The notes under the pieces are model-generated. The model made no database searches, was not told the DNA's origin, and saw only the letters and a program-made list of their open reading frames with translations. A DNA stretch of 64,000 nucleotides from Macrostomum lignano (lineage: Eukaryota). The translations under genes and the position numbers were made by a program. The stretch covers positions 45,489 to 109,488 of the forward strand of contig NIVC01003072.1 of the NCBI GenBank assembly GCA_002269645.1, given 5' to 3'. Positions within the stretch are counted from its first letter, which is position 1. Each line of letters opens with the position of its first letter. This document shows, one piece after another, positions 1 to 64,000 of the stretch.

Positions 1-3561
<3,561 letters not shown>

Positions 3562-5049
3562 AAATGGAATTACAAAAAAATTGAAAAATGTGCAAACTAC
3601 TGCTTTGTTTTAATGTTTTACTTCTTAGAAACGTTCGAGCACAATAGGCAGCTGCGCTTAGCCTTGACCAAATGGTTTTGATGAATGCTTCTATCTAACA
3701 TCTTGATTTTTATTTGCATGGAATTTATATATAGTTCTCGGCTTTTGTTGAACGTCCTAACATGAGGCGTTTAGCTTATCTGTAAATGTAAGATTAAGAT
3801 ACAATTCCAACTCTTTTTTTGATCACATATGAGCTTGCAGTGTTGACTTTTTAAGGCTGTTGACTTCATGCCTGACTTTGAATATAACTTCTGAACATCT
3901 GCACTATAAATGCATATATATATATAAATAATCCATTTGCATGTAAACACTATGTGAACGCGAAATTGTAACAGCTTACACGAGTAGCTACACATATATT
4001 TTTTACATTAAATACGGTTTGTTTTAGTTGTTACCATGCAATTGCTGCGCGGTACTTGATGAAGTCCTTTAGACTACAGTGGAAGCAGCAGCTGTAGCTG
4101 TAGCTCATTGATCTTAAAGTTTAAGCTGGCAATTAATAAAAAATTGACGCTTGTACACCAAAAGTTAACATGCGCTATAAGCACTAAATATACACCTTAA
4201 AAAAACGATCTACTTGTGTTTGGTCTCTAATAACAGCTCAGAACTTTGTACTTTAAGCGCTAGTAAATCTTAAGAACAATTATATTACCAAATTGTTTCT
4301 TCCAATCTTGTGCAGTAAAGCTAAATTCGTCGTGTACACACGTTTCAGTACAATTGGACTACTCAAGTAGAACGGGAAGCTACGTTTCTATGAAAAATTA
4401 GGAGGCCGGTTTACCAAAAATATATTATGAGCTGGTTTGATTTTTTCAGCACAAAAGTGTTATTGCTTTTGATAGAAGGGATCGAGACCCAATGGTTCAT
4501 GTCTTGCCTTTCTTAGGTAGCTCGATCTATTGATATTCATAGTAAAGCTTTTCGTTTAGAAAATTAGGATTCTATGATGCTCCGTAACATACATGTAACA
4601 TGTATTTTTCGATAAAAACATTGCCTCTTAAAAACTTACAAGAAACGTCGCTTCAAATCCTTCTACTTGACTTGTCCTTGATACGCCCTTTGAACTTAAG
4701 GGGTGTATATATTGAAGATCCATTGGCCGTTGTGTTCTATATTGATCTTACCGCCGTGCTCATGCTTTTTCGCAAGTGCAAATTAAGAGTAAGCCTAAAA
4801 TATTCTAAAACAAAGTAGCTTAAAAATGTAATAATTTTTTTTTGGTTTTGGCATACTTTAAAGAAAATCTAAAACTAAATAAAAATGTTATTATAACAGT
4901 TTTGTTCTAACGAAAAGTAGCTTCTAGGAAACTTCCGCACTTAGAAATGTGGCAGTGGGGTTGCCACAATTTAATAATTTTTTTAATAATTTTTCATTTT
5001 AAATGCGCGCCCGTATTTTCCTCGTGAATACCAACCCGTGCGGCCAACC

Positions 5050-5630
5050 ATTGTTATATGACATCACCCCCTCCTCTTGTTGGCCCCGTGTGTGGACCCA
5101 CCGTTGCTATTCAGTTTCCCATCGTTGGCTAACAGCCTTTTCATTAGTTGGAATTAAGCGGTTCATTATATATTTTCTGTGTAATTTCTCCTTTAACCAT
5201 TGTATGGCCCCCTTGTTGGCTAATCTTTCCCCCATGCTTTGGACGTTGCCTTACTTTTTGCTTATATAAACTACTCATGCTCAGTTGCCAACTTTTCTAA
5301 CTTTCTTCTTGCGCGATCGCTCCCTCACTATCTTGTCTGTTTATCTCTACAGTTCATTAATTTATTAGTCTATTAGCGCACCGGCGCCCGTGTAGTCATC
5401 ATCGTCATTATATTACTCATTAATCCATAAATAACCTGCTTTAAAATTAATAACCATAATTACTTTAATAAATAACAACAAATTAACACTTAATATTTAT
5501 TCCGTTGACTTAAGCCATAGCCTATCTTGAATCCTTTGCCCGTGGGGCGTAAAATAACCGAAATCTCATCTCAAAGAAAGCTCTGAGATCATTAAACGTT
5601 CCGTAATACGTAAATTACGGTGGTGGCAGC
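5050..5630 (+). mobile_element. Probable LTR-retrotransposon remnant: LTR-like segment plus primer-binding site
   Basis: A TATA-like motif (about 5263) and AATAAA motifs precede TGGTGGCAGC at 5621-5630, which is complementary to the 3' end of tRNA-Leu. No second LTR or gag/pol ORF was found, and the left boundary is uncertain. Confidence 0.4.
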
Positions 5631-8600
5631 AACTACCCTACTGACAGTAAACAGCTCTGCAAATCGACACATTAATTTACGGTGTCCATCTCCGGTGTCT
5701 ACCATCTGAACGACCGTGCCGCTCTAACGACCGCTCTGCTACGATTACGACTACCCTCCCCCCGGAATTTGAGGACCCCGGCTGTCGGAGTAAAAGGAGA
5801 AGAAATTCGTGGTGATTCGTCTGCGCGATTTTCCGGCTTTATTCGTGTTTCAACAACGCCGGCGGCAAATTCAAACGAGGAATTCGCCCCACCCCATGGT
5901 GTCAGCAACTAATTTCAAACAACCAATTACCCAAGAAAACTTTCTCCACCCCCACCTCAGAAACTTAATTTTAGCGAGAACTGAGTCCATGGCTCCCATG
6001 GCTCCCAAATAAAATAAATAAATAAATAAAAAATGGCTCCCGCCGCGGACGGGCGGGCGAATAAAAAAAATCGTTCTATTTATGGATGGAGTGTAGTGAA
6101 CGACTCTTGAAGAATGGCAGATTTTAACCAGCCTTTTTCCTAGTCTATAGAGTATACTTTAGATCTACCTTAATAAGCTTATTGTCCAAGGCCATAATTT
6201 GCTTATTATTGCGATTATTTCAAGACATATGATCACATCGGAGATCATACTATAATATATGTTAGAAATTTCTTATTAATGTAAATTGTATTGGCAGTTG
6301 AATTAGAAGTTGGCATAAATATAGCATATTTCTCCTTATATATTATATTAACCATAAAATGTCATAAATTGGATAAAAAGCTTGGCATACATTGGTATAA
6401 AATTTGATAAATTGTCTTTTTTTCCTAGTGACCTAGCTAAAGCCTATTTCTACAATATATAAATATATATTCCATAGTGATAGCTCGGAACACTATATGT
6501 ACCTAAGAAAAAAATGACCAAATTTTTTGGTGTATGCCAATATATGCCAAATACATTACCTTATGGCAGAGCTTCAAATTGTAAATTTTGAAACATTTAA
6601 TACTTTATTAGTGATTTTGACATTTAGGCTAGGCCTAGGCCTAGTTTCAACTTTCAATTAGATTAGATGCAGTTAAACAAAAAAGAATTTTAATATTTAT
6701 ATTTGTCTAAGTATCATATTTTGTATATATGTAACACATATTTTGTATATATATATAGAGAAAAAAAACAGTTGGTATATTTTTTTAATTTCAAATTATT
6801 ACCTTGTAAAAATATAGAAATCAATTTTGGGTAAAATAGTTACCAAATTTTATGATTATAATGCATAAACAACTTATAATTCTTTTTGAAAACATACTTT
6901 TTTAATTTTCTATGCATATGATATACCAAAATACTAAACTAAAAGGCAAAACCCAAAATCACTTTTTATATGCCAATATATACATCAAATTTCTTGGATG
7001 TACCCTAGAAACTTTAGGAATATATATCTTTTTCTTGACTAGGTCTATGATATATTGTATACTATTATAGACAGCTTTGTTTATTTTTTGAATAATAGCA
7101 AGGTGCTGGTTCATTTAGTAGTTTTTCAACAGAAATCAGATTGAAGAGAAAACAAGGGGAGAGTGATTCGTGTCACTGCCATTGCCATATATTTATAGAT
7201 TTGTAAATGTCTTCTAGAAATTTCTAGAAAGATTGAGCACATCTTAACAAAGCAAATAAACACTTAATTATATACATTACGCAAATACAAGTAGAATATT
7301 AACAGTGGAGTAATAATTAATTATTTACTATTTATATGCATATGTAATAGATAAGCTGCTAACTTGAAGAAGTTTCTGGAAAAATAATAATGTTTTAACT
7401 TTTAGAAATCTAACAAAATTTTGAGAAAGTTATTAAAGTATGCTATACCATCTCAAATTATATTATAGATAGGTTTCTAGATAGGTATATATCTTATCAC
7501 TATCAATATAGTATATAATTAAAATATTTCTTGATATTATTATTGCATAAAATTATATTATTAATACTTATAGAGCACCTATTATATTTTAAATGCTAAA
7601 TTAGCTGGCCAAAAAAGGTTAACAAGTATATAGACCTATCTATGTGGCACTGTTCCTATGGTTTCTTTATCACTTAAATAAAAGGCTAAATTTTATTAAC
7701 TTTACTTAGTTGTCTTGTTAACATTAAACAAAAGTGCTTTTGGCAATTGAAGTTATCTAGCTAATAAAAAAAATCGAAATAAGTATACTAATATACTAGT
7801 AGTATATTATTATTAATATAAAAATTTTTTAATTATTAACTTTAGCATTTTATTGGAGATTGACTGTGATCGTAGGCTTAGTCACAATCATGAAAACTAT
7901 GATTACGAGGAAAAAAATCGCATATTGTCTGTTGCCAATCATAATTTGTGAATTTCTTGATTTAAACCTTACTTTTTAAGTCGTAGCACAATATTCTAAA
8001 ATATATGATTGTGAAAAGCAAACCAAAATTGTTACAAATCAGCATAGATATAACAAAGCCACATAATAAAATATGGTAAAACAATAAACTTAATAAAACA
8101 AAGCTTAAAAATCAATACAAATTGCTAGACTTAGTAGTATTAAAACAAATAGTTTTATGTCTAATTTAAAATGTATGTTAAAAAATTCATGGTCATGCAT
8201 TGTTTCATGCATTGTCTAGTTCTAATCATGCACAAAAGAAAAAATCATAGTTGGTCAATCCCAAATTTTTATCTAGTTTTTTTTTTACTTTGCCTAACAC
8301 TGCCACCTAGAATAGATATTAGGTTACTAGGAATTAGATGTAAGATGCTCTTATTCTAAAATGCCAATGTCTCTAAACTAAAAATTGCGCCAATATTTAA
8401 ATATTATTTATATAGCCCTAGGTCTTACAAATTTAAAGTATTTCCCAAACTCTTTTCAAACTAACTATAAATATAAAGACATTCAAACTATATTATTATA
8501 TGCTTATTCAACTGAAAATATACTAACTATATAGTAGTGTAATATAGTACATAAGTTATTTTTATAATTATTTATTTATTGATAAGATTTTAATCAAGCC

Positions 8601-8891
8601 GGAATATGATATATATCTAGTAAAAACTCACAACTGGTTTTTTTAATAGTAATTAAAATATGACTAACATTAAGAGTCTAATGTTTAGATGTTTTTCAAT
8701 TTTATGAATTAATAATCATTTTCCAATCTGTAATTAATAATATAATTACAATAATAGCTAACATAAAACAATTGAATAATATAGATGATAAAATTTTCAT
8801 TTCTTTCTACTTGTATCATCCTTTGGAACACTAAACTATGTGCCTCTATACTGCACCTTGGAATTTATGCTGTACCAGAAAAAGCTACATC

Positions 8892-11800
8892 ATGTCTCTG
8901 TCTGAACAATTTCTGTCTGAGCAGTCAGTCTGCTTGGAGCAATTCTCCACTTGGTCAGAAATGGAACAGGTGAACTTTGTTGAACAGTTACTGGGCAGTA
9001 TGTCGCATTATCAGCATGGCCAAGTGCAGGAATACTTAGCTCCCATGCTGCAGCGAGACTTTATCAGTGTACTGCCAACATGTGGCTTGGATCATTTGGC
9101 TGAGCGAATCTTGGCCTGTTTGGATGCAAAATCTCTGGCCTCTGCTGAGATGGTGTGCAGCGAGTGGCGACGGGTTGTATCTGAGGGCCTGCTGTGGCGT
9201 AAGCTGATTGAGTCGCAGGTGAGCGTTGAGAGGATTGACTTTGGGGACTCAAATATTTGGTTAGCAACTGTTTAGTTTCTGGCCCAGCCTCCCAGATCCT
9301 CAGTTGCTGGGCCAGCCTCCCAGATCCCTAGTTGCTGGCCCAGCCTCCCAGATCCTCAGTTGCTGGGCCAGCCTCCCAGATCCTCAGTTGCTGGGCCAGC
9401 CAGCCTCCCAGATCCTCAGTTGCTGGGCCAGCCTCCCAGATCCCCAGTTGCTGGGCCAGCCTCACAGAGTGTCAGTTGCTGGGCCAGCCTCCCAGATCCT
9501 CAGTTGCTGGGCCAGCCTCCCAGATCCTCAGTTGCTGGGCCAGCCAGCCTCCCAGATCCTCAGTTGCTGGGCCAGCCTCCCAGATCCCCAGTTGCTGAGC
9601 CAGCCTCACAGAGTGTCAGTTGCTGGGCCAGCCTCCCAGATCCCCAGTTGCTGGGCCAGCCTCCCAGATCCTCAGTTGCTAGGCCAGCCTCCCAGATCCC
9701 CAGTTGCTGGGCCAGCCTCCCAGATCCTCAGTTGCTAGGCCAACAGCCTCCCAGATCAGTTTCTGGGCCAGCCTCCCAGATCCTCAGTTGCTGGGCCAGC
9801 CTCCCAGATCCTCAGTTGCTGCTTGCTGGGCCAGCCTCCCAGAGTGTCAGTTGCTGGGCCAGCCTCCCAGATCCCCAGTTGCTGGGCAAACCAGACAAAC
9901 CGCACTGTACTTTAAAATTTGCTTGCAGGTGCGCAGAAGCAATCTGTGGCGCGGGCTGGCCGTCCGCAGAGGCTGGCTGCGAGACCTGCGCCGGCCGCAG
10001 CGAGACGGAGCGGAGAGCGACGTCGGCAGTTCAGACAGCCACTACAGGCAGCTGTACCCGAAGATTCTCAGCGACATCAGGCGAATCGAGAGCAACTGGG
10101 CCAAGGGCAGTTTTAAATTGCGTCGAATTCAATGCCGAAGCGAATCTTCCAAAGGAGTTTATTGCCTGCAGTACGACGAGGACAAGATTATTAGCGGCCT
10201 AAGGGATAACACCATCAAAGTGTGGGATCGTAAATCTCTTGAGTGTACTAAGGTAAGGGATTCGGATTTCGGAATGGGGATAATAATATAGCATTAATCT
10301 TTGTGTAGAGGATTCAAATCAAAAAATCGTAGGTGATTATCGATTTAGGTTATTTTATCAATTGGGATTATAAAACACAAGAGGGGATTATCAATTGGGA
10401 TAATTAATCACTGGAGGGGATTATCGATTGGGATTATAAACCACAAGAGAGGATTATCAATTGGGATTATAAACCACAAGAGAGGATTATCGATTGGGAT
10501 TATTAACCACAAGAGGGGATTATCAATTGGGATTATTAATCACTGGAGGGGATTATCGATTGGGATTATAAACCACAAGAGAGGATTATCAATTGGGATT
10601 ATAAACCACAAGAGAGGTTTATCAATTGGGATTATAAACCACAAGAGAGGTTTATCAATTGGGATTATAAACCACAAGAGAGGTTTATCGATTGGGATTT
10701 TAAACCACAAGAGAGGATTATCAATTGGGATAATTAATCACTGGAGGAGATTATCGATTGGGATTATAAACCAAAAGAGAGGTTTATCAATTGGGATTTT
10801 AAACCACAAGAGAGGTTTATCAATTGGGATTATAAACCACAAGAGAGGTTTATCAATTGGGATTATAAACCACAAGAGAGGATTATCAATTGGGATTATT
10901 AATCACTGAAGGGGATTATCGATTGGGATTATAAACCACAAGAGAGGATTATCAATTGGGATTATAAACCACAAGAGAGGATTATCAATTGGGATTATTA
11001 ACCACAAAAGAGGATTATCAATTGGGATTATTACTCACTCGAGGGGATTATCAATTGGGATCAGTATCAAACTATGGGATTAGTGAATGCATCTCCCTTA
11101 CCGATATCCCCATCATACAATTATCACACAAACCAGGTGCTATCCAGTCATATGGGCTCCGTACTGTGCCTCCAATACGACGATGACATAATAATTAGCG
11201 GCTCCTCTGACAGCACAGTGCGAGTCTGGGACGTGCGCACTGGCCAACCGTTGAACACACTGTATCATCATTGCGAAGCCGTGCTCCATCTGCGCTTCTG
11301 CGACGGCCTGATGGTCACGTGCTCCAAGGACAGATCCATAGCCGTGTGGGACATGCACTCGCCTAGCGACATCGCGCTTAGACGAGTTCTAGTAGGCCAC
11401 CGAGCCGCCGTGAATGTTGTAGATTTCGATTCGCGCTACATTGTGTCAGCTTCCGGCGATAGGACTATTAAAGTTTGGCACACTGCCAGCTGCGAGTTTG
11501 TGCGCACCCTGAGCGGTCACAAGCGCGGCATCGCCTGTTTGCAGTATCGCGATAATCTGGTTGTTAGCGGCTCGTCTGATAATTCTATCAGACTGTGGGA
11601 TATCGAGAGCGGAATCTGTCTGCGAGTGCTCAATGGTAAGTTTGAAACTGTAGATTCACTTCAAACTTCAAAGGCGCCGCCCCAACCTTTCATTGAACCC
11701 TTATCGGTAAGCATCAACGGACCGATTTTTATTGAACCTTTCACCAGGCACCCCGACTCTCATTAAACCTTTTTCGGCAAAATTCAAAGGCACCTCTAGA

Positions 11801-12581
11801 CTTTCCCGACTTTCATTGAACCTTTTTCGGTAAACATCAAAGGCACCTCCCGACTTTCATTTAACCTTTTTCGGTAAACATCAAAGGCGCCTCCCGACTT
11901 TCATTGAACCTTTTTCGGTAAACATCAAAGGCACCTCCCGACTTTCATTGAACATTTTTCGGTAAACATCAAAGGCACCTTCAGACTTTCATTGAACCTT
12001 TTTCGGTAAACATCAAAGGCACCTTCCCACTTTCATTGAACCTTTTTCGGTAAACATCAAAGGCACCTTCCCACTTTCATTGAACCTTTTTCGGTAAACA
12101 TCAAAGGCACCTCCCCACTTTCATTGAACCTTCTTCTGTTAACATCAAAGGCACCTCCCGATACGATAGTTATTATCTTAATCCCCCTGCAGGGCACGAA
12201 GAGCTGGTCCGCTGCATCCGTTTCGACTCCAAACGAATTGTGTCTGGCGCCTACGACGGCAAGATCAAAGTGTGGGACCTGCAGGCCGCCCTTGACCCCA
12301 GATCGTCGGCCGACGCGCTGTGCATCGTCACACTCAGCGAACACTCTGGCAGGGTGTTCCGCTTGCAATTCGACGAATTTCAGATCGTTTCATCGTCCCA
12401 CGACGATACTATCTTAGTGTGGGATTTCCTTGGCGACGATGGGGATCAGGGGGGCACTAAGGAAGCCGCCGATGAAGAGGTTGATGAGGCTGTTGTGCTG
12501 CACTTTGCCGATGCCGACGCCGAGGATGAAGGCGGCGGTGGAGACGCCGAAGACAACGAGGCCGGAGATGAGGATGATTGA
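8892..12581 (+). CDS. BTRC: beta-TrCP / Slimb F-box WD40 protein; exons 8892-9218, 9929-10252, 11137-11635, 12193-12581
   Basis: D-domain ([21 protein letters not shown]), F-box ([27 protein letters not shown]) and WD40 repeats ([88 protein letters not shown]). Splice phases 0,0,1 are consistent. An upstream exon cannot be excluded. Confidence 0.97.
9280..9885 (+). repeat. ~28-bp minisatellite (cagttgctgggccagcctcccagatcct), beta-TrCP intron 1
   Basis: Tandem units seen directly. Confidence 0.95.
10350..11060 (+). repeat. ~33-bp minisatellite (gggattataaaccacaagagaggattatcaatt), beta-TrCP intron 2
   Basis: Tandem units seen directly. Confidence 0.95.
11690..12160 (+). repeat. ~44-bp minisatellite (actttcattgaacctttttcggtaaacatcaaaggcacctcccg), beta-TrCP intron 3
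   Basis: Tandem units seen directly. Confidence 0.93.
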
Positions 12582-12831
12582 ATTAAATAATAGTTCAAAA
12601 TTAATGGTTTTAAAAAAAACTTTTTTTGAAAAAAAAATTAATTTAGCGTGTGTTTTGTCAAAGGCATCTAAATGAAATATAGTATGTTTGTACGAGGGCT
12701 GCATGCGCCCTGGAGCAACGTCCTGCCCATTCCGCTGACTTCTGAACACATACAAGCGTGCCAATACTGTACGCAGTCGCGCACTCGTACACACGTTCAC
12801 ACAGAGTGCACAGCGGCCCTGATTTTATCAT

Positions 12832-13483
12832 CAGCCATAGACAATAAAGCCAATCAAAGCCACTGCCGCAGAGCTGCACTCGGCCATAGACAATAAAGCC
12901 AATCAAGGCCACTGCCGCAGAGCTGCACTCGGCCATAGACAATAAAGCCAATCAAGGCCACTGCCGCAGAGCTGCACTCGGCCATAGACAATAAGGCCAA
13001 TCAAAGCCACTGCCACAAAACTGCACTCGGCCATAGACAATAAGGCCAATCAAAGCCACTGCCACAAAACTGCACTCGGCCATAGACAATAAGGCCAATC
13101 AAAGCCACTGCCACAGAACTTTACTCGGCCATAGACAATAAAGACAACCAAAGCCACTGCCACAGAACTGCACTCGGCCATAGAGAATAAAGCCAATCAA
13201 AGCCATTGCCACAGAACTGCACTCGGCCATAGACAATAAAGCCAATCAAAGCCACTGCCACAGCTGGCACAGAACTGCACTCGGCCATAGACAATAAAGC
13301 CGATCAAAGCCACTGCCACAGCTGGCACAGAACTGCACTCGGCCATAGACAATAAAGCCAATCAAAGCCACTGCCACAGCTGGCACAGAACTGCACTCGG
13401 CCATAGACAATAAAGCCGATCAAAGCCACACTGCCACAGCTGGCACAGAACTGCACTCGGCCATAGACAATAAAGCCGATCAA
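12832..13483 (+). repeat. 49-58-bp tandem array (ggccatagacaataaagccaatcaaagccactgccacagaactgcactc) downstream of the beta-TrCP stop
   Basis: About 13 units, most containing AATAAA. Confidence 0.93.
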
Positions 13484-13879
13484 ATTGATAATAAAGCCTT
13501 TGAATAAAGAATTTTAAACTTGATTGGCTTTGCTGTAAAATATCATTTTTCTACCTCTATACACCAGTGTCTACTCTAGTCTGTAAATGTGTTAGTTTGT
13601 AACTTCAATTACAATCTTAACTGGTTAAATTCCATCAAATTGGTGTGCTTTTTGCCATATCTGAGCAAAGCATTCAATATGTTGTTGGTGATAATCATTG
13701 CATCTGATAAGCTAATGATTGTAAAGCATTTTATTGTGTCCATTTTGTCTACTTTGCCTATTTTGTTTGTTACTTGTATTCAGTCAGCATATATAGTGGT
13801 GTTATGTGTTTCAACTGTGTCCGTCTTATCTGCCTTTTATCTCATCTTCCTAATCTCACCCCCTCTTAATTTCACCAAT

Positions 13880-14400
13880 CTCAATCCCACCAATCTCCCA
13901 ATCTCACTAATCTCTCAATCCCACAAATCTCTCAATCTCACCCATCTCTCAATCTCACCCATCTCTCAATCGCCCCTATCTCTCAATCTCACCCATCTCT
14001 CAATCTCACCCATCTCTCAATCTCACCCATCTCTCAATCGCCCCTATCTCTCAATCTCACCCATCTCTTAATCTCACCTATCTCTCAATCTCATCCATCT
14101 CTCAATCTCATCCATCTCTTAATCTCACCCATCTCTCAATCTCATCCATCTCTCAATTTCATCCGTCTCTCAACCTCCCCCATCTATCAATCTCACCCAT
14201 CTCTCAATTTCATCCGTCTCTCAACCTCCCCCATCTATCAATCTCACCCATCTCTCAATCTCACCCATCTCTCAATCTCATCCATCTCTCAATCTCACCC
14301 ATCTCTTAATCTCACCCATCTCTCAATCTCACCCATCTCTCAATCGCCCCCATCTCTCAATCTCACCCATCTCTCAATCTCACCCATCTCTCAATCTCAC
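13880..14400 (+). repeat. 17-bp minisatellite (ccatctctcaatctcac)
   Basis: Tandem units seen directly. Confidence 0.92.
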
Positions 14401-14929
14401 CCAATATCCATTTCACAGTAACAATGTTTTATATTCCAGTACTTTATATTTATCCCAGTAATTTATATTCAGTCTTAAACCATCTGAAGTCGCAGCAGTC
14501 TCACAATTTGGCAGTGTATTATTCCATGAATGTTTATAATCGTTTTAATATGGTTCAAATAAAAGTTATTCAGTCCAAAGTACTGCAACAGGCAGTTTGC
14601 TCTTTCGTAATGTGTAAAAATAGTATTTATTATTATATGTTCGCGAAAAAATTAAAGAAAAGCGAATTTTACTACTAATATTTTAATCAAAAGTCTAGTA
14701 CGTACTCAGATACGATTCAACATATCATTTTTTGTTCAACTTGAAAAAGAAGCGGCTTGATAAAAAACAACCTATTAGACTACAGAGAGCAGAAAGTAAA
14801 AAACTCAACAAAAATCTACTTTAGGCATTAACATCTTAATGGAATCATAATTGATTATTACTAGCTAGATTTAATAAAGCATAAACAGTATCATGCAATC
14901 ACTGATTAAACTAGAAAATTATTGTCAAC

Positions 14930-15650
14930 AAGTTTCCCGTAGTTGTTTTGGATTTACAAAAGGGGAATCCCTTATTTATTTATAGTTTTAACATAGGATC
15001 CCGTAGCTGATTTAAGTTTTACAATGGGGAATCCCGTAACTATTTTTAGTTTTGCAAAGGGGAATCCGGATTCCGGTTGCTGTTTTTGGTTCTACAAATG
15101 GAAATTCCATAACTTTTTAGTTCTTCAAAGGGGAATCCCGCCGGTTTTTTAGTTTTACAACAGGAATTCCATAGCTATTTTAGTTTTGCAAAGGGGAATC
15201 CCATAGCTATTTTAGTTTTGCAAAGGGGAATCCCATAGCTATTTTAGTTTTGCAAAGGGGAATCCCATAGCTATTTTAGTTTTGCAAAGGGGAATCCCAT
15301 AGCTATTTTAGTTTTGCAAAGGGGAATCCCATAGCTATTTTAGTTTTGCAAAGGGGAATACCATAGCTATTTTAGTTTTACAAATGGGAATCCCATAGCT
15401 ATTTTAGTTTTGCAAAGGGGAATCCCATAGCTATTTTAGTTTTGCAAAGGGGAATCCCATAGCTATTTTAGTTTTGCAAAGGGGAATTCCATAGTCGTTC
15501 TGGAGTTTTACAAAAGAGACTCCCGCTGCTATTTATAGTTGCTAAAAAGGAAATCCCATATTATTGATTTTTAAGTGAGGAATCCTGTCCCGTCAATATT
15601 TGCGAGCGTATGCTAGCTGGTGTCTATGATCCCCCAAAGGGGAATCCCAT
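14930..15650 (+). repeat. 32-bp minisatellite (ggggaatcccatagctattttagttttgcaaa) with a homogeneous core at about 15180-15485 and decayed flanks
   Basis: Tandem units seen directly. Confidence 0.9.
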
Positions 15651-15750
15651 CGATAATGTTTTTATCGATTCAGATAAAAAACGGGGAACCTTCTCGCAAT
15701 GGTTTAACACCTCTAAAAATAGAAACAATTTTTCGTCTCTTTGAGTCATT

Positions 15751-17247
15751 TTACTCAGCTGACTCGGCCGAGCTGCTGCTGCTTAGCGAGGAGTCCGACG
15801 TCCAGGCAGCCTCATTGTCGTCATCTTGGGTGGTCGCCGCGTTGTCTCCGACGCCTGGAAATTCCGTCAGCGTCGCCGTGCCGCCAAACCTCACGGCGGA
15901 AACTTTGGCGGCGGCATCGCGACCGCTGTTTCTTGCCTTCTGCTTCGACTTTCGCTTTCGTCTGCTAGCGTTTTTTTCGCCTTTGCGTTTCTTAGAATCC
16001 GCATCCCGAAGTTGTTCTGGCGAATGCATGGTCTGTAGAACAGCGCGCAGCAGGCACAGGAACGCTTCGCTGGCGCTCTCCGAGTCTAGCGCCGTTGCCT
16101 CGCGCCAAACCAGGCCGTGGCGCCGAGCCAGCGCCAGGCCGGACTGAGCTCCGGAGGGCGTAGGGAGCTCGCGGCGGTCGAGCTTGTTGCCGATCAGAGC
16201 GATGGGGGCGTCGGCCGGTAGTCCGACGCTGTCGCCGTCCTGTGCCGGGCGCAGTCGCTGCAGCCAGGCCTCGCAGTCGCGGAGGCTGTCCGCGTCAGTG
16301 ACGTCATAGACCAGCATAGCACACTGGCAGCCGCTGTAGTAGCCCTCCGAGTTGCTGCGATGGCTGGGAGTAATGGCGGTGGACTTTGTTAGCACCTACC
16401 TCACTCCCTGCACCCACCTCACTCTGCACCCACCTCAATCTGCACCCACCCCACTTTCCGCACCCGCCTCACTCCCCGCACCCACCTCACTCCCCGCGCC
16501 CACCTCACTCTGCACCCACCTCAATCTGCACCCACCCCACTCCCTGCACCTACCTTACTCCCTGCGCCCACCTCACTCCCTGCACCTACCTCACTTCCTG
16601 CACCCACCTCACTCCCTGCGCCCACCTCACTCCCTGCACCCACCTCACTCCCTGCACCCACCCCACTTTCCGCACCCGCCTCACTCCCCGCACCCACCTC
16701 ACTCCCCGCGCCCACCTCACTCCCCGCACCCACCTCACTCCCCGCGCCCACCTCACTCTTCGCACCCACCTCACTCCCCGCGCCCACCTCACTCTGCACC
16801 CACCTCAATCTGCACCCACCCCACTCCCTGCACCTACCTTACTCCCTGCGCCCACCTCACTCCCTGCACCTACCTAACTTCCTGCACCCACCTCACTCCC
16901 TGCGCCCACCTCACTCCCTGCACCCACCTCACTCCCTGCACCCACCCCACTTTCCTGCACCCGCCTCACTCCCCGCACCCACCTCACTCCCCGCGCCCAC
17001 CTCACTCCCCGCGCCCACCTCACTCCACACATCCCTTCGCGCACCACCGTGCGAACGTCAAAATCTCCTCACCTCTCCTGACCGGCAGTGTCCCAAATCT
17101 GGCATTGGACCGGCACCCCGTCAACCTTGACCAGTCGGCTCTGCAGACTCGCGGCCACTGTCGGCGCATACGATTCGTTGAATTGGCCGCCTACAAAGCG
17201 AGCCAGAAGGCTTGACTTGCCAACGCCAGCGTTCCCAACAACGATTA
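15751..17247 (-). CDS. Divergent Rab GTPase domain IV and C-terminal tail (exons 17247-17073, 16363-15751)
   Basis: [37 protein letters not shown], then a polybasic tail and an acidic/Ser end. Exon 17247-17073 is missing from the ORF track. Confidence 0.9.
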
Positions 17248-20200
17248 CTGCGGGAGTTGATCGGTTTAATCATTGGTAAACATAAAGTTGTTTGGCGCCA
17301 TCGATTCTTATCGTTTAGTTTGGCGCCATTTGTGTCTAGGTTGACGCCTTTAGTGTCTAGTTTGGCGCCATTTGTGTCTAGTTTGGCGCCATTTGTGTCT
17401 TATTTAAAAGCCCTAAAAATCGCCCAAGATCACCATTGACGAGCACAGCAGGCCTGTCGGGCACAGACGCAGTCTGGGACTCAATCAACGGCAGCTCCTC
17501 CACGCTGGCACCTGGCGGCGCGCTTTGCCGCTGACTGTCAACGGTGAATCTGGACAAAACTTTCGAATCGAAATTCGACGAACTCATATCTTTGACACTC
17601 GCCAGCATGCTGTCAATCTCTGCTATCCGTATTGACGCGTTGGCCGCCTTCGTCGCTGTCTCCGCCTTCTGAAGCTTCATCTGGGCGAGGCAGCGACTCT
17701 GCAGGCCCCTGAAAGCCTGGCCGACATTCTGTCCGGTGCGGGCGCTGACGCCCCAGCACAGCTCGACGCCGTGCGACTTGGCGAACACGTCAGCCTCCTC
17801 CTGAGTCACGGCGGCCTCATCCGAGTCGCTCTTGTTGGCCACCAAAGCCACGGGCGTGGACTCTGGCGCGGAGGCCCGCAGCTCCTGCAGCCAGCGCTCG
17901 CAGCTGTCGAAGCTGTCGCGGTTCGAGGCGTCGAAGATCAGCAGGGCGCCGGCGCAGCCTCGGTAGTAGGCGCTCGTGATGGAGCGGAACCTGCGGATGT
18001 CGGGGAGGGGCGAAGGGCGGTCTAAGGGGTGTTATGGTTTAGGTTTTATGATCCGGGTGTTATGATCCAGGTGGTACGATCCAGGTGTTATAATCCAAGT
18101 GTTATGATCCAGGTGTTATGATCCAGGTGTTATAATCCAGGTGTTATAATCCAGGTGTTATGATCCAGGTGTTATGATTCAGATATTATGATCCAAGATT
18201 TATAATTTGAGTGTCATGTCATGCTTCCGGTGTTTTAATATAGGTTTATGAGCCTAGATCATAAATGGGCAACCCCCCTGATTTACACTGGCCATGTGAC
18301 TTACTTTTTGACCAAAAATGCGACTTACCTGTGAAAGAAACCCTAGAGCAACATTAACGCAATTTTGGGTAAACGGCAGGAGTAACCATGACTCTCTTTT
18401 AAGGGCTAAATGCCTCGTCATCTAATTAGTACTACGTCTGTATTCTTTGGGGTGGGCATTTTTGCGACTTACCCCTGGTCCACCACAATTTATGGTGGCC
18501 AGATCGGCCAGCAGTTGCGCATGTATGGCCTAGATTCATGATTCAGTTATTATGATCCAGGTGTTATGGTCCCTGTTGTCTAATGAGTTAGTGATAGTAA
18601 CTTATGTGTAAATCTAATGGGTTTTATAGCACATAATTTCGTCCAAAAATAAAGTTGATAAAGGAAACAGCGAGCTATCCGACTTCAACCTCACCTCTGT
18701 TGTCCCGCCGTATCCCAAATCTGAGTTTGCACTCGCGACCCGTCAATGTCGCTGTTCACCACGCGAAAGTCCACTCCGATGGTGGGCATTGCCTTGAGGC
18801 TCTCGTCAAATTCCTGGTCAATAAATCGGCGGACCAGGCAGGACTTGCCGACGCCGGAGTCTCCGATTAGCACCGCTGCGTGGGAGTGGGCGGCGCGACG
18901 TGATGGACAACAAGCATTGTCACACCCACCTCACTCTACACCCACCTCCGAACCTCACTCCACTCCGCACCCACCTCACTCCGCACTCACCTCATTCCGC
19001 ACTGACCTCATTCCACACCCACCTCACTACACACCCACCTCACTCCGCACTCACCCCACTCCACACCCGCTTCACTCCGTATCCACCCCACTCTAAATCC
19101 ACCCAACTCCGCACCCACCCCACTCCGCACTCACCCCACTCCACACCCGCTTCACTCCGTATCCACCCCACTCTAAATCCACCCAACTCCGCACCCACCC
19201 CACTCCGCACTCACCTCACTCCGCACTCACCTCACTCCGGATCCACCCCACTCCGCACTCACCTCACTACACACCCACCTCACTCCGCACTCACCTCACT
19301 CCGCACTCACCTCACTCCTGATCCACCCCACTCCGCACCCACCTCTCTCCGCACCCACCTCACTCCGCACTCACCTCACTCCGCACCCACCTCACTCCGC
19401 ACTCACCTCACTCCGCACCCACCTCACTCCGCACCCACCTCACTCCGCACCCACCTCACTCCGCACCCACCTCACTCCACACCCGCCGCACTCCGCACCC
19501 AGCTCACTCCACACCCACCTCACTCCACACCCGCCGCACTCCGCACCCAGCTCACTCCGCATATCCATCTCACTTCGCACCCACGTAACAGTCAGATGGT
19601 AAAGACAAGGATGCTATATCTCACTTTTTATCACATAGTCAGGAGAGCGATCATCGTTTAGGTTTGCCTGTCCCACTGCTGCTGGCTTCGAAATGGGAGA
19701 CTCCTTCGACTGCTTAGTAGATTTACTCGCATTAATGGCCTTCGGAGCGAAAGCAGCCGATTCGTTTGACTGCTGGGTCTGTGTCGAACTGGGAATCGGT
19801 TATAAAGAGAAAATATTTGCGTTGTTATGCGGATGAAGTTGTGTTGCTATGGGGATGAAATCGTGTTGCTATGTGCTTGAGGTTTTATTGCCATGGGGAT
19901 GAATTTTTGTTGCTATGGGGGATGAAATCGTGTTGTCATGTGTTTGAGGTTGTGTTGCGATGGGGATGATGTTGTGTTGCTATGACGATGAGAATGTATA
20001 GCTAAAAGGGATTAAATGCTGTTGCAAAGGCCAAACACCAACCCGAATTGCTGGCTCTGGCTCTGCAGAACCCGACTCTGCAGGCCCCTGAATGCCTGGC
20101 CGACATTCTGTCCGGTGCGAGCGCTGACCCCCCAGCACAGCTCGACGCCGTGCGACTTGGCAAATTCGTAAGCCTCCTCCTGAGTCACGGCGGCCTCATC

Positions 20201-23200
20201 CGAGTCGCTCTTGTTGGCCACCAGAACCGCGGCCGTGGAGTCTGGCGCGTTGGCCCGCAGCTCCTGCAGCCAGCGCTCGCAGCTATCGAAGCTGTCGCGG
20301 TTCGAGGCGTCGAAGATCAGCAGGGCGCCGGCGCAGCCTCGGTAGTAGGCGCTCGTGATGGAGCGGAACCTGCGGATGTCGGGTAATTTATGGATGGGTT
20401 TGGCCCCAGTCTAACAGTAACAGGTGTCTCTGTCTAACAGGTGTGAGGCCCCAGTCTAACAGGTGTCTCTGTCTAACAGGTGTGAGGCCCCAGTCTAACA
20501 GGTGTCTCTGTCTAACAGGTGTGAGGCCACTGTCTAACAGGTGTGAGGCCTCTGTCTAACAGGTGTGAGGCCTCTGTCTAACAGGTGTGAGGCCTCTGTC
20601 TAACAGGTGTGAGGCCTCTGTCTAACAGGTGTGAGGGCCCAGTCTAACAAGTGTGAGGCCTCTGTCTAACATATAAGCCTTCTCAGGCTAGCGTAATTCC
20701 ATCTCAAACTTACCTCTCGGCACCAGCTGTGTCCCAGAACACACTCTTGACTCGACAGCCATCAATATTGTCTTTCACAGCTCGAAATTCCACTCCAATA
20801 GTTTGCGGCATTTCGTTAGTCGAATAAAATTCTTTGTCTGCAAATCGCTGAAGCAAGCTGGACTTCCCAACACCGGAGTCACCAATTAGAAGAACTGAAT
20901 GATAGATTGAATGAGCGTAATGCAATAATTCTTTATTTTTACCTTCTACAATAAAACAGTTCAATCCTGCTTACCTTTCATCTGATAATCAATATGTTCG
21001 TTAGAATTTTCACTTTTCTTAGGCACCAACTGAGGCAATTGTCGCATGTCAGTTGACTTCATTGGAGCCTGATTTGAACTCAATCTGTGCATACATGTGC
21101 AACCTCCAAAATTCGGTCAGCCGTGCGACTTAGTTTTAACAAAAATGCGACGTAGTTTTTGGCCAAAAATGCGACTTACATATAAAAAAACCCGAAAGCA
21201 AAATTAACGCAACTTTGGGTAAACGGCAGGAGTAACTATGACTGTTTTATTAAGCTAAAATGCCTCGTCAGCTACTTAGTACTACTCTTCAGGTTATTTT
21301 TTGGGTGGGCATTTTTGCGACTTCCTTGATTGGCCGCCAAATCGGTCGGCCGGATCGGCCGACTCGGCCGACTGTTGCGCATGTATGAATCTGTGGGAAG
21401 GCGAAACCCTAAGTTCTTGGTTACCATGCGAGAGTATCTTGTTGCTATGCGAGACTAGCGTATTGCTATGCGAGACTAGCGTGTTGCTATGCGAGACTAG
21501 CGTGTTGCTATGCGAGACTAGCGTGTTGCTATGCGAGACTAGCGTGTTGCTACGCGAGACTAGCATGTTGCTATGCGAGACTAGCGTGTTGCTATGCGAG
21601 ACTAGCGTGTTGCTATGCGAGACTATCGTGTTGCTATGCTTTCTATTCTGAAACTTTCAGTAGCTCAATAACTAACCCATCAACTTTGCTCTGCAGCACC
21701 CGACTCTGCAGGCCCCTGAAAGCCTGGCCGACATTCTGTCCGGTGCGAGCGCTGACGCCCCAGCACAGCTCGACGCCGTGCGACTTGGCGAACTCGGCCG
21801 CTTCCTCCTGAGTCACGGCGGCCTCATCCGAGTCGCTCTTGTTGGCCACCAGAACCACGGACATGGACTCTGGCGCGGAAGCCCGCAGCTCCTGCAGCCA
21901 GCGCTCGCAGCTATCGAAGCTGTCGCGGTTCGAGGCGTCGAAGACCAGCAAGGCGCCGGCGCAGCCTCGGTAGTAGGATGATATTATCGTGCGGAATCTG
22001 GAGTTTTGTTGAAGTCAGAGGCAAGTGTACATTAGGGGGTAGAGATTGAATGGGGTTGGTCAGACAGACAAGTGTACATTTGGAAGGGGTAGAGATTGAA
22101 TGGGATGATAAGAGACAAGTGTACGAGCGTACATTTGGAGGGGGTAGGAATTGAATGGGATTGGTCAGACAAGTGTACATTAGGGGGTAGAGATTCGGGC
22201 TTGATCAGAGGCAAGTGCGCACAAGTAAAAATGCAAGGAATCACCTCTCTTGTCCAGCGGTGTCCCAGATCTGGCACTTGATGCTTGACCCATCGATTTC
22301 ATTTTTAACAATTTTGAAGTCCACACCAATTGTTGGGATCGCGTTTTGACTTTCTTCGAATGAGTTTTCAGCAAATCTGCGCAACAGGCAGGATTTCCCG
22401 ACTCCGGAATTGCCTATGAGCAGCACTGTGGAATTAAAGATAAACAAGACGATTTCTTAATATACATGTAAAAAGCCATTTAAGGACAAATATTTTTAAT
22501 TTAAACTGGAAGAAATCGCACATTTTATCAAGCGTTGCTGTTTTGCTTCAGCTGCCGTCTCGGATCCGTCAACAGCAGTTCTGGACTCTGGGTTTTGAGC
22601 TGCTTTGGCTTCATTTTGTCTGAAAAGAATGTTTGGTAAAGTGAGTTTTGAATAGAACTACGTGTAGACACGTTCTTAACCGAACCAGACACGTTCTTAA
22701 CCGAACCAGACACGTTCTTAACCGAACTAGACACGTTCTTAACCGAACCAGACACGTTCTTAACCGAACCAGACACGTTCTTAACCGAACTAGACACGTT
22801 CTTAACCGAACCAGACACGTTCTTAACCGAACCAGGCACGTTCTTAACCGAACCAGACACGTTCTTAACCGAACCAGACACGTTCTAGCGGCATTATACA
22901 CTTTCACAGAGTTAAAAACACATTTTACCAAAATCAGACCAGGTTAGAGCTGTTTAGAGCGCGCTCAAACTCACTCAGTTTTGCTGCCTTCAACTCCCTG
23001 ACCATCTGCCGTGGTGGCAGCGGCAGCGACTGCGGCGGCAGCGACCTGCCTCACCAGTTCCTTCCTGTCGTCGCCCCAGGCCCGGAATCGCCGAAAGAAC
23101 TCTTTGTCGGGTCGATCGTGCAAAGCGGCCCAATCCAGGCCCTGAGCAGACCGCGACATCGGATGTCTGCTCAACCAATCCTGCCGTCTAGCCGTCATAT

Positions 23201-26200
23201 CATCGCTTGTCGTCGCTGCAGCAGCAGCTTCAGCCGAGTCTTTGGACTCGCTTAGCAACTCAATAGCGAGAATGTAGGCCTGATCTAGCCATCGAATATA
23301 AGAGCCGTAGCATTCAGTCTGTTCGATGACGTCATTGGCCAAGGCAAAGGCTCGTTTGGGATTGCCGGCGGCTCGGTGCAGCCTTTAGAGATTAAAAAGT
23401 ATTAAAATTATTGAATCTCAATTAGATGACCCAAGTTTACCAAAAGATTGACAGACTCATGCAGGGATTAACAGACTTAAAATCCCAGGCTCAAAATCTC
23501 AGACTCAAAACCTCACAGACTCAAAATCTCACAGACTCAAATCTTACAGAATCAAAGTCTCACAGAATCAAAATCTCAAAGGCTCAAATCTCAGAGACTC
23601 AAAATCTCAGACTCAAAATCTCAGACTCAAAATCTCACAGACTCAAAATCTCACACTCACTCAAAATCTCACACTCAAAATCTCACAGACTCAAAATCAC
23701 CCAGACTCAAAATCTCACATACTCAAAATCACCCAGACTCAAAATCTCAAAGACTCAAAATCACCCAGACTCAAAATCTCACCGACTCAAAATCTCAGAC
23801 TCCAAATCCCAGACTCCAAACCTCACAGACTCAAACTCTCCCAGATTCAAAATCACCCAGACTCAAAATCTGACAGACTCAAAATCTCACAGACTCAAAA
23901 TCTCACAGACTCAAAATCTCAGAATAAAAAATCTGACAAACAAAAAATGACCCACTTAGCCAACTGGAGTTTAGCTCTGAGCAGCAGGTGCCCTTGAGCT
24001 GGCTGGCTGTCAATCAGCGCTTCTAGAGCTTCATCAGCCAGCCGCTCAGCCTCCGGACGGTACTCCCCCGAAGGCACATCGGCCAGAAGTCTGCCCAGAC
24101 AGATTCTGGCTTGCACAGCAGCCGGACTGTGCCGACCGATGGTATTCGAGAAAATTTCAACAGATTTTCTACCGAATTCGATGGCGACTTGAAGAAGTTC
24201 AACTGGCAGCATGGCGGGGTTCGCTAGGCGAGCAGCTTGGGCTAAATTAGTCATCAAGGAGGCAGCGTTGGGATGCTGAGATGCCGACTCGCCAGAGCTC
24301 ATTCTGACTGCGGCTAGAGAGGCTTCCACGTGAGCGACAACTTCTTGGGGCTCCGCAATTGCACCCTGACCGCGGCGGCTGCGATGACGGAGCCGGAGAA
24401 GGTGCGCCAACGACAGGTGCGACTGGACTTCGGCTAGTAGCGGGTGCTGGTAGCCCAGGATGAGCTGAGCGAATAAAGATGCGTTCTGGAATTTGATGGA
24501 TAGGAAATTTATTAAATTTTATAAGAATGAGGTGAGAATTAGCCTTAGAAACGGAATTGATTTTTCCTAGAAAGAGAGAATAAGTTTCCTATAGAATGAG
24601 ATCCAATTTTTACGAAAAGAACGAAGTTTTTTAGCTGATGCGATATTTTCTAAGAATTAGGTGTAATCTAAAAATTATATTTTGTTAGAACAGAACGACA
24701 TTGGCGGAATTAGTTGGATTGATGTTAGCATTCGTCAGCAAATGAAATCAGTGGTTCCTTTGTTTATTGGTGTATTAGGAACGAATAAAGAAAAAGGGGA
24801 AGATAAAGATATGACGATGCGCCTGCCGTATATTTATAGATATGACTTGGTTTTCGAGAAAGTTCTAAAAATATTTTCTACAGTATAACAAATTTAACGT
24901 GCTGATTAATTTACAGATAATTACACAGATATTTACTATGCTATATCCAGGACGTTTACTATACTATTTACTATAGTACATAATTTAGTATTCATTAATA
25001 AATGCTTGAAACTAGCTCGTAGAATATTATTAGGTGAAGATAAACTTCTGCAAAGATCGCGACATTTGGATTTGTGCATGGTTTCTAGAATGTTAGATTA
25101 ATACGGTTAATGAAAGTTTCTCGAACGAAGGGCGGTACAATGTCAAATCGATTCTTATTTAAAATTTACATCGGACTATCTTAAGATACTGACATGGTTT
25201 TTAAACCATGAGATACTTAAGATTGCACCGAATTACTTACTTAAAAGCTAAAAAAATTACACTAAAATAACTATTACTTAAAAAAACTAAATTTTCTGAC
25301 TTTGGTTTGTTTCCTTCTTAGAATGACATCGTATAAATTTCGATACAGTAAAAATAAAATTCGTTTTTCATACATATGAGACCAAATAGTTTTCTAGGGA
25401 TGTTAGAGAGATATTTCCAAACACTAGAAAATAAAACTTTGCACACCCGTGACCAAACTTACCACAGCAACTTCGACTCCAAAATCATCTTGACAGAAAG
25501 CGTTTGAAAATTTGACAAAGTTTAACAACGACTTGATGTATTCCGGCGATTCTGTTTTGTAAAATTTGCTGAAATAATAATAAATTAAAATTTATGTTAA
25601 TATTAAGTCAAGCGGGTATGGAAATTACAAAAAAGTACTTACTAAGCATGCTGTACGCAAGCAACAGCTAATTTTTCCGCTTTTCCTTCATCGGAATTTG
25701 TTAGGTAAAGTTGCAAAGCGTGGTAGAGAATTTTGAAGACGGCCTCTGTATCATTAAGATCCACAGTCTAAAATTGATATTTTATAAAATTTTCCAAGTA
25801 TAAAAGAAATCTTTTCTATATTCGCTCAAGAGACGACTCAATTTATGTATAATTACCATAATTTAAATTCAATAAAAGTCTTTTTAATTTAAATTTTTAC
25901 TTACTATTTTTCGTTTTTTTATTATTATATATTAAAAAACGTAAGAAAAAAATAAATATAACTAAATATTTAATAGAGCTATTGATCATTTAAAACTATA
26001 AGTAAAACAAATAATAATGAATCCTGTTTAATAAAAGAAAACTCTGCAGGCCCGCACTGGCAAATAATTAATCAATTAATATTCTTATGCTTGCATATTC
26101 TAAAAAATCTAAAAACAAATTAGCATGCACTCACCGAGATGGCGCTACCAAAAGCACCCAACGCGGACGCCAGGCTACCCTGGTCCAGCAGCATCCGACC

Positions 26201-29093
26201 AATCTGTGCCTGCAGCAGGGCCTGGTTGTCCATCACTTTTTGGCCAAACGACAAGCGGTTGATTCTGGCCGCCGTGGCCTGGGCCGCCTGACTGGCAGCG
26301 TCGGCCAGCTGGTAGTCGGCGTTGTTGAGCCTGGCTTCCATCAGCCTGACGCTGGCGCGGTAGGTTGGCAGCAGGGCTTCCACGCAGTCGCCGCCGAACC
26401 TTTTCAAGGAGATTAGTGAGAGTTATATACAGTCGCTTGTGTCACAGAGACTATGGTGGCTTTGTGTGTCACATGGATGTAATAAAATGGCAACATGGCC
26501 ATACATGTGCAACACCCTGGCGAGGGGCTTAGCCAAGGTAAGTCACAAAAATGCCAACCCAAAAATAGACATAGCACTAATTAGGTACTGAGACATTTAG
26601 CCTTAAAAATCAAGTCATAGTTACTCCTGCCGTTTACCCAAAATTTTGTTAATTTTAGCACAAAAGCCCCAAATGAATGTCACCGTCAGTCATAGTCATC
26701 GGATGTTGTGATGGAATTATTTTATCACTAGATCGCCGAGCGTTACACTAACAACGTGTGAAACAAGTTTTACTTCAGACAGCTCAGATACTTAAGCAGC
26801 CTCACCTATTCAGATAGTCGCACAAAGACCCGGCAACTGTCTCGCACTCTCTAAACAGATTGACTCCGGCCAGAAAGTCGAACAGTCGGCCGGCCAAATT
26901 TGCCAGCTTAGTAGCCGCGTACCGCGACCATCCACCGTCGGTGAAAAGTCGTCGACCGTCCGGCCCGGTAGATAAGTTAGCAAACGCGGTTGCTATGGCG
27001 TTGCCAAGGCTAGGCGCATCGGCTAGTAAGTATTTATAAGCCAGATGACGCTTGCGAATGTCGCACAGCAGACGGTGCAGCGGCGAAATGAAGCAGACCA
27101 GCATGAGTCGTTCGGGATTGGCCGAACCGGCGGCTTGCAAGGCGAACTCGTCGGCGGTTCGCAGTCGCGACAGGCATCGACGCTCGTGCTTGGCCGCGGA
27201 GCGACCGCTGCCGCCGTTAGCTGTCCAGGCTTCGTAAGTTCGAGCCAGGTGCTCGGGCAAGTCCTCCGGTAGGCGACTCAATCGAATAGACGGATTGGCT
27301 TCGAGCTGACTCAGTCTGGACTTGGCCGCCGAGCGTAGCGCCTTCCAACGCTGACGATGCTCTGCAGACGTCGGATCGTCTTCTTGAGGTTGAATCGGCG
27401 GCAGCGGCGGCTGCTGCTGCTGCTGCTCAGAGTGTTGCATTGAGTCTGTGGAACTCGATTTCAGATTGGCTAGATTTGTGCTGTCTAGAAAGTCAACCAG
27501 GATTTGATGATTCCGAGCGGTGGTGGCGTCGACGGTGGATGTTGCCGATAGAGACGTCCTGGGTAGGTGACGGGACTTTGCTTCTAGATCGCTTGCTCTA
27601 GAGGTTCCTCTGGTGTGGATTAGATCTAGAGGGCGATTCTCTGGTGCAGATTAGATCTAGAGGGCGATTCTCTGGTGCAGATTAGATCTAGAGGGCGATT
27701 CTCTGGTGCAGATTAAATGTAGAGGGCGATTCTCTGGTGCAGATTAAATGTAGAGGGCCATTCTCTGGTGTAGATTAGATCTAGAGGGCCATTCTCTGGT
27801 GTAGATTAGATCTAGAGGGCCATTCTCTGGTCCAGATTAGATCTAGGGGGCTGGTTTTCAGAATAGAGATTCGAGGGCGATTCTCAGAACAGAGATTTGA
27901 GGGCGATTCTCAGAACAGAGATTTGAGGGCGATTCTCAGAATAGAGATTCGAGGGCGATTCTCAGAATAGAGATTCGAGGGCGATTCTCAGAATAGAGAT
28001 TCGAGGGCGATTCTCAGAATAGAGATTCGAGGGCGATTCTCAGAATAGAGATTTGAGGGCGATTCTCAGAATAGAGATTCGAAGAACAGAAGGGCGTTCA
28101 TTCGGCAATACTTGCAGCTCACATTCCCACCTGAACTTGTTGTACCACTGGGTGCTGGGATCCTTGCTGGGCAGCATGTCAAGCAGCATTCGCGTCTTCT
28201 CAGACCTGTTGGCACCGCGGGACACGAAGCGAACATCGGTGTCGCTGAGAATACCTTCACGTCTCAGGTAATCAACCACGGGATCTACATTGAGCTGCTG
28301 TACAAGGCAGACTCGATTGACGCGAAGTCGAAGAACATTTTGGGCCTCTCGTTGGCTCACTGAGCTGACGCGGTCTTGCACAGATCTTGATTTGGGTTTT
28401 GAATGCAAAAATAGCTTTTTTTCAAAGACTTCTTTCATTTTAATTTTGATAGCCATGCAAAGCAAAATGTCTAACTTTTAATTTAGTTTTCTATGCTAAA
28501 TCATAATTAGAAAATTAGCTTTAAGTGCATAATTTAAGAGGAAAAGTTAGAATTGATTTTCAGTAATTTTTATTCCTAAGAAGGTATGGCAGTTATTGAT
28601 AAATAGCATAACAACCTAAAGCAAAGATATTAAACAAAATGCTATAAAAGCATTATTGCAATTATTAAAGCTATTACTGATAAAATAAAAAATCGATATA
28701 CTATATATATTACCTAGTGACAATTAATATACAATTATATTTTAAACCAGTTGACCAAAAGTAATATTAATAAGGTTTTTTGTTTAGCACATGCCATATG
28801 AATTCTGATGTTCTGCACTTAATGACTAGACAATGTTAGTAATGTAAATTCTTCTTAAATGATGTACGAGCCTTTTAAAAGCAACAGTCGACAAATAAAC
28901 AAAACATATGTCTAAAAATTAGATGTTTAGTAGAGAGGTAAAATTGATCGCATACCTAGATAGATACCTACCGACAAACCATTTTTATTATATGGAGTAC
29001 ACGAATATCTTAAAATGAAAAACATTGAAGATTAGATTACCTCGAAGAAGCGTTACCAACTTTCTCTTGCAAAGTTGGAAAATTTCTGCTCAT
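15751..29093 (-). CDS. Predicted ~1800-aa CARD - APPBP2-like (BC/cullin box + TPR) - 4x Rab GTPase protein; exons 29093-29041, 28385-28131, 27558-26806, 26399-26135, 25767-25643, 25568-25463, 24485-23956, 23382-22975, 22619-22522, 22425-22245, 21997-21677, 21084-20975, 20894-20714, 20369-20043, 19788-19625, 18875-18695, 17990-17434, 17247-17073, 16363-15751
   Basis: All 18 introns are GT-AG with matching phases. Summed exon length is 5403 nt (1801 codons including the stop) with no internal stop. The junctions rebuild conserved motifs, for example QRLIK|[19 protein letters not shown]|[18 protein letters not shown]|[12 protein letters not shown] and WDTAGQER|FR. The first exon and start codon are less certain. 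Confidence 0.85.
16394..17030 (+). repeat. 18-bp minisatellite (cacccacctcactccctg), intron within Rab domain IV
   Basis: Tandem units with the same CACCCACCTCACTCC core as 240-722. Confidence 0.93.
17434..18875 (-). CDS. Rab GTPase domain III plus linker (exons 18875-18695, 17990-17434)
   Basis: [38 protein letters not shown]. Confidence 0.93.
18040..18200 (+). repeat. 14-bp minisatellite (tgttatgatccagg)
   Basis: Tandem units; a further unit resumes after the MITE at about 18550. Confidence 0.85.
18260..18527. mobile_element. hAT-type MITE (copy A)
   Basis: Ends CATAAATGGGCAAC / GTTGCGCATGTATG; perfect 8-bp TSD GCCTAGAT (18252-18259, 18528-18535); interior shared with 21090-21387. Confidence 0.9.
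18920..19580 (+). repeat. ~16-bp minisatellite (cacccacctcactccg)
   Basis: Tandem units; explains ORF 18900-19661. Confidence 0.92.
20043..20894 (-). CDS. Rab GTPase domain II (exons 20894-20714, 20369-20043)
   Basis: [38 protein letters not shown]. Confidence 0.93.
20420..20670 (+). repeat. 22-bp minisatellite (tctaacaggtgtgaggcctctg)
   Basis: Tandem units. Confidence 0.9.
21090..21387. mobile_element. hAT-type MITE (copy B) inserted at a splice acceptor
   Basis: 14-bp TIR CATACATGTGCAAC / GTTGCGCATGTATG; perfect 8-bp TSD AATCTGTG (21082-21089, 21388-21395). Confidence 0.93.
21430..21630 (+). repeat. 21-bp minisatellite (gcgagactagcgtgttgctat)
   Basis: Tandem units. Confidence 0.92.
21677..22425 (-). 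CDS. Rab GTPase domain I (exons 22425-22245, 21997-21677)
   Basis: [38 protein letters not shown]. Confidence 0.93.
22015..22220 (+). repeat. Degenerate ~44-bp tandem repeat (acaagtgtacattagggggtagagattgaatggg...)
   Basis: About 4 diverged units in the intron of Rab domain I. Confidence 0.75.
22665..22885 (+). repeat. 21-bp minisatellite (gacacgttcttaaccgaacca)
   Basis: Tandem units. Confidence 0.93.
22975..27400 (-). CDS. APPBP2/PAT1-like region (BC box, LPxxL cullin box, TPR solenoid) of the fusion gene
   Basis: Motif-level collinearity with APPBP2 as recalled: [16 protein letters not shown] vs TLYNTAISAV..SLPENI; [11 protein letters not shown] vs KVLRALDKRHL; [10 protein letters not shown] vs NKAALYGELC; [20 protein letters not shown] vs KAEQLIKHAV..KHPKYSDTLL. 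No alignment tool was run. Confidence 0.75.
23470..23935 (+). repeat. 16-bp minisatellite (aaaatctcacagactc)
   Basis: Tandem units. Confidence 0.9.
26500..26680. mobile_element. Truncated, oppositely oriented copy (C) of the hAT MITE family
   Basis: Starts with CATACATGTGCAAC. Contains gttactcctgccgtttacccaaaa, the reverse complement of the internal core of copies A and B. The second end was not found. Confidence 0.8.
27620..28080 (+). repeat. Compound minisatellite: a 31-bp unit (27620-27840) followed by a 26-bp unit (27860-28080), sharing the core gagggcgattctc
   Basis: Tandem units seen directly. Confidence 0.9.
28131..28385 (-). CDS. CARD (death-fold) domain exon of the fusion gene; the last helix continues in exon 27558-26806
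   Basis: [52 protein letters not shown] followed by [10 protein letters not shown] fits the CARD six-helix pattern (LxxxLxVxxVxDYLxxxGILS..R.EK.R.LLD.L). Confidence 0.8.
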
Positions 29094-29493
29094 TTCCTCT
29101 TAAAAAGTATCTAGTAGTCTTATTTTTAAACACACGCAAAGTATCCAAAATTGCTAGACTACCTTACAGTCCGTGAGCTATAGATCATTCTTGGGTCTTA
29201 TTAAACTTGAAATCGTTACCCCAAACAAAAAAATACTTACATAAATTTGTTCTATTTTCAATCTGTTATATCAAAAAACTTTTTATTTATTTGATACTTG
29301 CGCTATTACTATAGAATTAAGGGCGAAGTAATTTTGTTCAGAAGATTTTGTTTTACTTGTTGTAGCTAATAGTGTCGCTCCTATTCAGTTTAAAATTTGA
29401 ATATGTTTTCGGCTATATACAAAATCAAATCATCGGTTTGATCTATACCAGCGTCTTTGTATTTTCCTACTGACAAGAGAAGCAAAGCTCCTA
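29094..29493. promoter_or_regulatory. Putative bidirectional promoter / 5' UTR region between divergent start codons
   Basis: 400 bp between the ATG at 29093 (-) and the ATG at 29494 (+). Called on position only; no motif was identified. Confidence 0.45.
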
Positions 29494-30397
29494 ATGGAAG
29501 AAGAGCAAAGCGATTTTGTTATTCCCGTAAAGACGGATACTGACGAATTCGTCTTGCGAGGTCGCCCTTGCGAGCTTTCCTCATTTTCTTTTGTCCCTCC
29601 AGAGCGCCATGCACCGAGGGAACGTACATATTTCAACGTAGATAAAAATTTAAGATTTTGCCACTAGTATGAAAGTAGCTTCCAGACCATATATAAGCAT
29701 TTTACATGCCCAGCTGTCCTAAAGTAATACTGGCTTAAACCCTCTAAAGTTAGAACAGACAAAATAATATAGAGTTGGTAATTTTTTTGTCAGTTTTAAG
29801 TGCTTTAATTTTATTTTAAAACCCACGAGACTTTGAAAATAGATTATATATAAATAAAGGAAAGGCGAAATTGAAGACTACAACTACCTTAGATGCAGCG
29901 CAGTATACAGTAAAAATAGATTAAAATTTCAATACATTTCCTCTCTCACCCTAGCTATTGCCTTTACCGCCCATCCCACAGGAACGCTACTCGGCCTATG
30001 GCTACGATAGGATTTTTCACCAGGAGCGCGATTTCAATGCCAAGCTGCACAGAGACGACAGGGAGCATGCAAAGTCTCAAGGCCTCCAAGTGCATCAGGA
30101 GGTAATTTAAATGTTTTGTAACGGCTAGTAGTGAACTTTATAAGTTCAAAACATTTACACTGCAAATAATTACATTTTAACGGCTTGGTACGTTGATGAT
30201 CCGTTTTAACACGGTTCCTGGATATAACGATATTTCCAGGAAATTTCAAAGCCGGTACCGACTCTCTACTCGTCTGTGTACGGCAAGCGGCTATCGAATC
30301 AGCTGGACCCCCGGATCGGGCGCATTGCCGCATCGGCATCGTTCAGTCCGAGTTCTACAGGCGAAACGGCACAGAGATCAATGGGCACAAGGCGTAG
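29494..30397 (+). CDS. CFAP90: CFAP90/C5orf49-like ciliary protein; exons 29494-29637, 29982-30101, 30240-30397 (apparent 1-nt deletion at 30308-30312)
   Basis: SSFSFVPPERHAPRERTYF / FNAKLHRDDREHAKSQGLQV / PVPTLYSSVYGKR / VQSEFYRRN match recalled C5orf49 motifs (SAFSYIPP, KLHRDDREHAKSLGLHV, SSVYGKR, QADFYRKN). The gene is not in the ORF track, and the first donor (GTAGAT) is weak. Confidence 0.85.
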
Positions 30398-32034
30398 ATT
30401 AAGGTTCAAACGCTCAACTATATTTATTAATTAATAATTACAGCAACGAAATTTTCTCTTTCCTTAATTCTATTCTTGTTATAATAAGCCAACAGTTTAT
30501 TGTTTAATTATATTGCTAAATAATGTTTGATAGAGTTCATGGCGTGTTCCCGTATGGAACTGGATTTGAACTGTTCTAATATGCGAAATAAACAAATACA
30601 TGTCCACGTATCTTTGTTCTTTTGCATTCCTAATGAGATGAGTTCAACTTTTATTGTCTTCATTATTTAGTTTAACGTACATCTGTACATGTACAGAACG
30701 AAAAGGACGAAATCCAGCATTCTGATGCCGTAGTTTTTTTATCTTGTTAGCTGCCCGCTGAGTTGCAGATGGCCCGTCGCTGGAGGTCACCCCCACTTTC
30801 CTTTTCTTCACAGGACGGCTCTTTCAGTTCAGTGTTGTCACTCTGAGTGCCAATACTGAGAAATCCCCCAGCCGGTTCGTCTTGGTCACGCACTGCCGCC
30901 GTGCTCGCTCGGACAAAATCTGCTTCCATCGCTGCATCTTGATGAAGGCATATTCTGATTGCCGCAGTGAAGTCTCATTGTCTGCAAGTTAAAAATATTG
31001 TGTTCTGAATTCCTGGGATTGTAACTCCAACTGTGCCCCCCAAGCGCCAACCTAAAGGGTGAAATGGATCTTTTTGGCGCCGAGTGCCATTTTTTATGCC
31101 CTGTTGGATCTTTCAAGAGGAGTAGAATAATGAGGGGTAATATATAGGGTGACACACAACAGAGGGTCGCGTCTCGGTGGGGGTGGGTGGAGCGAGCCAA
31201 TCAAATGTGATTCCCGCGGGAATGACCCGTGGGAATCCCGCGGGAAATCAGTTCCTAATTCCCGTGGCCATGACTGTACACTGTAAATCGTAAAAATAAC
31301 AGCGATTATTGATAAGAGTATCAATAATTCCTATACAGTATTCGCCCACTATAAGCAAAATTCTCGTTGTATTTATATTAAGTTATAATTTAAATCCATC
31401 ATATATATTAATGGACAACTGAAGTATTAAAAATAATTTTACGTTTGCAAACAAAAGATAAGATTTTTTTGTTAATTTAATACAAACGTAAGAGAACATA
31501 TTGATTTTCAAGTCCCAAAAATTGTTTATTAAGAATGAAAAACCCAAGTAGGGTCTGTATACTTATACGGCCAGTTTATGCCTGTAAATATGCAGGATGC
31601 AGAAGCAGATTTTACCAAAAACCACAGAAGCAAACACAATAGAAAAAACAATTCAACCAAAAAATATTGATTAATAGAACAATACCGATTGCCACAGTTT
31701 CAGTGAGTATTAATCTCACGTTTTTAGCAGCTTAGATACGCTTTGTGCAATTCATTGCAGCAAAAAGCCAAATAGTTACCAATGTACGATATTGCAATTG
31801 ATCATTTATCCAAACGTGAAACAGAAAAATAAAATTAATAATAGAATTTCAAGATCACTCAGGCTGGAATTGATGATCAGAAATAGATTATTTTTGAATG
31901 GGACAAACAGAACAGTTTATTATCAACAAAAGGCGTTCGTTTCAACTTGAGTAGGGCTGAGAGTGGCTTCCGTTACAAACAAGAGAAATGAGAGCTTTGA
32001 GAAATGAGAAATGAGATGCAGAACCTCAGGAGAG

Positions 32035-32360
32035 AGTGAGATAGGGAGATACTCGTAGTGAGTTGGGAAGATAGTGAGATGGGGAGATAGTGAGATGGGG
32101 AGATAGTGAGTTGGGGAGATGGGGAGATGGGGAGAGAGTGAGATGGGGAGAGAGTGAGATGGGGAGATAGAGATAGTGAGTTGGGGAGATGGGAAGATAG
32201 TGAGATGGGGAAAGAGTGAGATGGGGAGAGAGTGAGATGGGAAGATAGTGAGATGGGGAGATAGTGAGATGGGGAGATAGTGAGACGGGGAGAGAGTGAG
32301 ATGGGGAGAAGATGGGGAGAGAGTGAGATGGGGAGAGAGTGAGACGGGGAGAGAGTGAGA
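32035..32360 (+). repeat. 16-bp purine-rich minisatellite (gagatggggagatagt)
   Basis: Tandem units; explains ORFs 31923-32412. Confidence 0.9.
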
Positions 32361-32440
32361 TTGGAAAAGGTTTAGGAGAAGCTGGCTGGCCAAAAACGAG
32401 TCGGCTGCTCAAAGCTCCGATATGTAGAATCCCCTTGGTC

Positions 32441-32941
32441 TCAACGGAAGATCCTCATGCTGGCCGCCAGGCTGCTGAACTCCTCAAAGCTGATCTGACC
32501 GTCTCCGTCGGTGTCAGCGGCCGCCATCATCTGGTCGAGGTCGTGCTCGCTCAGGCCCTCCTCTAACAGGTCGTTCATCACGTGAGCCAGCTCAGCCCTG
32601 GAGATGAAGCCGTCCTTGTTTCTGTCCAGCAGCTCAAAAATTCGCTTCCTCTCGTCGACATCTTCATCTGTCGATGCCGATGTCGACTTGCCGTTGGCTT
32701 TCTCGGCGAAGGCGTCCATCATGGCTACGAACTCGGAGAATTCCAACCGGCCGTTGGAGTTCTTGTCGAACTCGCGGATTAGCGAGTCGGCCTCAGCTCG
32801 GGTCAGGGCCTGCCCGGCAGACCGCATCAGCCTGACGAGTTCGCGAGCCTCAATCGCTCCGCTGCCATCGACATCGAATTTGTCGAACACTTCGCGTAGA
32901 ATCTCCTGACTGACGGCCCCAGTGCCGCTCTGGTTGGACAT
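32441..32941 (-). CDS. Calmodulin-like protein, 4 EF-hands, intronless CDS (166 aa)
   Basis: Loops DVDGSGAIEARE, DKNSNGRLEFSE, DRNKDGFISRAE, DTDGDGQISFEE. Confidence 0.95.
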   Translation of the reverse strand: MSNQSGTGAVSQEILREVFDKFDVDGSGAIEARELVRLMRSAGQALTRAEADSLIREFDKNSNGRLEFSEFVAMMDAFAEKANGKSTSASTDEDVDERKRIFELLDRNKDGFISRAELAHVMNDLLEEGLSEHDLDQMMAAADTDGDGQISFEEFSSLAASMRIFR

Positions 32942-33336
32942 TTCACAGCAGTGGCTGTCTGTCGATTTTTGTATTGCAGCGCCTTATCCGGCCGACTGGG
33001 AATGCAAATTGACGAGCAATTCTGCTGCCGCTCTGAAATATGCTGAGTGGAAGGCAGCTCTTGGCAGTGTTTTGAGCGCCGTGTTGGGGTTGGCCTGCAG
33101 CCAATGCTGCTTCTCAGCTCTGCGAGATGCGTTTGCCTCACCTCTCTGCAGCCTGTGACTGGTACACGCCTCTGCTACTCCTCCTGCATGCAGCTTCCAA
33201 CTCGTCTCCGTCTGTTTCTCCCTCCCCTTGCAGCTGTTGCTCCCGCGGTAGCCTGTGACAGCTCTTCCCGCTGCCTGCCTGAGCCCTGCTTGACAGCCGC
33301 ATTGTTGCTGGGGGGAGTTGGGGACTGCGAAGTACG

Positions 33337-33380
<44 letters not shown>
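33337..33380 (+). repeat. (CTAT)n microsatellite
   Basis: Seen directly. Confidence 0.95.
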
Positions 33381-35128
33381 AAAATATTTAATGAAGAAAT
33401 CCATCTATTGTTTCATTGTTTAATAAAACATCCATCCAAGATTGCGCAAGAATATTTAAGAGTAATGTATCTGATTTTCCTAATTAATGTAAATTTTCAG
33501 GTATTCCTAATCTCGTAACTATTTTAGCTTTTGAGATGAGTCTAAATTTATTTACTGCACGTTCTACTGTTAGTAGACGCTGGTAAATGAGGTTTGAGTC
33601 TCGCTCCACGAATCTTGGTTGAATTCCGTGTGCGGAATTTGAAATATTCAAATTCCAAGTGTGATCCTGTAGCACAAGCAGACACAGCTGTCACCCCAGC
33701 CCCGCAATCCCCTCCACCCCCCTGTTTCCTCGGCTCTGCACTGAGCTGGGATATTCGTCTGAGTACCTGACAGCAGCTCCGATCCTTCCCAAACTCAACA
33801 GCCAGTTCAAGGAGATCCAAAATCAGAATTAGGAGTGCCAAATTTTCCACTAAATGATCATAATTTCTTACACCCCAATGTGGCTATACAACCGATGCAT
33901 CGGTCTCGCTGAGTCTCTTGGCTTCCTATATAAACCTCAACGCCAATTTGTCTATGACAAAACTATTCTTGGATAGGGGTGTTCGGGTCGGCCATTTTTT
34001 CGGGGTTCGGGGTTTACCGGTACCCCTACCCCGAACCCCGAACCCCGTCCCGAACATTTCTTCCAACCCCGAACCCCGAACCAGGTACCAAAATCCGACC
34101 CGACCCCGAACGTAACCCCGAACATTTTCACGCTTATTTTGGTCAATCATTTTAATAAATTAATACACGTTTTTCACCGATAAAGGTACAATATTCATTT
34201 GTACTTCACTTCAATTGTAAGCCTTTTGGGCGCGACGTTAGCTCATGAATGACTTGGGACAAACACAGGTTTATATTTGTTGTATAGGTGTAAATGGTAT
34301 ACTTCTTGCAATGGGATTGGGATTGAGATGGAAGGAATACCAAGACCCAAGATCTAATAGTAAGATACATGAAAGTTCACAACTAAAATCAGGACCATTT
34401 CGTACCTATACTTACAACGAAATTGCTTTCAAAGTAATATTACATCTATGAGTTTATTTAAGCTGCAAAAATAGAGTACAATAAAATTAGATTATACCCT
34501 GTAGTGTAGTGTAGATATCAGTAGAGATAGAACTAGAGCGATAAAGAGATAGCACAGATAAAACAATGATACAATGAAACAGGAGAGTTAATCACAAATA
34601 TATATTTATTTTTACTTTTGACTACAGTTAACAGTAAGTCAGTAGTGGTATAACAGAATTGCTATGTAAAAACAAAAGTGACGTCTTTACATAAAATTGT
34701 ATGCTGATATGAGTAGGTAATCATTGTGATAATTGATTATTGGCGACTGATGCGTGGAGAATAATAGTGTATTTATAAATTTTAAGCTTCCTCATCCAAT
34801 CCAGAAGTTCAGACCATGTTACACGTAGCATGACCGGATTTTCAGTTCTCGGTTCAGTTCCGAAATTTAAATTAATTCACTCCGGATTGCCTCTAAATAG
34901 TTAGTGTATAAACAAAGTAAAAACATTTCTGCTCCAATTGCACTTAAACAGCAAATAAAAAAGCATTGCCATTGCAATAAATATTTAAATAATATTATTT
35001 TTTGATGATAGTTTTACATTTTATTGTAATTTTTTCGTCAGTCATTTTAGCGCGCATATGAAACTTATGCATACGAAATTCAAAAGCACATTGCTTTCGA
35101 ATTGCTTGGAGAATGCCTAAGGCAAAGG

Positions 35129-35308
35129 CAGTGGCGCAACCAGGTGGGGGGCGGGGGCGGTCGCCACCCTCTTATAGGCGCGGAGACCCAAAAAATCAAA
35201 GAATCAGAGGGGGGACCAAGCGAATTTTCGCCAAAACAGAGCCACCCCTCTCCCGGGACTTTACCCTCCAAAATCCGCCCCCTCATAAAATTTCTGGTTG
35301 CACTACTG
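35129..35308. mobile_element. 180-bp MITE nested in the hAT element
   Basis: Imperfect TIR CAGTGGCGCAACCAG / CTGGTTGCACTACTG (13 of 15 match); no clear TSD. Confidence 0.6.
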
Positions 35309-35724
35309 AACGAAAGTTTCCTTACACACCCTCTCTTCAATATAAATTTATAATTATATTATATTTCAATATAAAATTATAATATTTTACATATTATAAT
35401 TTTAATTTTAATTTTAATTTTAATTACATGTATATATAATTATATAATTAAAAAAGATATTTAATTTATCTGCACTTTCTTTGAAAATTTAATCTCATAA
35501 GAATAAAATATAAGCATAAAAGTCATGCTCAAATGTCTTTTGCTGAGCAAAACTGTCACTCTATAATGATGGTATTAAATATTTACGCGTAGATGAACTT
35601 TGTTTTAGTTTTTAGTTACTCTTAAGACTAGAAAAAAATTACCTGGGACTATATGAAGTATAACTTGTTTTAACTAATTGTTTTACTTAAATGAATAAAA
35701 AATATATACACTGTAAAAGTTAGC

Positions 35725-36080
35725 TCATAACAGCAACAACTTAACAACAAATTATGCAGCTAGCAATCAAAGTCACAGAGCAGGGTGCTTCAGATGGCGC
35801 GCCGCAGAGCCTGAGAGCGGACGAAGTCCGCCCCGTTGGCAGTGTCGGGCGCCCTGGCGTCGCGTACGTAGGAGGCAGTCCACGTATCGACGGGTTTGGG
35901 CCTGACCCCGCCTGAGCAGGCCCTGCAGAGTGAGCAACAGGACGTCCTGAACAGGTTTTGGCGTGTTGACAACCAGTCCGACGCTCAATGCCACCTTGAC
36001 CAACCTGTCGATCTGGCGGGATGCCACCTTGAACGGACGAGGACAGGAGGGCGAGTTCGTCGGCGTAGCCAAGCAAATAA
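35725..36080 (-). mobile_element. Internally deleted non-LTR retrotransposon (LINE) fragment
   Basis: LGYADELALLSSSV..RQIDRLVKVALSVGLVVNTPK (RT core, frameshifted) is joined to PVQDVLLLTLQ..RRGQAQTRRYVDCLL, the C-terminus also seen at 50014-50458. A decayed TTG tail is present. Confidence 0.85.
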
Positions 36081-38401
36081 TAATAAGGCGCTTTTCGCCG
36101 TGGCGGCGACCGATGCGTCTGCGCAGCGCAGGAAGCCGTCGTTAGTCGAGGAGACTGCGGTCCGAAGCACCCAGTGGCAGCAGCACGAAGAGAAACGGCG
36201 CCAAAGTGTCGCCATGCAGAACTCCTGATGAAGTGTCGAACTGATGATGATTTACATGTATGTAATCGCCCTACTAGTGAACCGTCTTCTCATGGGGGAA
36301 GGATCAGATCGTATGACTATGGATGGCTGCCAGCCGTCTATGACCAGACTATGACCGACAGATCGCCCTTCAGGTTGTCCCGCCCATGCATATTGATAAC
36401 AATTTTTGGTAGTGCTATATTAGAGACGCGGTAAGGACCCAAATGTGCCCCATCGATAGCTAAGGTGCAAATATTGATCATCGGGTTATTGCATGACCCA
36501 CTGGCTGCCACCACTCTGTGACCTGGCGAACCTGGATCTACGGTATGACCAGACCTGGCGAGGCCGGAGCCCCGCCTGGGATGGGTATCAAGGGTTGGAG
36601 CTAGCGGCGAGCAGCATGCAGCCGAATAGCTATAATAGGAATCTGCTTGGGCACAAATCGGGAACTCCGGGATCATACAGACGGATTTTTATCAGGGGAT
36701 CCTTTTAAGGCTGTGATGACATACGGTTCAGATTGCAAAAAGTACATGTAGTGTATAGAGAAAACGTAGAACAGCTATACATGTACATCTAGTTGTGTAA
36801 ATGAATCCATGGTTCTATCTGCTATTTCCGTTTCAAATTGTATGTAAAATATAACTTAAGTTGTACCTGAAACTCAACGCATATCTTTCGCATTGTGGAT
36901 TTTGCATAAGGAGTAAAAAGTGCTTGAAAATACTCTTGAGAATGATAATTGTTCAAAACCCCGAAAAGCCGGTGGCCAAACCCGACCCGAACCGCGAACC
37001 CGGTACCCCTACCCCGAACCCCGAACCCGGTACCAAAACCCGACCCGAAACCCGACCCGACCCCGAACCCCGAACACCCCTATTCTTGGAGTAAGATTTG
37101 CTAATCCTGCTTCTAGTTTCTATAGGATCCCCTTGGCCAGCCCTCGAGCGGACCCATAGCTTTACTAGCCACATTGAGAATCGATATAAGGGAGAGAACT
37201 GTGAGAGGCACAGCTCAATGGGCTTATGCTTCCCGGCTCTAACCCTGTGAATTGCAGACAGGAAACTGCAACAAGGAGAGGCGGTTACTGCAGCACAGGC
37301 AGGAGTGGCGGCAGGTGTGGCGGCTCTGTAAAATGCTTGAACAGCTAGCGAATTCCTATAACTATAAATGGGAGAAAGGAAAAATTATAGAAATTCCTAA
37401 GCGAGAAAAAAATCAAAAACTGCTGACGCCGAATGAGCTGTGGAGCTGTGAGCGAGACAGTGACAGACTGAGCTGCCAAGTTGGAAACCCAATCCATTGT
37501 AAAAGCAGATTTTCTCTGTTGAGGGAAAAATGCAAAAAAAGGTTGTATCCAAAGTTTCATTTTGCACTTGGCGCTGTCCACTTTTCGCGTCTCAGTCGAC
37601 AGCAGACACTTCAGAGTAACTAACGGAATTTTACATACACTTTAATACACAGCGACTTGTCAAAAACACAAGACAAGAGGAAGTATATTTTCACACAGAA
37701 GCATCCAACTTAGTGCATGTCTATGGACGAAACCCCCGAAGAAGCGTTTATAATTTGTCAAATTTTGCTTGTCACTTTTGTCACTTGTCGATTTGTCAAG
37801 TTGGAAATTTTGTCCGACATATGCTTTATGAAATAGGCCCCAGGCATGTACACTCTGTGCCTTGGCAGGTTGGCCCCTCATGGAGTCTAATTAATGTACA
37901 TAAAACATCTATAGAATTACACCGTAGATCACAAGGTCAGTCATCATGTAAATTCCAATTTAATAATAAGATTAATTATAGTTCAGGCCCGGGGTTCTGA
38001 TAATTGGATACTAAAAAATTATTTATGAGCCTACACAAATCGATAGGTAATTGATCATGCTGGCATGACTATCTATGGATAGGGTAAGGTAGTCAATAAA
38101 AAGCTTGCTAATTGAATTTGGGCTCTACCCCTATCCCCAATATGATATTTCAGTATCATCACCTCTCTTAGAGAGAATTTCAGAATATCGTCATTAATTG
38201 CAGTTCCACACACACAGGAAACCCAGAAATTTAATGCTGCATCCCACAGTCTGGGACTCAGCCCACACTCTCTGGATTTTGAGCACTTTTTATACGAGTT
38301 CGAATACGCTTGGGAAAAATTTCCTCCTCAAATTTTTTTAAGTAAAAAACTTTCTGCTATTAAACTTTTTGCTGGGCTATTGCGCACGCGAATCGAGGGT
38401 A

Positions 38402-38448
38402 CAGGGAGTGAGCTAGCGATTTAAAATCCGGGGTCGCTGCACACCCTG
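38402..38448. mobile_element. 47-bp Tc1/mariner-like remnant
   Basis: TA|CAGGGAGTG...CACACCCTG|TA: short imperfect inverted ends flanked by TA. Confidence 0.35.
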
Positions 38449-38749
38449 TATAAGTAAACTGCTTCGAAAGAGAAATTCACATGTAGCCAGTATAAAGTTT
38501 TGTACAGACAATGAGTCGTATTTAAAAAGTTTTTAAAGATTAAAATGCTTCAGTCTTTCAGAAGAAAGGCATTTTTCAAGTCGGCTCTTTAATCCCTTAA
38601 AGTCTGTTTTCTAGCCTAAGATCCCAGTATCAGCATCCCCTTTAAGCCTTGGCATTGCAGGATTTCACATTGATTGATGGCACCTTAGCAACTCCCCTTT
38701 AGTCATGACCGAAGCCTAACTCTCTCTCTCTCTCTCTGATGCTTGGTCT

Positions 38750-38990
38750 CTCAGCAATTCCCCCAGTAAGCCTTGGCATCTCCGCAAACCCCCCGTGAGC
38801 CTAGACATCTCAGCAAACTCCCCCCCGTGAGCCTTGGCATCTCAGCAAACTCCCCCCGTGAGCCTAGACATCTCAGCAAACTCCCCCCCCGTGAGCCTTG
38901 GCATCTCAGCAAACCCCCCCCGTGAGCCTAGGAATCTCAGCAACTCCCCCCGTGAACCTTGACATCTCAGCAACTTCCCCCGTTAGCCTT
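38750..38990 (+). repeat. ~32-bp tandem repeat (gtgagccttggcatctcagcaaactcccccc)
   Basis: About 7 units with variable C-run length. Confidence 0.88.
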
Positions 38991-39064
38991 GTTCGTTTTC
39001 CTTAAGTTTAAGAGTCAAAGTTCAGGGAAGGGGAATAAGTATGTCGGTGAGTAGGGGGCCAGAG

Positions 39065-40962
39065 TGTGTCTACCGCAACTATCTACCCTACTACAAGTGT
39101 GTCTAGTAAGCAAATATTTACCCTACCACAAGTGTATCTACTACAGCAAATATCTACCCTACTACAAGTGTGTCTACTACAGCAACTATCTACCCTACTA
39201 CAAGTGTGTCTACTACAGCAACTATCTACCCTACTACAAGTGTGTCTACTACAGCAACTATCTACCCTACTACAAGTGTGTCTACTACAGCAACTATCTA
39301 CCCTACTACAAGTGTGTCTACTACAGCAACTATCTACCCTACTACAAGTGTGTCTACTACAGCAACTATCTACCCTACTACAAGTGTGTCTACTACAGCA
39401 ACTATCTACCCTACTACAAGTGTGTCTTCTACAGCAAATATCTACCCTACTACAAGTGTGTCTACTACAGCAAATATCTACCCTACTACAAGTGTGTCTG
39501 CTACAGCAAATATCTACCCTACTACAAGTGTGTCTACTACAGCAAATATCTACCCTACTACAAGTGTATCTACTACAGCAAATATCTACCCTACTACAAG
39601 TGTGTCTACTACAGCAACTATCTACCCTACTACAAGTGTGTCTGCTACAGCAACTATCTACCCTACTACAAGTGTGTCTTCTACAGCAAATATCTACCCT
39701 ACTACAAGTGTGTCTACTACAGCAAATATCTACCCTACTACAAGTGTGTCTACTACAGCAACTATCTACCCTACTACAAGTGTGTCTACTACAGCAACTA
39801 TCTACCCTACTACAAGTGTATCTACTACAGCAAATATCTACCCTACTACAAGTGTGTCTACTACAGCAACTATCTACCCTACTACAAGTGTGTCTACTAC
39901 AGCAACTATCTACCCTACTACAAGTGTGTCTACTACAGCAAATATCTACCCTACTACAAGTGTGTCTACTACAGCAACTATCTACCCTACTACAAGTGTG
40001 TCTTCTACAGCAACTATCTACCCTACTACAAGTGTGTCTTCTACAGCAAATATCTACCCTACTACAAGTGTGTCTACTACAGCAACTATCTACCCTACTA
40101 CAAGTGTGTCTACTACAGCAAATATCTACCCTACTACAAGTGTGTCTACTACAGCAACTATCTACCCTACTACAAGTGTATCTACTACAGCAAATATCTA
40201 CCCTACTACAAGTGTGTCTACTACAGCAACTATCTACCCTACTACAAGTGTGTCTACTACAGCAACTATCTACCCTACTACAAGTGTATCTACTACAGCA
40301 ACTATCTACCCTACTACAAGTGTGTCTACTACAGCAAATATCTACCCTACTACAAGTGTGTCTACTACAGCAACTATCTACCCTACTACAAGTGTATCTA
40401 CTACAGCAAATATCTACCCTACTACAAGTGTGTCTACTACAGCAAATATCTACCCTACTACAAGTGTGTCTACTACAGCAACTATCTACCCTACTACAAG
40501 TGTGTCTACTACAGCAAATATCTACCCTACTACAAGTGTGTCTACTACAGCAACTATCTACCCTACTACAAGTGTATCTACTACAGCAACTATCTACCCT
40601 ACTACAAGTGTATCTACTACAGCAACTATCTACCCTACTACAAGTGTATCTACTACAGCAACTATCTACCCTACTACAAGTGTATCTACTACAGCAAATA
40701 TCTACCCTACTACAAGTGTATCTACTACAGCAACTATCTACCCTACTACAAGTGTATCTTCTACAGCAAATATCTACCCTACTACAAGTGTATCTACTAC
40801 AGCAACTATCTACCCTACTACAAGTGTATCTACTACAGCAACTATCTACCCTACTACAAGTGTATCTACTACAGCAACTATCTACCCTACTACAAGTGTA
40901 TCTACTACAGCAACTATCTACCCTACTACAAGTGTGTCTGCTACAGCAACTATCTACCCTAC
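39065..40962 (+). repeat. 36-bp minisatellite (caagtgtgtctactacagcaactatctaccctacta), about 52 copies
   Basis: Tandem units; explains the four ~600-aa ORFs at 39064-41045. Confidence 0.98.
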
Positions 40963-41652
40963 TAAACACCAAAGGCGATCTTAGCAAGCAGCAGTATCTC
41001 GAGTACTATCTCATCTCCGGTACAGCGCCAGTCTCTCTAGTGTAGCACTTGCAACGCCAAGCAGCTAAGCAAATATTGCAGCATGGCTCCGCTCTTCTCT
41101 CGGGGCCCATGCAGTGCAATATATTCTACTAGAAGAAGCTGCGAGCTCTTATCTCGTCTGGGAACACGAACAGACGCTAGCAGATGGTAAGCCTGACAAC
41201 CAGCCCTCCGTGTTGTATGTAGCAAATAATTAATCCCGAAAATCCCAACAGGTCTTAGACTCGCTCTTCTGCTGAGCAAATTTTGTCTCAATCTGAATGA
41301 ATTTGACTGAAGTTGACATCGATTGAACAGTTGAAGAATATAGTTTGTCAGCTTTCTGCTTTCGCTTGCTATCATTCCCAGCTCACACTGGCAGCGTGTG
41401 TGTGCATATTCTTTACTTCAATTCCTGGCAAGACGCATAAAAGAAAGGCGTTCCATTTTTTGGATTCTTTCTTTTAGAAGCAGCTGCTTTCAGTCACTCT
41501 CTCTCTCTCTCTTCCTGTCTCTCCTTTTGTCTTGCTGCTTGTTGCATTCCCCAACAGCTAGTGTCACTGTAAACATATTGCTGCAGCTACTCCAGCCCCC
41601 CCCCCAGCGACGTGTGTGGCCCTCATAGTCAGCTGACTCAAATGCACACAGG

Positions 41653-41869
<217 letters not shown>

Positions 41870-42374
41870 GTGGGAGAATTTTCCTCCCCATTTAAGCGCT
41901 GCAAGCCGGGGTGAGAGTGAATGGCTGCATTATTATTCCACCCATAGTTTTTCCTACTATCCCCATTCTCCCATTTCTTTACCATTCTTTCCCTCAAGCC
42001 ATCCCACAGGGCAACTATTGCTGGATCGAACTGGATATTTGCTTCCCTTCTCCCCCAGTTTCCCTGTCCGGCAACACGTCCCCAATCGTGCAGTTTCCCC
42101 AGTTGGCCTGTATTGGCCCAGTTTGAGTCAGTTTGAGTCCAACCCGTTGAATATTTAAGCAGTGCTGGGGTCTGAAGTTAGCCGGAATGGTTGGGACAGA
42201 GCAACAATGAACTGGGGTGCTGCCTCGGATACTATCATAATAGGGAGGCTGCGATGACATTTTTGAGTCGGTTTTATAGAGCCAAGCTCTTAACTAGCTC
42301 TGTTTTGTTTAATAGTAAGACAAAATATGCTTATTGTGATCAATGGTCCTAGGCTAGATATTGAGGAGAGTAGC

Positions 42375-42690
42375 ATTGATAATGAGGGTTGTATGATAGA
42401 TAATGAGGAGTGTAGGATAAATAATGAGGACTGTAGGATAGATAATGAGGAATATAGGATAGATAATGAAGAGTGTAGGATAGATAATGAGGAGTGTAGG
42501 ATAGATAATGAGGACTGTAGGATAGATAAGGAGGAATATAGGATAGATAAGGAGGAATATAGGATAGATAAGGAGGAATATAGGATAGATAGTGAGGAAT
42601 ATAGGATAGATAATGAAGATTGTAGGATAGATAATGAGGAATATAGGATAGACAATGAGTACTATATATAGGATAGATGATGAGGAGTGT
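42375..42690 (+). repeat. 21-bp minisatellite (taggatagataatgaggagtg)
   Basis: Tandem units. Confidence 0.9.
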
Positions 42691-43424
42691 AGGATTCAGT
42701 TTTGTTCATAGAACATAAAACTTTAATAATCGATACTACTTTGCTAGAAAGCAAACTGATAACTTGAAATAAGGCCACTGTTTCAAGCCTGACATTCTGT
42801 TTACCAGACTTAATTAGAGCAGACAATTGAGTAGAAGAAAATTTTCATCATTAAATCCAAGCAAAGCTGCTCAGTAAGCCTTGCTCTACTGCAGAGTTTC
42901 TCAGCTCTCTGTGGCCTGCAGTGAAAGTGAGACTAAATTATAATACTTTTTTCACACTACAGCAATAATTGCAGCTTAGGTCATGGGTTGGGTGTGTGCC
43001 AGTTTGCATGACTCAAACAGAGTTTTGAGTGATAGGTGGAATTGGCGCCGTATTATCAAATTTCTAGCACAGCCAACAACGGCTTAAGCTATAGCTATTC
43101 GAGACCAATATTGCTGCTTCCAGAGTTTTTTGTTATTGTTCTACCCAGGAGCAGCACAGCTCTGCGCCTTGAGCAGAGCGCGTACTGCACTTTTATATTT
43201 CATGCTCCACTCGTGTTCACCCGATCAACATACTCGGACGCTGGTACGTCTAGCTGTATCGCTCCTCTCGGATACAAATAAGCATTTTCGATTTCTGATG
43301 CAAGTGTTTTTTATTCCCCAGCTACATCACGCATCAGTTCTTAAAAATTGAAGTATCACTTACGATACTTGTACCTAAAGTCACCAAATAGAATATTGAA
43401 ATAATAGAATAGAATACAGAGTCA

Positions 43425-43755
43425 CCTATTACATTACAGAGTCACCAGTTACATTACATAGTCACCAATTACATTACAGAGTCACCAGTTACATTACAGA
43501 GTCACCAGTTACATTACAGAGTCACCAGTTACATTACAGAGTCACCAGTTACATTACAGAGTCACCAGTTACATTACATAGTCACCAGTTACATTACAGA
43601 GTCACCAATTACAGTACAGAGTCACCAATTACAGTACAGAGTCAACAATTATATTACAGAGTCACCAATTACATTAGAGTCACCAATTACAGTACAGAGT
43701 CACCAATTTCATTACAGAGTCACCAGTTACATTACAGAGTCACCAATTCCATTAC
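43425..43755 (+). repeat. 20-bp minisatellite (cagagtcaccagttacatta)
   Basis: Tandem units. Confidence 0.92.
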
Positions 43756-44009
43756 AGAGATTTTGACACACATGCAAATCAAGACAGACTTAAATACAGT
43801 GCTGGGAATCGAAGCAAGGGGACTTGAGTACGAGAGACACTTCGAATTAGCCTTATGTTTTAGATTGGAAGCATAATTTATCCACATATTTATTTGATAA
43901 AATGCAAAGTTCCTGTCACTGTCGACCAATGGTCCGCATAGGCCCGTGAAGCCTCTCTATCCGGCCCTCGGGTCCTTTGAAACTTCACACTAGCAATCCG
44001 GGGTTCGCG

Positions 44010-44440
44010 TCATTTCATCTTTCTTCTCGGTTCTCTCCTATCTCCTTTCTCCCCTCTCGTCTATTCTCTTTTCTCTCTCCTCTCTCTCTCTCACCTCTCC
44101 CATACTCTTTAATCTCTCCTCTACTCTCTCCTCTCTCTCCTCACCCCTCTCTCCTCTCTCCTCGGTCTTCTCATGTCTCCTCTCTCCTCTTTCCTCTCCT
44201 CTTATCTCTCCTCTCCTCTTCTCTCTCCTCTTCTCTCTCTCTCCTCTCCTCTCATCTCATCTCTCCTCTCCTTCCTCCTTTCTCCTCTCTCTTCTCATCT
44301 CTTTCATCTCCTCTCTTATCTCGTATCCTCTTCTCTCTTATCTCTTCTCTCATCGCAGCTCTCATCCCGCATCGCGCCTTTCACATCACATCTCATCTCT
44401 TCTCATATACTGTATCCTCTTCTCTCTCCTCTATTTTCTC
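44010..44440 (+). repeat. CT-rich low-complexity tract
   Basis: Seen directly. Confidence 0.85.
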
Positions 44441-44990
44441 TCGTGCGAAATCGTCTATGGTGAAAACCCAGTCAGCGCTACGCAGAAAATCAAATCTTCA
44501 ATTTTATAATTTGGGATTCAGAGTCCAGCTGGGGGAGATAACCGGGATTTCAGTGCCATCAAAACTGACAGTTTCATATTATAAAAATATCCTATAAAAC
44601 TGGTGTTTAAAATGAATTGCAACAGGACAGTCGTTTATTAATAGGATAGTTTTAACGATTCAATCACCATATATAGCATTCGTCGCTAGTTTATTTAAGT
44701 ATTTATTTAAAATTATTGATTATCATAAGACTTATTAAGTTAATTAGAGAGAATGGAGATAATAAATTTCTAAGGTTTAGATTTGGTCAAAAAAGCAGTT
44801 CAAACACAGTGATGACAGCTTTGGATTAGAGGGCCCTGACAGATTGTGGTATAAATAATGATAATAGCAATAGCAATACATTAGATTCTAACAATGCAGT
44901 CAGCTTTTTTCAGATTATAAATATTTATAGTTTCAGTTTGCTCAAATAATATCCGGACGCAGCCTCATCAAGCCGTCAGTCAGTAGTTGC

Positions 44991-45452
44991 TCAGGCGTGG
45001 AAGATCTTCATCTTGGCAGCCATGTTGTTGAACTCGTCGAAGCTGATGGCGCCGTCTTTGTCGGTGTCAGCCTCGTTCAGCATCTGCTGCAGCTGCTCGT
45101 CGGAGAGGCCCTCCTTCAGGATGTCGTTCATGACAGCCCGGAGCTCCTGCAGGGAGATCACGCCGTCCTTGTTCTGGTCCAGCAGCTGGAAGATCTTCTC
45201 CTTCTCGGACTGGGGCCGGTGCCCGCCCTTGGACAGGAAGCTGTTCATCATGTTGACGAACTCGCCGAATTCCAGGGTGCCGTTCTCGTTCTTGTCGAAC
45301 TCTTTGATGAGAGCTTCGGCCTCAACTCGGGTGATGGTGTGTCCGGCGGCGCGGATCAGGTTCACCAGCTCCTTGGCCTCGATGGTGCCATTGCCATTAG
45401 CATCGGCGCTGTCGAACACCTTCTTCAGAACTTGTTCGCTCTCGCTGGCCAT
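44991..45452 (-). CDS. Calmodulin-like protein, 4 EF-hands, intronless CDS (153 aa); paralogue of 32441-32941
   Basis: Loops DANGNGTIEAKE, DKNENGTLEFGE, DQNKDGVISLQE, DTDKDGAISFDE. Confidence 0.95.
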   Translation of the reverse strand: MASESEQVLKKVFDSADANGNGTIEAKELVNLIRAAGHTITRVEAEALIKEFDKNENGTLEFGEFVNMMNSFLSKGGHRPQSEKEKIFQLLDQNKDGVISLQELRAVMNDILKEGLSDEQLQQMLNEADTDKDGAISFDEFNNMAAKMKIFHA

Positions 45453-47529
45453 GGCTTGTTAATTTTCGAGTCTGCAATGGAGCTGGAAGGAAACCGACTG
45501 AAGGAATGGTTTGCAGCAGCAGCAAGGGGCTTGGCCTGTGGGGGCAGTTTTATTCCCCCCTTCGCTGGATCGTTTGGCGGAGGGGGGGAGGGGAGATTTG
45601 AGGGGCGCCAGACCTCGCGCTGAAGCTCATTGGCCTAAAGCAGTTGTCAGAGCCAGAGTTGAGTACTGAGCCAAGGAGATCCAGATTCAGCAATCTGGAG
45701 AGGAAGCTCTATTGCCTGGAGCGGATCGTGGGACTCTAAAATTACTAGGGCATGGTGTGTGCACGAAAAAATGATCCAGCGGTTTGTAGTGCGATTAAAG
45801 GAGCTTAAAAAGGGACCTGTTTATGCGCGAAACAGATTCTAACGTGGTCTGACTACAGCTATTGGCTACTCAAATCATTGAACTCTCCGCTTTAAGGAAA
45901 TGACAGAAGCATTTTTGTTGCAGGAACTAACATAGGGGATTAATACTCTGTCAGACAGTAAACCCGTGCGAGCTAGAAGTCCTCCACTTCCGTATACTCG
46001 TAGCTATGCTTTAGACCAGTCTGCTCCCACAGATTAGCTGCTGTGCTCCGCACAACCGTGCCTAAAGCCGAGCGCGAGTCCTGACTGCAGTGAACAAACA
46101 GTGGAGTTATAGTTTGCGTGCGAGTCCATGGACTGCTGCTGGATAATATCTGGACAGCGAGCTAATGCAAATGCATATAGAGTCGATTAAAGTTATAGGG
46201 AGTCTCCAAGTGTCTTTAAAACCTTAGAACGCATTGCAGACATGAAGAATGCAAAATATGCAAAAATCGGGACCCAGAGACTCCCAGGTCTAATCTGGAC
46301 TCAGAGACACCAAATGTCTAATCGGGACTCGAAGACTCCCAGGTCTAATCGGGACTCAGAGACACCAAATGTCCAATCGGGACTCACAGACACCAAAAAG
46401 GTCTAATCTGGACTCAATCTCTAATCGGGGCTAAGTTAAATAGTATTTCAGTATTTGGGGTTGATTAACATCCTTCCAGTCCAGACACTCGACTGCGGTA
46501 GTCTTCGGTTGCAACAGGCGGCGCCAGAAAAAAGCCGAATGCAAAGAGAGAAAAAAGAAGCAACAAAAACACTGCCCCGGCCTATCTCTGCTTTGGCTCT
46601 CGTTCGCTTTAATTTTCCAAAAAAACCTCCTCTCTGTGGTCCTCAGGCCATCTCCACGTTCGGCCTAGCTATCGATTCATGAATAATTAATAAGCTTTTT
46701 CCCCAAGCCTTTTTCCCTTCCTGAGGGCCGAGAAGCAGAGAGGAGCAAGATCATACATCGGCCTGGCAGAGATCAGGGATGCGGTGTCCCGGGAAGAGAT
46801 ATGGGCGCTGAGAGAGCAGCGAAAACCACAAAACCGGCGTGTACAACGAAAATCACACTAAAATCACTCAATTAGAAAAATAATTGCAGGAGAAGGGCTG
46901 CGGGCTCCCCGGAGACATCGGGCCCACAACCAGCTCTGCACGAGGGAACGCACTCGTTGAACACGCTCACACAGGCTGTGCAGCGGTCCTGACTGTTAAA
47001 TCGGTCAGACATGTACACTCTCTAAGCCTTGGGGGCTGGGCCCTCATGGGGTGTAGATCGCACGACAACCCATTGGACAATGTTTAGTGCACAGGCAAGC
47101 CTCAAATTAATGTATTGTAGCACCGCGCACAGATTCGAACCCAGGGGTCGTGACGAGAAAATCAGACGCGTTCATCGATCTGAGCTGCCTCTGCTTCGAG
47201 ACCTTGGCTAGGCCATAAAAATATAACTGAACCCGTAATAAAATACGAAATCGATTGAAAAAAGCTTTCTGCATGAGCCCCCCCCTTCCAGGGAGCAGAG
47301 AGGAGAAGCAAGGTGATTGTAAAGATTGCTTTTGCAAGGAGCTTGTAAATTTGCTAGCAATTTTTCCCAGATATTTATGAGCAGAGTGCTTTGAGCTATA
47401 AGAAATTCTCAGGTTTTTACCAACTGCACCAAGTTTGATGCTGTCAACTGCCGCTGTTACAGACTGTATAGAGATTCTGTAGACATACCCGTGGAATTTA
47501 GGAGACTTTCAGTTTAGTGGTTGCCATCC

Positions 47530-47965
47530 CTGTAGACATGCCTGTAGATATCCCTGCAGATATTTCTGTAGATAGCCCTGTAGATATCCCTGTAGATATC
47601 CCTGTAGATATCCCTGTAGACATCATGTAGATATCCCTGCAGATATTTCTGTAGATAGCCCTGTAGATATCCCTGTAGATATCCCTGTAGATATCCCTGT
47701 AGACATCATGTAGATATCCCTGCAGATATTTCTGTAGATAGCCCTGTAGATATCCCTGTAGATATCCCTGTAGATATCCCTGCAGATATTTCTGTAGATA
47801 GCCCTGTAGATATCCCTGTAGATATCCCTGTAGATATCCCTGTAGACATCATGTAGATATCTTTGTAGATATCTCTGTAGATATATCTGTAGATATCTCT
47901 GTAGATATATCTGTAGATATCTCTGTAGATATATCTGTAGATATCTCTGTAGATATATCTGTAGA
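47530..47965 (+). repeat. 12-bp minisatellite (tgtagatatccc / tgtagatatctc)
   Basis: Tandem units. Confidence 0.92.
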
Positions 47966-48419
47966 TGCTTTTATAGATGACTTTGCAAATGTCGATTTAG
48001 ATTCTCTATGCTATATTTTTATACAGATTCCAACGAAGCTATTCGTATCCAGATGACCTATAGATGCTATCTGGATATCCCAAGCTATAACTGATTCTCA
48101 TAGATGTCTGCGCTCGCAAATGAGCACAAAAACTCCATCCATGCCTTTCCTATGATAATTATAACTACTAAAATAGCTGGTTAAAATTTATTGTTTACAT
48201 TGACAACATACAATTGGCACTGAGACTATCTGCGAGTGCGCAGCGCTGAGTCTGCTCAGATTTTATTGATACAGTGAGTATTCTGCCGTGTAGGCACAGA
48301 CAAAATTCTGAAGCCCAAAGCAAACAAGTAATTCTGTTTTTGTATCAATACAAACTCTAGTAACTGAGATTTGCTCCACAAAATTCTACAGAGTTATTTA
48401 ATTAGTTTGTTTCTTATAG

Positions 48420-49526
<1,107 letters not shown>

Positions 49527-49966
49527 CGAGCTAGTTAACGCTGATTGTGGGACGGATGTCACCGAAGGGAGCTCACAACCCTCCAGCAGCCAGTCCTAGT
49601 CGCTACTCCAGATGCCTATAGTTCTAGTTCTCCATGTAACCTTTTGTCTAAAAGCAATCGTTTAAATTGGATAAGGTTGCTTCACGGCTGCGTCACTCTA
49701 TTCTAAAAGTGAATTGATGGTTGAGTATAAGGCTGCAGCCGCCCAAGAGACAGTGAAAGGGGTTGAAAATCCAATTTGGCTGATGGATTCCTCATTTCCT
49801 TCTGAAATAACTGCATAGACCATATGGAGCTGGCCCCTTTATCGTGTGACAACTCACGCCAGCTATAGTCAACCAGCAGTCATTTTCACGGGAGTTTCGC
49901 GTTATTATGCGCGAGTTTATCAATCGTTGAAGTTGCACCCGACTGCAGATTTATAGAGTTCACTAC

Positions 49967-50458
49967 AACAACAACAACAACAAAATACGCTGTCATGATG
50001 GTAAAAGTCAGCGTCACAGGGCGCGCTTCATGGCTTGGGCGCGAACAAAGGCCGCGCCACCGGCAGTGTCCGGGGCGCCGGCGTCAGCCAGCAGACAGTC
50101 GACATAACGCCGAGTTCGCGCTTGACCTCGCCGGTAGGGTGCCTGCAGCGTGAGCAGCAGCACCTCCTGCACCGGCTGTGGGCAGTACGACTCGGCGCGG
50201 ATGAGATGGCCTGCGAGCTGGAGTCGCCGACGGCGCAGTAGATCACTTGGACGTGGCAGGCCAGCGCGGCGATAGAGTGCCGCGTTGGTGACTCGCTCGA
50301 CGCCGATGTTGAAGGCGGCGCGCAGCAGACCAGCGTGCGCCGCATCGACTTGCTGTTCGAGTGAGTCCGTCAGCGTCCAGGTCTCGGCGTTGTACAGCAG
50401 GACGGTCTCGATTACCGCCTGGAACAGCGCCGCCCTCTGGCGGTCCGGTAGGGCTTCG
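49967..50458 (-). mobile_element. 5'-truncated LINE insertion with a (TTG)n tail and 13-bp TSD
   Basis: ORF LFQAVIETVLLYNAETWTLT..LQLAGHLIR is the typical post-RT C-terminus of non-LTR elements. TSD TAGAGTTCACTAC at 49954-49966 and 50459-50471. Confidence 0.93.
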
Positions 50459-50864
50459 TAGAGTTCACTACGAAGCCATCTCAAATCCATAATGAGGCTG
50501 CAGCTCAATCAAAGCGACATGACTATCTAATTGGCTAATTATCGAACACCCGGAATGCAGAATTCGACTTTGTAAAATTAGTTCCTAGAAAGATCTTCCT
50601 CTCATTTCTTCTGCGTCCAATCCTATTCCTATTCCTAATCAAATTCAGGTCATGTATGAGTGCCGACTATTAAGCCCTCATTAATTTGTACATTATAAAT
50701 GTACTTAAGGACTCGAGCTTCAGTCGACAGCTTGGCGTTGCCTAAAAGACTTTCTTCTTTTGTCCGCCTTCCCACAACCAGGCCCATCGATCAAGACGTC
50801 TTCAAGTCCCATTCCAAATGCGAAGTTTTTGCAATTGTATAAGCTTATATTCTAAACTTCTTAC

Positions 50865-53038
50865 AGCGGCTTAGCAGGCATGAGGTGCCCATTGGGAATG
50901 AATATTGTCCTGCTAAGCAATGCAGATCCATTAGTCTGAAAAGAGGCGTGGAGAATGCACTGATGCCTGTATACATATAAGCGTATGCTCATTGTTGCCA
51001 GCAAGACGTACAACTGCTTGTACTCTACCTCAACAACATGTATATCAACTCCAGATCCACTTCTGCTGTTTATTTTACCTCCACTGCCTACTCTACCCTC
51101 GTTTGCCTAGCTAATCTACCCTGCCTACTCTACCCTCGTTTGCCTAGCTAATCTACCCTCGTTTGCCTACTCTACCCTCGTTTGCCTACTCTACCCTCGT
51201 TTGCCTAGCTAATCTACCCTCGTTTGCCTACTCTACCCTCGTTTGCCTAGCTAATCTACCCTCGTTTGCCTACTCTACCCTCGTTTGCCTACTCTACCCT
51301 CGTTTGCCTACTCTACCCTCGTTTGCCTACTCTACCCTCGTTTGCCTACTCTACCCCTGTTTTCGGCTACTCAACCTTGTTGCCTACTTTATCCCAACTG
51401 AAAACTCTATGTCAGATGCCTATTCTACTCCCGCTGCCGACTCTACCCCCACGCCAGGCAAAGTAGTAGGCCCGTTGCCTACTCTACCCCAGCTGCCGAC
51501 TCTAAGCCAACAGCCTGTATACTCTACTACCGCTGCCTAATCTACTATAACATATCGCTGCTTAACACTACCTTCACTGCGAATACATAGATACACATGT
51601 ACTTAAAGTAGACTGGTTCAAAATGAAAGGCACACAAAAAGCATTATAAGCCGGAAATTTGAATTCACGCCAAAACCAGTAGCTATGCAAAACGAATGTC
51701 CGTGCTTGAAAATTAATTATATATTTGTTTTTTAAACCGGATGCCCCCACCGTAGCGTGGCAACTAAAAGACGCATTCGCTATCAATTTTATGACAAAAC
51801 TTTTCTGTTCGTTACTTTGGTTTAAAGCGAAAAGCCATTATAAGAATATAATAAAATACATTATTTCTTATTCGCAAAGTACGAACTAGCTAATTTCTTC
51901 CCAAAGGCAAGAAGCAACTGTTGATGGGAAAACTAGAAATAATATTAATAATAAAACAGCATTACGATCAATTGATAAAACAAAATTGCAAAGCGAATTT
52001 TATGCAAATGATAGCTAAATTACTAACACCGTTTGATAAAACAAACTAAACGGTTTTGTTTTAATTTTAATCACCAATCGAAGTGAACCGCTTTAAAATC
52101 TTCTTAATAATACATTTTCTAAAAGAATGAGATTCTAGATAAACAAATAACTGATTTTTTAATTTGTTTTGTATATAAAGTAAATCAAAACAACAGCCAA
52201 ATACGGGAACAGAATGGGTTGTATACATAAATATTCCTAAAACAGTTTTTACTTTAAATGTCCAATTCAGCGCTGCTTTGTTGTAAAAATATATCTAAAT
52301 AAATCATAACGATATTTAATCTGACTTTACTTGTACGCATAAAAGTACATCATATCAAATTATATTCTAGTGAACAGCATATACATGTCAAGGACCACTA
52401 GGAACACTTCGTTATAGTCTAGTAGTCCTTGATACATGTACAGTGTGTATAGTACAATAAGTGTAAAATACTGGGTAATTTAGATTCCCTAATATTATTA
52501 TTAGCACGAAGTACGCTCGTAATATAATAATTACTTGGTTTCATATACATATTGTTTACTATTAAACATCATATCACAGTGCAGAAATTTTTAAGGATTC
52601 ATAACATTACATAAAACAACAAATACAACTTTGCTGAAAAATTTAGGAAGTGCCACGAATAAGAGAAAACAAATGATTTGGACACATGATAAATAATGAT
52701 TTGCCATTTTCGAAAGAACTAAAACTAAAATTTTATTCAAAATTCAGCAACAAAAGTATCCAGGTCGATACAGCGAATTTTCAAGGCATCACAAAGCCGG
52801 AAATTCCGGTTTCATAGATTTGTTATAAATAGCGAAATAAGCCTTGAACCAACAACAGACTGCGCACAAACAACGAGGCAATTAATACAACAATCTAGTA
52901 CTGATGGGTAAAATCGCCCTCTCCGATTTTACTATTGACAAAATTAACTACACGAAATCCGAGTCCAACTTTTTCCGGCTTTTTTGGTGTCTCTTTTTGG
53001 TTCACACGGACATTTTCGACAACGAGAGAGAAGCCCAT
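50865..53038 (-). CDS. Possible unidentified multi-exon gene; candidate exons 53038-~52900, 51062-51029, 50935-50865
   Basis: Two small AG/GT-bounded exons join in phase (VDLELIYMLLR|LMDLHCLAGQYSFPMGTSCLLSR). An upstream ORF reads MGFSLVVENVRV..VGLGFRVVNF. The model is incomplete. Confidence 0.3.
51085..51350 (+). repeat. 19-bp minisatellite (gcctactctaccctcgttt)
   Basis: Tandem units. Confidence 0.9.
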
Positions 53039-53852
53039 TTAAACATTGAAAAAGTTTTTTTAAACGACACTAATTATTACACCGAGTAAAGTGGGTTTTC
53101 TCCAATATTAAAAAAATACGTACCTGGTGCTTAATAAACTGCCGTTGCTGTGCAGGTGAGGTGGCCGCGGCTTTGAGAAACGAAACACCAATCGCGAACA
53201 CAATAAAAACCTCGATTTGAGCGAACAGAAGCAGAGCAGCGCGAAGCAAAAAAAAATTAAATTGCTTTGCTTTTCTCTAGTTTTATCCGACACCAAAAAT
53301 TAGAAAATGATAGTGCATGGCTCGTATGAAACCCAAAAGTTTTATGGTACGTGATAGTTAGAAATAAGAAAGAAATTACCGAGTGTGCTCTCTAATGAAA
53401 GCGACGCGTTTTAGATTGACATTCATTTTGCCCCTCCATTTTGCTTAAAAAGGCATTCCCTACGTTTTTATCAACGGATTTGACACCTAAACTGTGCAAA
53501 TTTTACCATAAAATAGGTTGGGTAACTACACCATTCAGAATGATCTTACTAAGTAAGCTCAAAATTATATAGTAAGGAAAATATTGAAAGGTTAAAAATA
53601 ATAAATAAATTTCTATGAAAATAGTGAAAGAATAAAACAAGAATCAGTTTCTGCTCGGCTAGAAAAGTCGTTAAATTTTTCGAAACTTCTCCACACTTCG
53701 TATCGTATTGAGCAAATTAATAAAATCATTAAACAAATGGAACTAGTTGACCCCAACTAAAGTCTAAAGATCCCCATTACAAATATATGGCTCGATGGCT
53801 TTTTGTCCATAAATAGGTATATTTGTCGCAAAAATATATGGATAGAATTAAT

Positions 53853-56800
53853 TCACACCAATCGACCCCTGATAGGCGCGTAGACTCTGTCGTAGAACTC
53901 GTACACCAACGGGTGCTCTCGAAGGCTTCGCATTGTTGGAGAAGTCAGGTTGGCCTCGTAGAACAGCACCAGCCCGACTAGGGTCAGCAGCGAGAACGCG
54001 GCGGTCAGGACCAGAGCAGCCTGGGTGCGCGACACTGGACGAATCAGGTCGGACGCTGTCGCTGCAGTGTCTCGGTGCTGATTGGTCGATACGCTGCTGT
54101 TGCCGTTCGACGCCGCGGCGGAGGCGGCCACAACTGCGGCCGCAATGCCTGCTTCCTCTTTGACTACTTCGTGATGCTCCAGCACCTGGTCGAGCTCTGC
54201 GACGGCTGCGTTGTCATCGAAGCTCTCCGCGGAAGCAACCGCTACTGTAGTTGGAGTTTCTTCCGGCTCGACTGGATGTACTTCATCAACTTCAGTTGGA
54301 TTAATGTTGCCATTTGCCGCGGTTAAGCTGCCTTCGATTGGACTAGCAGATTCAACAGTAGCGCTTGAGACTGCAGCAACGACAGCCTCGTCGGTAACCT
54401 CCTCCTGAATTTATGATTATAATCCCGATTAAAGGTATCTACTTGCAAAACTGCTACAACTTTTAAGAGAAATCACGGGTTTTACGAGTTGTGGGAGCGT
54501 TTAAGTCGAACTATTATCGTGATAACAGTGGAAAAATCATTGAAAACAATAATTACTTACTGCATATTGATCCTGTTGAACGTCCTTGACCTCCGCGTCT
54601 CCCTCCGAGGCAGGAGCGCCATCGCCGAGGCCGAGGTCCGAGCTCTGAGCAACTTCAACGCCTGCCGATTGTTCTCCAGCTTCCTTAGCTCCGGATGCAG
54701 CCGATGAAGCTGAAGAAGCCGCTTTCGCTGAAGCTTCGGATTCGCCGGTAGCAGCGTGAGACGACGCGGCGGCGGAGGAAGCAGCAAGACCCTGACGATC
54801 TTCAAACACGCTGTCTGCCTTGCTGTCTGCCTTGCTGTCAGCCTTGCTGTCAGCCTTGCTGTCTGCCTTGCTGTCTGCCTTGCTGTCTGCCTTGCTGTCA
54901 GCCTTGCTGTCAGCCTTGCTGTCAGCCTTGCTGTCTGCCTTGCTATCAGTTCGCCTATCGCTCTCTGGAGCGACGCCCGATGAAGCCTGATCATGAGCCT
55001 CCATAGCCTCCTCTACTTCCGGCCGCTTCCGACCAGGGTAAGTTGCGAATCGAGTAGAGGATGCGGTGTCTCGTTTGGCGGCCTCCGCCTGGTTGGCCTG
55101 GGCGCGTCTGGACTGGCTGGATTCATAGAAGTGGCAGGGGTCAGGGATATGGGATCTGCGTGATAGACTGTTGACGCTGCTACCGTAGTCTAAGTGAGGC
55201 TACAGATAACTTAATTATCTGTGTACATTATGCATTAATGTTTTGATGTACATTATGCTAATGCTTTGACGTACATTATGCATTTATGCTTTGATGTACA
55301 TTATGCATCGATGTTTTGATGTACATTATGCATTAATGCTTTGATGTACATTATACATGCCTCATATGTATTGATTATCTTAGCATCTATCTATTTATTA
55401 ATTAAGAAAACTTGCGTCAATACTAAATAGTGCTACACAAACCGTTTGTTAAATTTCAAGCATAAAATGTTAGACAAGCAAAAGCATGTTTAAATTTTAA
55501 TGAAAATCATGGTGGACATTTCCAGTCAACAATACAGTTAGCTTACGCATATCAAATAATTTATGTGAAAAATTAGTGAATACTACTTTACTTTATTCAA
55601 TTTGCGTAATGTAGGATAACTTAATATTGAAACGTACTAAATTTTAAAAAGCCAGCAATTAAGCGACACACTGCAGAGCTTGATGTGAGAGATCAGAGTG
55701 ACTTCAAGTCGCTGCCGCTTGTTGTTGCGACAAAATGTTGTCAATTTTTTTTGTTTTACCTAACCGACGAAATGTCGCTCCCATCGCTGCTGTCGCTGGA
55801 TGAGTACCTGAGCCGCTTGCGGACTGACGGCAGTCGGCGTACAGTTGGACACGAGCTCATGCTGCTCGACCTTTTCACCCTAATTTATAGTACAAATTGT
55901 TGTTCATTGTTTCCCTTTGTTAATTGTCTGCATCTGCATTGCTGAGCTGCTGGACTGCCGTACAGACTCTGAACTCTGCAGACTCTGAACTCTGCAGACT
56001 CTGAACTCTGCAGACTCTGAACTCTGCAGACTCTGAACTCTGCAGACTCTGAACTCTGCAGACTCTGAACTCTGCAGACTCTGAACTCTGCAGACTCTGA
56101 ACTCTGCAGACTCTGAACTGTACAGACTCTGAACTGTACAGACTCTGAACTGTACAGACTCTGAACTGTACAGACTCTGAACTCTACAGACTCTGAACTC
56201 TACAGACTCTGAACTCTACAGACTCTGAACTGTACAGACTCTGAACTCTGCAGACTCTGAACTCTACAGACTCTGAACTCTACAGACTCTGAACTCTGCA
56301 GACTCAGAACTGTACAGACTCTGAACTCTGCAGACTCTGAACTCTACAGACTCTGAACTGTACAGACTCTGAACTCTACAGACTCTGAACTCTACAGACT
56401 CTGAACTCTGCAGACTCTGAACTGTACAGACTCTGAACTCTGCAGACTCTGAACTCTACAGACTCTGAACTCTACAGACTCTGAACTCTGCAGACTCTGA
56501 ACTGTACAGACTCTGAACTCTGCAGACTCTGAACTCTACAGACTCTGAACTCTACAGACTCTGAACTCTGCAGACTCTGAACTGTACAGACTCTGAACTC
56601 TGCAGACTCTGAACTCTACAGACTCTGAACTCTGCAGACTCTGAACTCTACAGACTCTGAACTCTACAGACTCTGAACTCTGCAGACTCTGAACTGTACA
56701 GACTCTGAACTCTGCAGACTCTGAACTCTACAGACTCTGAACTCTACAGACTCTGAACTCTGCAGACTCTGAACTGTACAGACTCTGAACTCTGCAGACT

Positions 56801-59800
56801 CTGAGTTCTACAGACTCTGAACTCTACAGACTCTGAACTCTGCAGACTCTGAACTCTACAGACTCTGAACTCTGCAGACTCTGAGTTCTACAGACTCTGA
56901 ACTCTACAGACTCTGAACTCACAGGCTTACGAAGCAAAATAGATTAATTGTTTTCGTACTTAAATAAAGATAAAAACGTTAGATTGATTCTTTCCGTAGA
57001 AAAAGTGTCTCTTCCAATCCAATTAGGGAATTCAAGAGAATCTAAAATCTAAAATTTTTAATTGGAGATAAAAGAATACATTCATTTGTCACATGCACGC
57101 GACTAGCAAGCCAATACTTCAATTAGTGAAACAGAATATCTGTCTGAACTGTCCAAACGAACTGTCCATATATATAGATATGAAATTAAGTAATATAAAA
57201 ATGTGTTCCCCGAGGACTACTTACCGAACTACGGGAGGAGCCGTCTGTTCCACATTCAGAAAGTAGTTACTAGATGACAGCAGCTCTTTTTGAGAACGTC
57301 CACTGCAATAAAACAAATTTATTTTCTAACATATTTAAACACAAATCCAGAATGCTGATTTAGAAATCAAGGCGAAGCCAGATTAATTCAATTTAATAAC
57401 CTGAATCTGAAGCTGTTGCGCCGACGTCTTAGAAAGCCATCGTTTGACTTCACAACGCGCGCCTCGGAGCCTTTGTTGAGCCTGAGCAAGGGAACAAGAG
57501 CAGTGAGAGAGAATGCATGCAAGAAAAAAAACGAGTTTTTCTGGGTTATATAAGTTGCGAAAAGCAGCTATTGGTGTAGGCAGGATTGAAAATTGAGAAG
57601 ACTGAAGAGACGGATTAAATAATAAAGCAGCTTACTCCCCTGCCTTTTCTGGAAATCGAATGTATGGATTAATGCTGCAGTAAGTCGTGACTATAAAGAT
57701 TATACCATCAGGCTTGACATAATTTTGGGCCTGACAGTCCGAGAAGAGCTGCAGATGAGCTCTTAAATAACAAAAATCCTTATAAAAATCTATCGACACT
57801 ATGAAATTCGAGCGCAGATGTGCCAGTTCTAAATTAGGAACATGCGCTCGTATTGATTCGTAGATGTATTAAGCGAGCTAGCTACAAATGTACAATACAT
57901 TCAGACTGACTGGGGGTGCGGGTGGGGAGTGGGGGCGAGTGGCCCAAAGATTTCCTACCCCAACTGACGCAGGGGGGCGGTAGATATTATCTTAGCTACG
58001 AGCTAATTGCCCTTTCCTCGGGCCGCTTAGAAGTACGAGTATGTACGTCCTGTGTTTTAATGTACATAGAGAAAGTACGCCTAAAATCTACAAAACAAAT
58101 CACTGATTGGGCTGTGAGTGGGGGTTGGGGTCAGTGATCACCAGTTAAAAAATTTTCTACCCCAACTGGCCCGGGGGGTTAAAGAAGAGCGGTAGATTTT
58201 ATTATCTTAGCTAACTGCCCTTTCCTCGGGCCTAGAAATGTACCTGCTCTGTGCTTTAATGTACATAGAGAAAGTACGCTTGAATCCACAAATACTTACG
58301 TGAAAAATAGCTGTTGTTCAAGCGACGAAGCCCACAGTGCTGAAGCAGCTGCTTTGCTTTCGCATTTGAAGCCAAGCAAATGGCGCTTCTGGAAGCAAAA
58401 TATTTTAAGCGCCTTTTGTTATTAGGAGTAAAGGCTCAGTCAACGGGTCGATTTCAAAAGGCTGGATTGGATTGGCTGGAGTAGTTATTCAAGCATTTTA
58501 TATTTTACTAAATAAATTTAGGCCCAAAAAGGGTTGAAAAACGATAAATTAGGCAAAATAAATGATGCTATTCAGATCTATAAGCTATACAACGATTCAA
58601 GACCGATTAATTTCGGCTTCCACGCTGAACCCATAACACCGGACAAGATAATAAGAGCGGTACACCGTTTAAAAGTGCTGCGTAGTAGTTTAACATAATT
58701 AAGTGCCTCAAAAACTATAAACGGAAAAAATTTGGTTGCGACAGAATCATGGCGCTAGAAATCAAATCACAAAACCAAGTAAGGCAACATTTTTGTTTAA
58801 ACTCGTTCGCTATACGTAAAAATAGTTTTAAAAACTCCGGTAAAACAGCTAACAGTTTCTTGCAGCTGGGAGTTTGACAACGAAACAGCGATTGCGCCGC
58901 TTTAGTTATTAATCATGCATTTGATTTTGTTCGATATTATTTCAAAAAAAGAAACGACAACAGTTATTTAATTGTGCTTCTTAAACTCTAAAGGTCATGC
59001 TTTATTGTACTATGGAAAGATTCATACCGGCGAGAATGGCAGTCGAATTTTTGGCTAAAAAATAATTATATTTTTGTGTAGTCATCAATCATTTGTTTGA
59101 GTTCAAATAAAACGACGAAAACAATGCACTTTCACGGCCAATCTTTACCAGTAGTTAAAATTATAAATTAATACCCTTTCTTTTCTACTTTCATTTAGTA
59201 GTATTTATGATTTGATAACTATAGATAAAAACTAAATAACTAAGAAGTAAATGTTGAGTGATAAATGTTTGCACTCCATTGTCTCAGTTTTAAGCTTATC
59301 TTGAAGAACAAAATAGCAAAGCCAGGGGTGTCACCATGGATTTTTTGGTGGGGGGCGACCAAACCAAGATTTCAACATGTACATGACTAAATTCCTACAT
59401 TTCCATTATTTTGATAATCGTGCTGTCGGCGCTTATTTTAGCGCCACCGGAACTCATTTTAGCGCCGCAGGCACTCATTTTAGCGCCGCAGGCACTCATT
59501 TTAGCGCCGCAGGCACTCATTTTAGCGCCGCAAGCACTCATTTTAGCGCCGCAGGCACTCATTTTAGCGCCGCAAGCACCCATTTTAGCGCCGCAGGCAC
59601 TCATTTTAGCGCCGCAGGCACTCATTTTAGCGCCGCAGGCACTCATTTTAGCGCCGCAGGCACTCATTTTAGCGCCGCAGGCACTCATTTTAGCGCCGCA
59701 GGCACTCATTTTAGCGCCGCAGGCACTCGTTTTAGCGCCGCAGGCACTCATTTTAGCGCCGCAGGCACTCATTTTAGCGCCGCAGGCACTCATTTTAGCG

Positions 59801-62458
59801 CCGCAGGCACTCATTTTAGCGCCGCAAGCACTCATTTTAGCGCCGCAGGCACTCATTTTAGCGCCGCAGGCACTCATTTTAGCGCCGCAGGCACTCATTT
59901 TAGCGCCGCAGGCACTCATTTTAGCGCCGCAAGCACTCATTTTAGCGCCGCAGGCACTCATTTTAGCGCCGCAGGCACTCATTTTAGCGCCGCAGGCACT
60001 CATTTTAGCGCCGCAGGCACTCATTTTAGCGCCGTCGGCACTCATTTTTGCGCGGAAGGCGCTAGCTTTTAGCGCCCTGAAGAAAAATTATTGATTACCA
60101 CAAGGGGTCACAAGGTGGGGTGAAGAGGGGCAAAGCATTGGCATGTCCCCCCATAGCTTTTTACTGGGGGGGGCATGTTCCCCCCGTTCCCCCGGTGGCG
60201 ACGGGCCTGAGCAATTCAGAAATGCTAGTAATATTATTCCCGCAGACTTATAAAGTTTTCTAAGAAAATAATCAAATCTAGTAACAAAACTATCTTATTT
60301 CCAGGACGTATGTTCAAGTTTACATTCTGAGGATGAGCAAGAAATCCAGGGCAGTAGAAAATAATATAACAATCCCTATTGAGTCCCTATATAGCGATTA
60401 CCAATAAATACAGCTGGCTAAAATTCACTCTCTGTAATAAGCGCTTAAGCTGCAGTGAGCGTATAGTCAGGCTCAGTATTCCGTCTCCGCGTAAATCGAT
60501 TGCAATTGGTTCAAGGCTGAATTTGGCCTCGTAGGCAAAAAACACAGATTAGGACAGTTGCCTCGCGCCTCGCCCATTCGCCTTTCTTGAACAATCGCCC
60601 TTCACTCCACACCCAACCATGCAGTCTTCCGCTCAGTTCATGCGCACAAAAAACTGACAGACTGAGAGCTGATCGACAAAAATCGATATAATAAGGTTTG
60701 AAAAGTAGCTTCACTACATTGACTTACTAGCTTTCGCTGGGAAATTCTGGTCTCCTGCTCAACCCCCAGACTGAAATACGTTATAGTAGTTTTGTGTCTC
60801 TGAGGCACAGAAAGGCGTGGGGTTGACGGACAGACAGACAGGCAGACAGTCGAGAGCCACTTTGAGGCAGTGCACACATTATTCACTCAACATTCACTAT
60901 ACTCAGAGCAAAAAGGAAGAGGTTCGCTCAATTTGTTGAACAAAAGTGATGGTTGGTGTGCCCTGCTATTGTAGTAAGTCGTATTGTAATAAAGCATGCT
61001 GCCTCGTGACTTGGGCCAGTTTGCTGAGTTTATTTTCAAGTTCGGTTTCTGCTTTCAAGCTCTCAAAAGAAGAGACGGCAGTCTACAGAGGGTAAGAAAT
61101 AGTTTTATTATATCGTTTGAAATAGAGAGATGGAGAAATGGGAGGCTGAGAGGGAGATGAAAACCAGAGCCAAAACATTTTTTACTGTACAGGCTTTGAG
61201 TTTTGTATGCCGATGGAGCAAAATGAACGAGTTGAAAGCAAAATGCCCACCCCAGGGTTGGAGTTCAATGTATACTTTTGTGGCAATTCTTGCTAAAGAA
61301 AAACAACTAACTCTGCTACTCTGTGGGAGACTTTGTCGAATAAAAATAACTAAGCTATGATTTCTATTGACTCGTCAATAAGTCACAGAAACGTGTGAAA
61401 CTGTTTCTGTGACTGTTCTGTGATTGTTGTGGAGCCACAGAAAGGATAGGGAAGTGTTAGGGGTCAGTGACCAACAAGAGGTTGCAGGGTCAGTGACCAA
61501 CAAGAGGTTGCAGGGTCAGTGACCAACAAGAGGTTGCAGGGTCAGTGACCAACAAGAGGTTGCAGGGTCACAGACCAAAGAGATTGCAGGGTCACAGACC
61601 AAAGATATTGCAGGGTCACAGACCAAAGAGGTTGCAAGATCACAGACCTGGAACGGCAGGACAGCAAGGGATGAAAAATATTTTATTTTTAAGACTTTGA
61701 AACTAGTTCGATTGGCGGTAAAAATGCATCTGTTCGTCATTGTTTACGAAATGGATGCCAGTAATTGCACTGTTGCAATGATTAGGGAATTCATTCTTTA
61801 CCTTGTACTTGAAAGCTGCCATTGCTGTTGAAATGTCACCATCCTGTGTTCAGAATTGAGAACAAATCATTAATATAGGGAGAAACATTTTCGCTACAGG
61901 AAAAATTGCAAAGGAGCAGATAAAAAGGACTGGTAGAGCGAGTAGAAAATAACTTCAGTCATTAGTAGATTAACACACAAAAATAGCTCAGCTACAGAGA
62001 GCCACTGCAAGTAGTCAAAGAGCCATCTAATATAAAGCCATCAATTATAATTACATTCTAATGCAGCTGCTTCGTAGAAAATATGAATTGTAACTCACCG
62101 TGCTGCTCAAATTGATCTCCAGCAGAAGCATCTTGTCCTGCACTCGAATGTGATTGATTGACTCCCTGTCGTTTGGAGACGGTGGATGAACAGAGCTATT
62201 CATTTTGTAGCTTAAATATTAGCAGGTGAGGATCAGGGCGAGCCTCAGGACATGGAAAACTATAATGAAACCTACTGCAACCAAATTCATTTGATAGATA
62301 ATTATTTGACTGACAAACACTGCACTATTCTTTAATATTTGTTTATTTCAACACAGCGACGCCACCAACCAAGGGAAAGAGTGGGTCAGCTTGCTGCCGT
62401 GAAAAGTGACCACCGCTCGGTGCGACAGGCCTAGGAATAGCGAGTTGCCGTTGCGGTC
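53853..62458 (-). CDS. FRMD5: FRMD5/FRMD3-like FERM + FA + C-terminal TM protein, 5'-incomplete; exons 62458-62370, 62165-62099, (61843-61802), 58388-58300, 57481-57401, 57302-57225, 55879-55760, ~55179-54561, 54404-53853
   Basis: In-phase exons give FERM C-lobe DRNGNSLFLGLSHRAVVTFHGSKLTHSFPW|ESINHIRVQDKMLLLEI..KRHLLGFKCESKAAASALWASSLEQQLFF and FA domain RRNSFRFS|GRSQKEL. The C-terminus is a hydrophobic helix followed by FYEANL..LREHPLVYEFYDRVYAPIR, like FRMD5 TESDL..IRQTPEFEQFHYQYFCPLR. The acceptor at 55179 vs 55189 is ambiguous. Confidence 0.82.
55965..56920 (+). repeat. 16-bp minisatellite (cagactctgaactctg/a), about 60 copies
   Basis: Tandem units in a FERM-gene intron. Confidence 0.97.
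57945..58295 (+). repeat. Diverged direct duplication of about 150 bp (57945-58095 and 58150-58295)
   Basis: Shared ctaccccaactg..gcggtagat..attatcttagcta..tgccctttcctcgggcc..aatgtacatagagaaagtacgc. Confidence 0.85.
59323..60209. mobile_element. hAT-like non-autonomous element carrying a 21-bp minisatellite (ggcactcattttagcgccgca, about 59430-60050)
   Basis: Imperfect ends CAGGGGTGTCACCA / TGGCGACGGGCCTG; flanks AGCAAAGC / AGCAATTC match at 6 of 8 positions. The array is seen directly. Confidence 0.65.
61460..61640 (+). repeat. 26-bp tandem repeat (gaggttgcagggtcagtgaccaacaa)
   Basis: About 6 units. Confidence 0.88.
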
Positions 62459-62966
62459 CTGAGCGAGTTTGAATTGGCGCGCTTGTAAGGCTTTTTAAAC
62501 AAAAATAACAACCGTATAAACAATTATTTGACGAATGTTTTATAGTAAAAGCTTCAAGCTGAGTCATCTAATAACTCATCTAGCCATCTGATTGTGAATC
62601 AAATACTCACTTAATTTAAAAAACCCAAGTCCTGAACTCCATCCAGTACCTCTTACAATATCGGGCCTGCTACACAGTAAAGGCAGCCCGCACTAACAGC
62701 CTGTTGACTCAGTCAGAGCCAGCGGGTAGGCAGCATGGGAGGGGCGAACCGCTTGCTTGCCTAGTGGGATAGTGAGTGAGAAGGAAGCTTGGACAGAGAG
62801 GGGGAGAGAGAAACAAGCCAGAGGAACGAAGCCTCACTAAAAGTACAGATACAATATAGCTCCCACTGGGTATTTTCTACAGCGGCAGGCGTATTGCACA
62901 AAGCAGAATTCTGCTGACATAAAGGGTGTTGTTCCCACATCAGCTCACAACCATTATCTGTGAGCA

Positions 62967-63965
<999 letters not shown>

Positions 63966-64000
63966 GAGGTAGATGGAAATTTCCGAGAGTTCTGACTGGT

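What the first reader, a model, noticed from the sequence alone, without database searches (positions are those of the whole stretch)
21082..21395. hAT MITE target-site duplication has duplicated a 3' splice site, creating a one-Rab vs four-Rab switch
Seen: the TSD AATCTGTG reads CACAG|ATT on the sense strand and spans the acceptor of exon 21084-20975. The upstream copy (AG at 21392-21391) keeps the native pyrimidine tract tttcgccttcccacag. Splicing there reads in frame into the MITE ([31 protein letters not shown]) and stops at about 21294. The downstream copy (21086-21085) restores the full ORF but is preceded by TIR sequence with a poor pyrimidine tract. Inference: this allele may yield a truncated CARD-TPR-Rab(I) protein or NMD-targeted mRNA alongside, or instead of, the full-length protein.
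Basis: partly seen in the sequence, partly recalled or inferred. Interest (0 to 1): 0.72.

Follow-up and report, generated by a model that had tools for sequence, protein, structure and literature searches.

The report
Transposon duplicates splice site, truncating gene
A 298-bp miniature transposon landed on an intron-exon boundary of a Macrostomum lignano (flatworm) CARD-TPR-Rab gene and duplicated the splice acceptor; the public transcript-based gene model uses the upstream copy, so the protein ends inside the transposon after one Rab domain, which is a clean but ordinary case of transposon-caused truncation.

Summary
An 8-bp direct repeat (sense CACAG|ATT) flanks a 298-bp element with 14-nt terminal inverted repeats. 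Two paralogous contigs of the same assembly carry the empty site with a single 8-mer.

The window is Macrostomum lignano Mlig_3_7 contig NIVC01003072.1. Its GenBank protein BOX15_Mlig018981g1 (1063 aa) comes from an annotation built only from RNA-seq and transcripts. It maps exactly onto 12 exons, and the last junction is 21677>21390, the upstream copy of the acceptor. The truncated one-Rab product is therefore already the deposited product.

Two claims are not shown:
- A "switch". No model uses the downstream acceptor at this locus. The four-Rab protein (about 1800 aa) is inferred from an open reading frame, consistent intron phases, pN/pS of about 0.37, and partial transcript-based models at the paralogous loci.
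- hAT membership. It rests on the 8-bp duplication alone, and the termini do not fit the hAT consensus.

This is a new member of a known kind (transposon exonization and premature termination). Interest is moderate to low.

The parts
21388..21395 (-). Upstream copy of the 8-bp target-site duplication (sense CACAG|ATT). Its AG (21392-21391) is the acceptor used in the GenBank CDS.
   Evidence: (D11), (exon 12 starts at 21390).
21090..21387 (.). 298-bp non-autonomous DNA transposon (MITE) with 14-nt terminal inverted repeats at 21090-21103 and 21374-21387. It has subterminal TGCGAC(T/G)TA repeats and no long ORF.
   Evidence: (I1, D3-D5). Absent from paralogs L002 and L003.
21082..21089 (-). Downstream copy of the target-site duplication. 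Its AG (21086-21085) would restore the native exon and the long ORF.
   Evidence: The homologous single acceptor is used in the paralog's CDS (P0122).
21294..21390 (-). Terminal coding segment derived from the transposon: 31 codons ([31 protein letters not shown]) plus the TAA stop at 21296-21294.
   Evidence: (exact mapping of P0121).
21246..21251 (-). AATAAA inside the element, 43 nt after the stop. Candidate poly(A) signal; its use is not tested.
   Evidence: sequence.
21174..21179 (-). GTAAGT donor-like site inside the element. With the downstream acceptor it would define a 95-nt mini-intron and make a 211-nt stop-containing cassette exon. Inferred only.
   Evidence: M. lignano donor motif is GT[G/A]AG (PMC8629364).
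21391..21676 (-). Intron 11 as spliced in the GenBank model (286 nt). It contains a 21-bp minisatellite of 10.2 copies at 21426-21639.
21677..21997 (-). Exon 11, the second exon of Rab domain I. It ends GAT GG, followed by the donor GTTAGT.
   Evidence: Pfam Ras family E=6.8e-49.
21294..29093 (-). Whole GenBank CDS BOX15_Mlig018981g1: 12 exons encoding CARD, a TPR-like region of about 700 aa, one Rab domain and the transposon-derived tail.
   Evidence: Pfam CARD E=1.3e-9.
20975..21084 (-). Linker exon 1 (LSSNQ...YQMK). This is the native continuation after Rab I and is bypassed as coding sequence in the annotated model.
   Evidence: The same junction is present in the paralog CDS P0122. Intact in L003.
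15751..20894 (-). Remaining exons of the unannotated Rab II-IV part: 20894-20714, 20369-20043, 19788-19625, 18875-18695, 17990-17434, 17247-17073, 16363-15751. The frame is open throughout and would add 768 aa.
   Evidence: The last two junctions are validated by P0123 at L003. pN/pS is 0.36-0.37 against the paralogs.
18252..18535 (.). Second full copy of the same element (18260-18527) with its own 8-bp duplication GCCTAGAT. It lies in the intron of Rab III and is also specific to this locus.
   Evidence: Empty site in L002. Absent from L003.
26500..26660 (.). Third, older and partial copy in inverted orientation. It is shared with paralog L002.

Best explanation
A small non-autonomous cut-and-paste DNA transposon that makes 8-bp target-site duplications inserted into one of three paralogous copies of a M. 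lignano CARD-TPR-multi-Rab gene. The insertion sits on the 3' splice site of intron 11.

The staggered cut spanned CACAG|ATT, so repair left two identical acceptors 306 bp apart. The upstream one keeps the intron's own branch-site region and pyrimidine tract, and it is the first competent AG. The spliceosome uses it (shown by the deposited transcript-based CDS). The mRNA then reads 31 transposon-derived codons to a TAA inside the element.

The product is a 1063-aa protein. It keeps the whole conserved CARD-TPR module and one Rab domain, and loses the 768 aa (Rab II-IV) that the locus can still encode.

Inferred, not shown: the transcript either ends at the element's AATAAA, giving a stable short mRNA, or runs on with a premature stop.
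For: - Anatomy: the duplication, inverted repeats and both reading frames are as described.
- Real insertion: empty sites in two paralogous contigs. Both duplicated copies share a T where the empty sites have C.
- Real mobile family: a second insertion with its own 8-bp duplication and its own empty site.
- Identity of the window: it is 100% identical to NIVC01003072.1.
- Junction: GenBank protein P0121 maps exactly to 12 exons with last junction 21677>21390 and the predicted tail.
- Basis of the annotation: STAR, StringTie and TACO (isoform-frac 0.75), mapped de novo transcripts and TransDecoder, with no ab initio prediction (PMC5730564).
- No other model: no other gene model lies between this CDS and the beta-TrCP gene.
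- Native junction: at the empty-site paralog the CDS uses the native donor-to-acceptor junction (P0122).
- Core module retained: spiralian homologs of about 800 aa have CARD and TPR and no Rab, so the truncated protein keeps the conserved core.
Against: - I could not see reads. The junction is known only through the deposited CDS, and a few reads could have created it.
- GenBank holds only filtered 'coregenes' and the collection keeps only the longest product, so minor isoforms that use the downstream acceptor would be invisible.
- Rab exons are 93-97% identical between units and loci, so read mapping and transcript assembly there are error-prone.
- The downstream ORF is fully intact. That fits a very recent insertion, but it also fits continued use.
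- The element's inverted repeats pair in the predicted RNA fold (z = -1.9). That could bring the downstream AG close and allow leaky correct splicing.
Confidence: 0.8

Rival explanations
1. True dual use. Both copies of the acceptor are used at appreciable levels, so this locus makes both the 1063-aa one-Rab protein and a four-Rab protein of about 1800 aa, possibly in a regulated way.
For: - The downstream acceptor has the same -5..+3 sequence.
- Its pyrimidine content (0.47) equals that of three confirmed acceptors of this gene.
- A CTGAC branch-like site lies 32 nt upstream of it.
- The inverted repeats pair in the predicted fold and loop out the element.
- The downstream ORF is intact with pN/pS 0.37.
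Against: - No model with the downstream junction exists at this locus.
- TACO kept only isoforms at 75% or more of the major one, so the downstream form is not co-dominant.
- An intervening AG 13 nt after the CTGAC would give a frameshifted product.
- An intact ORF is expected anyway for a young insertion.
Confidence: 0.25
2. Annotation artefact. The upstream junction is a rare or spurious event promoted by the assembler, and the locus normally splices to the downstream acceptor and makes only the long protein.
For: StringTie and STAR accept junctions with very few reads. Multi-mapping was allowed up to 1000 hits. The region is repeat-rich.
Against: - A read across GATGG|ATTCATACATGCGCAAC can only come from this insertion allele.
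- The paralogs read GATGG|ACTGAGTTC.
- The upstream site is the native acceptor in its native context.
- No long isoform was retained, although it would have had the longer CDS.
Confidence: 0.05
3. Gene fission. Transcripts of the CARD-TPR-Rab I part end in the element. The Rab II-IV part is expressed separately from read-through pre-mRNA by spliced-leader trans-splicing onto the now partnerless downstream acceptor.
For: - 30% of M. lignano genes are spliced-leader trans-spliced, and an acceptor without a cis donor is sufficient for that (PMC8629364).
- Linker exon 1 has in-frame ATGs.
- At paralog L003 a separate 344-aa model covers only the Rab III tail and Rab IV.
Against: - No gene is annotated downstream at this locus.
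- Neither acceptor fits the trans-splice motif YTNCAG.
- The ATG at the end of the spliced leader would be out of frame.
- The L003 fragment is more simply explained by assembly breaks in near-identical repeats and a homopolymer frameshift.
Confidence: 0.05
4. Assembly artefact. The element was mis-assembled into this contig and does not exist at this locus.
For: Mlig_3_7 is a difficult, redundant, PacBio-based assembly. Likely homopolymer errors are seen in the paralogs.
Against: - Perfect 8-bp duplication that abuts the inverted repeats exactly.
- A clean single-copy target in two paralogs.
- An RNA-derived junction that reads into the element.
Confidence: 0.02

Closest known systems
Transposon-derived alternative terminal exons that truncate or re-tail a host protein, for example the CSB-PGBD3 fusion, where a piggyBac element in an intron supplies an acceptor and a poly(A) site (PMC2268245)
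   Same: A host donor splices to an acceptor at a DNA transposon. Downstream host exons are lost from the protein. A stop follows, and here a candidate AATAAA too.
   Different: Here the acceptor is not transposon sequence. It is the host's own acceptor, duplicated by the target-site duplication. The element supplies only 31 junk codons and a stop, not a domain. Conservation or function of the truncated form is unknown.
MITE-associated alternative splicing and exonization, for example the genome-wide survey in mulberry (PMC6593561); classical maize Ds/Mu insertion alleles (from my own knowledge)
   Same: A small non-autonomous DNA element within a gene alters splice-site choice and introduces a premature stop.
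   Different: The insertion is exactly on the splice site, so two identical acceptors compete. It occurs in a flatworm with weak acceptor consensus and spliced-leader trans-splicing.
hAT-superfamily MITEs
   Same: 8-bp target-site duplication (two independent insertions), short inverted repeats, subterminal short repeats, and a size of about 270-300 bp.
   Different: The termini begin CATAC rather than YARNG. The two target sites do not fit nTnnnnAn. No autonomous partner has been seen. From my own knowledge, P, Merlin, Zisupton, Novosib and some Mutator elements also make 8-bp duplications.
Spiralian CARD-TPR proteins of about 800 aa (Owenia, Lingula 'amyloid protein-binding protein 2'-like, Tubulanus, Lottia, Physella, Bulinus)
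   Same: The N-terminal 800 aa of the gene (CARD plus TPR-like region) is homologous to them, with E from 1e-54 to 1e-28 and 23-30% identity over nearly the full length.
   Different: The eight scanned against Pfam show no Ras/Rab domain. The tandem Rab array (4 units here, 6 at paralog L003) appears in this sample to be an addition specific to Macrostomum.

Membership tests
MITE (non-autonomous class II element) | Terminal inverted repeats directly flanked by a target-site duplication | tested here: met
   14-nt inverted repeats (13/14) abutting the 8-bp direct repeat. The second copy shows the same arrangement.
MITE (non-autonomous class II element) | Small, non-coding, multi-copy | tested here: met
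   The element is 298 bp and the second copy 268 bp. The sense-strand reading that enters the element from the upstream acceptor meets stops throughout. There are 3 related copies plus a fourth element that shares the terminus within 64 kb.
MITE (non-autonomous class II element) | Insertion polymorphism with a precise empty site | tested here: met
   Single CACAGACT in L002 and L003. Single GCCTAGAT site in L002 for the second copy.
hAT superfamily | 8-bp target-site duplication | tested here: met
   Two independent insertions, both 8 bp.
hAT superfamily | Terminal motif YARNG | tested here: not met
   The termini read CATAC. The consensus is taken from my own knowledge.
hAT superfamily | Target consensus nTnnnnAn | tested here: inconclusive
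   AATCTGTG/CACAGATT does not fit. GCCTAGAT fits at one position. Only two sites are available.
hAT superfamily | Autonomous relative with a hAT transposase and matching termini | not testable with these tools
   There was no access to the whole M. lignano genome. No DNA-transposase reading frame was noticed by eye in the part of the window's ORF list that was shown (the output was cut, and no transposase domain search was run).
Transposon exonization / transposon-caused premature termination | A mature transcript joins a host exon to sequence inside the element | tested here: met
   GenBank transcript-based CDS with junction 21677>21390. This is indirect, because the reads were not inspected.
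Transposon exonization / transposon-caused premature termination | The element supplies the stop codon | tested here: met
   TAA at 21296-21294, inside the element.
Transposon exonization / transposon-caused premature termination | The element supplies the poly(A) site | not testable with these tools
   AATAAA is present at 21251-21246.
Alternative 3' splice-site 'switch' | Both acceptors used in vivo | not testable with these tools
   Only the upstream junction is on record at this locus. No reads were available.
Rab GTPase | Ras-superfamily G domain with G1-G5 motifs | tested here: met
   Pfam Ras family: E=6.8e-49 for Rab I and 1.1e-34 for Rab IV. Best relatives are Rab11, Rab1 and Ypt at 45-48% identity.
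Rab GTPase | C-terminal Cys prenylation motif | tested here: not met
   No unit ends in CC, CXC or CAAX in the spliced model, and the units are internal domains. They are best called Rab-like domains.

The most novel reading that the evidence does not exclude
The duplicated acceptor works as a real domain-number switch or as a gene-fission point. In the switch version, pairing of the element's inverted repeats in the pre-mRNA loops the transposon out. The two identical acceptors then compete, and one locus makes both a one-Rab and a four-Rab CARD protein in a condition-dependent ratio. In the fission version, the stranded downstream acceptor is captured by spliced-leader trans-splicing, which splits one gene into two.
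Probability: 0.1. Interest if true: 0.6.

Novelty: new member of a known kind. Interest (0 to 1): 0.35.

Why it matters
It is a textbook-clean natural example of how a target-site duplication alone can create competing splice sites. The element contributes no acceptor of its own, yet it re-tails and truncates the protein.

It explains the odd C-terminus of a deposited M. lignano protein (UniProt 'CARD domain-containing protein'): the last 31 residues are transposon-derived.

It also shows that this element family was active after the recent genome duplication of M. lignano, and that the three paralogous copies of a CARD gene have already diverged in domain number (1 effective, 4 or 6 Rab units).

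For annotation, it flags that about 5.5 kb of intact Rab-coding exons downstream are unannotated at this locus.

Beyond that it is an ordinary consequence of transposon insertion. No function is known for the gene.

Tried and rejected
1. The first protein search, with a query spanning the Rab I to linker to Rab II junction, returned only generic Rabs and missed P0121, although 107 residues are identical. The third search again missed P0121's identical 35-residue tail. Negatives from that tool are therefore unreliable, and I did not use them as evidence that no long isoform exists.
2. A position weight matrix for acceptor positions -20..-6, trained on 17 acceptors of this gene, was uninformative: both candidates scored about -6. 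I used only the plain pyrimidine fraction.
3. Rfam scan of 15000-30000: no structured RNA family.
4. Literature search for the three locus tags: nothing. Search for M. lignano hAT or MITE descriptions: nothing relevant.
5. I considered reading L002's early stop as a second, independent truncation after Rab I. I rejected this as probably a homopolymer assembly error, because G5 replaces G6 or GGGGC in the same run, and the same thing occurs in one of three near-identical units of L003. L002's 4-nt deletion in Rab III exon 1 may be real.
6. I considered four separate Rab genes instead of one multi-Rab gene. I rejected this for three reasons. Rab first exons lack start codons. Intron phases repeat as 2-1-2 in every unit. 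The P0122 CDS crosses Rab I to the linker, and P0123 crosses the Rab III tail to Rab IV.
7. The hAT assignment was not upheld (see the membership test).
Full report
**What is in the sequence**

On the plus strand, AATCTGTG occurs at 21082-21089 and 21388-21395 (D11). The two copies directly abut a 14-nt inverted repeat: CATACATGTGCAAC at 21090-21103 and GTTGCGCATGTATG at 21374-21387, 13 of 14 complementary (I1). They enclose a 298-bp element.

The gene is on the minus strand. There each 8-mer reads CACAG|ATT.
- The donor of the preceding exon is GAT GG|GTTAGT, with GT at 21676-21675.
- Splicing to the upstream AG (21392-21391) reads [32 protein letters not shown] and a TAA at 21296-21294.
- Splicing to the downstream AG (21086-21085) reads [37 protein letters not shown] and continues.

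**It is a real mobile element and a real insertion**

- The terminal 14-mer occurs six times in the window against 0.44 expected.
- A second full copy at 18260-18527 has its own 8-bp duplication, GCCTAGAT. It is 84% identical over the core.
- A third, partial copy lies at 26500-26660.
- A 174-bp palindromic element at 2033-2206 shares the same terminus.

A protein search with the N-terminal part of the gene identified the organism as Macrostomum lignano. Looking up the two hits returned two contigs of assembly GCA_002269645.1.
- L001 (NIVC01003072.1) is 100% identical to the window. Window coordinate w equals contig coordinate w+45488.
- L002 (NIVC01000483.1) is a paralogous or homeologous copy, 88-98% identical.
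- A third copy, L003 (NIVC01000084.1), came from a later search.

Both L002 and L003 read ...ggtaaccaagaacttag[g/a]gtttcgccttcc CACAGACT gagttcaaatcagg..., a clean empty site with one 8-mer. Both duplicated copies in the window carry T where the empty sites have C. That is expected if the two copies arose from a single 8-mer of this locus. L002 also has the empty site of the second copy.

Wudarski et al. report that the DV1 line has extra large chromosomes, and that the assembly contains 180 Mb of duplicated blocks at 95% identity or more (PMC5730564). That accounts for the three copies.

**Which acceptor is used**

The GenBank protein of this locus is P0121 (BOX15_Mlig018981g1, 1063 aa; UniProt name 'CARD domain-containing protein'). 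It ends ...[44 protein letters not shown].

An exact protein-to-genome mapping gives 12 exons:

| Exon | Window coordinates |
|---|---|
| 1 | 29093-29041 |
| 2 | 28385-28131 |
| 3 | 27558-26806 |
| 4 | 26399-26135 |
| 5 | 25767-25643 |
| 6 | 25568-25463 |
| 7 | 24485-23956 |
| 8 | 23382-22975 |
| 9 | 22619-22522 |
| 10 | 22425-22245 |
| 11 | 21997-21677 |
| 12 | 21390-21297, then the stop |

The deposited model therefore uses exactly the junction 21677>21390 and ends in the element.

The Mlig_3_7 annotation contains no ab initio predictions. RNA-seq was mapped with STAR and assembled with StringTie. It was merged with mapped de novo transcripts by TACO (isoform-frac 0.75), cut at experimentally defined trans-splice and poly(A) sites, and ORFs were called with TransDecoder (PMC5730564).

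A junction read GATGG|ATTCATACATGCGCAAC can only come from the insertion allele, because the paralogs read GATGG|ACTGAGTTC. I take this as indirect but good evidence that the upstream acceptor is used in vivo and is the major assembled path.

No other gene model lies between this CDS and the beta-TrCP gene.

At the empty-site paralog L002, the CDS (P0122) crosses the same intron to the single native acceptor and stops two codons later (MD-stop). The reason is a 1-nt deletion in Rab I exon 2. This shows that the linker exon really is spliced to Rab I.

**Why the upstream copy wins (inference)**

The upstream copy retains the native intron sequence up to the AG. That includes a TAAC branch-like site 30 nt upstream and the tract tttcgccttcc. 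It is the first competent AG after that branch region, and the resulting intron is 286 nt instead of 592 nt.

- Pyrimidine fraction at -20..-6 is 0.67 upstream and 0.47 downstream.
- For 17 other acceptors of the gene the mean is 0.64 with sd 0.10, and three acceptors confirmed by the GenBank model are also at 0.47.
- The species' cis-acceptor motif is essentially CAG (PMC8629364).

Position, not tract quality, is therefore the likelier determinant.

The element also carries AATAAA at 21251-21246, 43 nt after the stop, and a GTAAGT at 21179-21174. After the upstream acceptor the mRNA could follow any of three paths:
- end in the element;
- include a 211-nt stop-containing cassette exon;
- include a 416-nt composite exon.

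All three give the same 1063-aa protein. Which one occurs decides whether the mRNA is a target of nonsense-mediated decay. I could not test it.

In the predicted RNA fold the inverted repeats pair and loop out the element between the two acceptors (z = -1.9). This is a conceivable route to some correct splicing, but it is speculative.

**Is there a four-Rab protein to lose?**

Downstream of the element the frame stays open through eight further exons, adding 768 aa for a total of about 1800 aa:

| Exon | Window coordinates |
|---|---|
| Linker 1 | 21084-20975 |
| Rab II exon 1 | 20894-20714 |
| Rab II exon 2 | 20369-20043 |
| Linker 2 | 19788-19625 |
| Rab III exon 1 | 18875-18695 |
| Rab III exon 2 | 17990-17434 |
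| Rab IV exon 1 | 17247-17073 |
| Rab IV exon 2 | 16363-15751 |

Evidence that these are real coding exons:
- Intron phases repeat (2, 1, 2) in each unit.
- The junctions Rab III tail to Rab IV exon 1, and Rab IV exon 1 to exon 2, are confirmed by the transcript-based model P0123 at L003.
- All exons are present in L002 and L003.
- pN/pS against either paralog is 0.36-0.37, the same as for Rab I.

So the exons have evolved as coding sequence. However, no complete multi-Rab mRNA is on record at any of the three loci. The 'four-Rab' product remains an inference, and the 'switch' has no evidence at this locus.

**What the gene is**

- Pfam finds CARD (E=1.3e-9), a weak TPR_12 match, and the Ras family for the Rab units.
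- A full HMMER scan with the first 864 aa found 34 relatives at E of 1e-10 or better. These include proteins of about 800 aa with a CARD domain and, in most, TPR matches, from Owenia, Lingula (named 'amyloid protein-binding protein 2'), Tubulanus, Lottia and Physella. None of the eight scanned against Pfam has a Rab domain.
- In this sample the Rab array therefore appears to be a Macrostomum addition. The truncated protein keeps the whole conserved module.
- The Rab units lack prenylation cysteines, so 'Rab-like' is the safer name.

**Superfamily**

The 8-bp duplication was seen twice. From my own knowledge, that size fits hAT but also P, Merlin, Zisupton, Novosib and some Mutator elements. 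The termini (CATAC) do not fit YARNG, and the two targets do not fit nTnnnnAn. No autonomous partner could be looked for. 'hAT' is unproven.

**Comparison and verdict**

Transposon exonization and transposon-caused premature termination are well known. Examples are CSB-PGBD3 (PMC2268245) and MITE-linked alternative splicing in plants (PMC6593561), both found.

The particular twist here is that the acceptor in use is the host's own, duplicated by the target-site duplication. That is neat, but mechanistically unsurprising. The predicted product is already in GenBank, although the transposon origin of its tail has apparently not been noted.

I rate this a new member of a known kind, with interest 0.35.

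**Limits**

No reads, no UTR or poly(A) annotation and no whole-genome access were available. The word-indexed protein search twice missed an identical protein, so I drew no conclusions from its negatives.

Noticed in passing
L003 1600-10000 (NIVC01000084.1), compared with window 17400-22000: The number of tandem Rab units differs between paralogous loci. The window and L002 have 4. L003 has 6, because the unit of Rab exon 2, linker 2 and Rab exon 1 is repeated three times with a period of about 2245 bp.
   Followed up: partly
L002 17059; L003 5426; L002 about 20150: 1-nt frameshifts sit in the same G-run (TGGGGGGTC or TGGGGCGTC becomes TGGGGGTC) in Rab exon 2 copies. These are probably homopolymer assembly errors, and they artificially truncate GenBank CDS P0122. 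L002 also has a 4-nt deletion (GACG) in Rab III exon 1 that may be real.
   Followed up: partly
window 15751-21084: About 5.3 kb holding eight intact Rab-coding exons (768 codons) has no gene model in GenBank at this locus or at L002. Only the last part is annotated at L003, as a 344-aa protein starting at an internal Met.
   Followed up: partly
window 20714-20894 and 17073-17247: Rab II has DTAGAE, with the catalytic Gln replaced by Ala, in all three loci. Rab IV has DTAGQES followed by a divergent switch II. These units may be GTPase-deficient.
   Followed up: no
window 21426-21639: A 21-bp minisatellite in intron 11 has 10.2 copies here and about 3 in L002 and L003. Many introns of this gene carry similar arrays, for example 22666-22886 and 20428-20671.
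   Followed up: no
window 2033-2206: A 174-bp long-arm palindromic element shares the 14-nt terminus CATACATGCGCAAC with the element under study. It is embedded in an (ATCT)n microsatellite and is probably a second non-autonomous family moved by the same transposase.
   Followed up: partly
window 22975-29093 (protein residues 1-860): The CARD-TPR module has relatives of about 800 aa in annelid, brachiopod, nemertean and mollusc genomes, and none of the eight scanned against Pfam has a Rab domain. Fusion to a Rab array was seen only in Macrostomum in this sample.
   Followed up: partly
window 760-3200 (+), 8835-12578 (+), 29413-30434 (+), 32444-32983 (-), 44994-45458 (-), 50017-50508 (-): Neighbouring genes, read by eye from ORF translations: an SLC1/EAAT-like transporter, beta-TrCP (F-box/WD40), CFAP90, two calmodulin-like EF-hand genes, and what looks like a retrotransposon reverse-transcriptase fragment. 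The Pfam labels for beta-TrCP and CFAP90 come, and the transporter's (PF00375) from the syntenic paralog. Synteny (CFAP90, CARD gene, beta-TrCP) is kept in L002.
   Followed up: no
tool behaviour: The word-indexed protein search failed twice to return P0121, although the queries contained 107 and 35 identical residues. The exhaustive HMMER scan found it.
   Followed up: no
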